In this document: piece by piece, positions 1 through 37,995 of the stretch
Layout: each line of letters begins with the position of its first letter
How positions within the stretch are numbered: the first letter of the stretch is position 1
Position numbers and translations under genes: made by a program
Notes under the pieces: model-generated
Database searches by the model: none
Told to the model about the DNA's origin: nothing
What the model saw: the letters and a program-made list of their open reading frames with translations, nothing else
Virus record (IMG/VR): IMGVR_UViG_3300048080_000252
Span: 1 to 37,995 of that record
From: a virus
Reading direction: 5' to 3' (one strand)
Length of the DNA: 37,995 nt

Positions 1-43
1 CCAACGCCGGAGACCAGGCAATGCCGCGCCAGTTGTTGTCGGC
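1..43. repeat. Terminal overlap: nt 1-43 identical to nt 37953-37995 (assembly-type circular closure)
   Basis: Direct reading: ccaacgccggagaccaggcaatgccgcgccagttgttgtcggc occurs at both ends. The junction lies inside a 185-nt exact internal repeat (316-500 equals 37869-37995 plus 44-101). Confidence 0.9.
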
Positions 44-595
44 GGCGCTGGTGCGGATCGTCCAGGTGATCCCATCGGGCGAGGTCATCACCCGGTTGCC
101 CACCCCGCTGGCGAAGGCCACAGCCACGAACAGGCCGCGCTCAGGCGACCAGGCAATGGCAGTCCAGCCATTGTCGGCGGCGCTGGTACGGATCGTCCAG
201 ATGATCCCATCGGGTGAGGTCATTACCCGGTTGCCGACTCCGCTGCTGGCCACGACTGCGAACAGACCGAGCTGCAGCGACCAGGCGACGGCATTCCAGT
301 TGTTGTCGGCAGGCGTGGTGCGGATCGTCCAGGTGATCCCGTCGGGCGAGGTCATCACCCGGTTGTTCGTCCCGGTCTCCGCCACGGCCACGAACAGGCC
401 CAACGCCGGAGACCAGGCAATGCCGCGCCAGTTGTTGTCGGCGGCGCTGGTGCGGATCGTCCAGGTGATCCCATCGGGCGAGGTCATCACCCGGTTGCCC
501 GTCCCGTTGATGGCCACAGCCGCGAACAGGCCGCGCTCAGGCGACCAGGCAATGCCGTACCAGTTGTTGTCGGCCGCGCTGGTGCGGATCGTCCA
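1..595 (-). repeat. 132-nt (44-aa) coding tandem repeat array, terminator cassette, units 1 to mid-5
   Basis: Period-132 recurrence of ggtgcggatcgtccaggtgatccc(a/g)tcgggcgaggtcatcacccggttg. It translates on the minus strand to WTIRT(S/T)(A/P)ADNxWxxIAWSPxxGLFxAVAxxGxGNRVMTSPDGIT. Confidence 0.9.
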
Positions 596-883
596 AGCCA
601 CGCCCATCGCTCCCCGGAAGCCGTCCAGTGCCACCCGGACAGCGTTCATCACGCCCCGCAGCGCCGGATAGGTCGCGGCGGCCCCGGTGATCTGGAACCG
701 CGGATGCGCCAGGCCCGACGGCCCGCTGTGCGAGCGCACCCTGGGCCCGGAGATCCGCTGGTAGACGAGGTACGGCAGGGCGGCCTCCTGCGGCGCTTCG
801 ATCGGGTAGATGCGTGTGCCCACCAGGGCTGCCACGCCGGCGTTGTTCTTGAGGTGCTCGTACAGCGCCTCCTCGATGACCAT
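1..883 (-). CDS. Tail terminator (DUF3168/SPP1 gp17-like) carrying an inserted 7-unit propeller-like repeat cassette; 5' part, continuing at 37952..37537 if the contig is circular
   Basis: ATG at 883 abuts the TAG (884-886) of the upstream gene. The N-terminus (MVIEEALYEHLKNNAGVAALVGTRIYPIEAPQEAALPYLVYQRISG...) looks like a tail terminator and sits in the terminator position after the gp15/gp16/gp16.1-like genes. From residue 97 the frame reads 44-aa WTIRTSAADNNW..GNRVMTSPDGIT units. The ORF is open to nt 1 and absent from the ORF track only because it has no stop in the window. 883+416 nt = 433 codons, in frame with the right-end ORF. Confidence 0.75.
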   Translation of the reverse strand, partial: MVIEEALYEHLKNNAGVAALVGTRIYPIEAPQEAALPYLVYQRISGPRVRSHSGPSGLAHPRFQITGAAATYPALRGVMNAVRVALDGFRGAMGVAWTIRTSAADNNWYGIAWSPERGLFAAVAINGTGNRVMTSPDGITWTIRTSAADNNWRGIAWSPALGLFVAVAETGTNNRVMTSPDGITWTIRTTPADNNWNAVAWSLQLGLFAVVASSGVGNRVMTSPDGIIWTIRTSAADNGWTAIAWSPERGLFVAVAFASGVGNRVMTSPDGITWTIRTSAADNNWRGIAWSPAL

Positions 884-1357
884 CTAGCCGTTCTCCACTG
901 CCCCGCGCAGGACGTCTCCGACGGCGGCGACGGCCTGCCCCTGACGCTCGTCCATCGCCGGCCGCAGGAAGGGCCTCGCCGCCATGCCCGGATGCTGCAC
1001 CGCCCGGGCGAAGACCACCGTATCCCCGACCTCGAAGCGCAACCGCTTCGCCAGCTTCGGCTTGATCTCGTGCGGGTCGGCGCCGAGCTCGAAGAACCTG
1101 TGGTACCAGTGCTTCTTGTCCGAGCCGATGTCCACTCGCACCTGGCCCTTCCTCGAGAGGACGACCGTCCGCGTGTCGACGCTGCCCGGGCTAGGCGCTC
1201 CCGCGTCGGCCGCCGCCCGAATCACGCCGGCGCCGGCCTGGGCTGCGCGCACCGCCACCGAACGGATAGACTCAGCCCTGGCCAGAAGTTGAGCCCGCAG
1301 CTCGTCGAGACCCTGCATCTTCGCCTTGATCCGAATCGTTCCCCCCGCCTTGGCCAT
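884..1357 (-). CDS. HK97 gp10-like neck/tail-completion protein (SPP1 gp16.1 position)
   Basis: 157 aa. The C-terminal region (...HWYHRFFELGADPHEIKPK...VQHPGMAARPFLRPAMDE) is typical of the HK97-gp10 family, and the gene follows the head-closure gene. Confidence 0.75.
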   Translation of the reverse strand: MAKAGGTIRIKAKMQGLDELRAQLLARAESIRSVAVRAAQAGAGVIRAAADAGAPSPGSVDTRTVVLSRKGQVRVDIGSDKKHWYHRFFELGADPHEIKPKLAKRLRFEVGDTVVFARAVQHPGMAARPFLRPAMDERQGQAVAAVGDVLRGAVENG

Positions 1358-1675
1358 CTACACCGCCTCGATACACATCAGCTGTAGCTCCCGCCGCCGC
1401 GCCTCGGTCTCGATCACCGCCTGGACATCATAGAAATGGCTACCCCAAACCACGCGCATCTGCGGCACGATCCCCGCCCGGTAGCGGATGCGGATCCTCG
1501 TCGTCACCTCGGCCTGGAGCTGGCGGGCTTCCAGGAACTCTCGCCCCTGCAAAGGCTCGACGCTGGCCCAGACCGTGGCCACCGCGTTCCACGCCTCGAC
1601 CTCGCCGCCGAAGGTGTCCCGCGTGGGAGCCTTCTGCTGGATCGTCACCCGGTGGCGCATCCTCCCGGCGCGCAT
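1358..1675 (-). CDS. Head-tail adaptor / head-closure protein (SPP1 gp16-like)
   Basis: 105 aa: MRHRVTIQQKAPTRDTFGGEVEAWNAVATVWASVEPLQGREFLEARQ...TRIRIRYR...MRVVWGSHFYDVQAVIE. This is the classical Phage_H_T_join-type pattern. Confidence 0.8.
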   Translation of the reverse strand: MRAGRMRHRVTIQQKAPTRDTFGGEVEAWNAVATVWASVEPLQGREFLEARQLQAEVTTRIRIRYRAGIVPQMRVVWGSHFYDVQAVIETEARRRELQLMCIEAV

Positions 1676-1676
1676 T

Positions 1677-2261
1677 TCAGAAACTCAACGCGCGCAGCTG
1701 CCACATCAGGCGGTCGTAGGCCATCGGCAGGTCGACGGCTGTAAGCCCCGGCTGCACGGCCACCGCCTCCCGGTTCTCGTACCAGTGCCCCACCAGGAGC
1801 AAGACCGCCTGCTTGGCGCCCTGCGGCACGGCTGCGGCCGCCCCATAGCCGGCGACGAAGCGCACCATGACCGCGCCCGCCGCCCACAGCGTCGTCGAGG
1901 GCCAGGTGAAGCCGGACTTCAGGACGATGCGCCCGAACAGCTCCGACGTGTCGACCACATAGTTGGCTGCCGGGTACGTCAAGACGGTCCCGTCCTGATC
2001 CTTGTAGGTAATGCTGGTGACCGACGCCAGCGGCGGTAGCGGGAGCTCGAGTTCGGCCTCAGCGGGGAACGCATCAAGGATGAGATCCCACGTCTGGCTG
2101 ACGAGGGCCCGCCGGGTATCGTTCTCGAACTGCTCGCGAGCGCCTTGGATCAGCCCGCTGATCAGCGCGTCGTCGTCGGTGACGTCGACCCGCAGATGAG
2201 CCTTGGCTTCTCCCAGGGTTACCGGCTCCGTGGCCGGCGCGGTCACCAGCACCAGTCCCAT
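1677..2261 (-). CDS. gp6/gp15-like head-tail connector (DNA-packaging QLRG-type) protein
   Basis: 194 aa: TLGEAKAHLRVDVTDDDALISGLIQGAREQFENDTRRALVSQTW...AKQAVLLLVGHWYENRE. This is the typical connector motif pattern, and the gene sits between the capsid and head-closure genes. Confidence 0.8.
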   Translation of the reverse strand: MGLVLVTAPATEPVTLGEAKAHLRVDVTDDDALISGLIQGAREQFENDTRRALVSQTWDLILDAFPAEAELELPLPPLASVTSITYKDQDGTVLTYPAANYVVDTSELFGRIVLKSGFTWPSTTLWAAGAVMVRFVAGYGAAAAVPQGAKQAVLLLVGHWYENREAVAVQPGLTAVDLPMAYDRLMWQLRALSF

Positions 2262-2267
2262 CGGTTC

Positions 2268-2606
2268 CTACCCACCCTTGGCCTTTTCGGCTTCCCGCTC
2301 GGCCTTTTCCCGCGCCTTGCGCTCAGCCTTCGTCTCGGGTTTGGCCGAGCTCGCGGACGCGGCCGCGTCCGGCTTGCCCTCACCCGCCTCCTGCCCACCC
2401 TTGGCCTTGGCATCCGGCAGCACCGCCGTCTCCGGCGGCTTGATCATTTCCGTCTCGATCGGCGCCAGGGCCTTTCCTTCCTTCGCCGGCCGGGCGAAGC
2501 CCCCGTCGATCAGCGCCTTGGCCTGGGCGCTTGGCAGATCCGCGATCTGCCCCGGCTCGAGCACGCCATCCGGGCCGGCCATGAGCGTCACCATCTGGAT
2601 CCGCAT
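2268..2606 (-). CDS. Hypothetical head-module protein with a Lys/Glu/Ala-rich low-complexity C-terminus
   Basis: 112-aa ORF in the head operon, same strand, tightly packed. No motif recognised. Confidence 0.65.
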   Translation of the reverse strand: MRIQMVTLMAGPDGVLEPGQIADLPSAQAKALIDGGFARPAKEGKALAPIETEMIKPPETAVLPDAKAKGGQEAGEGKPDAAASASSAKPETKAERKAREKAEREAEKAKGG

Positions 2607-2651
2607 CGGATCACCTCCATGCTGCGGTCTCTACGTCTGCGGCCCGGCCCG

Positions 2652-3038
2652 TCAGGCGACCGGCGCCTTGCGCGGATGGCCACGGACGACCGAGGCTTGG
2701 TAAACCCCGCCAGTCGTGGCCCCCGCGACCGTCACGTCCACGCGCAGGGCTCCCTTGGTCCCCTTGTAGCCGATACGGAAGACCACGTTGTCGTCGGCGA
2801 CGCCGATCGCCGGCTCGGTCCCCTGCAGGTCGGCATCCGCCACCGCGGTGAACGCCCCGCCAGGGACGGCCGCCTCCTTCACCTCGATCGTGTGCGTGCC
2901 ATCCGTGATCACGCCAGTCCCGATCACGACCATCGCGCCGTGATAGTCGCGGATGTCGACTTCGACGCCGTTGCCGGTCGCCGTCCGAGCCGCTGGCACC
3001 AGGCTCTGGACGAAATTCAGGTTGCTGTAGAGATCCAT
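2652..3038 (-). CDS. Hypothetical head-module protein (possible decoration/cement protein, by position only)
   Basis: 128-aa beta-rich ORF directly after the major capsid gene. GGAGG lies 8 nt upstream of the ATG at 3038. Confidence 0.7.
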   Translation of the reverse strand: MDLYSNLNFVQSLVPAARTATGNGVEVDIRDYHGAMVVIGTGVITDGTHTIEVKEAAVPGGAFTAVADADLQGTEPAIGVADDNVVFRIGYKGTKGALRVDVTVAGATTGGVYQASVVRGHPRKAPVA

Positions 3039-3053
3039 CGCTATTACCTCCGT

Positions 3054-3116
3054 GGCCCGGGTAGTCCGGGCCGCATTGAGCCTGGCGGGGAGGGCAGCCC
3101 CGCGGCTGCCCTCCCC
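3054..3116 (-). other. Two GC-rich hairpins between the major capsid gene and the next gene
   Basis: ggcccgg-gtagt-ccgggcc (3054-3072, 7-bp stem) and ggggagggcagcc-ccgc-ggctgccctcccc (3087-3116, perfect 13-bp stem). No U-tract follows on the minus strand. Confidence 0.5.
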
Positions 3117-3132
3117 TGGATCGCGGTTACGG

Positions 3133-4344
3133 TTACGGCAGCTTCACCCGGGCGAACGCCTCGGCCAAGACGGGCATCCCGTCCGACTCGAGGCGGCCGA
3201 TGAAGCCGACCTGGTGGGTCTCAGCGTAGAGCTCCTCGAGCCGCTGGACCTCGAACGCCAGGCTGTCGGCGACCCAGTAGAAGCTGAAGTCACCCAGGAT
3301 CCCGACGTACAGGCCGGTGGTGAAGGTGTTCGGCACGTACTCGCTGATGTGGATCGGCAGGTTGAGCAGCCGGTCCGGCTCGCCAACGCGGGCCGACTCG
3401 CGCCAGATGTATTCGCCGGTGGTCGACTTGATCTTGGCGAGCTGCTTGACGGCGTCGCGGTGGAAGAGCCAGCGCGCCTTGGGCCAGTAGGCCGCCTTCA
3501 GGAAGTACTTGGCGTCGATCAGCCCGTCGATCGTGATGTCGGTCCCGGACGCGGCCGCCAGGACATCCCGACCCGTCGGAATGCCGCTGGCCGAGGCCGT
3601 GAAGACGCCCAGCGGCCGGCTGGCGCCGGACCCGGTCATCGCCGCCTTCTCCCACGTGATGGCGAACTTGTAGGCCAGGCGATCGCGCACCAGGCCTTCA
3701 GCATCCTTGTCCAGGCGGAGCAGCTTGCGGCTGACCTTGATCCGCTTGGCCAGCGGCTTGGGGGCCAGTTCGCGTTTGCCGAACGACATGGAGCTGTCCT
3801 CGCCGCCGGTGGCCAGCTCCGATGTCCAGTCGGCGTCGGCCGGATCCGCTTCCACCGAGGGCACGCCGAGGGACTGGGCATCCTCGACCTGACGGACCGT
3901 CGCCCACTGGCGGATGAGGACCGCGTCGTCGACGCTCTTGATCAGATCCCGCACGAACTGCATCGGCGCGCTGAGGAAGCCGCCAGAGCTGTCGACGTCC
4001 GACTGCAGAGCGCGCAGCTCGGGGCTGATGGAGCCCGACCGGAGGAACCGGTCAAACCCGGCGCGGTACTCCGCCGACTCGCGCGGATCGTTCGATGCGC
4101 GCGCGCCGGCCGGCTCGGGCTTGTGCGGGGCGTTGAGGGGCTGCTCGAGCTCGCCCTCGAGGGCTCCCTGCCGCTGAACGCGGTCGATCGTGCCTGTCAG
4201 GCCAGTGACCTCGCCCATGATCCGGTCCCACTGGGCCTGTTCCTCGGCCGTCAGGGCCCGCTTTTCCGTACCGGACTTGTCGAGCAAGGCCCGCGCCTGT
4301 GCGACCAAGCCTGCCCGCTTCTCGAGAAGTTCACGAAGATTCAT
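3133..4344 (-). CDS. Major capsid protein, HK97 family, with N-terminal coiled-coil delta/scaffold-like region
   Basis: 403 aa directly after the prohead protease. The N-terminal ~100 aa are coiled-coil (MNLRELLEKRAGLVAQARALLDKS...). Size and C-terminal pattern are typical of HK97-type capsid proteins. Confidence 0.85.
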   Translation of the reverse strand: MNLRELLEKRAGLVAQARALLDKSGTEKRALTAEEQAQWDRIMGEVTGLTGTIDRVQRQGALEGELEQPLNAPHKPEPAGARASNDPRESAEYRAGFDRFLRSGSISPELRALQSDVDSSGGFLSAPMQFVRDLIKSVDDAVLIRQWATVRQVEDAQSLGVPSVEADPADADWTSELATGGEDSSMSFGKRELAPKPLAKRIKVSRKLLRLDKDAEGLVRDRLAYKFAITWEKAAMTGSGASRPLGVFTASASGIPTGRDVLAAASGTDITIDGLIDAKYFLKAAYWPKARWLFHRDAVKQLAKIKSTTGEYIWRESARVGEPDRLLNLPIHISEYVPNTFTTGLYVGILGDFSFYWVADSLAFEVQRLEELYAETHQVGFIGRLESDGMPVLAEAFARVKLP

Positions 4345-4365
4345 GCCTTGCCTCCTGTTCTGTCG

Positions 4366-5052
4366 CTAGGTGTGCAGCTCCAGCTCGCGGCGCATCTGGT
4401 CCAGGCGCGCCTGCACCTGGGGATCGCCTTCCTTCGCCTGGGCCGCCTGGCCCCGGGCGGCGGCCAGCTGGGACCGCAGCTCTTGGAGTTTCGAGCGCAC
4501 CTGCGCGCTCGTCTGTGGGAATGCCGGATCGGTGACGACCGATACGTCGAACAGCTGTTCACATCCGCCTTTCTTGAGCGTCCGGTGGAACAGGTCGCTC
4601 TCGTCGGTCCGCCACTCATCGCCACCGGTCTTGACGCGGAAGGCAAACGACATCTGGTTGATGTCGCCTCGACGCATCGGCTCGAGCACTAGGTCGCGGA
4701 TGAGGGCCGTGCCGGGTGGGCGGATGAGGGTCTCCAACGCCTCGGGGGTGTCCCTCAGCTCCAGCGTCCCCGACGTGGTCCGGCCCATGACGTAGTTCGC
4801 GTCGTGGTTGAACAGGGCGCGGACGTCGTTGTCCAGGACGCCCTCGAAGAAGCCGGCCTCAATCTCCTCGATGAAGCCGATGTATTCGGAGGGCACCCCA
4901 TAGACCGCCGCCTTTCCTTCGATCACCGGCTCGGTCGCCGTGCCCGCCACCCGGATCTCATCCATCCGGAACGTCCGGACCTCGCGATCGGGCAAGGCCG
5001 CCTCCCTGTCTGTGTCCGTCACACCCGTGGAATGAACTCGAAGCGGTGTCAT
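4366..5052 (-). CDS. Prohead maturation protease, HK97 family (S78/U35 type)
   Basis: 228 aa: IEGKAAVYG...LFNHDANYVMGRTTSGTLEL...INQMSFAFRV...LFDVSVVTDPAFPQT, the typical HK97 protease pattern. GGAGGG RBS upstream. Confidence 0.85.
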   Translation of the reverse strand: MTPLRVHSTGVTDTDREAALPDREVRTFRMDEIRVAGTATEPVIEGKAAVYGVPSEYIGFIEEIEAGFFEGVLDNDVRALFNHDANYVMGRTTSGTLELRDTPEALETLIRPPGTALIRDLVLEPMRRGDINQMSFAFRVKTGGDEWRTDESDLFHRTLKKGGCEQLFDVSVVTDPAFPQTSAQVRSKLQELRSQLAAARGQAAQAKEGDPQVQARLDQMRRELELHT

Positions 5053-5070
5053 CGCTCAACCTCCCTCTGG

Positions 5071-5214
5071 CTACGCAATTAGCGCGGCCAACTCTTCCTC
5101 TTCGTCAGGCTCCAGGCTGGCCTCGGCCCATCGACGGTAGCCTCCGTCGGTCGGCGGAGGTGGACCTCCTTCAGTCTCGAAACCCAGCGGTTCGAAATCC
5201 AGCTCGTCGAACAT
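5071..5214 (-). CDS. Small acidic ORF (47 aa), hypothetical
   Basis: Hand translation: MFDELDFEPLGFETEGGPPPPTDGGYRRWAEASLEPDEEEELAALIA*. It fills the gap between the 296-aa gene and the protease and is below the ORF-track size cutoff. Confidence 0.35.
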   Translation of the reverse strand: MFDELDFEPLGFETEGGPPPPTDGGYRRWAEASLEPDEEEELAALIA

Positions 5215-5215
5215 C

Positions 5216-6106
5216 TCAGCTCACAAAGGCCGTGATCCAGGGCAGCGCCACGGCCGCGCCACCCAGGGCGGGCACTCGGCCGCCGCCCGTCGAAGGTCGA
5301 TTGACTTCACTGGCAAACAGCCCCGACTGCAGATCGTCGGCAAGGGCCGCGCGGATCGCCGCCGCGGTCGTCGCCTGGTTGCCGATGGCCGCCCACAGTT
5401 CGTCGCCCGGCTGGGCCGCGACCGAAAGGGAAACCGCCTGGCTCTTCAGGCCAACAGAGTTGACGACGGCTGCCACGTTGGCGAAGCCGAGGAGGGTCAG
5501 TGCTGGGTTGCCGGCCAGCACCGGGACGCCCCGGTACACGGCTGCCTCGGCCCAAGTGATCGTGACCGCGGCGGTCGTCACCCGGAAGCGCAGGGTGATC
5601 GAGCTCGAGCTCTTCGGGCAGACGCCCAGCCAGACATAGAATGTCTGGGTCGAAGCGAGAGCGAGCGCCGCCGTCAGGTTGGCCGCATCGAAAGCGCCCC
5701 GTAGCAGCTGCCCCATCCGCACAATCGTGCCGGCCGCCTTGGGTGCGCCGGCGGCATTGAGCACCATCCAGCCGGCGCCATCCTGCCAGATGAGCTGCTC
5801 GCCCACCTCCAGGGTGACCTTGACGAGCGTCCGCTGGTTGGTGCCGTCGTACATCTCGACCGTGATGACATGCGGGATCGTGTCGACGTTGAAGAAGTCG
5901 AGGTACTTCGTTTGGCGCTGCGTCGAAGCCGCCGGCGACGCCACGATCGTGACAGGCGTCGTCCCGTTCAGGACGGTCATCAGATTGCCCGGCGTGAAGG
6001 CCGTGGCCGTCACGTCCGCCCAGTCCGAGATGGCGTGCGGATTGCTCGCGGCGATCGCCTCGCCCAAGAAGGCCCGCACGCTCTTGGAAGTCGTGTCGAG
6101 GATCAT
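5216..6106 (-). CDS. Hypothetical beta-rich protein, partner of the fibre-like gene
   Basis: 296 aa. The ATG at 6106 overlaps the upstream stop (TGATG). No motif recognised. Confidence 0.75.
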   Translation of the reverse strand: MILDTTSKSVRAFLGEAIAASNPHAISDWADVTATAFTPGNLMTVLNGTTPVTIVASPAASTQRQTKYLDFFNVDTIPHVITVEMYDGTNQRTLVKVTLEVGEQLIWQDGAGWMVLNAAGAPKAAGTIVRMGQLLRGAFDAANLTAALALASTQTFYVWLGVCPKSSSSITLRFRVTTAAVTITWAEAAVYRGVPVLAGNPALTLLGFANVAAVVNSVGLKSQAVSLSVAAQPGDELWAAIGNQATTAAAIRAALADDLQSGLFASEVNRPSTGGGRVPALGGAAVALPWITAFVS

Positions 6107-6618
6107 CAGAATCCCACCGACAAGCGGGCCAGCACCTGCGCCTGGCTCAGGCCGCCACCCCCGCCGGCGGGGGTGGCCAGCGTGCCATCATCACGGACGA
6201 ACTTCGTCCCATCCGGCAGGCCGCTGGCCAGCTGGGCCATCGGGACCTGCCCTCCGGCGCCCAACGAGGCATAGCCATTCGCTTGACCCTTCTCCGTCTC
6301 CTTCTGGTAGCCCGCGTGCGGGTCGGCGGCGGCCTCGTGGGCCGCTACCGCGCCCGCCAGCTCATAGACACCGACATGGCCATGCCCCGAGGACGAAGCC
6401 CCGATCGCCGCCGGCGTCAGGATGTCCGGCTGCCCAGTCGCATGACGCGCCGCGTGGTCCTCGGCATGTGTCGGCTGATTGAGCGCCAGCTTGCTCTCCA
6501 CAACGCCTGCGCCAGCGGCCACGTCGACGTTTACGATGCCGCCCAGCGTGCCGTCCGCCTCGAGCTGTGCCCGGGTGATCTTCTGCCCCTGGGGCGTGGA
6601 GAGCGTGATCTTGCCCAT
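6106..6618 (-). CDS. Fibre-like protein (tail-fibre-type motifs) encoded inside the head module
   Basis: 170 aa with HAARHATGQPDILTPAAIGA, KGQANGYASLGAGGQVPMAQL and DGTKFVRDDGTLATP, motifs I associate with phage tail-fibre proteins. The ATG overlaps the portal stop (TGATG). Confidence 0.7.
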   Translation of the reverse strand: MGKITLSTPQGQKITRAQLEADGTLGGIVNVDVAAGAGVVESKLALNQPTHAEDHAARHATGQPDILTPAAIGASSSGHGHVGVYELAGAVAAHEAAADPHAGYQKETEKGQANGYASLGAGGQVPMAQLASGLPDGTKFVRDDGTLATPAGGGGGLSQAQVLARLSVGF

Positions 6619-9116
6619 CAGCGCTCGAAGTACTCCCTCTCGCCTTCGATCTCCGTTATCTGCCCGTCGCGGCGACGGACCTTCTGCGTTTCCTTCATCC
6701 GCTTCGGGTAGGTCGGTTGATTCACGACCGTCACCGGAGCCGGCTCGATGTGCGCCTCTACCTTGACTTCCGGCGCGGGCAGGTTCAGGGCGGCGATTGC
6801 CTCGCCCACGCGCCCCATCCCCCGTTCCATCGCGTCGGCCACCGGCTGCATATCGGCCGCCGGCACTTCGATGCGCGGCTCGGACCTGACTTCCGGCGCC
6901 GGCAGCTTCAGGCCGTCGATCGCCTCGCCCATGCGGCTCATCCCTCGTTCCATCGCGTCGGCCACCGGCTGCATATCAGCCGCTGGCACTTGGCCAACCA
7001 CGACCTGCCCCAAAGCCTCGAGTGCCTTGGCGTTCATGGCCAGGACCCGGGCGATCGCTAGCGAATGGCTCGCCTCGGCTCCTCTCTCGCTTCGCGGCTC
7101 GTCGAGAAGATCCCGCGATCGCCCGCCCTCGGCCGTCACCATGCAGTCGCACCCCTCGTGCGCGGGCGGATGCCCGACGTCGTGATCGTTCACCAGCGGC
7201 ACGTCGGCGCCGCTCGGCTGGAACGACTCCCCCGCGCTCAGGAAGTTCCCCTGGATCCCGATCACCTTGCCATTCAGCCGCGAGCAGTACGGGCAGTTCT
7301 CGCCCTGAGCGTTCCAGCGCAGGCGGGCGATCCCGGCCACCAGGAAGACGAACCTGGCCACGGCGTTGTTGGCGCGGATCGTCTCCCACTGAGCGACCTT
7401 GTCCGGCCGCCGCTCCTCCCACTCGGCGAAGCGCTCGTCCAACGCCTCGATGGGATCCCGGCCAGCCTCGACGGCCTCGCGCGCCACCTGGCGCACCTGG
7501 CCGATGCTCGAGCCCACGTGCCGGCTGGCGTAGGCCTCGCCGTACTCACCGACGAACTGCTCGAGCTCGGGCGTCACCTCCGGCTCGGCGCCCACCTCAT
7601 CGGCCGCCGCGGCCGCGACGACTTCGGCGTAACTGTTGAAAGCCGGCGCCATCTGGCGCAGGATGAAGTCCTTGTGCTCCTCGTAGAACGTCTCCAGCCA
7701 CAAGCTGAACTCGGCGAAGCCGCGCTGGCGGAAATGCTTCCGCGCGCCCTCGCGCACGTCCTGGATCTCCCGGCGGACAACCCTCCGGGCCGCATCTGCG
7801 AAGACGCGCTGATAGGCGGTGGCCAGCCGCCGGCGGGAGAGGCCAGCCTGGCGTGCGCGTTGCTCGCCGTGGGGGTCGGCCGACACCGTGCGGCCATCGA
7901 GCGAACGCACGCCGGCGCCGGCCTGGTCGGCGGGGATCATGTTTAGCGGGACCAGGTAGACGTCGCCGCCCTTGATGGGGTTCTGGTTCTCGAGCTCCCG
8001 GATATCGTTGGCGTTGAACCAGCCCCACTGACGGGCCGTGGCGTAGGCCTGGTAGCGCGTCTGCGTGTCGCCCCTCAGGAGCGCGTCGACCAGGAATTCG
8101 GCGAAGAACTCCCTGCGGTCGGCCGCCGTGAACAGGTCCCGCAGGATCGCCTGTTCCCAACGGACCAGCCAGGTCCGGACCGAGCCGGTGACGAAGTCGA
8201 TGGCCTGGTGCTCGATGTTGGAGAACGTCGCCCGCTCGAGATCGGCGATCTTGTGCGGCGGCACGTTGTAGATGCGCGCGATCTCGGCCACCTGGAAGCG
8301 ACGGGTCTGCAGGAACTGAGAATCCTCGGGAGGGAAGCCGATCTTCTCGGCCTTCATCCCCTCTTCGAGAATGGCCATCCGGTGCTTTTTCTTAAGCGGT
8401 CCGTACTCCTCCTGCCAGGACTCGCGGATGTTCTTCTCCGCCGCGGGCTTGAGCTTTCCGGGGTGTTGCAGCACCAGCCCGGGCGTCGCATCGTTTCCAA
8501 AGAAACGCGCCCCGTACTCCTCCGTCGCCATCGCCAGAGCGATCGCCTGGCGCGCCAGGGAGACCGGCGAGTAGCCGACCAAGCCGTCGAAGCCCAGCCC
8601 CTTCACGTGGAAGACGAGCTCCTTGGGCAGGGTGATTTCATTGCCACCCACCGACTCGGGGAGGCGGTAGAGATACTGGAGCTGACCCTGGCGCCGGCGG
8701 ACTTTCATCCGGTCGGGCCGCAACGGCCAGACAGCGCGCACTCTGCCGAATCCGTCGAGCTCGATCTCCCCGTAGGCGTTGCCCCACGTAAGCAAGTGGC
8801 CCATCTTCGTTTCGCGGAACTCAAGGCTCGTCATCTCGGGATTGGGCTGGTTGTGCAGGAGCGGGTACAGGTAGTGATCGGTCGCCCGCCTCTTGCCCCC
8901 ACCCGGCAGCCGTTGGTAAACCACGAGCGGCAGCGAGGCGACACTCTCCGCAAGCACACGGACGCAAGCCAGGACGGCCGTCACCTGGAGGGCGTTCTCG
9001 GGCGTGACGTGGACGCCGGTGGCCGTCTCCCATCCGAAGGCCGAGGCCAGGAGCCACTTCGGAGGCTCCTGCGACGGGTGGAAACGCTCCTCCATCGCGC
9101 GGACGAGAAGGCCCAT
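6618..9116 (-). CDS. Portal protein (HK97 family) fused to a Mu F/SPP1 gp7-like head-morphogenesis domain and a duplicated C-terminal segment
   Basis: 832 aa. The N-terminal ~400 aa are portal-like (..ALQVTAVLACVRVLAESVASLPL..YPLLHNQPNPEMTS..). Residues 607-653 (NCPYCSRLNGK...HPPAHEGCDCM) carry the MuF/gp7 signature. Two 41-aa repeats follow. Confidence 0.8.
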   Translation of the reverse strand: MGLLVRAMEERFHPSQEPPKWLLASAFGWETATGVHVTPENALQVTAVLACVRVLAESVASLPLVVYQRLPGGGKRRATDHYLYPLLHNQPNPEMTSLEFRETKMGHLLTWGNAYGEIELDGFGRVRAVWPLRPDRMKVRRRQGQLQYLYRLPESVGGNEITLPKELVFHVKGLGFDGLVGYSPVSLARQAIALAMATEEYGARFFGNDATPGLVLQHPGKLKPAAEKNIRESWQEEYGPLKKKHRMAILEEGMKAEKIGFPPEDSQFLQTRRFQVAEIARIYNVPPHKIADLERATFSNIEHQAIDFVTGSVRTWLVRWEQAILRDLFTAADRREFFAEFLVDALLRGDTQTRYQAYATARQWGWFNANDIRELENQNPIKGGDVYLVPLNMIPADQAGAGVRSLDGRTVSADPHGEQRARQAGLSRRRLATAYQRVFADAARRVVRREIQDVREGARKHFRQRGFAEFSLWLETFYEEHKDFILRQMAPAFNSYAEVVAAAAADEVGAEPEVTPELEQFVGEYGEAYASRHVGSSIGQVRQVAREAVEAGRDPIEALDERFAEWEERRPDKVAQWETIRANNAVARFVFLVAGIARLRWNAQGENCPYCSRLNGKVIGIQGNFLSAGESFQPSGADVPLVNDHDVGHPPAHEGCDCMVTAEGGRSRDLLDEPRSERGAEASHSLAIARVLAMNAKALEALGQVVVGQVPAADMQPVADAMERGMSRMGEAIDGLKLPAPEVRSEPRIEVPAADMQPVADAMERGMGRVGEAIAALNLPAPEVKVEAHIEPAPVTVVNQPTYPKRMKETQKVRRRDGQITEIEGEREYFER
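6765..6990 (-). repeat. 123-nt tandem duplication within the portal-MuF C-terminus
   Basis: gacttccggcgc(g/c)ggcag(g/c)ttcagg...ccatcgcgtcggccaccggctgcatatc(g/a)gccgc(c/t)ggcactt occurs at 6765 and 6888. It encodes VPAADMQPVADAMERGM(S/G)R(M/V)GEAI..L.LPAPEV twice. Confidence 0.85.
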
Positions 9117-9307
9117 CAGTCTCTACCCCCGCTACGGCGTACCCGTCGGGCGGCGAGCTCGGCCGACAGCAACGCACCCAGGAGCAGCACGGCCCCGACC
9201 ACGATGAGCGCCAGCGATGGAGAGACGAGCCACAGGCCCACACCCATCATCGCCAGCCCTACGAAGGCGACGAGATCCCGCGCGTCCAAGGCAGGCCTCG
9301 GAGTCAT
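9116..9307 (-). CDS. Small two-TM membrane protein between terminase and portal
   Basis: 63 aa: ..LVAFVGLAMMGVGLWLV..LALIVVGAVLLLGALL.. Its ATG overlaps the TerL stop (ATGA), and its stop overlaps the portal ATG. Confidence 0.6.
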   Translation of the reverse strand: MTPRPALDARDLVAFVGLAMMGVGLWLVSPSLALIVVGAVLLLGALLSAELAARRVRRSGGRD

Positions 9308-10884
9308 AACGTCACGAGCCCCCGGGTCTCATACACCGACCCGGACTCGCCCTGGCGAATCGCCCGGTCGAGCGCCATGATCAGCGCCACGATGCCGTCG
9401 ATCTTCTCCCGGCTCTTCTTCTTGTCGGGCTTCATGTTTCCCGCCGGATCCGTCGTCACCATCATGTTGTCTGCCATCCACCGGAGCACCGGGTGCCCGC
9501 CGTGCGCGATCTTCTTGTCGAGCGTGAGGCGCAGGAGCTCTTTCGTCGGGCCGCTCATTGAGGCAAAGCCTTGGCCGAACGCCACCATCGTGAAGCCCTC
9601 AGCTTCGAGCTGCTGGCTCATCTGGATGGCACCCCATCGGTCAAACGCAATCTCTCGGATATGGAACCGCTTGCCCAGCTCGACAATGTCGGCCACGATC
9701 TGTGCGTAGTCGATGACGTTGCCGGGAGTGGCCTTAATGAAGCCCTGGCGAACCCACGCGTCGTAGGGCACTCGGTCCCTCAGCGCCCGTTCGCGCATGT
9801 TCTCTTCGGGGATCCAGAAGAACGGCAGGACCGTGTGGAGCTCGGGATCATCCGGGCCGGGCGGGAAGTCCAGGAGGAACGATGCGATGTCGACCGTGCT
9901 GGCCAGATCTAGCCCGCCGAAACCGGCCTGGCCCACAACCACATCGACCTCGGCATCGCAGTCGTCCCAGGCCTCGAGAGGCAGCCAGCGCACATCCTGT
10001 TGTGTCCAGCGGTTCAGATGGAGGCGCAGGAAGGTATTCAGATACGCTGGCGTCAGCTGGGCCCGCTTGCACTCGGCCGCCAGGTACTCCTCTTTCACCG
10101 TCACGCCTAGGCCTGGGTTCGCCTTGCGCCAGGTCTTGGGATCCGTCCAGTCGTCCTCTTCATCCGCGGCCCGGACATAGGCGAAGAACTCATCGTCAAC
10201 GATGATCCCTTCCAGAACTTGGCGGGCATACTCGTGCTGCTCCCAGCAGATGCTCTCGCGGTCATAGCCGGCTGTGGTGATGGCCACGACTAGCGGCTGC
10301 CGGCGAGAGCGAGTGCCGGTCGTCAAGACATCCCACAACTCGCGGCTCGGCCAGGCATGGAGCTCGTCGGCGATCACACCGTGCGCGTTGAAGCCGTGCT
10401 TCGTCTTGACGTCCGCGCTCAGGACCCGATAGACGCTCGCGCTTGAGGGAACGACGACGGAGCGCTTATAGGTCTCCGCCCGATGGCTCAGCACCGGCGA
10501 CGCCTCGACCATCTGCTTGGCCAGGTCGAACACGATCGCCGCCTGCTCCCGATCCGAGGCCGCGCCGTACACCTCGGCCCCCGGTTCATCGTCCACGAAG
10601 ACAAGCAAGAGGGCGATTCCGGCCACGAGGGTTGACTTCCCATTGCCCCGCGGGAGCTCGATGTAGGCGCGTCGATATCTGCGCGTCCCATCGCTCTTCC
10701 TCTTCCAGCCAAACAGAGGCCGGATAATGTCGTCGCGCTGCCAAGACGAGAGGATGAAGGGCTCGCCCGCCCATTCGCCCTTCACGTGAATGAGAAGTTT
10801 CTCAAAGAACATCACCGCAAGATCGGCGGCCTGCTCGTCGAAATAGAAACCGCTGGACTTCTTGCGCCCGTTGGACTTCGTCAT
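9304..10884 (-). CDS. terL: Terminase large subunit (Terminase_1-type)
   Basis: Start trimmed to the ATG at 10884, which overlaps the TerS stop (ATGA). MTKSNGRKKSSGFYFDEQAADLAVMFFEKLLIHVKGEWAGEPF..., Walker A-like PRGNGKST, C-terminal nuclease-like region. Confidence 0.9.
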   Translation of the reverse strand: MTKSNGRKKSSGFYFDEQAADLAVMFFEKLLIHVKGEWAGEPFILSSWQRDDIIRPLFGWKRKSDGTRRYRRAYIELPRGNGKSTLVAGIALLLVFVDDEPGAEVYGAASDREQAAIVFDLAKQMVEASPVLSHRAETYKRSVVVPSSASVYRVLSADVKTKHGFNAHGVIADELHAWPSRELWDVLTTGTRSRRQPLVVAITTAGYDRESICWEQHEYARQVLEGIIVDDEFFAYVRAADEEDDWTDPKTWRKANPGLGVTVKEEYLAAECKRAQLTPAYLNTFLRLHLNRWTQQDVRWLPLEAWDDCDAEVDVVVGQAGFGGLDLASTVDIASFLLDFPPGPDDPELHTVLPFFWIPEENMRERALRDRVPYDAWVRQGFIKATPGNVIDYAQIVADIVELGKRFHIREIAFDRWGAIQMSQQLEAEGFTMVAFGQGFASMSGPTKELLRLTLDKKIAHGGHPVLRWMADNMMVTTDPAGNMKPDKKKSREKIDGIVALIMALDRAIRQGESGSVYETRGLVTL

Positions 10885-11378
10885 TCTGTCTCTTCTGTCT
10901 TCGCCTTCGCTTCTGCCTTCGCTTTCGCAAAGAGCCAATCCGCCAATGTCCCCTGCTCCATCTCGGCCGCCTGCACCCGAGACCGGCTCGCAGGGCTCAT
11001 GCCGAACTCGATGAGGAACTTCCGCATCTCCTCTTTCGCGTTCTTGGCGACGGTATGCCAGGGGTTCACCTTCAACGTCCCATTCACACCGAGCACCACT
11101 TCGCCGCGCTTCGTGAGCTGCTTCTCGGCCTTGACCCACCGGGCCCAGCCCTGGCAATAGCCGGCGAGCGCAGCCCGATCAACTAGAGTAAGCAAGCCGG
11201 CCTTGTACAGCTCCGCGCTCATCCGGTTCCATTCCTTCCGCGCCTCGCCAAGAAGATGCGAAGGACACGTCGGGATCTCCGGAGGGATCCGCGCCTCGTG
11301 CTGATTGAGCGGCCGCTTGCCGGGATTGCCAGCGAGCCGCTTGAGCTTGGTAGGCTTCGGCTTTCTGCCTCTGATCAT
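10881..11378 (-). CDS. terS: Terminase small subunit, P27 family
   Basis: MIRGRKPKPTKLKRLAGNPGKRPLN...P..L...A...W......L...G.L...D: the classical P27-type N-terminus. The gene lies directly upstream of terL. Confidence 0.85.
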   Translation of the reverse strand: MIRGRKPKPTKLKRLAGNPGKRPLNQHEARIPPEIPTCPSHLLGEARKEWNRMSAELYKAGLLTLVDRAALAGYCQGWARWVKAEKQLTKRGEVVLGVNGTLKVNPWHTVAKNAKEEMRKFLIEFGMSPASRSRVQAAEMEQGTLADWLFAKAKAEAKAKTEETE

Positions 11379-11462
11379 GCTCTATCCGTCGCAACGAAAT
11401 CGCATATTCGCGGGCGCGCTCGCGAGCTTGCCCAACGGTCTACACGCCGCAGGCCCCAGAGA

Positions 11463-11837
11463 TTAAGGTCCCCCTCCCCAATGCCCTTCCTCCGTGGCCG
11501 TTTTCCGAGAGTGACAGGACTTGCACAGGGCCTGGAGGTTCTCCTCGTCGTCCGTTCCTCCCTGGTCCCGCGGAACCATGTGGTCCACCTCGCTTGCCGC
11601 CGCGACGCCGCCGCCATGCTCCCCGAACGGGTCGGCACAAATCGGGTGCGCAGCCAGGAAGAGCAGCCGGAGCCTCCGCCATCGCCGGTCGTAGCCCCGC
11701 CGAGCTGCAGAGCCGCGGCTTTCCTCGTAGCGCTTCCGCTCCTCCTCGGCGTGGCGTGGACAGAGCCGCCCCCCCTTTTTTTGAACGAGCTCCGGGCAAC
11801 CCGGCGCCCCACATCCGCGCGGTGCATTTCTCGGCAT
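11463..11837 (-). CDS. HNH endonuclease (terminase-associated type)
   Basis: Start trimmed to the ATG at 11837, with AGGAAGGA upstream. ...CPELV..GRLCPRH...EVDHMVPRDQGGTDDEENLQALCKSCHSRKT is an HNH motif. An HNH gene next to P27 terS is the usual HK97-like arrangement. Confidence 0.85.
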   Translation of the reverse strand: MPRNAPRGCGAPGCPELVQKKGGRLCPRHAEEERKRYEESRGSAARRGYDRRWRRLRLLFLAAHPICADPFGEHGGGVAAASEVDHMVPRDQGGTDDEENLQALCKSCHSRKTATEEGHWGGGP

Positions 11838-11847
11838 GTCCTTCCTG

Positions 11848-11896
11848 AACGCAAAAGCGCCCTGGCAGATCCCTCTCGGGACAACTGCCAGGGCGC
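11848..11896 (-). terminator. Candidate rho-independent terminator immediately upstream of the HNH/packaging (late) operon
   Basis: Minus strand: GCGCCCTGGCAG-ttgt-CCC-GAGA-GGG-at-CTGCCAGGGCGC. This is a perfect 12-bp stem with an inner 3-bp stem and a GNRA loop, followed directly by TTTTGCGTT. The U-tract is present only for leftward transcripts. Confidence 0.6.
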
Positions 11897-11961
11897 CCAT
11901 CTCCTGACTGGCCCCCGCCCCGTGCACAGTTGCGGGGGTGGCCTAGATTGTTCCCCCAATA

Positions 11962-12267
11962 CTAGCCCCCGCCGGCAGCCCTGTCAACAGGCGCCCCGCG
12001 CCTCGATAGAACCTGGCTTAGGGCATCGCCAGCGCTGTGCCATTCCTTGAGCTGCGAACACTCCGGGCAGTAGATCATGGCGTGCCCGGTGATGACATGC
12101 CCGGCCTCAATATGAAGCCGGCGCACGCCGCCCTCTCGAACGACCTGGCCCAGCACATGCTGGCCCGTGGCGCAGCGCCAGGGCCGCCCCACAGCGACAC
12201 GAAGCACGATCTCAGGCTGGGTCGGCATCCGGAGCCCCACGTTGTAGGCCGCTCGCGTCTCTGTCAT
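11962..12267 (-). CDS. Hypothetical protein (Cys/His-containing)
   Basis: ATG at 12267 preceded by GGAGAGGAATTGGAG; the ORF-track start at 12273 is a TTG. 101 aa. Confidence 0.6.
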   Translation of the reverse strand: MTETRAAYNVGLRMPTQPEIVLRVAVGRPWRCATGQHVLGQVVREGGVRRLHIEAGHVITGHAMIYCPECSQLKEWHSAGDALSQVLSRRGAPVDRAAGGG

Positions 12268-12508
12268 CTCCAATTCCTCTCCCTAACCCTTGTACTCCGC
12301 CTGCACGGTCCAGTCCCTGCTCTCCCGTCGCTCCTACGGTCGTTGGGGTGGACTGACGCTCCCTCAGCGGCGCTAGGCGTTCGTCGAACTCGCCCTTCTT
12401 CACCGCCTTCAGCACGCACTTGAGGCACGGCCCGCCGTTTGCTGCGCCCATCTTGCCGCAACGCGGACACGGCTTGCTCATGTCAATCTCGATCGTGGCC
12501 CCCGTCAT
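12212..12508 (-). CDS. Small zinc-ribbon-like protein (CPRC...CLKC)
   Basis: The ATG at 12508 overlaps the upstream stop (ATGA). MTGATIEIDMSKPCPRCGKMGAANGGPCLKCV... Third-position GC is high for the first ~55 codons and low in the tail, which overlaps the next gene by 56 nt. Confidence 0.4.
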   Translation of the reverse strand: MTGATIEIDMSKPCPRCGKMGAANGGPCLKCVLKAVKKGEFDERLAPLRERQSTPTTVGATGEQGLDRAGGVQGLGRGIGDDRDASGLQRGAPDADPA

Positions 12509-12927
12509 GGCGTCTCCTCTACAGGCCCCACCACCTTCACTTGTGACGGGTCCACGCCCAATGCATCCGCCGTCGTCTGTCTCAGGCGTGCGCTGAACGC
12601 ACTCTCCTCCCCCGAGGCTGTGCCCGAGGCTGTGCCCGAGGCGGCCAACGCTGTCGGCTTGAAGTTGGCGCAGGCGTTGGTCGGTCTGCCCATCCAGGGC
12701 CAGCCGTCGCGGCGGGCGCAGTTGTAGCAGTGCGGCCCCTGAACCATGCTGATCTCGTGGTAGTTCTCGCACAGCACGGCGGCCCCACCCTCCTCCCGCG
12801 CCTGCGCCGCTTCTAACGCATCCCACAGGGCCAAGATGGCACGGCTACTCCAAGAGCGGGGAGCGACTTGGATGCGAATGGCCTCAGCGGCATCCCGATA
12901 CTCTTCCAACGCCGTCTGGTCGCTCAC
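12505..12927 (-). CDS. Hypothetical Cys-rich protein
   Basis: 140 aa. The GTG at 12927 overlaps the upstream stop (GTGA). ..CENYHEISMVQGPHCYNCARRDGWPWMGRPTNAC.. Confidence 0.65.
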   Translation of the reverse strand: MSDQTALEEYRDAAEAIRIQVAPRSWSSRAILALWDALEAAQAREEGGAAVLCENYHEISMVQGPHCYNCARRDGWPWMGRPTNACANFKPTALAASGTASGTASGEESAFSARLRQTTADALGVDPSQVKVVGPVEETP

Positions 12928-13652
12928 GTCATCCCTCCCTCTTTTGCCGGAGACTGCGAAAGAAAGAACACAGAGAGGCAGAGTGGCCCAACGTAGAACT
13001 CGACCGCCTGGGCGTCTCCCGCATTGTTACGCGCCACCTTCAGGGCGATTAGGTCATATGCACGCCAACCCTCTGCAACGTCGTCAAACCATAGCCATTC
13101 GTTGATTGAGCGTTTAGTCCAGAACGGGGCGAGACGAGCGTCGAACAGCGCACAGGCCCCCATGACCCACGGCGTTGTCCACGTCAGGTGTTTCGAGGTA
13201 GCCGCAATCTCAGCGGGCGGCAACGCGGTGTCCCCATCCAACATCGGGGCCAGCCTTCGCAGAACGTGGCCTACCAGCCACGGCTTCCCTGGCGCGTCCG
13301 GGTCGTCCTCGGACAGTATCAATTCCACGGTGGCCTCAATGCGCCCCCGCAACTCCGCGACCTCGGCCTGGGCAATGCACACCTTGCAGTCGCCGTCGGG
13401 GTTGTCCTCGTCCACTGAGTAGACGCCGTGTGTCAGGCAGAGGCCATCTCCGATCAGTTTGCTCTTGAGTTGGGCCCGCGCCCAGGCGTCGGCGAACTTG
13501 CCCGCCACCTTCTGCTCGGGCTCCAACGTCATCGAGCCAGGAGGCAGGACGTACCTCGTCGGGTCGGAGAACGCCGCTCTCAGCGTGGCGGGGGTGTACT
13601 CTGTCTGATCCACGGGCTCCCCCGCCACGTACTTCGCCTTCACTTCTGTCAT
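12924..13652 (-). CDS. Hypothetical protein
   Basis: 242 aa. The ATG overlaps the upstream stop (ATGA). No motif recognised. Confidence 0.7.
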   Translation of the reverse strand: MTEVKAKYVAGEPVDQTEYTPATLRAAFSDPTRYVLPPGSMTLEPEQKVAGKFADAWARAQLKSKLIGDGLCLTHGVYSVDEDNPDGDCKVCIAQAEVAELRGRIEATVELILSEDDPDAPGKPWLVGHVLRRLAPMLDGDTALPPAEIAATSKHLTWTTPWVMGACALFDARLAPFWTKRSINEWLWFDDVAEGWRAYDLIALKVARNNAGDAQAVEFYVGPLCLSVFFLSQSPAKEGGMT

Positions 13653-14329
13653 CGGGGGCCTCCCTCGGCGGAGTCTGCGGCCCCGGCCTCGTGACCGAGC
13701 GCCAGCGAGGTGACGGGCTGGCCGGGGCGTCGCGCAGTCTCCGCCGCATGCCTTCGGTCCCGAGGCTCACACCACTCCAGGTCCAGCGCTGAAAAGAACG
13801 CGGCCTCTGTGAGCGTCGGGAGGATCAGAGGACACCTCGACCCCTTGGGGCAGCCGCCTTCCGGCTTGGGGTGTCCGTGGATTAGGTAGCCATCGGCGAC
13901 ATGCTTCCCCTGACGCAGGGCCAGCGTGACAAGTCCCTGACTGAACTCGGCCGGCCCGGTGCGGATGGCCAGCGCGCCGCCCCATCCTGCCACCGTCGCC
14001 AAGAACAAGTCGCAGCACATCCCCGTATCGACCTCCCGCAGCCGCTTGTAGCGGGGGCCATTGCGCTTGATGGTGGGATCGAACTCCCAGCGGCCGCCGG
14101 CGAGGACATCACGGAGCGCAGGCTCGAAGTGGTCCATCTCCAGCTCGCTCATCTCGCCAAAGAGATTGCCCGTGGCAACGAATGTGCTCTTGGGGATCGC
14201 CACGATCTCTAAGTCGTGCGGCTCCGGCTTCCCCCGCCGCACGCTGCCGGCGATCTCGATGCGAACGCAGCCCGGCTCGAGGGCGAGCCTCAGACCTACA
14301 GCCAGATGCAAGGCCTGGTCGAGGTTCAT
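13649..14329 (-). CDS. Minimal family-X (Pol beta-like) nucleotidyltransferase/DNA polymerase, palm and thumb only
   Basis: IEIAGSVRRGKPEPHDLEIV (GS-RRG motif; carboxylates D39/E41), third carboxylate in MCCDLFL (D107, spacing 66 aa), then WGGALAIRTGPAEFSQGLVTLALRQGKHVADGYL, resembling the PolX thumb (..TGS..fN..lR..A...G..L...GL). Confidence 0.7.
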   Translation of the reverse strand: MNLDQALHLAVGLRLALEPGCVRIEIAGSVRRGKPEPHDLEIVAIPKSTFVATGNLFGEMSELEMDHFEPALRDVLAGGRWEFDPTIKRNGPRYKRLREVDTGMCCDLFLATVAGWGGALAIRTGPAEFSQGLVTLALRQGKHVADGYLIHGHPKPEGGCPKGSRCPLILPTLTEAAFFSALDLEWCEPRDRRHAAETARRPGQPVTSLALGHEAGAADSAEGGPR

Positions 14330-16071
14330 CCGAACAGGTCCTCGCTCGCCCTCAGTTCCGCCGCGCCCTCGATCAACTGCAGGGTCCGGAGCTTGCCGAG
14401 CGCATTCAGGAAGCCGCCGCCGGTGGCCACGTACGGCTCACCGCCAGTTCCGACGGTCCGTTCTGCGACCTCTTCTTTCGTGAGCGTCGACGGATACACC
14501 TCGCCCAGGACCCGCAGGATCTCCCTCTCCGCCCGGCCGAAGTGTGACGATCGCAGCCAGTGATCCACGAGCTCGGGCCCGGGCGGGGGCAGCGGTTCCC
14601 AGGCGTCCCCGATCGCAGCCTGGCCATCAGGTGTGAGTTCGAGCTGCTGCTTGGCGCCCCGGATCCAGCCCTTGGTGCGCAGCGATCCGACGGCGTTGAG
14701 GAAGCCGCCACCCGAGGACGCATAGGACGCCAGCAGCGCCACCTGGGTCTGGGTGCGCCCCTGGGGATACTGCGCCAGGACGGAGAGGATCCTGCGCTCG
14801 GCTTTCGAGAGAGACGGATCCCCGTTTGCACGACTTCCGGGAAGTCGTGAAGTTGGCTCCGGAGCTGGGCGAGACAAGTAGCCCTTGCTGAAGGTAGCCC
14901 TTGCTGTCGACGCACCAACCGATCGCACCGGAGCCTGGAAGGCCGGCTGCACCGCCCGCAACCTAAGCGCCGTCCCGATCTCCTCGCCCACACCGGCGAT
15001 CTGCTTCCCGCTGGCCACGAGTGCAGCGGCCGCCGCCTCGAGCCGGCTCAGCTCGCCATCTGAGAAGACTGGGATCTCGACGCGCTCGACGACCCGCTCG
15101 ACCTTCGGCTCGATCTGGACCGGCCGGGCCCGTAGCTCGCGCTCCAGCTCGGCGATCCGCTGGCGGGCGGACGTCATATCCTTCGCCTGGTCCTCGGCCT
15201 GCTTCGGGAGATCGGCCAGCGCCGGCAGGAGCTTCTTGACCTTCTCCGGCGCCGGCGGAGGGGCGGGAGCCTGGACCTCGGCGCCGACGTCGGGGTGCGT
15301 TGTCTCGATCGGCCCGACCCGGAAGAGCGTCCGCACCAAACAGAGAGCCCGTCCGAACGCGTAGAACGTCCCGGGCTCGAAGGTCCTCATCTCCAGGGCT
15401 GCTTGGAGTCGGGCGGCTTTCCCCGAGATCGACAGGAGATCCAGGGCACGGTCGACGTCGACGTCTTCGAAGTGCTGCCCGATCAACCGGTTCAGCATGA
15501 GGGCGCTGACGTTCTTGTCGAGCCGGCTGAGACGCTGGGTGGCCAGGACAGCGCCAAAGCCACGCTTCCGGCCGCGGCTGGCGAGCGAGATCATCGCCTC
15601 CTTGGCCTCGCTCTCTCCCTGGCCTTTCTCGGGGGCGAACATCTGAGATTCGTCGACGATCACCACGACGGGGTGCCAGAGGCTCTTGGGCGCGTCGATC
15701 AGCGCCTCGAGGAAGAGCCGCACCCACCGATGCCGCTCGCTCGGCTTCATCTCGAAAAGATCGCATACGGCCGACGCCTTGAGCTCGAGCAGCTTGTGAG
15801 CTAGAAGCGCAGCCGAGCGGACATCCGCCGGCGTCTCCCCGCCCTTGCCCACCAGGACGTAGCCGTACTTCTCACGGAGGCTGGCGAATTCGCCCTCGGG
15901 GTCGATGAGGAGCACTTGGACCTTGCCGAACAGCTGCTCGGCGATCCGGCGCAGGAGCCAGGACTTGCCCCCACCACTGTTCGCTGTGAGCAGAAGCCGG
16001 GTTCGCAGCACCGTCGGCAGATCCAGGACGATCGCCTTGCGGCCGGCGTGGCCGAGCGTTACGGTGGCCAT
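14326..16071 (-). CDS. HerA/FtsK-superfamily (DUF87-like) P-loop ATPase with two C-terminal winged-helix-like repeats
   Basis: Start trimmed to the ATG at 16071, which overlaps the upstream stop (TGATG). Walker A TANSGGGKSW, LLIDPEGEF, Walker B VVVIVDESQMF, ASRGRKRGFGAVLATQRLSRLD. The C-terminus repeats ..ILSVLAQYP..GGGFLNAVGSLRTKGWI.. and ..ILRVLGEVYP..GGGFLNALGKLRTLQLI.. Confidence 0.75.
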   Translation of the reverse strand: MATVTLGHAGRKAIVLDLPTVLRTRLLLTANSGGGKSWLLRRIAEQLFGKVQVLLIDPEGEFASLREKYGYVLVGKGGETPADVRSAALLAHKLLELKASAVCDLFEMKPSERHRWVRLFLEALIDAPKSLWHPVVVIVDESQMFAPEKGQGESEAKEAMISLASRGRKRGFGAVLATQRLSRLDKNVSALMLNRLIGQHFEDVDVDRALDLLSISGKAARLQAALEMRTFEPGTFYAFGRALCLVRTLFRVGPIETTHPDVGAEVQAPAPPPAPEKVKKLLPALADLPKQAEDQAKDMTSARQRIAELERELRARPVQIEPKVERVVERVEIPVFSDGELSRLEAAAAALVASGKQIAGVGEEIGTALRLRAVQPAFQAPVRSVGASTARATFSKGYLSRPAPEPTSRLPGSRANGDPSLSKAERRILSVLAQYPQGRTQTQVALLASYASSGGGFLNAVGSLRTKGWIRGAKQQLELTPDGQAAIGDAWEPLPPPGPELVDHWLRSSHFGRAEREILRVLGEVYPSTLTKEEVAERTVGTGGEPYVATGGGFLNALGKLRTLQLIEGAAELRASEDLFG

Positions 16072-16337
16072 CAGACTGTGGCAGGCTCCTCGCCAAGCGT
16101 TCCCGAATCCCAGCCGTCCAACATCACCCACTCGTGCCAGCCGCAGCCGTCCTCCGGGCACACGAGGCTCGGCGTCACATAGCCGCCCATCCCGATCGTG
16201 TGATCCGCCAGGGAAGCGGTGTGGCCGTTGGCGCAAGTGACCATCGCGCTCTTCCTGCCATCGGCCCGCGTGACGGGCCACCAGGTCAGGGGCCCGCCAT
16301 TCCAGCGCTCAGTTGATTGCCGCAGCTCGACCGGCAT
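16071..16337 (-). CDS. Hypothetical small Cys/His-rich protein
   Basis: 88 aa: ..CANGHTASLADH...LVCPEDGCGWHEW.. Confidence 0.6.
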   Translation of the reverse strand: MPVELRQSTERWNGGPLTWWPVTRADGRKSAMVTCANGHTASLADHTIGMGGYVTPSLVCPEDGCGWHEWVMLDGWDSGTLGEEPATV

Positions 16338-16338
16338 T

Positions 16339-16587
16339 TCAGTCCGCCCCGATCGTCACGTGCCCGACCAGCACGCGGATGTCGACCAGCACCTTGGTCT
16401 CACCCACCGCCACGGGGAAGCTCTCGCCGGCCCGCAACGACCGCGGGTTCAACTTGCAGCGCGTCGCCTTCTTGCCGTACTTGGCCTCATAGAAGGCCGC
16501 GGCGCGGGCGATCTTCTCCTCGATCGGGGCCTTGCCATCCTCGAGGAGCCAGAGCATCGAACGTGCGCGCACACGAACCTCGCTCAC
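16339..16587 (-). CDS. Hypothetical small protein
   Basis: Start trimmed to the GTG at 16587, which overlaps the upstream stop (GTGA). 82 aa: VSEVRVRARSMLWLLEDGKAPIEEKIARAAAFYEAKYGKK... Confidence 0.55.
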   Translation of the reverse strand: MSEVRVRARSMLWLLEDGKAPIEEKIARAAAFYEAKYGKKATRCKLNPRSLRAGESFPVAVGETKVLVDIRVLVGHVTIGAD

Positions 16588-17492
16588 AATGCCTCCTTCT
16601 GCGCCTGGTAGGTCTGCCGGCGTTTCTGCAGTTGGGCGTACCGGTAGGGCGCCCGCTTCTCGCTGTAGCGAGGCCCCATCAGTCTTCCGATCTCGGCCCA
16701 GCCCTTGCCCTCTGCGCGGGCGAACTGCAGGAAGCTGTCCCCGCGCTCCGTGAATGGCAGGCGCGAGCGGCCGGGTGAGCCCCTGCCTGGAACGATCTGC
16801 AGTCTCTCCGCGTCCGAGCGGAGGACATGCCAGTTGGCCCAGCGGCGCGCCGGCAGCTTCCCGCGTTTGATCCGAGCCTCGACCGAGTTGGAATTCTTGA
16901 GGCCGGACAGCTGGGCGACCTGGCCCGTCGTCAGCCACTCATCCGGCCAGCGGCTCTTAGCCAGCTCGACCAGCCGGCGGAGGCGCACATCCCCGATCCT
17001 CTCGTGCTTGAAGTAGATCCAGCTGGCCGGGTTGACCAGCCACCGCTCGAAGGTCATGCGCCGGATCAGGTAGATCTTCCGGAGGCTGCCCGGCATGACC
17101 CGCCCGGGCAGAATGCCGAGCTCGATCATGAAGATGATCGTCTTCACGCACTTCCCCATGATGACGGCTATCTTGTGGGCCGTGAGTTCGTGCAGCTGCT
17201 TCGACGGCGCCGGCCAGCCCTTGCGCGTGTAGAGGATCTTCACGGCATCCTTCGACCGGCCCAGCGCCCTGGCGATCTCCTCCAGGCCGATGTATCCCAG
17301 CATCTCCCGGACGAAGGCCTGTTCCTCCTCGGTCCAGCGGTTCGCTCCGGATACGTTTCGCGAGTCGACCGCCCTCCGCAGGAGACAGACTTCCCGATCC
17401 CCCATCGAGCGGGAGACCAGGCGCGGGTCCGTCCCGCCCTGCAGTCGGCCAAAGGCCACAGCCAGGTCCACCATCTGATCGGCCTCGATCAC
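16584..17492 (-). CDS. Multi-HTH DNA-binding protein (Myb/SANT-like plus two excisionase/MerR-type HTH units plus Myb-like)
   Basis: The GTG at 17492 overlaps the upstream stop (GTGA); an alternative ATG is at 17474. NRWTEEEQAFVREMLGYIGLEEIARALGRSKDAV; LTAHKIAVIMGKCVKTIIFMIELGILPG; LTTGQVAQLSGLKNSNSVEARIKRGKLPA; FLQFARAEGKGWAEIGRLMG. Confidence 0.65.
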   Translation of the reverse strand: MIEADQMVDLAVAFGRLQGGTDPRLVSRSMGDREVCLLRRAVDSRNVSGANRWTEEEQAFVREMLGYIGLEEIARALGRSKDAVKILYTRKGWPAPSKQLHELTAHKIAVIMGKCVKTIIFMIELGILPGRVMPGSLRKIYLIRRMTFERWLVNPASWIYFKHERIGDVRLRRLVELAKSRWPDEWLTTGQVAQLSGLKNSNSVEARIKRGKLPARRWANWHVLRSDAERLQIVPGRGSPGRSRLPFTERGDSFLQFARAEGKGWAEIGRLMGPRYSEKRAPYRYAQLQKRRQTYQAQKEAL

Positions 17493-18460
17493 CTGGGCAA
17501 TCCGGCCGTCACCCGCGCCAGGCGGATGAGGGTCTCCGGGAGAGGGCATCCCTGGCAGGCGAGCACAACATCCGCCAGGTTGCAGGCGCCACACGTCTCG
17601 CCGGCGGCATGGGACAGGAGCGCCCAAGCCGGCTCGGCGACATCGGGCAGCGAACCTTCACGGATCTCGCAGGCCTGGCAGACCGCTCGCGCCACAGGGC
17701 GCAAGGACAAGGCGCGACCCTCAGGAAGCTCGTCGCCCAGAGCCTCGACAGCCAGGGTGATCGAAGGCGCCCTGCCGCTGCGGCGGGCGGACTGCACCCG
17801 GCTCTGCTTCTCTTGATCAGCCTGCATCTGGCGATACCGCTCACACGCGGCCACGATCGACTTGAGGGTTGCCCTCCGGTTCGCCAGCTGCCTCGCCAGC
17901 GCCACGCGGGCTTTCACATCCTGGACAGAGAGGAGGGCATCGGCCGCTCGCGGGTCCTTCGTGAGCTGGCCGGTGGCCACGAGCTCCTGGATTGCGGGGT
18001 CGAGATCGAGCAGCCGCAGCCGGGCCGTGATCAGAGCCTCCGAGTGGCCGACCTGACGGGCGATGGCGTTCTTCGGCATCCGCTCCTCGACCATCAGCTT
18101 CCGGTAATGCATTGCCTCGCTGATGGGATCCTTGGCGAACCACAGGACCGACGTCCTGGCCATCGTCAGAAGCACATCTCGCCGGGACAGCCCATGCCGG
18201 ATCTCGCACTTGAGGCGCGGCACTCGGCCGTCGAGCGACTGCGCCGCCACCAGGCGGTAGTTGCCGTCGATCACCAGGAAGTGCTCGCGCCCGTCGGGCA
18301 GCTTCCCGTCGGGAACAATGAGCAGTGCCTGCTCCACTCCCCCCATCTCGAGGATGGAGATCGCCAGCGCCTCGATCTCCTCTGGGTGGTAGAACCGCCG
18401 CGGGTTGTCGGGGTGCGGCGAGAGCTGATCGACGGAAAAGAGAACCGTCTCAGTCCTCAT
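17489..18460 (-). CDS. ParB/Srx-domain protein with HTH region and Cys-rich C-terminus
   Basis: LFSVDQLSPHPDNPRRFYHPEEIEALAISILEMGGVEQALLIV...VIDGNYRLVAAQSL (ParB N-domain, GxxRxxA box). The C-terminus has CQACE...CGACN...CQGC. Confidence 0.75.
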   Translation of the reverse strand: MRTETVLFSVDQLSPHPDNPRRFYHPEEIEALAISILEMGGVEQALLIVPDGKLPDGREHFLVIDGNYRLVAAQSLDGRVPRLKCEIRHGLSRRDVLLTMARTSVLWFAKDPISEAMHYRKLMVEERMPKNAIARQVGHSEALITARLRLLDLDPAIQELVATGQLTKDPRAADALLSVQDVKARVALARQLANRRATLKSIVAACERYRQMQADQEKQSRVQSARRSGRAPSITLAVEALGDELPEGRALSLRPVARAVCQACEIREGSLPDVAEPAWALLSHAAGETCGACNLADVVLACQGCPLPETLIRLARVTAGLPR

Positions 18461-18785
18461 CGTGCTCAGGCCTCTTGGTAGCGAGCCAGCCGTTCCGGGA
18501 GAGAAGATCTCCTAGGGCCATCGCCAACCGGTCCACGTCCTCGTCCTTCTTCAACCCCAGGCCCAACTCGGAGTCGATGGCATGTAGACACTCGTGGAGC
18601 AAGCCCTGGAGCACATCGGCGTCGTTCCGTCCGTTGTCGTAGATCCGGATGGTCCTGCTCCAATAATCGCACTGGCCCCAGAGCGACTGCCGGCCATAGA
18701 GGTCAACATCCGAAGGGCGATCGCAGTAAGTGATCGCGTAGGACTTCCCCAGAATGTTGACGGTCGTCGGACGGAAGGCCATCAC
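18450..18785 (-). CDS. Small HExxH (zincin-like) protein
   Basis: 111 aa with LLHECLHAI after a beta-rich N-terminus. The ATG overlaps the ParB-like stop (ATGA). Confidence 0.6.
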   Translation of the reverse strand: MMAFRPTTVNILGKSYAITYCDRPSDVDLYGRQSLWGQCDYWSRTIRIYDNGRNDADVLQGLLHECLHAIDSELGLGLKKDEDVDRLAMALGDLLSRNGWLATKRPEHDED

Positions 18786-20566
18786 TCCTCCTCGTCCGTT
18801 TCCGTGGAAACACCCTGCGCCTTGGGCTCGAGGGCTTCGGCGCGCTTCAACCAGTCCACCGGCAGCTTCACGCCCAGGCTCTGGGCCACGCCCTGCAGGT
18901 GCTTGGCCGTGGCCGCCGGGCCCTTCCTCCGGACGTCATGCCCGGTGAGTTCCTCCTGCAGCAGGTCGAAGACGATCATGCCGCGCAGCGTCGCACAGCG
19001 AGCCGCCTTCTTCGCCGGCAGCTTCTTTCGCCAGGGGCCGTACTTCCGGCCCGTCGTCATAGCCAGGACCTCGAGAATGCCCGGGCTGTCCAGGCCTTTG
19101 AGCAGCGGGGCGAAGAGCGGCGTCGCCTCGCGCTCGAGGAATTGCATGGAGGCGTCTCCCCGCTTCTGCGCTTCCCGGCGCTTACGCTCCTCAGCTGCGT
19201 AGTCGTAGTGCTGGCCACCTGCCTGGCGGTTTCGGCGCTTGTCGGCCGCCTTCGCCTGCTCGGCCGGCTTGCCGACGCGGACGAGCTCGACGACGTAGGA
19301 CTTCGTGCCGGCATGCGGACGGTAGTCAGGCGTCGTGCCCTTGAGGCGCAGGCTCTTGTCCTTGGCCTCGAGCATCTTCTGCCAGGCGGGGTCGAGGGCC
19401 TCAGAGCTGTCAATCCATCGAGTCGGCGCCTTCACGAAAGCCTTCCCGTCGCCGCCGGGATCGTAGACGGGAATACCGAGCTTCCGGGACAGGCGGGCCG
19501 TCTCGGCCGAGATCCAGGCCTTGCGCTTCTGCTCCCAGCAAGCCTTGATGCCGCAGTAGTGCGCGCCGTCGAGCACCTGGTGGAACTCGCACGAGCTGCA
19601 GGGGGGCGGCGCGACAAACTGACCGATCCACGCGGCGAGCTCCTCGCCGATCCCGTACAGCTTCACGACGCCGGCGACGTCCGTGCCCGAGGCGAGCGCG
19701 GCTATGTAGGGCGCAAGCGCGGCGGGCTCGATCTCGTCGCTGGCCAGTCGCCCGTGCGCCTCGAGAAGTTTCAACAGGGCGGCTGGCGTCGGCGCCTGCA
19801 CGCCGCCCTTCCAGGTCAGCGGCCACAGGCCCGTCCCGGCGCGGCCCTTCCCGTCATCGTCATCCTCCTCGTCGGCCTGAGCCCGGTAGTAGCGGTTCGC
19901 GCCCATGAGGAAGGCCTGCTCGTTGAGGACGTCGGCCACGCGTTGAAAGATCGCCTCCGACGTCTCGACCTTGTTCTTGACCAAGTCCTCGGCGACCTTC
20001 TCGATCGCCTGAGGTGCAATCCGATTCAGAGCCAGGAGCCGGCGGGCTGCCCCTTCCTGGATCTCGCCGGCCTGCACCCTCTCCTGCACCGATGCCGGGA
20101 GCTCGAGCAGCCGCATCTTGTTGCGCACCGCCGAGCCGGAAAGCCCGAACAGCTCGCCGATATCGTCCGACGTCTTGCTGAACTGATCGCGGTAGGTGGC
20201 CATCGCCCGGGCCTCCTCGATCGGGGTCAAGTCCTTGCGATCGACGTTCTCCCGGATGGCCAACTCGAACATCGCCAGGTCGGTGAGAGCCCGGACATCG
20301 ACGGGCATCTGGTCGTAATCCCAGCGCTCCGTCTTGGGATCTGCGTGCGCTTCCTGTGTCAACGCCTTGAAGGCGGCCAGGCGCGTGTGGCCGAAAGCCA
20401 GCTGCACGACGCCTTTGTCCTTATCCCGGCGGCCGACAGGGATCTGCAGAAGCCCGACCTGGGCAATCGACTCCGCCAGGCGCGCGACATCGGCAGGATC
20501 CTCAGCCTGGCGGGTCTGGAAAGGATTCGGCGCGATCTGATCCAGCGGGAAGCGTTCGACGGTCAT
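18782..20566 (-). CDS. Large ParB/Srx-domain protein (594 aa) with long C-terminal extension including a Cys cluster
   Basis: FPLDQIAPNPFQTRQAEDPADVARLAESIAQVGLLQIPVG...LAFGHTRLAAFKAL (ParB N-domain), an HTH-like ..IGELFGLSGSAVRNKMRLLEL.., and CSSCEFHQVLDGAHYCGIKAC. Confidence 0.75.
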   Translation of the reverse strand: MTVERFPLDQIAPNPFQTRQAEDPADVARLAESIAQVGLLQIPVGRRDKDKGVVQLAFGHTRLAAFKALTQEAHADPKTERWDYDQMPVDVRALTDLAMFELAIRENVDRKDLTPIEEARAMATYRDQFSKTSDDIGELFGLSGSAVRNKMRLLELPASVQERVQAGEIQEGAARRLLALNRIAPQAIEKVAEDLVKNKVETSEAIFQRVADVLNEQAFLMGANRYYRAQADEEDDDDGKGRAGTGLWPLTWKGGVQAPTPAALLKLLEAHGRLASDEIEPAALAPYIAALASGTDVAGVVKLYGIGEELAAWIGQFVAPPPCSSCEFHQVLDGAHYCGIKACWEQKRKAWISAETARLSRKLGIPVYDPGGDGKAFVKAPTRWIDSSEALDPAWQKMLEAKDKSLRLKGTTPDYRPHAGTKSYVVELVRVGKPAEQAKAADKRRNRQAGGQHYDYAAEERKRREAQKRGDASMQFLEREATPLFAPLLKGLDSPGILEVLAMTTGRKYGPWRKKLPAKKAARCATLRGMIVFDLLQEELTGHDVRRKGPAATAKHLQGVAQSLGVKLPVDWLKRAEALEPKAQGVSTETDEEE

Positions 20567-20793
20567 GAGATCTCCACCTTTGTGGGGAACAGCGGGAGGT
20601 CCGGGAGATCATGGGCGAGCCGCACTGTTACCATCCGCCCCACCAGCGCCGCCAGGCCCGTGACGTCGATCGGCCCCTCTCCCACTTGTTGGAACGGCAG
20701 TTCGAGCTTGAGCTCGATCAGGACATCGGCGATCTCGCCCTTGCACTTCACGTCTTTCAGCGTCCCGCGCAGAGAGAACTCGCCTTGGGTCAT
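20563..20793 (-). CDS. Hypothetical small protein
   Basis: Start trimmed to the ATG at 20793, which overlaps the upstream stop (ATGA). 76 aa: MTQGEFSLRGTLKDVKCKGEIADVLIELK... Confidence 0.55.
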   Translation of the reverse strand: MTQGEFSLRGTLKDVKCKGEIADVLIELKLELPFQQVGEGPIDVTGLAALVGRMVTVRLAHDLPDLPLFPTKVEIS

Positions 20794-21128
20794 GCTGGCT
20801 CCTCTTGCGTCTCCACGGCCGCCATCAGGCGGTCCCAGGTCAGGTCGTTCCCCCGGACCCGCCGGGGGATCTTCTCCAGCGCTTCTCTCACGGCCTTCTC
20901 CCCATAGATCTGCGCCTGGTGCCGCAGAAGAATGGCGCGCGCCTCGGGAAGATCGGCCAGCTTGGTCCAGGCGTTGTGATTGCCACACACGAGAGCAATC
21001 AGCTCTGGCGCCTCGCTCGCCCTGCGCGCAAAAGGATTTCCTCGTGTCCACTCGCGTGGGATGATGTGATGTTTCTGGGCCAGGCCCAGGCAAGGCACGC
21101 GCCAGCCGGCCAGGGCACAGTCGGTCAT
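20790..21128 (-). CDS. Small HNH-like (C..C/HH/C..H) protein
   Basis: 112 aa: ..CALAGWRVPCLG..KHHIIPREW...LIALVCGNHNAW.. The ATG overlaps the upstream stop (ATGA). The motif is degenerate. Confidence 0.45.
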   Translation of the reverse strand: MTDCALAGWRVPCLGLAQKHHIIPREWTRGNPFARRASEAPELIALVCGNHNAWTKLADLPEARAILLRHQAQIYGEKAVREALEKIPRRVRGNDLTWDRLMAAVETQEEPA

Positions 21129-21712
21129 GAGCTCGGCCTCTCACCCCTGACGTAATGAGACCCCTCACAGCGATCGTTCAGCGCCAGCGGGTTCACTCGG
21201 ACATGGCAACGGGGGCATTCGACCATGCCCGAGCCGACCACAACGGGAACAGCCTCGGCGACGGCCCGGGGGGCTGTCGCCTCTCCCTCTCCCTCTCCCT
21301 CTCCCTCTACCTCTACCTCTACCTCTTGCTCGGGAAACGTTCGGTTTACGTTCGCATGTCGTTCGGCCCCCCATAGCTGGCCTTGGTGTTGCCCTCTCCG
21401 CCACCGCTTGGCCCTTTCGGCCGAAGACTCTGCCGCCTGCCGTTCAGCGAAGTTGGAGACCCACCAGAAGCCGCCGCGGTTCTCGACGATGCCGGCCTTG
21501 GCAATCTCGACCAAGTCCGATTCGAGCTCCTCAGAAGTCCTTCGGAGCCGCCACGCCATCCACTCCAACGCCGGCAACCGGCCTTCCTCGTCGAAGTCAC
21601 CCGCCAACAGGAAGAGCTCGACGACTCTCCTCCAGAGGCGATCTTCGAGGCTCCCCATCTTGGGGTCGTCGAGGATCTCGTGATAGAGCTTGATCCAGAA
21701 CTTGGATTTCAC
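21125..21712 (-). CDS. Replisome-organizer-like (phage replication initiation, N-terminal wHTH-type) protein
   Basis: Start trimmed to the GTG at 21712, which overlaps the upstream stop (GTGA). VKSKFWIKLYHEILDDPKMGSLEDRLWRRVVELFLLAGDFDEEGRLPALEWMAWRLRRTSEELESDLVEIAKAGIV is the typical phage_rep_org_N-like opening. It has a low-complexity (EV)n(EG)n linker and a C-terminal CPRC. Confidence 0.6.
   Translation of the reverse strand: MKSKFWIKLYHEILDDPKMGSLEDRLWRRVVELFLLAGDFDEEGRLPALEWMAWRLRRTSEELESDLVEIAKAGIVENRGGFWWVSNFAERQAAESSAERAKRWRRGQHQGQLWGAERHANVNRTFPEQEVEVEVEGEGEGEGEATAPRAVAEAVPVVVGSGMVECPRCHVRVNPLALNDRCEGSHYVRGERPSS
21281..21326 (-). repeat. In-frame hexanucleotide microsatellite (ctctcc)x4 (ctctac)x3
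   Basis: Read directly. It encodes EVEVEVEGEGEGEGE within the replisome-organizer-like gene. Confidence 0.9.
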
Positions 21713-21987
21713 GCCGCCACCGCCGCGACCTTGAGCGAATGCAGCAGGACGATCAGCTCCTCGATCCGCTCCTCCAGCCTCGGACTCCAGGGCGTTGCCA
21801 CGTAGGCAATCCCCTCCCGATCGAGAACGACCTCGATGTCCACGCCGGGCACGAACAGATTGAGCTTGTTCTCTCTCGGGTACCACGCGTGCGGAATGGC
21901 CAGGTAGGCAGGCCGGGCCTCGTCCATCAAGATCCCGCAGTTGGATTCCCCTCTGCCTACACGCACGAAGCGAAGCGGCTCGATCAC
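21709..21987 (-). CDS. Hypothetical protein
   Basis: 92 aa with a GTG start. Its stop overlaps the downstream GTG (GTGA). It occupies the frame that the 295-aa ORF-track extension would otherwise cover. Confidence 0.55.
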   Translation of the reverse strand: MIEPLRFVRVGRGESNCGILMDEARPAYLAIPHAWYPRENKLNLFVPGVDIEVVLDREGIAYVATPWSPRLEERIEELIVLLHSLKVAAVAA

Positions 21988-21993
21988 GGGAAA

Positions 21994-22119
21994 CTAGAGG
22001 CTCATCCACCAATCGGCGAGATCGGTCAGGATGCTCTCCAACTTGAAAGTCATCCAGACCAGTCCGGCGAGGCTGACGAGGCCGGTGACGACTAGGCAGA
22101 AGACATCGAAGGCAGTCAC
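21994..22119 (-). CDS. Small single-TM ORF (41 aa), hypothetical
   Basis: Hand translation: VTAFDVFCLVVTGLVSLAGLVWMTFKLESILTDLADWWMSL*. The GTG overlaps the upstream stop (GTGA). Third-position GC is about 80% by eye. Confidence 0.4.
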   Translation of the reverse strand: MTAFDVFCLVVTGLVSLAGLVWMTFKLESILTDLADWWMSL

Positions 22120-22505
22120 GGGAACAGCCGAGCCTCCATCAGGCCGTCCGCCTCAAGCCGTTGCAAGAGGGCCTCGCGGTTGCGCATCTTCGCCCGAGTG
22201 TTATCGATCCGGCTCACGTCCTCGGCCTGGGCGTGCTGGATCTCCTTCACGTCTTCGGACCACCAGTAGCCGGACGTCTCCGAGAGCGACACGATGCGCC
22301 CGCCCTCCGGATCCGTCTTCCGGATCGACTCGATGGCCTCCCGGGCTTTGCGATCGGCATGCTCGTCGGAGATCTCACGAAGGAAGCCGCAGGTCCGGAG
22401 GGTCCAGACCAACTCGGCTCGCTTGATCTTCTTCGCCCGCCCGAGGTGTGTCCGGAGGATCGCCAGGACCTGCGCCTCGAGTGCCTTGCCTTCGTCCGAT
22501 CCCAT
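22116..22505 (-). CDS. Hypothetical early protein
   Basis: Start trimmed to the ATG at 22505, with GAGGGG 8 nt upstream; the ORF-track start at 22544 is a TTG. 129 aa. Confidence 0.6.
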   Translation of the reverse strand: MGSDEGKALEAQVLAILRTHLGRAKKIKRAELVWTLRTCGFLREISDEHADRKAREAIESIRKTDPEGGRIVSLSETSGYWWSEDVKEIQHAQAEDVSRIDNTRAKMRNREALLQRLEADGLMEARLFP

Positions 22506-22675
22506 GAACAACCCCTCTGCCCGCCGCCGGCTGTACCGCGCCAACGAAACGAACCGGCGGCGGGCTCACGAAGGAGGAGAGAACCACTCGGGGCTACGTT
22601 CAACCCCGAGGGGGACCACCCACGCGAGCGCCAGGGGTATCGCGCCCCGTGAATGGACCCCGTCGGGGCCCGAGC

Positions 22676-22882
22676 TCATGTTTCTCGTTCCGCCTCTTCC
22701 GATCGCTCGTTTCGCACCACTTCAACGCCCACGGCCGCCAGCAGCGCCAGTGCCATGCCCTCCGTCCGTACACCACGCTCCACGAGCCGTTCGACCTGCA
22801 CCAGGACGCGCTCCTGATCAACCAAGTCCAGCCTCTGAAACGCTCGCGCGGCGATGGCTTCGGTGATGCCCATGTTGCTCAC
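22676..22882 (-). CDS. Hypothetical small early protein
   Basis: 68 aa. The GTG at 22882 overlaps the upstream stop (GTGA); an alternative ATG is at 22873. Confidence 0.5.
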   Translation of the reverse strand: MSNMGITEAIAARAFQRLDLVDQERVLVQVERLVERGVRTEGMALALLAAVGVEVVRNERSEEAERET

Positions 22883-23127
22883 AGTTCATCCCCCGTGATA
22901 CCCATGCTGTCGCTGGAAGGCTCTCCATTCGCCTCCGATGTAGGCCTGGGCGCGAAGGACGGCCTGGTGCGCTTCATCGATCTCGTCAAGGATTTCTGGT
23001 AGTGATGAACTAAGCATGCCGTCTCCTGCTCGATGCAGGCGATGGCCAGCGAGCTCAAGACAGCGGCGAGCACGAGCCAGGGCTGCCAGAGCATTCTCGA
23101 TCCGCTCGCGTTCGCTTTCTTCTTCAT
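22879..23127 (-). CDS. Small protein with N-terminal signal/lipobox-like segment (..VLSSLAIAC..)
   Basis: 82-aa frame with by-eye third-position GC about 78%, versus about 55% for the overlapping 85-aa frame (22886..23143). Its stop is coupled to the next gene (GTGA). Confidence 0.45.
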   Translation of the reverse strand: MKKKANASGSRMLWQPWLVLAAVLSSLAIACIEQETACLVHHYQKSLTRSMKRTRPSFAPRPTSEANGEPSSDSMGITGDEL

Positions 23128-23136
23128 CCGTCCGTC

Positions 23137-23361
23137 TCACCATCCCCTTCGCTTTTTACCCACGACCTCAAAGGATTCGCCCGAAGTGTCTTGATCTGCC
23201 CATTGCTCCACGCGCATGGCGAAACGCTGGAGCCTTACCGCCCGAGCCGCTTCCTCGGCTTCAACCGGGGGCATCCGCAGCACGGCCGCGCTGAGACGAT
23301 CGATCTCCGTCTGGTCAGGAGCCGGCCGGCGCAGTTCTTCGATCGGGCTGGGCATGCTCAC
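23137..23361 (-). CDS. Hypothetical small early protein
   Basis: Start trimmed to the GTG at 23361, which overlaps the Cro-like stop (GTGA), or the ATG at 23355. ..MPSPIEELRRPAPDQTEIDRLSAAVLRMPP... Confidence 0.5.
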   Translation of the reverse strand: MSMPSPIEELRRPAPDQTEIDRLSAAVLRMPPVEAEEAARAVRLQRFAMRVEQWADQDTSGESFEVVGKKRRGW

Positions 23362-23624
23362 CGCGCCTTCTCCCGGAGAATGGCCACGGTGTGGGCTGTC
23401 GTCGGCCGCTTGACCTTCCGATGGATCTCGAGGTAGTTGCACCAGTTATTCAGCTGCGCTGGCGCCAGCCCCAACTCCTTCGACGCCAGATACATGCTGC
23501 CGTGCTTGTTGATCGTCTCCGCCAGCAGCCGACGAAACGCCTGTACAGCTGCCTGCGGCGGCTGGGAGACCAAGCCGTGGGCCTTGGCGATCTCTTTCAT
23601 GCGAGGAGTGAGCGAACGAAGCAC
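23358..23624 (-). CDS. Cro-like HTH regulator (first gene of the leftward operon)
   Basis: Divergent from the XRE repressor gene. HTH-like GSMYLASKELGLAPAQLNNWCNY. The start is either the GTG at 23624 or the ATG at 23600. Confidence 0.6.
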   Translation of the reverse strand: MLRSLTPRMKEIAKAHGLVSQPPQAAVQAFRRLLAETINKHGSMYLASKELGLAPAQLNNWCNYLEIHRKVKRPTTAHTVAILREKAR

Positions 23625-23640
23625 AGAAGCTGTCCCTATA

Positions 23641-23707
23641 CCGTACGGATCGAGGCAAGAGAAGAGCCGTCCGTGCGGCTACCCGATATTGTACGGAATG
23701 TGTACGC
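23641..23707. promoter_or_regulatory. Four operator-like 8-mers in the switch region
   Basis: CCGTACGG (23641-48, perfect palindrome), CCGTGCGG (23671-78), TTGTACGG (23689-96) and GTGTACGC (23700-07). The last two lie within or next to the leftward promoter. Confidence 0.4.
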
Positions 23708-23715
23708 CTTGTCAA
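23688..23715 (-). promoter_or_regulatory. Candidate sigma70-type leftward early promoter (PR-like)
   Basis: Minus strand: TTGACA (23715-23710), a 16-nt spacer, then TACAAT (23693-23688), about 60 nt upstream of the Cro-like start. Confidence 0.5.
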
Positions 23716-23763
23716 GTACTAAAATGGCTCATCCGGCGCAAAGCCTCCTAGAATAGGCCCAAG

Positions 23764-24123
23764 ATGCAGACCAAGAAGTACATCGGCCGGCAGATCCGGG
23801 CGGCCCGGGAAGGCCAGGGATGGTCCATCAGCGAGACGGCCCGTCGGTTCGGCGTCTCTCACGCCACCATGTCGCGCTGGGAGAGCGGGGACCAAGCAAT
23901 CGAATTCGCCGACCTCGAGCGATTGGCCAAGCTCCTCGAGAAGCCGGTCCAGTTCTTCCTCCCGGGCTTGTACTTCGATCCGGCGGGACTCTCTCCCGAG
24001 TTTGCCCAGCTGGTTAATCGCCTCAACAACTTGCCGGACGGACCGGTGAGGGATAGAGTGATCCGAGGATTTATGGACCAGATCGGAACGGTCGAGGATG
24101 CACTTGGGGGTAACCAACTATGA
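23764..24123 (+). CDS. XRE-family HTH repressor (CI-like)
   Basis: IGRQIRAAREGQGWSISETARRFGVSHATMSRWESGDQAIEFADLERLAKLL is a canonical HTH_3/XRE motif. The gene is divergent from the lytic operon. Confidence 0.85.
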   Translation: MQTKKYIGRQIRAAREGQGWSISETARRFGVSHATMSRWESGDQAIEFADLERLAKLLEKPVQFFLPGLYFDPAGLSPEFAQLVNRLNNLPDGPVRDRVIRGFMDQIGTVEDALGGNQL

Positions 24124-24593
24124 GAAGAAGGCTCCTCATCCTTCCCATCCTCATCAGCCTGGCATGCGAATCCTCCAGCGATCTGACGTCGATACCGACC
24201 GCGACCATGACGCCAGCACCCACACCGACGCCGTCCCGCTGTGAACCAGCGGGGTCGGCACAGTCGGAAGCCATCCGGATTGGCGTCAAGGGCGTCGCCG
24301 ACTACAACGACGTAGCCTCTCAGGCTTGGGCCGTCAGATCGAACGACTTCGTCGGAGTTTGGTTCGTCGCAACTGAGATCACCGGCCCGGGCATCGACCC
24401 AGGCGAGGTAATCGGCGTCTGGGCAATGGGAGGGGAGAAAGAATCCCCTGCCGGTATCTTTTCGGTGAATGCTTATGCCCTCGAGTTCTCCGACTGGGGC
24501 GATGGCCCGAGAAGCGATGCCGGCTTTAGCATGGAGGACGACGGGGCCAGGGAAGTCGAGGCATGTGCTCTGGCCAGCGCGCCCTCGCCCTGA
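24120..24593 (+). CDS. Putative lipoprotein co-transcribed with the repressor
   Basis: MRRRLLILPILISLAC|ESSSD has a signal peptide and lipobox-like ISLAC, followed by a Pro/Thr linker. The ATG overlaps the repressor stop (ATGA). Confidence 0.7.
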   Translation: MRRRLLILPILISLACESSSDLTSIPTATMTPAPTPTPSRCEPAGSAQSEAIRIGVKGVADYNDVASQAWAVRSNDFVGVWFVATEITGPGIDPGEVIGVWAMGGEKESPAGIFSVNAYALEFSDWGDGPRSDAGFSMEDDGAREVEACALASAPSP

Positions 24594-24747
24594 ACACCTG
24601 CGCCACCGCGCGATGGGTTAAGCACGACTTGGGGCGGTTTGGGTTTGCTTGGCGGGGACAAATCGAGGATGGCTGACTGGTGGGGGATTGCGATTCTGGC
24701 GTGGTCATACGAACATCCCATAGGCCGAGCTTTGTCGGGGGGATCCT

Positions 24748-24951
24748 GTGGCCTTGCCGGAAAAGTACCGCGCCTTCGATGCCTTGCTGCATCGCGTCGA
24801 TCGCTTCCCGATCATCCCTCGCCTCAAGGCTCTCGTCGCCCTGACCTGGTGGCTCGCTTGGGCTGAGACCACGATCGCCCAAGAGACTCAGATCGAGACC
24901 GACCTCCGGATGCTGGTAGGAATCCCCGACGAACTGACCACCGACCACTGA
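24748..24951 (+). CDS. Small hypothetical ORF just upstream of the integrase gene
   Basis: 67 aa with a GTG start. By-eye third-position GC is about 80%. It ends 22 nt before the integrase ATG, which has GGAGG upstream. Confidence 0.5.
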   Translation: MALPEKYRAFDALLHRVDRFPIIPRLKALVALTWWLAWAETTIAQETQIETDLRMLVGIPDELTTDH

Positions 24952-24973
24952 CCGCTGCTCCCGGAGGCTCACC

Positions 24974-26488
24974 ATGCCCTTCCGTGCCGCCATCTGGGCG
25001 GCCGTTTCCACGGAAACGCAGGCCGCCAGCGATAAGGTCAGCCTGGGCGCCCAGGAAGAGCTCTGCCGATCGCTCCTGACGTCCCGGGGCTGGCATGAGG
25101 TTTCCGGGCCCTACGTCGTCCCCGGGGCCTCCCGCACCCGCTGGGTGAACCTACGCGACGCCGAACGGGAGATCCCCCAGCTCGGGCTCATGCTGGACGA
25201 TGCCCAGGCCGCCCGCTTCAACCTCCTGGTCCTGTACGACTTCAACCGTCTGCGAGATCTGCTGGATCCTGTCTCGCGGACCCTGGCAGCCTATGGCACC
25301 CAGGTCTTCTCCGTCTCCCAACCCGTGGATCCGCTGCCTCCGGAGGAGTTCGACGGGTACACCGCCGATACCTCGAGCATGGTGCAGGGCCTGAGTCAGA
25401 TCATCTCTCGGGCCCAGATCGCCGATCTCCGACGGAAGTATCGCGTCGCCATGCCCCGACGGGTGAAAGAGTTCGGGCTGCCGGCGAACGGGATCCCTTA
25501 CGGCTATGCCAAGCCACAGGGGAGAGAGACAGATCGCAAGGCCGTGCCGGTGCAGATCTCTCAAGAAATCGAGACGCTGCAGTTGATCAGGAATCTCTTC
25601 CTCTCCGGCCACAGCCGGGCAGATATCGCCCTGGCCCTGACGTCGATGGGAATTCCTCCTCCGCGAAGCCACTGGAACCCAGCCACGATCGGGATGCTCC
25701 TCACCAATCCCTTCTACTGTGGCCTAGTCGTCTTCGGCCGCAGCCGGGTGAAGGCGGATCCCCGATCGGGCCAGCGGAAACGGCTCCAGGGTCTCCCGCG
25801 CTCGATGTGGGCGATCGGCCAGGGGAAGCACGAGCCCCTCTGGACACAGGACGAGTTCGAAGAGGTGCAAGAGGAGATCCGGCGCCGGCGAGGGCGCAAC
25901 ATCGGGATCCGGCGCCCCGTTTACCAGCTGAGCAGTATCCTCCGATGCGCCGAATGCGGCTCTACCCTTGGCCGCTTTCGGAACGGCCCACGAGGCGAGT
26001 CGGATGGAGCCATCTGGCGCTGCTACCTCGGCTCCTCACACCCGCGGGCCTCAATAAGCGAGGCCAGGGCTCTAAGCCAGCTGGCCGGACATTTGCACGC
26101 GCTGCTGGACGGAGTATCCCTTCCCGCTTTACCAGTAAGTGTAAAGACGGGAAGCCCAGCTCCGAGCCCGGAGCAGCTCAGCGCCAAGAGGCTGCGCTAT
26201 CAGCGCGCGTATGGCGACGGCCTGATGTCCTACGAGGACTTCGCCGGCAGGATCCGAGAGCTCGATGAACAGGCCGAATTGATCGCGCGTCGGGCCAACC
26301 AGCAGACGTCGCACCGAAGGCATCGGAAGACCGTCGACCGCCTGGCCGGGATCCTCGGGGCGCTACCTGCCTTCCTGAGCGACGCGCCGCCGCTCGAGGT
26401 CAACCAGGCGCTGCGCGATCTCCTCGAGGGAATCGTTGTCGGCCGAGGGATGATCGTGGAAGTGCAACTGCGGGCTGAGCCGCGTTGA
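24974..26488 (+). CDS. int: Large serine recombinase (phage integrase)
   Basis: N-terminal resolvase-type catalytic motif AAIWAAVSTETQA (Ser12), a recombinase domain (..GIPYGYAKPQG..) and a zinc-ribbon LRCAECGSTL...WRCY. 504 aa. Confidence 0.85.
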   Translation: MPFRAAIWAAVSTETQAASDKVSLGAQEELCRSLLTSRGWHEVSGPYVVPGASRTRWVNLRDAEREIPQLGLMLDDAQAARFNLLVLYDFNRLRDLLDPVSRTLAAYGTQVFSVSQPVDPLPPEEFDGYTADTSSMVQGLSQIISRAQIADLRRKYRVAMPRRVKEFGLPANGIPYGYAKPQGRETDRKAVPVQISQEIETLQLIRNLFLSGHSRADIALALTSMGIPPPRSHWNPATIGMLLTNPFYCGLVVFGRSRVKADPRSGQRKRLQGLPRSMWAIGQGKHEPLWTQDEFEEVQEEIRRRRGRNIGIRRPVYQLSSILRCAECGSTLGRFRNGPRGESDGAIWRCYLGSSHPRASISEARALSQLAGHLHALLDGVSLPALPVSVKTGSPAPSPEQLSAKRLRYQRAYGDGLMSYEDFAGRIRELDEQAELIARRANQQTSHRRHRKTVDRLAGILGALPAFLSDAPPLEVNQALRDLLEGIVVGRGMIVEVQLRAEPR

Positions 26489-26592
26489 GGCCAGACATAC
26501 GTTGTTCAACGACTAGCGAGTGGCAACGCGGCTGGGAAGTGGGGCGAGCGAGAGTCACTCGACGATGGGGGCTCTGAATGCGGCTTCTAAGA

Positions 26593-26895
26593 CTAGAGAA
26601 TTATGTAGTGAATATCCACATGGAGGAGAGTCACTTCCCCACTGTCGGCAATCGAGAACATCACATGCAGTGCGGGGACAAACCCATCGGCGGTAGTCAC
26701 TCTCCGAGTTATCGCCATGTACAGGCGCTTCGTGTTGGGCACCTTCCGCCACTCATAGGGGCTCTTCTCGAGCGTCAATTGGAGGACGGCAAGGACCCTC
26801 GCCGCCGCGGCGTGGTCGACTCCCTCCTCGGACAGGGCCTTCTGCAGACTCGGGCCGTACTCGTTCCCCTCTGAGATGGGGTGGGCGTCAGACAT
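26593..26895 (-). CDS. Candidate toxin partner of the Panacea-domain protein (possibly RelE/ParE-like fold)
   Basis: 100 aa. Its ATG overlaps the upstream gene by 8 nt (ATGTCTGA). ..KRLYMAITRRV...ALHVMFSIADSGEVTLLHVDI.. is reminiscent of RelE/ParE C-terminal strands. The codons at the 3' end are AT-rich. Confidence 0.55.
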   Translation of the reverse strand: MSDAHPISEGNEYGPSLQKALSEEGVDHAAAARVLAVLQLTLEKSPYEWRKVPNTKRLYMAITRRVTTADGFVPALHVMFSIADSGEVTLLHVDIHYIIL

Positions 26896-27463
26896 CCCAG
26901 GCGTAAGTTCGCGCGAGTTCCTGCGCCCTTGCGATCTCCGCCTGGCTCAAAGGCTCGTCAGACAGATAGGCTGCTTCATAGGGGACGCTCTCGCCCTCGT
27001 CCGTTGCCACCCATGCTATTCCGTGGGATCCGTCGCTCACTTCTGCGGCAGTTTTCCCCCAGAGCTCCTGGATCACCTCGTCGACAATGGAGATGTCCCT
27101 GGCACTGAAAAGGTCGAGGCGAGGTGGGCGCAGCGCGATCGGGCGGTGCTGCACCTTGTCAAGGATCGGGTGGAGCTTGATCACGAGGTTGCCTTCCGCT
27201 ATCAAGCTGTCCCTTACTGGGACTAGCCGCCGCGGCGCCGGCCCGTGCTCTAGGGCCGAGTACTCGGCACCCGTCACGGGTCGGCCGTCCCGAAGGAACG
27301 CAATGAAGTCGGAGTGGTAGAGGATCTTGTTGAGCTTGGTCGCACCATACCCGGGGTCGTCGCTGCATTTGTCGGATATGTAAAGGATCAACTCCCGGAT
27401 GCGGGTATCGGGGTCCATATCATCGAACCTGAACGTCAGCTCCGGAGCCGCCTCCTGTAGCAT
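26888..27463 (-). CDS. Panacea/DUF4065 (SocA/GepA-like) domain protein, putative antitoxin
   Basis: GATKLNKILYHSDFIAFLRDGRPVTGAEYSALEHGPAPRRL matches the KL.K.LY...G.P.TG..Y.A...GP signature of DUF4065. A strong GGGAGG RBS lies upstream. Confidence 0.8.
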   Translation of the reverse strand: MLQEAAPELTFRFDDMDPDTRIRELILYISDKCSDDPGYGATKLNKILYHSDFIAFLRDGRPVTGAEYSALEHGPAPRRLVPVRDSLIAEGNLVIKLHPILDKVQHRPIALRPPRLDLFSARDISIVDEVIQELWGKTAAEVSDGSHGIAWVATDEGESVPYEAAYLSDEPLSQAEIARAQELARTYAWDV

Positions 27464-27488
27464 GGGAACCTCCCTCTCTCAACCCTGT

Positions 27489-27497
27489 ATTATGGCA
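27489..27497 (-). promoter_or_regulatory. Possible extended -10 element (TGcCATAAT) upstream of the Panacea-type operon
   Basis: Minus strand TGCCATAAT, about 26 nt upstream of the ATG at 27463. No convincing -35. Confidence 0.3.
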
Positions 27498-27569
27498 GAT
27501 TTGTGCCACTCCGGCGGGAGTAGTTGCGTCCTACCAGGGGGTGACATTGAGCCGGGCGGCGAAGGCGGA

Positions 27570-27621
27570 CCCAGCCCAAACAGCCCCGCCCCCGAGCTGA
27601 GGGGGTCAGCCCAGGGGCGGG
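27570..27621 (-). terminator. Candidate intrinsic terminator after the lysis cassette
   Basis: Minus strand CCCGCCCCTGGGCTGA-CCCCC-TCAGCTCGGGGGCGGGG pairs at 14 of 16 positions and is followed by CTGTTTGGG, a short U-tract. Confidence 0.45.
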
Positions 27622-27661
27622 AGCCGTTAGGTTCTTCCATTATACGTCACGCGGAGCTGGA

Positions 27662-28081
27662 CTACCCAGGAGCCGCCCGCGGCCTGGCGGCGAGGAGCTT
27701 ACGATCGACCTGGAAGGCGAAGGCCTTCTGGGTGCCGAGGTAAGCCAGGATCATCTGGACGATCAGGGTGAAGACGGGGCCCAGCAGGACGATCACATGT
27801 GTCTGCGTCAGCAGGTATTGAGCCCCGAGTGCCACGCCGATCGAAAAGACGATGATGATCGCTCCCTTAGCCCAGCCGGGAACCTTCATGCCCCAGCCGG
27901 GCACCTTCTCCAGAAGGAAGGACAGGCCGTAGCCCACGACATAGACCGCGCCAATGCCAGCGAGCCAGGTCAGGACGGCCACCAGGTCGGTGGGATCCGT
28001 CGGCTGCAGTGACCGGGCGGCGATCAGGAAGAGCGACAGGAACACGAGGACAATCAGCGGAAACAGGCGAATGGTCTTCAC
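27662..28081 (-). CDS. Holin-like membrane protein (about 4 TM)
   Basis: 139 aa with four hydrophobic segments. The GTG start is preceded by AGGAGG. It is the last gene of the lysis cassette. Confidence 0.65.
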   Translation of the reverse strand: MKTIRLFPLIVLVFLSLFLIAARSLQPTDPTDLVAVLTWLAGIGAVYVVGYGLSFLLEKVPGWGMKVPGWAKGAIIIVFSIGVALGAQYLLTQTHVIVLLGPVFTLIVQMILAYLGTQKAFAFQVDRKLLAARPRAAPG

Positions 28082-28091
28082 GTAAAGCCTC

Positions 28092-28526
28092 CTACTTCAG
28101 ATTGGTGGCCGCCAGGATGATGACGACCAGGGCGTTCACAGCAAGAATCGCCAGGAACTTCCAGTCGATAGATCCCTCCTTGACATGCTCGACCTTGAGC
28201 TCGGATACCTCGGAGACGTTGGCCAGGCGCGTTTCCATCAGCTCCGCCTCCGGGACCTTCACCTTCTCCAAGACGGTGATCCGCGTTTCGTGCTCGGCCG
28301 CTGTATTGCGCAGGCCTGGACTGTGGTTGCCCACGATCTCCTTGTGGATCTCGTCCACCTTGCGGTAGTAGTGAGCCTGGTCTGACTCCATCCGGTCGAC
28401 CTTCTGCGAAAGGGAGTCGAGCTCCTGGCCATTGGCCTCGGAGAGCTGTTTGAGATCTGCCATCGCCCCCCGGATGAATGCCAGCTGCACGGGGACCACG
28501 TCGGACGGATTGGTATCGGGCATCAC
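28092..28526 (-). CDS. XhlA-like coiled-coil protein with C-terminal TM anchor (lysis accessory)
   Basis: 144 aa: a long coiled-coil followed by WKFLAILAVNALVVIILAA. The ATG overlaps the upstream stop (ATGA). Confidence 0.55.
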   Translation of the reverse strand: MMPDTNPSDVVPVQLAFIRGAMADLKQLSEANGQELDSLSQKVDRMESDQAHYYRKVDEIHKEIVGNHSPGLRNTAAEHETRITVLEKVKVPEAELMETRLANVSEVSELKVEHVKEGSIDWKFLAILAVNALVVIILAATNLK

Positions 28527-29485
28527 GGGTGAGCGCCTCCGGGTTGGTGTTGGGCTTCCAGCGTGGCCACGCGTTCCTCAAGCGGCACGGGCAGCGGGGC
28601 GGGCGGCGGCGTTTCCGGGGAAACAAGCTGCAGGTTGGCGATATAGGTGGCCAGCTCCGGCAGCCGATAGAGCGTCTTGTCCAGCGACCAGAAGTTGATC
28701 CCCACCAGGCGCGTCCCGAGGTTCTGCCTCAGCCACTCCACCATGAGCGAGACGCCCTCCACCGAGGGCTTCCAGCCTGGTGCTGCCTCGTAGCCTGTTC
28801 CGATGAATGCTGGCAGGGTGGGGAACCAGGGGATATCCGGCCGGCCGACGCGCTGGGCAATCACCTCGTGGCTCTGCACGTCCCGCGCCACCTGCGCCAG
28901 GTAACGGCTGGGATTGGTCTCACCGATCGGATACAGCTGATGGGCCAGGCCGTCGATGATGTAGAGGCCTGTGGGGCGCCCAGGCTCATCGCCCGGCGCT
29001 TCGACGCGGTACTTGAGCCACTTCTCCCACTGCATCCAGGAATTGCCGGGCGCGTAGCGGTAGGACTGGAGGTAGACCTTGCAGGGCAGCCGCCCGAGCG
29101 CCCTCAGGAACGGCCCCAGGTTGGCGATGTGCTTTTGCGCTATGTCGCCCTCGACGTCGAGAAAGACATAGGGCGGGTTGTAGTACGGGACGATCGTGCC
29201 CCTGAGCAGCCGCGCTTCGGCCTCCCACAGCCTGAGGTAGATCGGGCCCCAGACGTCCACAGGAATCGGCGCCGGCAGGGCTTTCAGTGCGCGCTCGAGA
29301 TCCCGATAGGTCCGTCCCTTCCACACAACCTTGGTCTGCAGCTTCCCGCCATACTCGAACGGGCCTTCGATGGCGCGGAGGGCAACCCGATCGGGCCTGA
29401 GTGCGACGATCTCCTGGATGGTCTGCTCGAACGACCATCGGGTGCCGGTCCAGTTCCAGGGCCAGGTAAGGCTAAGGCTTTTCAT
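28523..29485 (-). CDS. Putative endolysin (TIM-barrel/GH25-like glycoside hydrolase; tentative)
   Basis: 320 aa. It sits directly upstream of, and coupled to, the XhlA-like and holin genes. ..VFLDVEGD.., ..KVYLQSYRY.. and ..GINFWSLD.. loosely resemble GH25 motifs. GGAGGAGG RBS upstream. Confidence 0.4.
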   Translation of the reverse strand: MKSLSLTWPWNWTGTRWSFEQTIQEIVALRPDRVALRAIEGPFEYGGKLQTKVVWKGRTYRDLERALKALPAPIPVDVWGPIYLRLWEAEARLLRGTIVPYYNPPYVFLDVEGDIAQKHIANLGPFLRALGRLPCKVYLQSYRYAPGNSWMQWEKWLKYRVEAPGDEPGRPTGLYIIDGLAHQLYPIGETNPSRYLAQVARDVQSHEVIAQRVGRPDIPWFPTLPAFIGTGYEAAPGWKPSVEGVSLMVEWLRQNLGTRLVGINFWSLDKTLYRLPELATYIANLQLVSPETPPPAPLPVPLEERVATLEAQHQPGGAHP

Positions 29486-29521
29486 TTGCAGTCGACACCG
29501 CCTCCTCCGTTCATCGAAACC

Positions 29522-32500
29522 TCACTGCCCGGTCATCGCCCGGTTGCCGGTGCCGCTGCCGGCCACGGCGGCGAACAGACCCAAGGCGGGAGACCAAGCG
29601 ATGCCATCCCAGCTGTTGTCGGCCGGGCTCGCGCGGATCGTCCAGTTGATCCCGTCGGGGGAGATCATCGACCGGTTGCCGACGCCGCTGTAGGCCACGG
29701 CCGCAAACAGGCCCAGCTCGGGCGACCAGGCGATGCCATCCCAACTGTTGTCGGCGGCGCTGGTACGGATCGTCCAGTTGATCCCGTCGGGCGAGGTCAT
29801 CACCCGGTTGCCCACGCCCGTTTCGGCCACGGCGGCGAACAGACCCAAGGCGGGCGACCAAGCGATGCCATTCCATCTGTTGTCGGCCGCGCTGGTGCGG
29901 ATCGTCCAGTTGATCCCGTCGGGCGAGGTCATCACCCGGTTGCCCACGCCGCTGTAGGCCACGGCGGCGAACAGACCCAACGCGGGCGACCAGGCGATGC
30001 CCGCCCAACTGTTGTCGGCCGCGCTGGTGCGGATCGTCCAGTTGATCCCGTCGGGCGAGGTCATCACCCGGTTGCCGACGCCGCTGGCGGCCACGGCGGC
30101 GAACAGACCCAAGGCGGGAGACCAAGCGATGGCGTGCCAGAAGTTGTCGGCGGCGCTGGTACGGATCGTCCAGTTGATCCCGTCGGGCGAGGTCATCACC
30201 CGGTTGCCCACGCCGCTGCCGGCCACGGCGGCGAACAGACCCAAGGCGGGAGACCAAGCGATGGCGAGCCAGAAGTTGTCGGCGGCGCTGGTACGGATCG
30301 TCCAGTTGATCCCGTCGGGCGAGGTCATCACCCGGTTGCCGACGCCGCTCTTGGCCACGGCGGCGAACAGACCCAAGGCGGGCGACCAGGCGATGTCCGC
30401 CCAGCCGTTGTCGGCCGCGCTGGTGCGGATCGTCCAGTCTAATTTAGCAAAGGCGAACTCGCTCCGCCACGTCGTTCGCACGAGCATCCCGGCACGGTCA
30501 AGCCACTCGTGCTCGACCATCCCCAGGCGGCCGTAGTCGTCGATGCCGTAGTCCGGAAGCCGGAGACGGATCCTATCCAGCAGGTCGGCGGCAAATTGGA
30601 GGTCCGGCCGGCCGACTACACTCACCAATGGATACAGATGCTGGCCGGAGAGGAGGCTCGCCAGCAGGGCGGCGATCTCCTGGCCCTTGGCCGTGTTCTG
30701 CTGCCAGGGCAGGTCGTGCTCGAAGACGCTTCTCACATTGGCGGCCGCCGTGGCCTCGAGGATCGTGGGATTGGGCTCTGCCAACGCATCGCCGCGGACC
30801 TTGAGCAGCGTGATGTATCCGTTTACGCCCCCGGTGTTCGACACCACGAGCTTCACCGTCAGGCCGAAGACCGTCGCCACTACGGTGAAGTTTCCCGTTA
30901 GATTCGTCCCGCTGCCATCCGAGGCCGAGTTCATCAGGTAGTCCGTCGTGGCTACCGGCGTCAGCACGCCGAGCGCGGGGACTTCCTGGTTGTTGTAGGA
31001 AAACGGCGCGAAGAGAGTCAGCGACTCGCCGGCGGGGACGAAGGGCGTGTCCTGCAACCGCCACAGCTCGCCGGTCGCCTGGCGCACACGGGGATGGACG
31101 ATGACTTTGGCCTTGCCCCGCACGATCTCCCACGGCTGGGGCAGGCCGACCTCCCGCTGCACGTCCGCCTGATAGACAGTTAGAACGACGTCGTCAGAGG
31201 CATACCGGCCGCGGAACTTCGCCTTGCCGTCGGCGGCGATGGTGAACAGGCCGAGCTCGCTCTCCGCCAGGTCCTGGATCTCCTGGTCCGCCTGGCGGCG
31301 GTCCGCCCACCAGTAGCGGATCGTGTCGGCCGAGCCGATCAGGTCACGGCCCCACAGCGCCGGCCAGGAGACGTCGTCGAGCACCAGCCCGATCGCCGTC
31401 CCCGTGGCGATGTTCTCCTTGACGGCGATGCTGGTGGAGCGCTCCTTGAGCCAGGCCCATCCGTCCTCGAGGACGATCTGCACACGGGGATTCAGCACGT
31501 CGCCCGAAGGGCGGAGATCGGCGATGCGTCCGGCGAAGACGGGATGCGTGACAAGGCCGTCGTGGACCCGGATCCTGGCAAAATGCCCGGGCTTGACATT
31601 GGGATAGAGTGGCGAGGCCACGTTGTAGGCGTTGTAGCGACCCTGCGGGTTGTTGAGGACCGCCGTCGCCGTCCCCACGGAGAACCGCTCGAAGCCGTCG
31701 CCGCCGGGCTTGATGAAGAAATCGCGGCCGCGCCGGCCCTTGAGGTCCACGAGGTTCTGTGCTTCGTCTGCATCAGGAACCGTCACCGAGGTCATCGCCC
31801 GGTTTCCGGTGCCGCTCTGCGCCACGGCCGCGAACAGGCCCAGTGCAGGCGACCAGGCGATGCCGAGCCACTGGTTGTCGGCAGCGCTGGTGCGGATCGT
31901 CCAGTTGATCCCGTCCGGCGAAGTCATCGCCCGGTTGCCGGTGCCGGTGAGGGCCACCGCCCCGAACAGGCCCAGCTCAGGGGACCAGGCGATGCCGTAC
32001 CAATCATTGTCGGCCGGAGTGGTGCGGATCGTCCAGTTGATCCCGTCAGGCGAAGTCATTGCCTGGTTGCCCACGCCGGTACGTGCCACGGCTACGAATA
32101 GGCCCAGTTCCGTAGACCAGGCGATGGCGTTCCAGTTGTTGTCAGCCGGAGTGGTGCGAATCGTCCAGTTGATCCCGTCGGGCGAGGTCATCGCCCGGTT
32201 GCCGGCGCCGCTCTGGGCCACGGCCGCGAACAGGCCGAGCTGCGGCGACCAGGCGATGCCACTCCAGTTGTTGTCGGCCGGAGTGGTGCGGATCGTCCAG
32301 TTGATCCCGTCGGGCGAGGTCATCGCCCGGTTCCCCACGCCGGTTACCTGTGCCACGGCTACGAATAGGCCCAGTTCCGTAGACCAGGCGATGGCGTTCC
32401 AGTTGTTGTCAGCCGGAGTGGTGCGAATCGTCCAGTTGATCCCGTCGGGCGAGGTCATCGCCCGGTTGCCGGCGCCGCTCTGGGCCACGGCCGCGAACAG

Positions 32501-33682
32501 GCCGAGCTGCGGCGACCAGGCGATGCCACTCCAGTTGTTGTCGGCCGGAGTGGTGCGAATCGTCCAGTTGATCCCATCCGGCGAGGTCATCGCCCGGTTT
32601 CCGGTGCCGCTCTGCGCCACGGCCGCGAACAGGCCCAGCGAAGGTGACCAGGCGATGGCGACCCACAAGTTGTCGGCGGAGGTCATGACCCGGTTGCCGA
32701 TCCCACTCCAGGCCACGGCTGCGAACAGGCCCAGCTGCGGCGACCAGGCGATGCTGTACCAGTTGTTGTCGGCCGGGGTGGTGCGGATCGTCCAGGTGAT
32801 CCCGTTGGGCGAGGTCATCACCCGATTGCTGACGCCGCTGTAGGCGACAGCCGCGAACAGCCCGAGCTCAGGCGACCAGGCGATGCTGTACCAGTTGTTG
32901 TCGGCCGGAGTGGTGCGAATCGTCCAGTTGATCCCGTCGGGCGACGTCATCACCCGATTGCCGGTCCCGCTGTTGGCCACGGCCGCGAACAGACCCAACG
33001 CCGGCGACCAGGCGAGGCCATACCACTGGTTGTCGGCCGGGGTGGTGCGGATCGTCCAGTTGATCCCGTCGGGCGAGGTCATCGCTCGATTGCCGGTCCC
33101 GCTGTTGGCCACGGCCGCGAACAGACCCAACGCCGGCGACCAGGCGATACCCTGCCAGTTGTTGTCGGCAGCGCTGGTACGGAGCGTCCAGTTGATCCCG
33201 TCGGGCGAGGTCATCACCCGGTTGCCCACCCCGCTAGAAGCCACAGCCACAAACAGGCCGAGAGCAGGCGACCAGGTGATGCCATACCAACTGTTAAGGC
33301 CGGGCGTGGTGCGGATCGTCCAGTTGATCCCGTCAGGCGAGGTCATCGCTCGATTGCCGGTCCCGCTGTTGGCCACGGCCGCGAACAGACCCAACGCCGG
33401 CGACCAGGCGATGGCGAACCAGCTGTTGTCGACGGGGGTGGTACGGAGCGTCCAGTTGATCCCGTCGGGCGAGGTCATCACCCGGTTGCCCACCCCGCTA
33501 AAGGCCACGGCCGCGAACAGACCGAGCTCAGGCGACCAGGCGATCCCCAGCCAATTGTTGTCCGGGGTGGTGCGGAGCGTCCAGGTAGGCGGCGAGGAGC
33601 GCAGCATCCAGGTCAATTTGTCAAACGCGCCATCGTCATCCCAGTCGACCTGGAATTCCCAGCGCAGAGCCGGTAGCGTCAT
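29522..33682 (-). CDS. Dit-like distal tail protein (1386 aa) carrying three 7-unit propeller-like cassettes
   Basis: The ATG overlaps the tape-measure stop (ATGA). The non-repeat parts are residues 1-23 (..RWEFQVDWDDDGAF..) and 633-1082 (..GRRGRDFFIKPG..ATAVLNNPQGRYNAYN..YITLLKVRGDAL..MVEHEWLD..). Repeats occupy residues 24-632 (14 units) and 1083-1386 (7 units). Confidence 0.8.
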   Translation of the reverse strand: MTLPALRWEFQVDWDDDGAFDKLTWMLRSSPPTWTLRTTPDNNWLGIAWSPELGLFAAVAFSGVGNRVMTSPDGINWTLRTTPVDNSWFAIAWSPALGLFAAVANSGTGNRAMTSPDGINWTIRTTPGLNSWYGITWSPALGLFVAVASSGVGNRVMTSPDGINWTLRTSAADNNWQGIAWSPALGLFAAVANSGTGNRAMTSPDGINWTIRTTPADNQWYGLAWSPALGLFAAVANSGTGNRVMTSPDGINWTIRTTPADNNWYSIAWSPELGLFAAVAYSGVSNRVMTSPNGITWTIRTTPADNNWYSIAWSPQLGLFAAVAWSGIGNRVMTSADNLWVAIAWSPSLGLFAAVAQSGTGNRAMTSPDGINWTIRTTPADNNWSGIAWSPQLGLFAAVAQSGAGNRAMTSPDGINWTIRTTPADNNWNAIAWSTELGLFVAVAQVTGVGNRAMTSPDGINWTIRTTPADNNWSGIAWSPQLGLFAAVAQSGAGNRAMTSPDGINWTIRTTPADNNWNAIAWSTELGLFVAVARTGVGNQAMTSPDGINWTIRTTPADNDWYGIAWSPELGLFGAVALTGTGNRAMTSPDGINWTIRTSAADNQWLGIAWSPALGLFAAVAQSGTGNRAMTSVTVPDADEAQNLVDLKGRRGRDFFIKPGGDGFERFSVGTATAVLNNPQGRYNAYNVASPLYPNVKPGHFARIRVHDGLVTHPVFAGRIADLRPSGDVLNPRVQIVLEDGWAWLKERSTSIAVKENIATGTAIGLVLDDVSWPALWGRDLIGSADTIRYWWADRRQADQEIQDLAESELGLFTIAADGKAKFRGRYASDDVVLTVYQADVQREVGLPQPWEIVRGKAKVIVHPRVRQATGELWRLQDTPFVPAGESLTLFAPFSYNNQEVPALGVLTPVATTDYLMNSASDGSGTNLTGNFTVVATVFGLTVKLVVSNTGGVNGYITLLKVRGDALAEPNPTILEATAAANVRSVFEHDLPWQQNTAKGQEIAALLASLLSGQHLYPLVSVVGRPDLQFAADLLDRIRLRLPDYGIDDYGRLGMVEHEWLDRAGMLVRTTWRSEFAFAKLDWTIRTSAADNGWADIAWSPALGLFAAVAKSGVGNRVMTSPDGINWTIRTSAADNFWLAIAWSPALGLFAAVAGSGVGNRVMTSPDGINWTIRTSAADNFWHAIAWSPALGLFAAVAASGVGNRVMTSPDGINWTIRTSAADNSWAGIAWSPALGLFAAVAYSGVGNRVMTSPDGINWTIRTSAADNRWNGIAWSPALGLFAAVAETGVGNRVMTSPDGINWTIRTSAADNSWDGIAWSPELGLFAAVAYSGVGNRSMISPDGINWTIRASPADNSWDGIAWSPALGLFAAVAGSGTGNRAMTGQ
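29525..30436 (-). repeat. 132-nt coding repeat array, Dit C-terminal cassette (7 units)
   Basis: WTIRTSAADNxWxxIAWSPALGLFAAVAxSGVGNRVMTSPDGIN occurs seven times. The last unit is truncated at ..GNRAMTGQ*. Confidence 0.9.
31787..33613 (-). repeat. 132-nt coding repeat array, Dit N-terminal insertion (14 units = 7+7)
   Basis: Units WT(I/L)RTTPADNxW...GNR(A/V)MTSPDGIN. An internal junction ..GNRVMTS|ADNLW.. lacks 12 aa exactly between units 7 and 8. The array ends ..GNRAMTS|VTVPD. Confidence 0.9.
32083..32599 (-). repeat. 267-nt higher-order (two-unit) duplication inside the N-terminal array
   Basis: 32083-32332 and 32350-32599 differ at 3 of 250 positions by direct alignment. Confidence 0.9.
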
Positions 33683-35592
33683 CGGCTCACCCCGAAGGCC
33701 TTGCGCACGGCTGCCTCGATGTAGGGCGCCAGACGCGTCTCGGCCTCGTAGCGATCGGCCAGGGAGACGAGCGGCGAATACTGCAGGCTGACTTGCACGG
33801 AGGTCCCGCCGCCGAAGCCGCGGGTGGGTACGCCAGCGCCCACGCCGACTGCCGCCAGGGACGGAAGCCCCGGCATGGCCAGGCCTACGCTCAGGGCGGG
33901 CAGCCCTCCCTCGAGCGCCCGCAGCTGCCCGACAATCCCGCGCAGCCCGAGCTCGAATGGCGTCGGACTTCCAGGGGTCAACCAGCTCGGCAGCTTGACG
34001 TTACGGACCGCGTTCGCGAAGGCATTGAGCTTGTCGACGACGCGCTGGATCAGGTCGCGGATCGTATTGAACGGTCCCAGGAGCGGCACCAGCACGTGAT
34101 CCTTCAACCACTGGAGGGCCGGACCGATGACAGTCATCACGACGCCGGCGACGCGCTGGAGAATCGGCAGGATGTTCTCCACGAGGAAGCTCCAGACCTT
34201 CTGGAGCGCCGGCCATAGGACGTTCGTCCACAGGCCGGCCAGGATGCGCAGGGCCAGCCCGAGGACGGCGCCCACGACGTCGGCCACGGCTCGGATCACC
34301 GGCATGATGACGTTGCGGAAAATCTCAGCCATTTGATTCAGGAAGGGCTTGATCTTCCCCTCCCAGATCGCCGTCAGGACATCGCGGATCCCGCCCCAGT
34401 TGTTTTTCCAGGCCGCCGCGAAGAGGGCGATGATCGCGACGATGGCCAGGATGGCCAGCCCCACAGGCCCGGTCAACACGCCGGCGACGGCGCCCAGGAC
34501 AGGCAGCAGTGTCCCGATGGCGCCCACGATGGAGCCGATCACGATCAGCAGCGGCCCGGCGGCCGCAGCAATGCCCAGGATGGTCAGGATGGTCTTGCGC
34601 TGCGCGGGATCCAGCGCCGTGAACTTCTCTATGAGGCCTTGAAGCCAGACGACCAGTTCCTTGGCGATGGGGAGCAAGTCCGTGCCAATGGCGCCCGCCG
34701 CGTCGACCAGCTGTGCCTTGAGGGTGCGCTGTGAGTTGGCCAGGCTGTCGCTCGTCCGGATGAAGTCGCCCTGCGCGTTCGTCGTCTGCTCCATGATCAG
34801 GGCGTAGGCCGCCTGCGCCCGCTGCGCCGGCGTGAGCGCCTCCTGAGCGCCCAGGGTCGCCTCGTTGAGACGCTCCTGGATCTCGGCCAGCTTCTGGGCC
34901 GAATCGCGGGCCTGAATGCTTCCCTCGCCCCACTTGGCGATGGCTTCCGTGTCGGCGATCTGCGCCTTTTCCAGGTCGAGGGTGAGCCCTTGCACGGCGG
35001 TCATGTCAACGCTCAGGTCGACCAGGCCGAGCTCCATCGCCTTGGCAGCGATCGTCGCCGCGTTGAGGTTCACGCCCAAGCGGCGCAGCGGCTCGACCTC
35101 GCCCACCAGCCCGGCGCGCAGCGCCATCGTCGCCTCGGTCGGGTCGATGTTGTTGAACGAGGCCAGGTCGGTGGCCAGCGTCACCAGACCGGTAGACATG
35201 TCGGCCGCGGCTTTCGGCCCCATCTCCATCGACGTGAACAGGTTGCCGAACGTGCCGGCCGCGTCGAGAGCCTGCTGCCGCGACTGGCCGAGCGACGTCG
35301 CCGCCGTGTCGGCCCAGGCCTGGACCTCTGCCGCGCTCTCGCCAAAGACGACGTTGACCTTGTTGACCGTCTCCTCGAGGTCGCTTGCGGCCTTCACCGC
35401 CGCCACGCCGGCGCCGATGATCGGCAGCGTCAGGCCCATTGTCATGCCACGCCCGACCGAGGTCATCCCGGCGCCGATCGTCTGCATCCGGCGCCCGACG
35501 TCCTGGAGCCTTTCAACGCTCGAGCGCAGGTCCGCGTCGAAGCGGGACGCATCCAGAAGCAGGCTGACGATCAGGCTGCTCAGCGTTGCCAT
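33679..35592 (-). CDS. Tail tape measure protein
   Basis: 637 aa. The N-terminal region (..VERLQDVGRRMQTIGAGMTSVGRGMTMGLTLPIIGAGVAAVKAASDLEE..FGNLF..LASFNN..) is of the TP901-type TMP core, followed by a long hydrophobic/Gly-Ala-rich middle. The gene follows the G/GT genes. Confidence 0.85.
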   Translation of the reverse strand: MATLSSLIVSLLLDASRFDADLRSSVERLQDVGRRMQTIGAGMTSVGRGMTMGLTLPIIGAGVAAVKAASDLEETVNKVNVVFGESAAEVQAWADTAATSLGQSRQQALDAAGTFGNLFTSMEMGPKAAADMSTGLVTLATDLASFNNIDPTEATMALRAGLVGEVEPLRRLGVNLNAATIAAKAMELGLVDLSVDMTAVQGLTLDLEKAQIADTEAIAKWGEGSIQARDSAQKLAEIQERLNEATLGAQEALTPAQRAQAAYALIMEQTTNAQGDFIRTSDSLANSQRTLKAQLVDAAGAIGTDLLPIAKELVVWLQGLIEKFTALDPAQRKTILTILGIAAAAGPLLIVIGSIVGAIGTLLPVLGAVAGVLTGPVGLAILAIVAIIALFAAAWKNNWGGIRDVLTAIWEGKIKPFLNQMAEIFRNVIMPVIRAVADVVGAVLGLALRILAGLWTNVLWPALQKVWSFLVENILPILQRVAGVVMTVIGPALQWLKDHVLVPLLGPFNTIRDLIQRVVDKLNAFANAVRNVKLPSWLTPGSPTPFELGLRGIVGQLRALEGGLPALSVGLAMPGLPSLAAVGVGAGVPTRGFGGGTSVQVSLQYSPLVSLADRYEAETRLAPYIEAAVRKAFGVSR

Positions 35593-35945
35593 CAGCGCTT
35601 CTTCCCTCGCAGGTCGCGGCCGCCCAGGGCGGCGTTGAACAGCTCAACCATGTGCAGTATCGACTCGACGCCCTTCGGCCTCTTGGGCCCGTCGAAGCGC
35701 GGCATGAAATCCAGCGGCCGGAACGGCTTGCGCCGGCGCTTGGCATCCCGGTGGGCGTTGGCCACAGTCGAGGCCACGATCCCTGAACGCAGGTCGGCTC
35801 GCTCCTCGCCGAACGGCTCCATCTCGTAGTACGCCATCCACTCGGCGAACTCCCGGCTCGATATCCGCCGCTGCAGCTCGCCGACGGGGATCCCCAGCGC
35901 CAGGGCTAGCCGGAACCAGAACCGTCGCTCCGGCCGCCCTCGGAG
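35592..35945 (-). CDS. -1 frame extension (gpT-like part) of the tail assembly chaperone G-T fusion
   Basis: The -1 frame is open from the slippery site to the stop at 35592-94: LRGRPERRFWFRLALALGIPVGELQRRISSREFAEWMAYYEMEPFGEERADL... This is the typical gpT-type sequence. The predicted fusion is 117+117 aa. Confidence 0.75.
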   Translation of the reverse strand, partial: LRGRPERRFWFRLALALGIPVGELQRRISSREFAEWMAYYEMEPFGEERADLRSGIVASTVANAHRDAKRRRKPFRPLDFMPRFDGPKRPKGVESILHMVELFNAALGGRDLRGKKR

Positions 35946-36295
35946 TTTTTTTCCAGCCCCTCGACGTCATCCCGGCTGATCCCCGAAAGGCGCGAGGCCA
36001 CGCCGAAGATCCGCGTGAGGGCCGCCGCCGACTTGCCGGCCAGCGTCTGGACCTCAGCCTCGGTGAAGAGCCGGTTCCCCGTCTCGTCGACCAACGTGGC
36101 GGTGATCAGCTTGGCCGTCAGGTTCTGCAGGATGACACCGCCCTTGCCGTCGATCACGCCGGCCAGGAAGGTGTCCCGCTCAGCGCCGGTCATCCCCCGG
36201 ACGAGGACGTCGCCGCCCCACTCCGGCATGTGGACCCGCTCGAGCCCCAGATCCTGGGCGCCGGCGATCTCGTCGCGCGTGAGTACCTTGGACAC
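35906..36295 (-). CDS. Tail assembly chaperone (gpG-like)
   Basis: 129 aa between the major tail and tape measure genes: ..VHMPEWGGDVLVRGMTGAERDTFL...LVDETGNRLFTEAEVQTLAGKSAAALTRIF.. It contains the slippery site near its 3' end. Confidence 0.8.
   Translation of the reverse strand: MSKVLTRDEIAGAQDLGLERVHMPEWGGDVLVRGMTGAERDTFLAGVIDGKGGVILQNLTAKLITATLVDETGNRLFTEAEVQTLAGKSAAALTRIFGVASRLSGISRDDVEGLEKNSEGGRSDGSGSG
35945..35951 (-). promoter_or_regulatory. Programmed -1 ribosomal frameshift heptamer A_AAA_AAC
   Basis: Minus strand ..CTG GAA AAA AAC TCC.. in the G frame (seven A residues = plus-strand T run 35946-35952). The next codon in the -1 frame starts at C35945, exactly in frame with the downstream T ORF. 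Confidence 0.8.
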
Positions 36296-36305
36296 AGCGT
36301 GCCTC

Positions 36306-36737
36306 CTAGGCGAGTGTTGGCTGGCCGGTGACCTGCAGGGTGACGGACGCGGCCAGGCTGCCTTCGACCGACTCCTCCGGTTCGAAGCCTGTCACCAGGG
36401 CGGTGAAAGCCCAGGTCGTGACGGCGGTGTCGGGGAAGACCAGCTTGAAGTTGCGCTTCACCCGGTTCTTCAGGTCGGCGATCAGACCCGTCGTCGGGTT
36501 GTGGGTCGCCCCGGTTGGGACGAAGTTCAGGTCGAAGGTCACCTCGCCCGCCGAGAGCAGGGTCCCGACGAACTCGCGCCAGCCGCCCGCCGAGCCGTGG
36601 TGGGTCACTTCCTCCGTGGCCTGCTCGAGCTTCGGGCCACTGATGTCCCTCACCTCGGCGATCGTGGTGAAGTTTTCGGGCCCGGCGCCGTCGCCGATCT
36701 TCAGCAGCGTTCCAAACGAAGCAATTGCGGGGCTCAT
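36306..36737 (-). CDS. Major tail (tube) protein
   Basis: 143 aa: FGTLLKIGDGAGPENFTTIAEVRDISGPKLEQATEEVTHHGS..REFVGTLLSAGEVTFDLNF...FKLVFPD...AFTALVTGFEP..VEGSLAASVTLQVTG. This is the typical siphovirus major tail pattern, and the gene lies upstream of the chaperones. Confidence 0.8.
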   Translation of the reverse strand: MSPAIASFGTLLKIGDGAGPENFTTIAEVRDISGPKLEQATEEVTHHGSAGGWREFVGTLLSAGEVTFDLNFVPTGATHNPTTGLIADLKNRVKRNFKLVFPDTAVTTWAFTALVTGFEPEESVEGSLAASVTLQVTGQPTLA

Positions 36738-36780
36738 GGATACTTGCCTCCTTCCGGATCTCCGGAAACTATGGACCCGC

Positions 36781-37140
36781 CTACGCGGGCAGCTCGACCA
36801 CGCCGAACTTCACGTCGGCGCTCTCGGCCTCCAGATACACGAAGCCGTCCGGGTTCTGCCACCCCAGCGGCAGGAACGGCCCGAACACGGCGTAGCTGAG
36901 GGCGGGGATGCTGTGCGCCGTGATGTCGCCCTTGCGGCCGTAGGGATCGTTGGCGCTGTTGATCGTGACCGTCTTCGCCAGCGTCGCGTGCGTGTTGTGG
37001 GCCACCACCAAGTCGCTGCCCTTGGCCAGGAACTGATTCTTGTTGGGCACGTCGGCGACCGCCATCGTCAGCGCCACGCCCACGGCGGGACTGGGATAGC
37101 GTCCCGGGGCCACCGTCTTGGTCAGCGTAGTTTTCGGCAT
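36781..37140 (-). CDS. Hypothetical tail-module protein
   Basis: 119-aa beta-rich ORF between the terminator and major tail genes. No motif recognised. Confidence 0.65.
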   Translation of the reverse strand: MPKTTLTKTVAPGRYPSPAVGVALTMAVADVPNKNQFLAKGSDLVVAHNTHATLAKTVTINSANDPYGRKGDITAHSIPALSYAVFGPFLPLGWQNPDGFVYLEAESADVKFGVVELPA

Positions 37141-37143
37141 CGC

Positions 37144-37533
37144 TCATTCCTCCTCCCGGTAGGACCCCGGGACTGTGTGTCCGCCCTCGGAGGGCGGAGC
37201 TTGGGCGGGCTCGCGCTGCGCACCCTGTAGAGGGCGCACCTCGCGGCCCCATCGGTCAGAGACGGCTACAAGCGGCGGACTCGGCGGCCGCAGCGGCGGT
37301 TCGTGGACCTCTTGGAGGTGCGCCAGGATGGCCTCCTCGCCGGCCAGCGTGTCCCACGCGCACCGCCGGCAGCGCCACTGCGGGAACCCCTTCCAGGTGG
37401 CCAGGTCGAACGGGCACTCGGCCGCCCCGCCCGCTTCGATGGTCCCCTGGGGTACGGACTCCGGCGCCGTTTCCGTGGAAACGGTCGCGGCCGAAGGGAT
37501 CAGCTCGCCGGTCTCGGATCTCCGCTTGGTCAT
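37144..37533 (-). CDS. Hypothetical protein with a C2H2-like zinc-finger spacing
   Basis: 129 aa. WRCRRCAWDTLAGEEAILAHLQEVH has the spacing C-x2-C-x13-H-x4-H. Confidence 0.6.
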   Translation of the reverse strand: MTKRRSETGELIPSAATVSTETAPESVPQGTIEAGGAAECPFDLATWKGFPQWRCRRCAWDTLAGEEAILAHLQEVHEPPLRPPSPPLVAVSDRWGREVRPLQGAQREPAQAPPSEGGHTVPGSYREEE

Positions 37534-37536
37534 GTC

Positions 37537-37995
37537 TCACTCCCCGTGCCACAGCACGACATCGAGCCGCGCCACGAAACTTTCCTCGCTGTCCATCTCG
37601 TTCTCAACCAGGGCGGCCCCCACCGGTACCCCTGGTGAGGTCATCACCCGGTTGCCCACCCCGCTAAGGGCCACGGCCACGAACAGACCGCGCTCAGGCG
37701 ACCAGGCGATAGCAGTCCAGCTATTGTCGGCGGGCGTGGTGCGGATCGTCCAGGTGATCCCATCGGGCGAGGTCATCACCCCGTTGCCCGTCCCGCTAAG
37801 GGCCACGGCCACGAACAGACCCAGCTGCGGCGACCATGCGATGGCTCGCCAGTTGTTGTCGGCGGCGCTGGTGCGGATCGTCCAGGTGATCCCGTCGGGC
37901 GAGGTCATCACCCGGTTGTTCGTCCCGGTCTCCGCCACGGCCACGAACAGGCCCAACGCCGGAGACCAGGCAATGCCGCGCCAGTTGTTGTCGGC
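37537..37995 (-). CDS. 3' part of the tail terminator-propeller gene (continuation of 883..1 across the junction)
   Basis: Open from the right window edge to the stop at 37537-39, in the same frame as the left part once the 43-nt overlap is removed. It contains units 5-7 and ends with the non-repeat tail GVPVGAALVENEMDSEESFVARLDVVLWHGE*. Confidence 0.75.
   Translation of the reverse strand, partial: ADNNWRGIAWSPALGLFVAVAETGTNNRVMTSPDGITWTIRTSAADNNWRAIAWSPQLGLFVAVALSGTGNGVMTSPDGITWTIRTTPADNSWTAIAWSPERGLFVAVALSGVGNRVMTSPGVPVGAALVENEMDSEESFVARLDVVLWHGE
37633..37995 (-). repeat. 132-nt coding repeat array, terminator cassette, units mid-5 to 7
   Basis: Same unit as 1-595. The 7th unit is truncated at ..GNRVMTSP. 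Confidence 0.9.

Follow-up and report, generated by a model that had tools for sequence, protein, structure and literature searches.

A seven-bladed propeller module inserted into a hairpin loop of a siphophage tail terminator

Gene organization of the locus

The window analysed here is the whole 37,995-nt viral record IMGVR_UViG_3300048080_000252. Its neck genes (Table 1) are followed by an ORF that starts at position 883 and is still open at the first nucleotide. The two ends of the window are identical over 43 nt, and after removal of this terminal overlap the ORF runs on the minus strand from 883 to 1 and then from 37952 to 37537. The joined ORF measures 883 + 416 = 1299 nt and encodes 432 aa plus a stop codon (37539-37537). 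Its ATG (883-881) adjoins the TAG of the upstream gene (884-1357), and stop/start coupling connects it to both neighbouring genes. The product comprises 96 non-repeat residues, seven units of 44, 44, 44, 45, 44, 44 and 40 aa, and a 31-aa tail. An earlier note, made from the letters of this DNA, had described the same start codon, abutting stop codon, overlap and 433 codons, as well as 96 residues, seven 44/45-aa units and a 31-aa tail, and we found all of these at the same coordinates and in the translation. A 132-nt period was detected by TRF at both window ends. The cassette formed by the units (305 aa, a 915-nt insert) is open and in frame, and its GC3 of 0.88 is that of late genes.

Table 1. 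Coordinates of the interrupted terminator gene, its repeat units and associated genes in the window
Feature	Position	Strand	Basis or remark
Terminator N-terminal 96 aa (helices 1-3, strands 1-4; ends ...LDGFRGAMGVA)	596..883	-	PF11367 aa 5-88, E 3.5e-12
Propeller units T1-T4 and start of T5	1..595	-	Translation, TRF period 132
Unit borders	T1 595-464, T2 463-332, T3 331-200, T4 199-65, T5 from 64	-	
Remainder of T5 (to 37885), T6 (37884-37753), shortened T7 (37752-37633)	37633..37952	-	
Terminator C-terminal 31 aa (GVPVGAALVENEMDSEESFVARLDVVLWHGE) and TGA (37539-37537)	37537..37632	-	Aligns to C-terminus of uninterrupted orthologues
43-nt terminal overlap, inside T5	37953..37995	.	Duplicate of window 1-43
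185-nt exact repeat, internal copy (end of T1, T2, start of T3)	316..500		Second copy is the closure, 37869-37995 + 44-101
HK97-gp10-like/Ne1 neck protein	884..1357	-	phrog_5 E 4.9e-12, weak PF04883 match
Head completion protein Hc1	1358-1675	-	Jointly with Ad1: PF05521 E 8.7e-35, PF05135/phrog_442
Head-tail adaptor Ad1	1677-2261	-	Jointly with Hc1, as above; with Hc1 completes SPP1/HK97-type neck module
Two small ORFs downstream of terminator	37144-37533, 36781-37140	-	Gene calls on L007
Tail tube protein	36306-36737	-	PF16461/PF06199, phrog_158
1386-aa protein directly after tape measure gene, three more propeller copies	29522..33682	-	TRF, translation

The gene order Ad1-Hc1-Ne1-terminator-...-tube-chaperones-tape measure is found in the window and in its relatives (L001, L008, L010 and L012). 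The 1386-aa protein has about 14 propeller units at its N-terminus and 7 at its C-terminus (TRF arrays at 29531-30438, 31787-32657 and 32672-33584). The phage carries four copies of the module: one in the terminator loop, a double N-terminal copy and one C-terminal copy on this post-tape-measure protein. At the nucleotide level the units of the 1386-aa gene are ~85% identical to the terminator cassette, and exact matches between the cassette and the remaining genome reach 35 nt at most; on these grounds we rejected the idea that the cassette was recently copied from the fibre-like gene of this phage. The phage is called as a temperate siphophage, and the element encodes a serine recombinase.

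The flanking segments form a tail terminator

When the flanks of the cassette are joined (residues 1-96 + 402-432, 127 aa), they match PF11367 (Tail_completion_gp17) with an E-value of 2.6e-13 and 50.6 bits, the curated cutoff being 24.5 bits; the whole 432-aa protein scores 47.0 bits. The joined flanks also match the tail terminator profile phrog_347 over residues 1-119, and another tail terminator profile, phrog_123, was matched as well. The C-terminal flank covers profile positions 95-129 in a second HMM stretch, giving a complete domain with its C-terminal strands. Uninterrupted 126-aa terminators (P0121/P0122) are 90% identical to the joined flanks at 100% coverage, and terminators in syntenic phage contigs (P0124/P0126) are 78-81% identical.

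In the full-length AlphaFold2 model the flanks fold together with a pLDDT of 90-98 (93-95 for the C-terminal flank). The terminator domain ends in two strands formed by the C-terminal 31 aa, and strands 91-93 and 409-416 bracket the insert. Foldseek aligned the flank part to the terminator gp8 of PDB 9lbn (9lbn_K; prob 1.0, TMt 0.57, rmsd 2.6 Å, 80 columns), and a profile of the terminator family finds the same gp8 (E 4.7e-5) and the RcGTA tail terminator Rcc01690 (E 0.006). That the concatenated flanks would match terminator families and fold as one domain had been predicted in the earlier note, correctly as these searches and models indicate.

The gene position, between the Ad1, Hc1 and Ne1 neck genes and the tail tube gene, also fits. 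The size departs from the family norm (a single domain of ~125-150 aa), with 432 aa and a 305-aa internal insert; among 24,415 PF11367 representatives, 142 of the best 150 are single-domain proteins of about 125-150 aa. We conclude that the gene genuinely belongs to the siphophage tail terminators of gp17/DUF3168 type. In SPP1 gp17, lambda gpU and RcGTA g8, terminators form a hexameric ring on the tube and are needed in head-tail joining (PMC11784142, PMC7296036).

A propeller module at the tip of a hairpin

A complete 305-aa seven-bladed propeller module is inserted in frame into a hairpin loop of this terminator. The insertion site is the Gly-rich turn of the beta-hairpin after the third helix (profile position about 94), the insertion point being exact (MG/GGVGVG) within a loop whose length differs between relatives. 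The junction residues are ...MGVA/WTIRT and ...MTSP/GVPVG, terminator residues are neither lost nor duplicated (96 + 31 = 127 aa, compared with 126-128 aa uninterrupted), and the cassette begins and ends where the module does in thousands of other proteins. The domain insertion of ~305 aa postulated earlier is borne out by 90% identical orthologues of 126 aa that lack it, together with an insert that is predicted to fold as its own domain. An intein or other self-removing insertion was rejected because the junction residues lack the required C/S/T nucleophiles and terminal HN, and Pfam and PHROG profile searches gave no intein or endonuclease family matches. A mobile element was likewise rejected, with no family matches and no convincing target-site duplication.

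Modelled alone from a propeller-only alignment, the insert reaches an AlphaFold2 pLDDT of 97.2 and a pTM of 0.93, with 28 strands (7 x 4); the cassette that had been called propeller-like is thus confidently modelled as a seven-bladed propeller. The full-length model has a pTM of 0.48 and a pLDDT of 50-65 in the propeller part, because MAFFT mis-registered the repeats in the mixed alignment; Foldseek matches for that part were discarded and the propeller was remodelled from the propeller-only alignment. Six SPDGI[TI]W turns link the units of the cassette, and all seven blades keep the conserved W/G/D positions. The seventh unit ends in ...NRVMTSP, without the closing SPDGITW turn. In the predicted fold the module would open with the outer (D) strand WTIRT and close with the C strand NRVMTSP, placing its two ends side by side in one blade, where the seventh SPDGITW turn would stand. 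Because the ends would be adjacent, the propeller could plug into the hairpin tip without distorting the terminator domain.

The module is a very common domain of phage fibre and receptor-binding proteins. More than 6600 propeller homologues were found, fused to DUF2793, Peptidase_S74, Sipho_Gp37, FN3 and similar domains, and the module's annotations in isolated phages read tail fiber or GTA host specificity protein. Of 120 homologous modules, 102 have six SxDGxxW turns at regular spacing and hence seven units. The best BFVD match by Foldseek (TM 0.98), a phage protein of 1020 aa, contains an intramolecular-chaperone domain. Homologues are often labelled EPTP or 'ycf48-like'; the repeat is of the DUF7397 type, and PF24130 scores 27.9 bits on the insert against a cutoff of 27. 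The PDB neighbours found by Foldseek are generic seven-bladed propellers such as YCF48 and WD40 (TM about 0.72, identity 10-18%), and the PDB sequence search with the propeller returned WD40 matches at chance level only. The canonical Asp-box motif is SxDxGxTW. Membership in the canonical Asp-box (BNR)/sialidase-like group was rejected, since the turn SPDGxTW is one residue shorter and no BNR family match was obtained.

Closure of the contig and number of units

The last 127 nt of the window (37869-37995) are identical to positions 316-442, and the first 101 nt to positions 400-500. The closure therefore falls in a 185-nt exact repeat, which explains why the contig broke there, and units 2 and 5 are 100% identical. 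Given a circular closure inside this repeat, the number of units is formally 4+3n, with a minimum of 7. The only assembly-graph path that uses every unit once has 7 units. The earlier count of seven thus agrees with the canonical module size but is strictly the minimum of the series. The insertion is known from one sequencing run only: the exact junction DNA was not found in IMG/VR (both junctions) or in JGI metagenome contigs (N-junction).

Relatives and other insertions in the same loop

In a search of 5.8 billion proteins, none of 82 close terminator homologues has the propeller insertion. A relative whose terminator is 78% identical (L008) is without the propeller, and relatives of the L001 group (terminator 81% identical) have the propeller at a different internal site. 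Taken with this different site and the further three copies in the genome, the locus offers a clear case from nature of a domain grafted in frame very recently.

An unrelated domain of ~200 aa occupies the same terminator profile position in two other proteins, P0343 (333 aa) and P0346 (329 aa). These are 46% identical to each other, have the correct synteny in at least 2 samples, and their inserted domain has no Pfam match and no PDB sequence match. These metagenomic gp17-type terminators share with the protein described here an insertion in the same loop and the same gene position; they differ in that the inserted domain is unrelated to the propeller and the phage lineage is another one. Judging from these sequences, the terminator loop tolerates inserted domains. 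Longer terminators (P0203-P0205, P0211, P0266, P0294 and P0331) were considered too and set aside as tandem duplications of the whole domain rather than insertions. We found no terminator with such an insertion described in the literature searched. The earlier remark that no example is described therefore holds for that literature, but the databases contain a lineage of terminators, likewise undescribed, in which another domain occupies this loop.

Proposed function and alternatives

We propose that the protein works as a terminator and presents six propellers at the neck as accessory adhesins, a reading to which we assign a probability of roughly 0.6 and in which display and binding are inferred. 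The terminator would still assemble into a hexameric ring capping the tail tube, and it would continue to join tail to head. From what is known of the family, six propellers (a predicted insert mass of 33 kDa each) would project around the neck from this ring, so that six additional binding domains probably encircle the head-tail junction. The same module stands distally in thousands of fibre and receptor-binding proteins and in three copies in the phage's own tail-tip protein, which points to an adhesin collar. Such a collar would most likely be an accessory adhesin of low affinity that binds glycans or matrix on the host surface, leading to more virion capture. Some loops of the RcGTA terminator touch the stopper and tube proteins (PMC7296036); on the position of the hairpin in solved terminator rings, the literature searched gave no usable statement.

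It is very improbable that the gene is an assembly artefact, in which the array of another gene or of a co-occurring phage was mis-joined to normal terminator halves or the closure is spurious. Such an error might be suspected where both contig ends lie in repeats, the 43-nt overlap falls within the 185-nt exact repeat, similar arrays occur elsewhere in the genome (e.g. in the fibre-like 1386-aa gene), relatives' contigs break or collapse in such arrays, and one run alone carries the sequence. It would require, however, two mis-joins at one terminator codon, both in frame and at module borders, with no residue lost. Moreover, Logan contigs from a different assembly procedure (run SRR35513625) match the window exactly (L006, 566-1528; L007, 33472-37666), so that each terminator/repeat junction is spanned at 100% identity by a separate contig. 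The divergence of the cassette from the other arrays, the lack of a second, intact terminator gene in the window, and a graph path that arrives at the canonical module size also argue against a mis-join. We likewise regard as unlikely a real but non-functional accident, that is, a dead-end variant or decaying prophage whose terminator no longer assembles. The event is unique, with relatives only 7-10% diverged lacking the insertion, and the identity of units 2 and 5 suggests a very recent rearrangement of the array; yet the insert is open and in frame over 915 nt with the W/G/D positions kept in seven blades, its borders coincide exactly with those of the module in thousands of proteins, and both domains are predicted to fold. 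The serine recombinase would allow the element to be a resident prophage, but all other virion genes are intact and the dN/dS of the flanks (0.21) is not elevated relative to neighbouring genes (0.13-0.50). The intact ORF, the stop/start coupling, dN/dS and GC3 give no sign of decay, and another lineage has stably kept a 200-aa domain in this loop over a sequence divergence of 46%.

The insert could also be real and functional without serving adhesion, which seems to us rather doubtful. It might make up a collar with a structural role, either docking the fibres of the phage itself or stabilizing the neck; T4 whiskers are neck structures that handle fibres and offer a precedent. Alternatively, it might shield the terminator monomer from Avs/STAND-type receptors, given that an Avs family was recently reported to recognize tail terminators through extended interfaces of complementary shape (PMC13581612), a purpose that point mutations could also achieve. 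Head-tail joining proteins are otherwise unusually poor in domain variation (PMC10684548), so that an exception invites a special explanation; the inserted domain is nevertheless the one used at distal fibre ends and in the phage's tail-tip protein, which fits ligand binding better than passive bulk. A more far-reaching idea, which we offer only as a speculation with little chance of being right, is that the propeller is a plug-in cassette spreading in frame, at exact module borders, between the loops and termini of virion proteins in one lineage, the terminator copy being a new neck collar that serves as a primary adsorption device or as a mask from terminator-sensing Avs receptors.

Implications and comparison with known systems

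Terminators are regarded as minimal single-domain rings, and few phage proteins show less modularity than those that join head and tail at the neck. The accessory adhesin reading suggests that a terminator ring can serve as a display scaffold. The insertion itself points to a specific permissive terminator loop, used independently by two lineages, that would be usable for phage engineering or display, and it extends the idea of siphophage virions decorated with binding modules from the tip to the neck.

The protein shares its sequence family, predicted fold and gene position with SPP1 gp17 and the PF11367 (DUF3168) terminators (Tc1 of type-1 necks). Whereas these are single-domain proteins, the phage protein has an additional propeller of 305 aa in the loop of the hairpin that follows helix 3. 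Its module resembles YCF48/BNR-type propellers in having seven four-stranded blades with Asp-box-like turns between strands C and D, and differs from them in its one-residue-shorter SPDGxTW turn.

Neck and tail carbohydrate-binding modules of 936-group phages bind the host, and in the portion of the 936-phage survey cited here the carriers are the neck passage structure, the major tail protein and evolved Dit, with the terminator not named (PMC6669499). Evolved Dit, TpeX and the neck passage structure of lactococcal/Lactobacillus siphophages likewise have a binding module attached to a conserved ring-forming virion protein or set into one of its loops, giving multivalent display along the tail or neck; for some of them experiments have demonstrated host binding (PMC6669499). 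In contrast to evolved Dit and other CBM-decorated proteins, the scaffold here is the terminator and the module is a propeller, not a beta-sandwich CBM; the neck passage structure is a separate protein rather than an insertion. The resemblance to evolved Dit and CBM-decorated proteins is thus one of function, not of membership. Sheath-terminating proteins of myophages and PVC16 also combine a terminator fold with an extra domain (PMC11784142), but there the additions are terminal, contact the sheath or duplicate the fold, and belong to contractile systems. In the phage described here, by contrast, a fibre-type propeller is inserted internally, in the terminator of a non-contractile tail.

A tail terminator gene with a propeller inserted in frame

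On the minus strand of the 37,995-nt window (66% G+C), a reading frame stays open from an ATG at 883-881 to nucleotide 1. The first 43 nt of the window recur at its end and, once this overlap is removed, the frame runs on from 37952 to a TGA at 37539-37537, three bases ahead of the next gene's ATG. The 432-aa product begins with 96 residues outside the repeat, goes on to seven units (44, 44, 44, 45, 44, 44 and 40 residues; consensus WTIRTSAADNNWxGIAWSPxxGLFVAVAxxGxGNRVMTSPDGIT) and finishes with a 31-residue tail; TRF reports a 132-nt period at both window ends. Coordinates, translation and TRF agree in every detail with what an earlier note had read of the ORF, its units, the overlap and the tail. 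Two long ORFs run antisense to the repeat arrays (Table) and, given the G+C content of the genome, are almost certainly not genes.

Residues 5-88 match PF11367 (Tail_completion_gp17, formerly DUF3168; E 3.5e-12), and the joined flanks (127 aa) match the same family (E 2.6e-13) as well as phrog_347 'tail terminator' over residues 1-119. When 5.8 billion proteins were searched with these flanks as query, 82 homologues came back; each is 114-157 aa long and uninterrupted, with no insertion. P0121 and P0122 (126 aa) rank first, with 90% identity at 100% query coverage. Another, P0124 (81% identical), comes from a 36.9-kb contig whose synteny with the window holds at 75-82% nucleotide identity, with the genes in the order capsid, two small genes, adaptor, head completion protein, gp10-like protein, terminator, two small genes, tube, chaperones and tape measure. 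The family profile also finds terminator gp8 of PDB 9lbn at E 4.7e-5 and, at E 0.006, the tail terminator of RcGTA (Rcc01690). The dN/dS of the flanks against the related contigs L001 and L005 (0.21) lies inside the range of neighbouring genes (0.13-0.50). By its family, profile and homologue matches the gene is a genuine tail terminator.

AF2, run on the whole protein, brings the two flanks into one fold (pLDDT 90-98), for which Foldseek returns 9lbn gp8 as a match (prob 1.0, rmsd 2.6 Å). The insert leaves the terminator domain between strands 91-93 and 409-416. Mis-registration of the repeats left the propeller poorly modelled there; predicted on its own from an alignment of propellers only (identities 47-81%), the 305-aa insert reached pLDDT 97.2 and pTM 0.93, with 28 strands in seven groups of four. 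Both the terminator and the propeller are thus predicted to fold. The module opens with a short WTIRT strand and closes with an NRVMTS strand. Since these strands are linked by an SPDGITW turn in the other blades, the first strand would complete the last blade and the module ends would adjoin, an arrangement that, judged from strand order rather than measured coordinates, suits insertion into a hairpin tip.

Alignment places the insertion in a Gly-rich loop of variable length: relatives read ...LDGFRGTMG-GGVGV-GAALVENE... and the window ...LDGFRGAMG-VA[305 aa]-GVPV-GAALVENE..., with no terminator residue lost or duplicated. A complete fibre-type propeller therefore lies in frame within a variable hairpin loop of the terminator. 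The earlier note had proposed that the flanks would match a terminator family, add up to one normal-sized protein, fold as one domain and carry a propeller-like cassette in a loop; the profile matches, the full-length alignment with 126-aa homologues, the pLDDT and 9lbn match of the flanks, the four-strand groups, and the fixed insertion point with two separate modelled parts support this interpretation and confirm the observation behind it.

Features of the window, the terminator protein and related contigs
Feature	Sequence	Position	Strand	Comment
Flank helices (AF2)	terminator protein	residues 3-13, 15-21, 72-86		
Flank strands (AF2)	terminator protein	residues 25-27, 38-43, 62-68, 91-93, 409-416, 421-427		
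Terminator ATG	window	883-881	-	directly abuts TAG of upstream gene 884-1357
1386-aa protein	window	29522-33682	-	directly after 637-aa tape measure gene; three more module copies
Antisense ORF	window	21-671	+	216 aa
Antisense ORF	window	28478-30442	+	654 aa
Large serine recombinase	window	24974-26488	+	
ParB-like proteins	window	17489-18460, 18782-20566	-	
Portal ORF	window	5216-7132	-	832 aa; 664-675 aa in relatives
Portal tandem duplication (TRF)	window	6745-6991		123 nt
CCTCTC hexanucleotide	window	21280-21326		7.8 copies
Logan contig L006 (SRR35513625)	window	566-1528		exact match
Logan contig L007 (SRR35513625)	window	33472-37666		exact match
Repeat units	L001	15618-15869		two units assembled; in gene 14670-16385
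Insert-bearing terminator (P0343/P0346 type)	L014	6001-7002		
Insert-bearing terminator (P0343/P0346 type)	L015	1660-2661		
Tandem paralogous genes	L014	7510-9694		six genes
Neck module with extra genes	L012	5331-9504		four extra genes

The module in this phage, its relatives and other proteins

As a module, the propeller is very common in the fibre and receptor-binding proteins of phages. More than 6600 proteins matched the full-length query, every one of them by way of the propeller (~70% coverage), with fusion partners that include DUF2793, Peptidase_S74, Sipho_Gp37, FN3, Big_2 and T9SS tails, among others. Among predicted viral structures the nearest is that of a 1020-aa phage protein containing an intramolecular-chaperone domain (TM 0.98, 67% identity), and a Hokovirus collagen-repeat protein and a tail fiber of a Caulobacter phage are among the further viral matches; PDB matches are only generic seven-bladed propellers, YCF48 (TM 0.72) and WD40 proteins. 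Just 11 of 50,697 isolated-phage records contain the module, annotated as hypothetical, tail fiber, GTA host specificity protein or ycf48-like.

The 1386-aa protein of the same phage has ~14 units at its N-terminus and 7 at its C-terminus, around a ~450-aa core, and its counterparts in relatives (571-678 aa) are without terminal propellers. The 571-aa homologue on L001 lacks both terminal copies; units of this repeat sit at another, internal place in it, after ...GGGGGDLTLSP; the two units assembled there are probably a collapsed array in a k141 assembly. Contig L003, of the L001 group (terminator 81% identical), ends inside an array at 12736, and L008 (terminator 78% identical) has no propeller anywhere. 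All cassettes start with (W)T[IL]RT and finish with NR[VA]MT(SP). Given the extra copies, the different site in the L001 group and the shared cassette ends, the module has been grafted repeatedly and recently in this lineage, at exact domain boundaries. The GC3 of the cassette (0.88) equals that of the late genes.

With genes for a large serine recombinase and two ParB-like proteins, the element appears temperate, possibly with a plasmid-like lifestyle; by capsid protein, the isolate nearest to it is Streptomyces phage Chymera (51%). The tandem duplication in the portal lies within a ~170-aa C-terminal extension, and two ORFs between portal and protease (170 and 296 aa) have no counterpart in relatives.

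Other terminators with extra domains

Scanned exhaustively with the terminator profile in HMMER, 1.84 billion representative proteins yielded 24,415 members of the family. Of the top 150, 142 are single-domain proteins (~124-151 aa), seven are whole-domain tandem duplications, and one, P0343 (333 aa), contains an unrelated ~200-aa domain at profile position about 92-95, the same as that of the window's propeller. Contigs of at least two samples carry the P0343 gene in correct synteny, and a 329-aa relative, P0346 (46% identical), shares its architecture, so the terminator loop is able to carry a domain stably. The two proteins represent a second lineage of insert-bearing gp17-type terminators, whose ~200-aa domain has no Pfam or PDB match. 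The earlier note knew of no described terminator with such an insertion; this holds for the literature searched, where we found no paper on a terminator with a propeller insert and where extra domains on terminators come up only for contractile systems (PMC11784142), but P0343 and P0346 carry an unrelated domain in the same loop. A survey of phage protein mosaicism found head-tail joining proteins to be unusually low in structural diversity (PMC10684548).

P0203, P0204, P0205, P0211, P0266, P0294 and P0331 are each a single chain (282-436 aa) with two full gp17 domains, and P0203 has a further ~140-aa domain between its two copies; such chains could build pseudo-hexamers from trimers. On L014, the paralogous genes (~119-121 aa) occupy the stretch from the insert-bearing terminator to the tail tube gene. 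On L012, a more distant relative (terminator 59% identical), the extra genes lie between the head completion gene and a 150-aa ORF, with no family assignment, that directly precedes the terminator and holds the place of the window's gp10-like gene. They include a 785-aa protein with a CBM96 domain, which may represent another route to a binding protein at the neck.

Gene continuity and proposed function

The last 127 nt of the window are identical to 316-442 and the first 101 nt to 400-500, so that the junction lies inside a 185-nt exact repeat, which accounts for the contig break made by the assembler, and the terminal overlap is non-unique sequence. As units 2 and 5 are also identical, the unit number is formally 4+3n, of which n=1 (seven units) in a continuous gene is the sole reasonable reading on four results. 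Each flank is one half of the same conserved gene. Seven units are the canonical module, since 102 of 120 homologous propeller proteins have six regularly spaced SxDGxxW turns, equivalent to seven units. Two contigs from Logan, a separate assembly probably built from the same reads, match the window exactly over both terminator/repeat junctions. Finally, the longest exact match between the cassette and the rest of the genome is 35 nt and the other arrays are only ~85% identical to it, which makes a k-mer mis-join implausible. By the same evidence, an assembly artefact is unlikely. That the insertion is a recent, non-functional accident is possible, as the event is unique, but the open frame, the exact module boundaries and the lack of decay count against it.

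The gp17, gpU and RcGTA g8 terminators are hexameric rings. From this knowledge of the family, the ring would still form and join tail to head, with six propellers sticking out around the neck. By analogy, such a collar would most likely provide extra host-surface binding, adding low-affinity, multivalent contacts to surface polysaccharide or matrix. A non-adhesive role is also possible, either in shielding the phage from terminator-sensing Avs receptors, which have been described (PMC13581612), or in docking its own fibres.

The proposed adhesive collar has its analogues in carbohydrate-binding modules carried by neck passage structures, tube extensions and evolved Dit proteins; binding to host cells has been shown for some of them (PMC6669499). 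The protein, of interest in phage structural biology and phage engineering, is a member of a known family with an unprecedented but mechanistically understandable domain graft, rather than a new kind of system.

Follow-up and report, generated by a model that had tools for sequence, protein, structure and literature searches.

The window analyzed here, the entire 37,995-nt stretch of IMG/VR record IMGVR_UViG_3300048080_000252, carries a 1386-aa ORF with three cassettes of a 44-aa repeat immediately after the tape measure gene (Table 1). The ORF is read on the minus strand from position 33682 to 29522, and its ATG start overlaps the TGA of the 637-aa tape measure ORF (ATGA at 33679-33682), such that the two genes are coupled start to stop. 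The 637-aa ORF matches >20 PHROG tape-measure families (E down to 1e-31) and is 79% identical to the tape measure protein of a sister phage, L001. Downstream of the repeat-bearing ORF lies a 320-aa protein that is 41% identical to a 316-aa ORF of L001 and has no match in Pfam, PHROG, NCBIfam, or PDB; there is no fibre gene between the two. L001 has two additional genes at this point, a 208-aa ORF judged fibre-like from its sequence and a 170-aa neighbour, and neither has a counterpart in the window, where no other tail genes were recognized among ORFs compared with L001 or scanned against Pfam. A preliminary description of this DNA called the 1386-aa ORF the only one after the tape measure, which holds in the sense that the next ORFs are the conserved 320-aa protein and two membrane proteins, and its view that a tail-tip structural protein is encoded directly after the tape measure is supported. 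Relatives of the window phage are prophages of Anaerolineae (Chloroflexota), and the phage probably infects Chloroflexi.

Table 1. Position of the hub gene, its repeats, and associated features in the window
Feature	Position	Strand	Basis
Predicted tail-tip hub protein with three repeat cassettes, 1386 aa	29522..33682	-	ORF list and translation
Residues 1-21, first hub beta-strand and VDWDxDG motif (invariant)	33620..33682	-	Homologue alignment; model strand 7-12
615-aa insertion, residues 22-636, 14 units	31775..33619	-	Homologue alignment; loop between hub strands 1 and 2
Leader, residues 24-40, tandem outer-strand motifs TWMLRSS and TWTLRTT	33563..33613	-	D-type motifs at residues 25 and 34
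Repeat cassette 1, units 1-7, residues 24-334	32681..33613	-	TRF array 32672-33584 and anchors
Repeat cassette 2, units 8-14, residues 335-632	31787..32680	-	TRF array 31787-32657; holds exact 208-nt tandem duplication
Hub core, residues 637-1082, gp27 / Mu gp44-like fold with extra beta-sandwich	30437..31774	-	AlphaFold, Foldseek, 174 homologues
Hub loop, about residues 915-932, NSASDGSGTNLTGNF	30887..30940 (approximate)	-	Insertions in sister lineages, none in window hub
Repeat cassette 3, units 15-21, residues 1083-1386	29525..30436	-	TRF array 29531-30438
132-nt array, 6.9 copies, score 1138	32672-33584		TRF
132-nt array, 6.6 copies, score 1162	31787-32657		TRF
132-nt array, 6.9 copies, score 1375	29531-30438		TRF
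Tape measure protein, 637 aa	33679..35592	-	Immediately upstream of hub; PHROG tape-measure families
320-aa protein, function unknown	28523..29485	-	Next gene downstream of hub; conserved in sister phage
Tail-completion (gp17-type) protein, first part: N-terminal 95 aa and repeat units off window start	1..883	-	tblastn with L001 gp17-like protein
Tail-completion protein, remainder: last repeat units and 30-aa C-terminus	37537..37995	-	Other window end; Logan contig L003

The repeat units form one block of 14 and another of 7, as the preliminary description had counted them. The anchor [AT]WS[PT] occurs 21 times in the ORF at a spacing of 44 aa (45 once), the exceptions being a 32-aa step from unit 7 to unit 8 and a 489-aa gap from unit 14 to unit 15. 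Each of four strand-like motifs (W..IAWS, LFAAVA, NR.MTS, and WTIRT) is likewise present in 21 copies, 14 in residues 22-636 and 7 in residues 1083-1386, with none in residues 637-1079; residues 1-23 and 633-1082 are non-repetitive, just as had been reported. Tandem Repeats Finder (TRF) separates three 132-nt arrays within the gene, all far above chance. Units are near-consensus copies: their DNA is 72–84% identical, whether compared inside one cassette or across cassettes, with a mean of 72–78% between cassettes.

Homologues that lack the repeats locate the insertion precisely. The 14 units are a true loop insertion, because 61 repeat-less homologues of ~500 aa align to residues 1-21 and pick up again at about residue 637, the alignment ending at residue 21 in 58/61 cases and restarting at residue 637 in 50/61. 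The loop insertion proposed earlier is thereby refined to residues 22-636. The two conserved blocks that flank it lie ~25 aa apart in the 61 homologues versus 637 aa in the window hub, and D13 and W14 are invariant across all 61; together with the contiguity of the blocks in homologues, this bears out the placement of the N-terminal ~21 aa in the same domain as residues 637 onwards. Consistent with this, the sequence with its repeats removed is predicted to fold as one domain, in which the N-terminal stretch contributes a modelled beta-strand (residues 7-12, pLDDT 75–92) to the confidently folded hub. At the other end, the earlier claim that one cassette is appended does not quite hold, since the seven units at the C-terminus replace a conserved ~20-aa C-terminal tail of the sampled homologues, which end in YWxFPTQIGVTSIFG. 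Relatives carry insertions elsewhere in the hub: at the loop around residues 915-932, P0001 and L010 contain the same 44-aa-type repeat and P0002 a different insert of about 190 aa. No other hub with the three-cassette architecture was found among about 150 relatives.

Several lines of evidence suggest that the repeat forms propellers. Judging by sequence, it appears to be a member of a propeller family that is very large and often found in phage fibre proteins, with >3600 homologues in a word-indexed search and 18318 cluster representatives in an exhaustive one. Among 62 repeat homologues scanned, 29/62 match DUF6242, 21/62 EPTP (best 6e-22), and 11/62 ANAPC4_WD40, and the homologues matching these families are 45–87% identical to the window cassette. 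The window repeats themselves have no propeller family match in Pfam or NCBIfam, and their best PDB match is a WD40 protein at E = 0.046. AlphaFold modelling of residues 1-1082, which had no alignment depth over the repeats, gave pLDDT 45–68 there; DSSP assigned four strands per unit, at low confidence, and Foldseek with this low-confidence model returned no propeller match. The earlier suggestion of three propellers is well accommodated by a 7+7+7 organization, with three arrays of ~7 copies and each motif occurring seven times per cassette. Each cassette is thus most likely a velcro-closed seven-bladed beta-propeller. The two leader motifs may supply the strands that close cassettes 2 and 1, and no D-type motif is present between units 7 and 8.

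The non-repetitive core has the four-domain fold of a tail-tip hub. A repeat-excised model, built from the excised sequence with 64 homologues, reached pLDDT 94.1 and pTM 0.92, and the core residues have AlphaFold pLDDT values of 92–98. Top Foldseek matches of this model in PDB are exclusively hub or spike proteins of the gp27 / Mu gp44 / VgrG / Tal type (E 7e-14 to 1e-8, probability 1.0, TM up to 0.72 normalized on the target). They are led by the eCIS spikes 7aef_q and 7b5h_AJ (about 1e-13) and include Neisseria tail protein 3d37 (TMt 0.72), MuSo2 3cdd, Mu gp44 1wru and 9ki1_G, T4 gp27 1k28_D, 80alpha 6v8i_AE, and the NF5 tail-associated lysin 9m7n; hub matches recur with the separate model of residues 1-1082. 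The family profile weakly matches the PhiTE 'Hub protein' 9cuy_X among PDB sequences (E = 0.03), and no Phage_GPD-type Pfam match to the core was obtained. The preliminary description had taken the core for an evolved Dit-like protein, an identity that we reject: residues 1-23 plus 633-1082 match no Dit or Sipho_tail family in Pfam or PHROGs at E up to 10, NCBIfam gives no such match for the hub protein, and no named Dit structure is among the top 50 PDB Foldseek matches of the repeat-excised model. On its modelled fold, then, the post-tape-measure gene would encode the tail-tip hub and not the distal tail ring. Hubs of the gp27 / Mu gp44 fold are trimers. By homology the window hub would be one too, so that nine propellers (3 x 3) are expected per tip, rather than the 18 on a hexameric ring envisaged before.

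Taken jointly, these results make it reasonably probable, in our judgment, that the ORF encodes a trimeric hub with three grafted seven-bladed propellers that act as host-adhesion modules of a temperate siphovirus. The protein would be the central tail-tip hub, of gp27 / Mu gp44 / Tal-N-terminal type, onto which three cassettes of seven 44-aa units have been grafted. Two cassettes would be nested, and would close in nested fashion, in the loop between the first two hub strands, and the third would take the place of the short conserved C-terminal tail. The trimer would then display nine propellers around the tail tip, where they would bind the host surface, probably glycan. The closest relative has a small fibre-like gene that is missing from the window phage, and we therefore propose that the cassettes take over the job of that separate protein.

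Among cultured phages, Caulobacter KSC and Xanthomonas Xoo-sp13 (gp332) carry the repeat module in proteins annotated as tail fibre or host-specificity proteins; it is also present in long multi-propeller proteins with C-terminal sequences judged phage-tail-fibre-like, and by analogy the cassettes are most likely built-in modules for adhesion to the host surface, probably to glycan. A fourth seven-unit cassette lies within the head-proximal tail-completion protein, whose gene is split between the two window ends: joining the ends yields a 432-aa ORF with 7 repeat units, the repeat-excised sequence matches Pfam PF11367 (E = 2.8e-13), and the C-terminal junction is also seen in Logan contig L003. 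This placement, far from the tip, suits general surface adhesion or decoration more than it does recognition of a specific receptor. It also lends some weight to an alternative that we consider unlikely, although the best of those weighed here, in which the propellers are real but not receptor-binding, being instead catalytic (an Asp-box-type glycosidase or depolymerase) or a general decoration by which virions would adhere to biofilm matrix, sheath material, or other particles. The Asp-box is a feature of sialidase-type propellers, and the turn SPDGxxW resembles it; in addition, an unrelated protein joins the same type of cassette to a tail terminator, and secreted bacterial proteins with T9SS sorting domains often contain the module. 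However, no glycoside hydrolase family was matched, the units are near-consensus throughout, and the phage that gained the hub cassettes is also the one that lost the fibre-like gene, all of which argue against this alternative.

Assembly error could affect some details of the architecture. Units 9-10 and 11-12 form an exact 208-nt tandem duplication (32083 versus 32350), and the number of units counted in the second block is therefore contingent on the assembly being right. More broadly, the unit numbers (14 and 7), or the fusion into a single ORF, might partly reflect mis-joined repeats of a short-read metagenome assembly around an insertion that is itself real. Besides the duplication, such an artefact is suggested by the final 127 nt of the window, which are identical to positions 316-442 as expected for a k=127 assembly graph ending in a repeat; by an independent Logan contig and the IMG/VR relative L010, both of which break inside repeats; by the loop of P0001, which shows only 2 units and may be a collapsed array; and by the fact that the exact hub protein is not on record elsewhere. 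We nevertheless consider this explanation improbable, since each cassette, even that reconstructed by joining the window ends, keeps the reading frame and numbers exactly seven units, and the cassettes differ from each other in DNA sequence. Furthermore, the two leader strands and the loss of 12 aa from unit 7 to unit 8 are features that closed propellers require, the hub sequence flanking the insert is collinear with homologues, and the hub-to-repeat junction recurs in the Logan contig, which carries the first 70 aa of the hub including the passage from its N-terminus into the repeats. Finally, the gene does come next on the 3′ side of the tape measure, where a Dit is usually encoded, and no separate Dit gene was recognized in the window or beside relatives, but an evolved Dit forming a hexameric ring, at three propellers for each chain and 18 per virion, is very improbable given the empty family searches, a confident model matching only gp27/gp44/VgrG/Tal hubs among its top 50 PDB matches, a weak profile match that is itself to a hub protein, and a 450-aa core far above the size of classical Dits (under 300 aa, PMC7533335), and the search with the predicted fold already largely refutes it.

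A trimeric hub with grafted propellers would combine features of several known tail-tip systems. The window hub shares its Foldseek fold with the Tal N-terminal / gp27 - Mu gp44 - P2 gpD - VgrG hubs, is similarly encoded after the tape measure, and is expected, by analogy to Tal-N / gp27-type hubs, to form a trimeric plug at the tail tip. It differs in being ~140 aa larger than minimal hubs, in showing no recognizable sequence similarity to curated families, and, unlike Tal-type hubs, in lacking a C-terminal lysin, spike, or fibre extension; nor does a Dit gene lie between tape measure and hub in any relative examined. Staphylococcus phage phi11 also uses a beta-propeller at the tail tip for host recognition (Gp45, PMC4901313), as we propose here, but its propeller is five-bladed and encoded in a separate RBP gene (PMC4901313), whereas the seven-unit cassettes of the window are unrelated and fused into the hub. 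The repeat itself ('W..IAWSP.LGLFVAVA..G.GNRVMTSPDGI.WT') belongs to a widespread 44-aa family with weak Pfam links to DUF6242, EPTP, and ANAPC4_WD40; thousands of proteins, including phage fibre-like and T9SS-secreted ones, contain seven-unit domains to which the window's C-terminal cassette is 45–87% identical. Elsewhere the repeat is a terminal or tandem module, whereas in the window it stands inside a hub loop and inside the tail-completion protein.

The closest architectural parallels are the decorated Tals of Streptococcus thermophilus phages and the 'evolved' Dits of lactic-acid-bacteria phages, which likewise place modules in surface loops of a conserved tail-tip domain to make a multivalent adhesion device (Lavelle et al. 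2020, PMC7533335). In the pac-group-B Tals of S. thermophilus phages, loops of the gp27-like domain harbour two inserted modules (PMC7533335), and each insert of these Tals and of evolved Dits is a single module, BppA-like or hydrolase-like, some 200 aa long (PMC7533335), whereas the window hub has two nested seven-unit cassettes (615 aa) in its first loop and a third at its C-terminus, uses a propeller-type repeat module, and comes from a phage of a different host phylum. By analogy, we infer that the window hub is a variant of the known decorated-Tal theme, in which repeat cassettes would serve as the adhesins.

A single tail-tip protein carries repeat cassettes both in a loop insertion and at its C-terminus. 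The start codon of the hub gene overlaps, within a shared ATGA, the stop of an upstream 637-aa ORF. This ORF has matches to over 20 tape-measure families in PHROGs, and the genes before it encode a tail assembly chaperone and a tail tube protein of the lambda type. In the hub protein, the [AT]WS[PT] motif occurs in 21 copies at 44-aa spacing (14 forming the N-terminal block, the other seven C-terminal), and Tandem Repeats Finder resolves three distinct 132-nt arrays of 6.6–6.9 copies each (scores 1138–1375); residues 1–23 and 633–1082 are non-repetitive. The ORF, the motif count and the arrays thus confirm the arrangement of 14 and seven units reported in the preliminary description and place it on the minus strand. 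Below, cassettes 1, 2 and 3 denote units 1–7, 8–14 and 15–21. Full-length scans against Pfam and PHROGs returned only spurious short matches caused by the repeats, and the exact protein is absent from the gene-position index. The long plus-strand ORFs that cover the repeats (28478–30442, 31650–32843 and 32883–33791; at most 654 aa) arise as mirror frames of the GC-rich repeat DNA and are not genes.

The N-terminal block is an insertion into a domain that is contiguous in homologues. A word-indexed search with residues 1–23 joined to 633–1082 (the joined sequence) retrieved 174 proteins, nearly all about 500 aa long, free of repeats and covering 97–100% of the query. When 61 homologues were aligned with MAFFT to the true residues 1–1082, 58/61 stopped at residue 21 and 50/61 restarted at residue 637, with D13, W14, R651 and G652 invariant. 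The VDWDxDG and RGR blocks accordingly lie about 25 residues apart in homologues versus 637 in this protein. AlphaFold modeled the joined sequence with high confidence (pLDDT 94.1, pTM 0.92), with the N-terminal stretch forming a beta-strand and disorder confined to the artificial junction, and an independent Logan contig (SRR35513625) encodes the same N-terminal 70 aa, across the boundary between hub and repeats. Together, these results bear out the proposed loop insertion, as well as the motif pattern given with it, in which the two blocks are close together elsewhere and far apart here. An exact 43-nt probe over the exit junction had no match in IMG/VR or JGI metagenomes. A MAFFT alignment of an 1100-aa construct mixed with hub and propeller homologues, in which hubs were misaligned into the repeats, was discarded. 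The invariant N-terminal motif VDWDxDG (residues 13–18, window 33629–33646) has the form of a DxDxDG calcium-binding loop and directly precedes the insertion point.

The protein that carries the insertion resembles a baseplate hub rather than a distal tail protein (Dit). The preliminary description had read it as Dit-like; searches of Pfam, PHROGs and NCBIfam at a threshold as lax as E = 10 gave the joined sequence no match to Dit, Sipho_tail or any other family. When its confident model was compared with the PDB using Foldseek, baseplate hub and spike proteins occurred throughout the top 50 matches (see table), among which there were no named Dit structures. The hub family profile gave a single weak match among PDB sequences, to the PhiTE "Hub protein" (E = 0.03), and among predicted viral structures the matches carry such names as minor tail protein, tail fiber and Mu gpP. 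On the basis of these comparisons, the modeled core is not a Dit but a hub of the gp27 / gp44 / tail-associated lysin (Tal) type, enlarged by about 140 residues. A Dit–Tal fusion is rejected, as the core is only ~450 aa and alignments to single hub chains cover its full length. Hubs of this fold are trimers, so that a tip would comprise three chains bearing nine cassettes, in place of the 18 propellers on a hexameric ring proposed earlier.

Positions of the decorated genes and of the L001 genes beside the hub, and structural matches of the joined-sequence model
Feature	Position or PDB entry	Strand	Remark
Hub ORF with ATG start, 1386 aa	33682 to 29522	minus	ORF list and translation
Tail-completion (gp17-type) gene	1-883 joined to 37537-37995	minus	Seven-unit cassette inserted after about residue 95
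L001 170-aa and 208-aa genes, between hub and 316-aa gene	L001 11718-12858 vs window 29486-29521
Extracellular contractile injection system spikes	7aef_q, 7b5h_AJ, 9gtr_q		Foldseek, about 1e-13
Neisseria prophage tail protein	3d37		Foldseek, TM 0.72 on target
Shewanella MuSo2 prophage tail protein	3cdd		Foldseek
Mu gp44	1wru, 9ki1_G		Foldseek
T4 gp27 (VgrG proteins also matched)	1k28_D		Foldseek
Phage 80alpha chain	6v8i_AE		Foldseek
Listeria gp18	3gs9		Foldseek
NF5 tail-associated lysin	9m7n		Foldseek

A Dit-like gene was not recognized in window 33679–37140 or in three loci of relatives (L001, L004 and L005), and in all relatives examined, distant ones included, the hub gene directly follows the tape measure gene with no Dit-like gene between them. 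Two small conserved ORFs before the tube gene (36781–37140, 119 aa, and 37144–37533, 129 aa) have no family match. If the apparent absence of Dit holds, it would challenge the Dit ring as a universal component of siphoviruses.

The internal organization of the repeats points to propellers. Four strand-like motifs each occur in 21 copies, 14 in the insert and seven at the C-terminus, with none in the hub. Every cassette contains its A, B and C motifs seven times and internal D motifs only six times, and the missing D motif of each stands at an N-terminal edge: one D-motif leader (DWTIRTS) precedes the C-terminal cassette, and two consecutive leaders (TWMLRSS and TWTLRTT) precede the double cassette, where the junction of units 7 and 8 is short of exactly 12 residues, or one D strand. 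This layout is the one expected of velcro-closed seven-bladed propellers, and it suggests nesting, whereby the first leader (residues 25–31) would close cassette 2 and the second (residues 34–40) cassette 1. Among 62 homologues with 38–83% identity to the C-terminal cassette, 29/62 match DUF6242, 21/62 match EPTP (best 6e-22) and 11/62 match ANAPC4_WD40; the protein itself matches none of these in Pfam. Its best propeller-type match in the PDB is a WD40 protein at E = 0.046 only, and the propeller-family profile yielded nothing significant among PDB sequences (6n1a, E = 0.13). The AlphaFold model of residues 1–1082, for which the alignment had no depth in the repeats, shows four strands in each unit at a pLDDT of only 45–68, and a Foldseek search with this model returned only hub matches and no propeller match. 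The propeller fold of the cassettes is well motivated and probable. The repeat family is large, with more than 3600 matches in a word-indexed search and 18318 cluster representatives in an exhaustive one, including many-cassette proteins of several thousand residues; these giant multi-propeller proteins swamp the exhaustive results, in which other hub–propeller fusions are not discernible. Neither the repeat family nor the hub family (174 matches, no curated annotation) has a solved structure, making both useful annotation targets.

A second protein carries the same module at the other end of the tail. The right-end ORF (37537–37956) contains the hub's repeat, and the Tail_completion_gp17 protein of the sister phage matches window 883–560 with its N-terminal part and 37692–37540 with its C-terminal part. 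As a phage genome, the window is circularly permuted: its ends overlap by 43 nt (1–43 / 37953–37995), and the contig closes inside a repeat, the last 127 nt (37869–37995) being identical to the internal repeat unit at 316–442. With the overlap removed, the ORF joined across the window ends is in frame and encodes 432 aa with exactly seven units; its repeat-excised sequence matches Pfam Tail_completion_gp17 (2.8e-13). Because the closure lies inside the repeat, the number of units in this gene rests on one assembly's joining. An assembly artefact might likewise be considered for the hub, in which units 9–10 and 11–12 form an exact 208-nt duplication; other assemblies break at the repeats. Against an artefact, all four cassettes consist of seven in-frame units with specialized junctions. 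In one unrelated protein, a tail terminator domain is fused to a seven-unit cassette, and together with the tail-completion cassette this indicates that the tail bears the module at its head-proximal end as well, which argues for general surface adhesion as much as for specific receptor binding. Elsewhere in the genome, the minus strand carries the terminase, portal, protease, capsid and connector genes of the head at ~0.5–11 kb; past the genes for the tail and for membrane proteins come a serine integrase gene and one of the SocA type. A stretch of ~2 kb that separates the prohead protease from the portal core (5216–7130, minus strand) encodes a 170-aa portal C-terminal extension and ORFs of 170 and 296 aa; this stretch has no Pfam match and no counterpart in the fetched part of L001, which begins inside the portal gene.

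Relatives of the hub carry diverse inserts. Searching with a nine-sequence alignment found prophage copies of related hub genes in Leptolinea and Anaerolinea genomes (a search from the single protein found none), and Microcystis phage Mae-JY09 is the only cultured phage with a detectable homologue (28% identity). One homologue (P0100) carries a Laminin_G_3 domain and another (P0002) an unassigned ~190-aa insert of a different kind; P0001 and the IMG/VR contig L010 have the same repeat as our protein in a second loop. Since L010 ends inside its array, the "2 units" of P0001 may be a collapsed array. Other inserts of family members occupy two loops besides the one used here; the hub family has several permissive loops. 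The architecture described here is absent from the ~150 relatives inspected.

Comparison with the closest relative bears on function. L001 (ENA ERZ27248148), whose hub P0001 is ~70% identical to ours, has the gene order tape measure, hub (571 aa), 170-aa ORF, 208-aa ORF and 316-aa ORF. Judged from sequence, the 208-aa product is fibre-like (motif TKGDLALASGADAAGRLGVG) and the 170-aa product Zn-ribbon-like. Both lack a counterpart in the window, where a homologue of the 316-aa protein is present. Among the window ORFs covered by comparison with L001 or by a Pfam scan, no other tail gene was recognized, and the 320-aa protein downstream of the hub has no assignment in Pfam, PHROGs, NCBIfam or the PDB. 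Cassette 3 stands in place of the C-terminal tail YWxFPTQIGVTSIFG conserved in sampled homologues. The repeat module also occurs in a Caulobacter phage tail fibre, in a 1439-aa "host specificity protein" of Xanthomonas phage Xoo-sp13 and in multi-cassette proteins whose C-terminal sequences, judged by eye, are phage-tail-fibre-like. The lack of the fibre-like gene and the presence of the module in tail-related proteins elsewhere give correlative support to the reading that the cassettes probably serve adhesion and were fused to the hub in lieu of a separate fibre. A fibre-bearing phage and a sister with fused modules apparently replacing the fibre offer a natural comparison. The C-terminal cassette is most closely related (83–87% identity) to a 453-aa protein (P0130, contig L034, JGI 3300032069) encoded at the end of what appears to be another phage's tail module, after ORFs of 792+ and 1301 aa, a position that suggests exchange of the cassette among phages.

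One possibility, which we consider rather improbable in its full form, is that the adsorption device is a single polypeptide with no Dit, fibre or separate receptor-binding protein. The trimeric hub would dock directly on the tail tube and show nine propellers. Two of the three propellers per chain would be nested, with consecutive N-terminal strands closing the second and then the first, so that a 615-aa double domain would enter and leave the hub via one loop. With the tail-completion cassette, a further propeller ring would stand at the neck, composed of six propellers if the tail-completion protein is hexameric.

Of most interest are the apparent lack of a Dit and the proposed nesting of the double cassette. 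Phages of lactic acid bacteria are established cases of Dit and Tal proteins with inserted binding modules, including one Tal with two loop insertions in its gp27-like domain, called unique at the time (PMC7533335), and in phage phi11 a five-bladed propeller serves as a receptor-binding platform (PMC4901313). Our results extend the idea of the decorated tail-tip protein from these phages to an uncultured Chloroflexota phage group, at an unusual scale of 21 units and three cassettes in one hub chain with a fourth in a neck protein. The protein shares the theme of module insertion with the decorated Dit and Tal proteins of lactic-acid-bacteria phages in a more extreme form, and is an extreme example of that theme, not a new type of system.

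What the first reader, a model, noticed from the sequence alone, without database searches (positions are those of the whole stretch)
29525..30436. Four phase-identical cassettes of exactly seven units: a self-contained 7-blade module used as a plug-in
Seen, all four arrays share the same boundaries:
- Each has a leading WT(I/L)RT strand, then seven ADNxW....GNRxMTS cores.
- The seventh unit is always cut right after MTS: ..GNRVMTS|ADNLW (internal 7|7 junction), ..GNRAMTS|VTVPD, ..GNRAMTGQ* and ..GNRVMTSP|GVPVG.
- The unit counts are 7, 7+7 and 7, giving 28 units, about 3.7 kb or roughly 10% of the genome.
- Each unit has three invariant Trp residues and an S-P-D-G-I-x-W element resembling an Asp-box (SxDxGxTW).

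Established:
- Tandem units of about 40-50 aa with Asp-box-like turns build beta-propellers.
- Highly symmetric propellers such as tachylectin-2, the RSL/AAL fucose lectins and the seven-bladed Photorhabdus PLL lectin are multivalent sugar binders that use Trp at inter-blade sites.

Inference: one closed 7-blade lectin-like module has been duplicated as a unit and grafted into two different tail-ring proteins. This would be a modular host-adhesion system rather than random repeat expansion.
Basis: partly seen in the sequence, partly recalled or inferred. Interest (0 to 1): 0.8.

Follow-up and report, generated by a model that had tools for sequence, protein, structure and literature searches.

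The report
Seven-blade propeller cassettes in phage tail
A 38-kb phage carries four copies of a ready-made seven-bladed propeller domain, spliced with identical boundaries into its tail-terminator and tail-tip hub proteins; close relatives lack them, making this a clear but not unprecedented case of plug-in domains on phage tails, probably for sticking to the host.

Summary
There are 28 units of 44 aa in four cassettes of seven, all in the same phase: one leader strand WT(I/L)RT, then seven cores ending at ..MTS.

AlphaFold gives a closed seven-bladed propeller (pLDDT 97.8, 28 strands). Its nearest solved fold is Ycf48, followed by WD40 proteins. No lectin propeller is in the top 50.

The carriers are:
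- a tail terminator (PF11367);
- a gp27/Mu-gp44/VgrG-like tail-tip hub, encoded directly after the tape-measure gene.

Two syntenic sister phages have a 126-128-aa terminator and hubs without these cassettes, so the cassettes are true insertions. One cassette even sits inside another, between its leader and first core.

Seven is a family property. More than 16,000 protein clusters carry this module, and array lengths peak sharply at seven.

Not supported:
- recent duplication of one cassette within this genome: there is no positional orthology, and cassettes from unrelated proteins are equally close;
- specific kinship to lectins.

Variation concentrates in three positions per blade, on the canonical binding face. 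This favours a binding role, but the ligand is unknown.

Verdict: a real and neat example of a known kind. Interest is moderate.

The parts
29525..30445 (-). Cassette 3: leader strand (KLDWTIRTSA) plus seven cores, fused to the C-terminus of the hub protein (residues 1080-1386). It ends ..GNRAMTGQ*. These are the coordinates of the finding.
   Evidence: Translation. Unit positions. AlphaFold2 model of residues 1077-1386: pLDDT 97.8, 28 strands.
30446..31786 (-). Core of the tail-tip hub protein (residues 633-1079, including the linker VTVPDA). It has a gp27/Mu gp44/VgrG-like fold.
   Evidence: Free-standing homologues are about 500 aa. The core profile hits the phiTE hub 9cuy_X at E 4e-4. The model of homologue P0124 (pLDDT 89.9) matches CIS/T6SS/Mu/T4 hub proteins at E 1e-15 to 1e-9.
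31787..32677 (-). Cassette 2: seven cores (residues 336-632). It starts directly at ADNLW after cassette 1 and ends ..GNRAMTS|VTVPD. It contains a 208-nt exact internal repeat (blades 2 and 4).
32678..33586 (-). Cassette 1: leader TWTLRTTP plus seven cores (residues 33-335). It is inserted between the leader and the first core of cassette 2.
   Evidence: Deleting residues 33-335 restores a canonical TWMLRSSPP|ADNLW leader-core join. The 32-aa junction without a D strand is unique among the 323 family proteins then in hand.
33587..33613 (-). Displaced leader strand of cassette 2 (TWMLRSSPP, residues 24-32).
   Evidence: Sequence. Strand count: 14 cores against 12 internal D strands plus 2 leaders. 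That it pairs with blade 7 of cassette 2 is inferred, not modelled.
33614..33682 (-). N-terminal 23 residues of the hub core (..VDWDDDGAFDKL), separated from the rest of the core by the 615-aa double cassette.
   Evidence: It aligns with residues 2-22 of P0122, which continue directly into NEAVNLVGL. The P0121 sequence shows the same.
33679..35592 (-). Tape-measure protein gene, immediately upstream of the hub gene. It fixes the hub's place in the tail module.
   Evidence: PHROG tape-measure families, E down to 1e-31. 79% identical to the L001 tape-measure protein.
602..883 (-). Tail terminator / tail completion protein, N-terminal part (residues 1-94).
   Evidence: PF11367 at E 3.5e-12 and phrog_347 'tail terminator'. 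84% identical to the 126-aa L001 orthologue.
1..601 (-). Terminator cassette, first 4.5 units (leader VAWTIRTSA plus cores 1-4 and part of core 5). It runs off the window start.
37636..37995 (-). Terminator cassette, remaining units (cores 5-7, ending ..GNRVMTSP). The last 43 nt duplicate window positions 1-43.
37537..37635 (-). Tail terminator C-terminal 32 residues (GVPVGAALVENEMD..WHGE) and the stop codon.
   Evidence: It aligns with residues 95-126 of the L001 orthologue.

Best explanation
**What the unit is**
- The 132-nt units encode the blades of a closed seven-bladed beta-propeller domain of about 305 aa.
- The domain belongs to a very large, mostly unnamed family related to the Ycf48 / Asp-box-like propellers.
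- Its boundaries are fixed. It starts with strand D of blade 7 (WT[IL]RT) and ends right after strand C of blade 7 (..MTS).
- The chain therefore enters and leaves through neighbouring strands of one blade.
- This lets the whole domain be spliced into a surface loop or onto an end of another protein without disturbing it.

**Where it has been spliced in this phage (four sites)**
1. Into a loop of the tail terminator, between residues 94 and 401.
2. After the first 23 residues of the tail-tip hub.
3. Into that second cassette itself, between its leader and its first core. This gives a propeller nested in a propeller.
4. Onto the hub's C-terminus. There it takes the place of two small genes that sister phages have. 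One of those genes is weakly tail-fibre-like.

**Inferred consequence for the virion**
- With a hexameric terminator and a trimeric hub, the virion would display about 6 propellers at the neck and 9 at the tail tip.
- The blades are near-identical scaffolds. Variation is concentrated in three positions (ADN-x-W-x and AVA-x).
- These positions sit at the start of strand A and the end of strand B, the face where propellers usually bind ligands.
- An invariant Asn-Arg lies next to them in each blade.
- The most likely role is accessory, multivalent binding to a host surface component, for reversible adsorption.

**Shown and inferred**
- Shown: the fold, the boundaries, the insertions, the identity of the carrier proteins and the pattern of variation.
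- Inferred: the oligomeric display, the pairing of the nested strands, binding as such and the nature of the ligand.
For: **Fold**
- AlphaFold2 pLDDT 97.8, pTM 0.94, 7 x 4 strands with an N-terminal closing strand.
- Ycf48 (5ojr) is the top match, E 1.6e-13 and TM 0.71, followed by seven-bladed WD40 proteins.

**Carrier proteins**
- PF11367 and the tail-terminator PHROG for one.
- Hub fold for the other, encoded directly after the tape-measure gene.

**Insertions**
- Sister phages L001 and L003 are syntenic.
- Their terminator is 126/128 aa and aligns to both sides of the cassette.
- Their hubs align to residues 1-23 and 639-1077.
- None of 35 terminator homologues carries an insert of this size.

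**Same boundaries elsewhere**
- Unrelated proteins P0015, P0249, P0263, P0288 and P0009 show a leader plus seven cores, cut after MTS or the equivalent position.

**Seven as a family mode**
- 88 of 120 top hits have seven unit matches.
- 195 runs of seven in the first count.
- 234 of about 400 confident internal arrays have seven blades.

**Partner domains typical of surface or tail-fibre proteins**
- T9SS sorting domain, Big_2, C1q, BclA_C, DUF2793, Mu Gp48, phage depolymerase C-terminal domain.
- Tail-spike chaperone domain and collagen-like proteins.
- More distant hub homologues carry a Laminin_G_3 (concanavalin-like) domain instead.

**Variation**
- Three columns have entropy 2.3-3.5 bits; most others are below about 1 bit (two reach 1.6-1.7).
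- Those three columns hold 36% of all amino-acid differences, against 9% expected.

**Gene replacement**
- The 170-aa and 208-aa genes downstream of the hub in L001 are absent here.
- The 208-aa protein hits a tail-fibre PHROG at E 4e-4.
Against: - No binding assay exists and no solved homologue has a ligand.
- The nearest solved folds (Ycf48, WD40) bind proteins or peptides rather than sugars.
- Pfam, NCBIfam and PHROGs give no functional name for the cassette.
- A collar of propellers on the head-proximal terminator is an odd place for a host adhesin.
- The location of the variable residues was deduced from strand order, not from inspected coordinates.
- The counts in two of the four arrays are minimal solutions across exact repeats of 185-208 nt.
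Confidence: 0.6

Rival explanations
1. The propellers are protein-binding scaffolds rather than glycan binders. They would dock other virion parts, such as fibres or neck whiskers, or recognise a proteinaceous host receptor. This is how Ycf48 and WD40 propellers use their top face.
For: The nearest solved structures are Ycf48 bound to a D1 peptide, followed by many WD40 adaptors. No lectin propeller is in the top 50. The window lacks the two small post-hub genes of its relatives, so attachment points may have been rearranged.
Against: Fold neighbours among propellers say little about the ligand. Family members are mostly secreted or tail-fibre-type proteins. Different residues at the variable positions in every blade fit a polymeric surface ligand at least as well as a single protein partner.
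Confidence: 0.2
2. The arrays are a recombination-driven diversification device. Near-identical blades carry a few hypervariable contact residues and are reshuffled by gene conversion or unequal exchange. This would give the phage new binding surfaces quickly, as proposed for fungal NLR WD40 repeats.
For: - Exact tracts of 208 nt (cassette 2, blades 2 and 4) and 185 nt (terminator cassette, blades 2 and 5) lie in arrays whose other blade pairs differ at many synonymous sites (dS 0.25-0.66). This points to recent conversion.
- Variation is focused on three columns.
- Two assemblies of a sister phage are 99.925% identical over 6,686 nt, and all 5 differences fall in the hypervariable codons of one blade.
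Against: - The L001/L005 difference is more simply explained if L005 starts in another blade of an array that collapsed in L001.
- No population data are available.
- The same pattern follows from ordinary purifying selection on a scaffold.
- No reverse transcriptase was seen among the ten large ORFs scanned, and Q, E, K and W occur at the variable sites, so a retroelement mechanism is unlikely.
Confidence: 0.2
3. The propellers are passive decoration. They would add bulk, stabilise the neck and tip, or shield conserved tail proteins, and would have no specific ligand.
For: Sister phages manage without the cassettes at these sites. A location on the terminator is far from the host-contacting tip.
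Against: Keeping 3.7 kb (about 10% of the genome) under purifying selection is costly for mere bulk; dN/dS is 0.25-0.5 overall, with changes concentrated in three columns. The module recurs in tail-fibre, baseplate and secreted proteins.
Confidence: 0.12
4. The propeller is an enzyme: a sialidase or glycosidase-like Asp-box propeller acting as a depolymerase.
For: Asp-box propellers include sialidases and several glycoside hydrolase families (PMC9218822, citing Quistgaard and Thirup 2009). One family member carries a phage depolymerase C-terminal domain.
Against: - All seven blades are nearly the same, so no asymmetric catalytic site is apparent.
- There are no hits to glycoside hydrolase or BNR models in Pfam or NCBIfam.
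- No sialidases appear among the top structural matches.
Confidence: 0.04
5. The counts of seven, or the arrays themselves, are assembly artefacts.
For: The contig ends lie inside a 185-nt exact repeat, and cassette 2 holds a 208-nt exact repeat. A sister assembly (P0121) shows only two units and is probably collapsed.
Against: - Cassettes 1 and 3 have no exact repeat above 77 nt.
- The reading frame is intact through all arrays and into conserved flanks on both sides.
- All four arrays give seven, the family-wide mode in independent data.
- The loops in cassette 2 and in the terminator cassette contain unique sequence, so they must be traversed at least once.
Confidence: 0.03

Closest known systems
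Ycf48 / HCF136 photosystem II assembly factor (PDB 5ojr), an Asp-box-like seven-bladed propeller
   Same: It is the best solved structural match (E 1.6e-13, TM 0.71). It has seven four-stranded blades of about 44 aa and an S-x-D-G..W-type turn between strands C and D. From memory, not checked here: Ycf48 uses a conserved arginine patch for binding; the cassette has an invariant Asn-Arg in each B-C loop.
   Different: Sequence identity is only 16%. Ycf48 blades have diverged, whereas these are 75-84% identical to each other (median per cassette). Ycf48 is a free-standing cellular protein, not an inserted module. The turn here (SPDGINW) is one residue shorter than the canonical SxDxGxTW.
Highly repetitive, recently amplified beta-propellers such as Nostoc WRAP (PDB 2ymu); Pereira and Lupas 2022 (PMC9218822), Afanasieva et al. 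2019 (PMC6805158)
   Same: The blades are near-identical. Fourteen blades fold as two seven-bladed propellers. 2ymu is the fourth-best structural match. The phenomenon is documented in all kingdoms including viruses, and in the Asp-box group.
   Different: WRAP blades lack synonymous differences, which indicates very recent amplification. Here dS between blades is 0.25-0.66, so the similarity is maintained rather than new. The blade consensus is shared by thousands of proteins.
Phage receptor-binding proteins with propeller domains: phi11 Gp45 (five blades, GlcNAc-sized central cavity), PhiKZ gp131C (seven blades, PDB 4GBF), PRD1 P2 (PMC4901313)
   Same: These are propellers displayed on phage tail or baseplate proteins, with a proposed receptor-binding role at the central cavity.
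   Different: They are dedicated receptor-binding or baseplate proteins with diverged blades. None appears in the top 50 structural matches. Here the propeller is inserted into a tail terminator and a central hub.
'Evolved' siphophage tail-tip proteins carrying inserted carbohydrate-binding modules (Dit or Tal with CBMs; reviewed in PMC6115969, found; the description here is from memory)
   Same: The principle is the same: a conserved ring-forming tail protein tolerates insertion of an accessory binding domain in a loop. Relatives carry different inserts at the same places, for example the roughly 190-aa insert of P0122 and Laminin_G_3 in distant hub homologues.
   Different: The inserted fold is a seven-bladed propeller. 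One carrier is the head-proximal terminator. Three copies sit in one hub protein, one nested in another.
Pfam DUF6242 (PF19755), EPTP (PF03736) and DUF7397 (PF24130)
   Same: 20 of 59 aligned family members hit DUF6242 and 11 hit EPTP. The window proteins reach DUF7397 at 27.9-30.2 bits against a cut-off of 27. BFVD neighbours are labelled DUF6242.
   Different: No single repeat in the window passes on its own (0 stretches). None of these families has a tested function.

Membership tests
Closed seven-bladed beta-propeller fold | Seven four-stranded antiparallel blades arranged in one domain | tested here: met
   The AlphaFold2 model of cassette 3 has pLDDT 97.8, pTM 0.94 and 28 strands in 7 x 4 order. 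Top Foldseek matches are seven-bladed propellers with TM 0.70-0.76.
Closed seven-bladed beta-propeller fold | Ring closure by a 'velcro' strand: a terminal strand completes the blade formed by the other terminus | tested here: met
   The strand order is E7-10 (WTIR), then six full blades, then only three strands (E282-288, 293-298, 306-309). All four cassettes and unrelated family members start with this strand and stop after strand C. Coordinates were not inspected directly.
Asp-box (BNR) propeller superfamily | SxDxGxTW turn between strands C and D of most blades | tested here: inconclusive
   24 of 28 units have S-P-D-G-I-(N/T)-W between strands C and D (one variant reads SPNGITW), one residue shorter than the canonical motif. 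The best solved neighbour is the PSII_BNR-type Ycf48. No BNR, Sortilin or PSII_BNR Pfam model is hit.
Pfam DUF6242 / EPTP / DUF7397 | Score above the curated gathering threshold | tested here: inconclusive
   The window proteins reach DUF7397 at 30.2 and 27.9 bits (cut-off 27), but no individual stretch passes. DUF6242 is hit by 20 of 59 homologues and EPTP by 11 of 59, not by the window cassette.
Propeller lectins (tachylectin-2, RSL/AAL, PLL) | Structural or sequence kinship with these lectins | tested here: not met
   None is among the 50 best of 1,549 significant PDB matches. A sequence search of the PDB finds only CIAO1 (a WD40 protein) at E 0.048.
Propeller lectins (tachylectin-2, RSL/AAL, PLL) | Sugar binding at repeated sites | not testable with these tools
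   This needs glycan arrays, ITC or co-crystals.
Tail terminator / tail completion protein (PF11367, phrog_347) | Profile match and conserved position between the head-closure/gp10-like genes and the tail tube gene | tested here: met
   PF11367 at E 3.5e-12 (47 bits, cut-off 24.5) and phrog_347 at E 1.2e-8. 84% identity to the 126-aa orthologue. Gene order is as in L001 and L003.
Baseplate/tail-tip hub (T4 gp27, Mu gp44, VgrG N-terminal, siphophage Tal N-terminal) | gp27-like fold and a gene directly downstream of the tape-measure gene | tested here: met
   The model of homologue P0124 (45% identical to the core, pLDDT 89.9) matches hub proteins of CIS, T6SS VgrG, Mu gp44, T4 gp27 and 80alpha at E 8.5e-16 to 1e-9. 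The core profile hits the phiTE hub at E 4e-4. The tape-measure gene is adjacent. The test was run on a homologue, not on the window protein itself.
Recently amplified propellers (sensu Pereira and Lupas) | Median internal blade identity above 60% | tested here: met
   Median core identity is 0.75-0.84 within cassettes. The criterion is taken from PMC9218822.
Recently amplified propellers (sensu Pereira and Lupas) | Few or no synonymous differences between blades (recency) | tested here: not met
   dS between blades is 0.25 (cassette 3) to 0.58 within cassettes and 0.52-0.66 between them.
Diversity-generating retroelement target | Reverse transcriptase and template repeat; variable residues reachable by adenine mutagenesis | tested here: not met
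   No reverse transcriptase is found among the ten large ORFs scanned. The variable columns include Q, E, K and W. Small ORFs were not scanned.

The most novel reading that the evidence does not exclude
The cassette may be more than a decoration. It could be a standardised, insertion-ready binding scaffold that phages and bacteria exchange and reprogram. Fixed velcro-phase ends would let it drop into any loop, even into another copy of itself. Three hypervariable residues per blade, ringed by invariant Asn-Arg, would be reshuffled between blades by gene conversion to change specificity. That would make it a natural repeat-protein 'antibody' system on phage tails.
Probability: 0.2. Interest if true: 0.7.

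Novelty: new member of a known kind. Interest (0 to 1): 0.42.

Why it matters
- The window, set beside two sister phages, gives an unusually clean before-and-after picture of domain insertion into conserved tail proteins. There are four sites, all with the same domain boundaries, and one cassette is nested in another.
- It explains why the boundaries are fixed: the entry and exit strands are neighbours in one blade.
- It flags a very large family, more than 16,000 clusters at 50% identity, that has no functional annotation. The family recurs on tail fibres, baseplates and secreted proteins.
- It points to three candidate specificity positions per blade that could be tested or engineered.
- It also warns that short-read assemblies can collapse such arrays, as in the sister phage's apparent two-unit array.

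Tried and rejected
**Searches that found nothing useful**
- Megablast of 25 kb of the window against the phage collection: no match.
- Scan of viral contigs for the hub core: no relative.
- Exact look-up of the 1386-aa protein: not on record.
- NCBIfam: only chance-level hits.
- Sequence search of the PDB with the cassette: only CIAO1 at E 0.048.
- Literature on DUF6242 and on 'tail terminator' plus 'propeller': nothing relevant to this module.

**Ideas rejected**
- *Distal tail protein (Dit)* as the identity of the post-tape-measure protein. The fold search gives hub proteins.
- *Whole-cassette duplication within the genome.* There is no positional orthology, and external cassettes are equally close.
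- *Very recent amplification.* dS is 0.25-0.66.
- *The two-unit array of P0121 as evidence against the rule of seven.* An independent assembly that is 99.925% identical breaks inside the array and shows a third, different blade, so the array is probably collapsed in L001.
- *A diversity-generating retroelement.* argue against it.

**Not possible**
- Inspecting model coordinates.
Full report
**1. What is in the sequence**

The window is 37,995 bp with 66% G+C. Its two ends share an exact 43-nt overlap, so it closes to a 37,952-bp circle. It is a siphophage-type genome. The identified genes are:
- portal, large terminase, a large serine recombinase and ParB-like genes;
- head closure, gp10-like, tail terminator, tail tube and tape-measure genes.

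Tandem Repeats Finder reports 132-nt arrays at 29531-30438, 31787-32657, 32672-33584, 12-595 and 37637-37995. All are read on the minus strand.

The ORF at 29522-33682 (1386 aa) holds 21 cores. The ORF that spans the window ends holds 7 after the overlap is removed. The coordinates given in the finding cover cassette 3 (29525-30445).

**2. Fold**

I aligned cassette 3 with 58 homologues and modelled it.
- The model has pLDDT 97.8 and pTM 0.94.
- It has 28 strands: one N-terminal strand (WTIR), six complete A-B-C-D blades, and a last blade with only A-B-C.
- The leader is therefore strand D of blade 7, the classical velcro closure.

Foldseek against the PDB puts Ycf48 first (5ojr, E 1.6e-13, TM 0.71). 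Next come seven-bladed WD40-type and designer propellers, including the 14-blade Nostoc protein 2ymu. No lectin propeller is among the top 50. Sequence search of the PDB is essentially empty.

**3. The carrier proteins**

The 432-aa protein is a tail terminator / tail completion protein (PF11367, E 3.5e-12; phrog_347).

The 1386-aa protein follows the tape-measure gene directly.
- Its non-repeat core (residues 1-23 plus 639-1079) belongs to a family of free-standing proteins of about 500 aa with no Pfam domain.
- A profile of that family hits the phiTE baseplate hub (9cuy_X, E 4e-4).
- A model of homologue P0124 (pLDDT 89.9) matches hub proteins of contractile injection systems, T6SS VgrG, Mu gp44, T4 gp27 and phage 80alpha at E 1e-15 to 1e-9.

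It is therefore the tail-tip hub, not a Dit ring.

**4. The cassettes are insertions**

Two sister phages were recovered: L001 (ENA, 36.7-kb contig) and L003 (NCBI MAG contig). They have the same gene order, and most structural proteins are 72-92% identical, down to 41-56% for a few.

*Terminator.*
- Their terminators are 126 and 128 aa.
- The L001 protein aligns with residues 1-94 (84% identity) and with the last 32 residues of the window protein.
- The cassette is therefore a 306-aa insertion in a loop.
- None of the 35 detectable terminator homologues exceeds 208 aa.

*Hub.*
- Their hubs align with residues 639-1077, and the N-terminus of P0122 aligns with residues 3-23.
- The double cassette (residues 24-638) is therefore inserted after the first 23 residues.
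- Cassette 3 is appended after ..TTWRSEFA.

*Missing genes.* The 170-aa and 208-aa genes that follow the hub in both relatives are absent here. The 208-aa protein weakly resembles a tail fibre (phrog_38058, E 4e-4).

**5. A cassette within a cassette**

- Cassette 2 starts at ADNLW, directly after ..MTS of cassette 1. The usual PDGINWTIRTTP is missing.
- This 32-aa spacing occurs nowhere else among 323 family proteins.
- Upstream of cassette 1's leader lies a second leader-like segment, TWMLRSSPP.
- Removing residues 33-335 (TWTLRT...MTS) leaves TWMLRSSPP|ADNLW, a normal leader-core join.
- The strand count also balances: 14 cores against 12 internal D strands plus 2 leaders.

I infer that cassette 1 was inserted, with the standard boundaries, between the leader and first core of cassette 2.

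**6. Is seven real, and is it general?**

*In the window.*
- Cassettes 1 and 3 contain no exact repeat above 77 nt.
- Cassette 2 has a 208-nt exact repeat (blades 2 and 4).
- The terminator cassette has a 185-nt exact repeat (blades 2 and 5), and the contig ends inside it.
- In those two arrays seven is the minimal solution.

*In the family.*
- A search of 1.84 billion cluster representatives finds 16,685 proteins at E <= 1e-3 and 4,291 at E <= 1e-30. Many have several cassettes.
- With a blade HMM built from the window units, 88 of the 120 best single-cassette hits have exactly seven matches.
- Among confident internal arrays, 234 of about 400 have seven blades. There are shoulders at 6 and 8 and a small second peak at 13-16.
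- Unrelated proteins show the same boundaries: a leader plus seven cores, cut at ..MTS.

*The one apparent counter-example.* P0121 shows a two-unit array in a third hub loop. It is probably collapsed.
- An independent JGI contig (L005) is 99.925% identical to L001 over 6,686 nt.
- It begins inside the array.
- All 5 of its mismatches fall in the hypervariable codons of its first blade.
- It therefore shows a third, different blade.

**7. How the cassettes relate to each other**

- Blades at equal positions in different cassettes are no more similar than blades at different positions: 0.735 against 0.736, 0.793 against 0.789, and so on.
- Nearest neighbours are mostly within the same cassette.
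- The cassettes are 75-80% identical to each other. Cassettes from unrelated proteins reach 81-87%.
- Synonymous divergence between blades is 0.25-0.66.

So there is no sign of a recent whole-cassette duplication in this genome, nor of very recent amplification. Independent acquisition from a common pool, plus intra-array conversion, fits better. G+C content does not set the cassettes apart.

**8. Pattern of variation and likely function**

- Across the 28 units, three columns are hypervariable: the residue between ADN and W, the residue after that W, and the residue after AVA. Their entropy is 2.3-3.5 bits. Most other columns are nearly invariant.
- These three columns hold 36% of all amino-acid differences, against 9% expected.
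- The family consensus is variable at the same places.
- By strand order, they lie at the start of strand A and the end of strand B. That is the D-A / B-C loop face around the central channel, where propellers usually bind ligands.
- The conserved SPxLG turn and the Asp-box-like turn are on the other face.

Two further observations point the same way:
- the family's partner domains are T9SS sorting signal, Big_2, C1q, BclA_C, DUF2793, Mu Gp48, depolymerase C-terminal domain, tail-spike chaperone and collagen repeats;
- other inserts occupy the same places in relatives.

Together this points to a displayed binding module. The ligand is unknown. A lectin function is possible but not specifically supported.

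**9. Comparison with what is known**

- Highly repetitive propellers, including 14 blades folding as 2 x 7, are well described (PMC9218822, PMC6805158).
- Propellers on phage receptor-binding proteins are known: phi11 Gp45, PhiKZ gp131C and PRD1 P2 (PMC4901313).
- Accessory binding domains inserted in siphophage tail-tip proteins are known (my own recollection; the review PMC6115969, found, was not read here).

What is unusual here:
- the terminator as a carrier;
- three copies in one hub;
- the nested insertion;
- a clean comparison with cassette-free sisters.

**10. Verdict**

- It is a new member of a known kind, with an uncommon architecture.
- Interest is moderate.

Noticed in passing
window 1-43 and 37953-37995: The window ends share an exact 43-nt overlap, so the record is a circularised contig of 37,952 bp. 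The junction lies inside a 185-nt exact repeat of the terminator cassette.
   Followed up: yes
L001:10949-11201 (P0121 residues 317-400) and L005:1-260: The sister phage's hub shows a two-unit array in a third loop. An independent assembly, 99.925% identical over 6.7 kb, starts in this array. It differs only at 5 nt, all in the hypervariable codons. Either the array is collapsed in L001 or variation between strains is strikingly targeted.
   Followed up: partly
window 28523-29521 compared with L001:11718-12858: The 170-aa and 208-aa genes that follow the hub gene in both sister phages are missing from the window. The hub there ends in cassette 3 instead. The 208-aa protein weakly matches a tail-fibre PHROG.
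   Followed up: partly
P0122 residues about 320-510 (L003:10001-12037): The second sister phage carries an unrelated insert of about 190 aa with no Pfam match. It sits in the same hub loop where L001 has repeat units, so this loop is a hot spot for insertions.
   Followed up: no
window 6618-9116 (minus strand), repeat at 6745-6991: The portal protein is 832 aa, against 664-675 aa in the sister phages. Its C-terminal part contains a 123-nt tandem duplication (2 copies, 87% matches).
   Followed up: no
window 21280-21326: A CCTCTC hexanucleotide microsatellite of 7.8 copies.
   Followed up: no
window 24974-26488 (+), 17489-18460 (-), 18782-20566 (-): A large serine recombinase and two ParB-like genes suggest a temperate or plasmid-like lifestyle.
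   Followed up: no
P0174 (7024 aa), residues about 3708-5900: A giant family member has one uninterrupted run of 48 blade matches; a looser count gave one run of 58 among all proteins, presumably the same array. It also has several seven-blade cassettes. How such a long array folds is unclear.
   Followed up: no
window 32083-32290 and 32350-32557: A 208-nt exact repeat at an offset of 267 nt makes blades 2 and 4 of cassette 2 identical at the DNA level, while the neighbouring blades differ. This looks like a recent conversion tract.
   Followed up: partly
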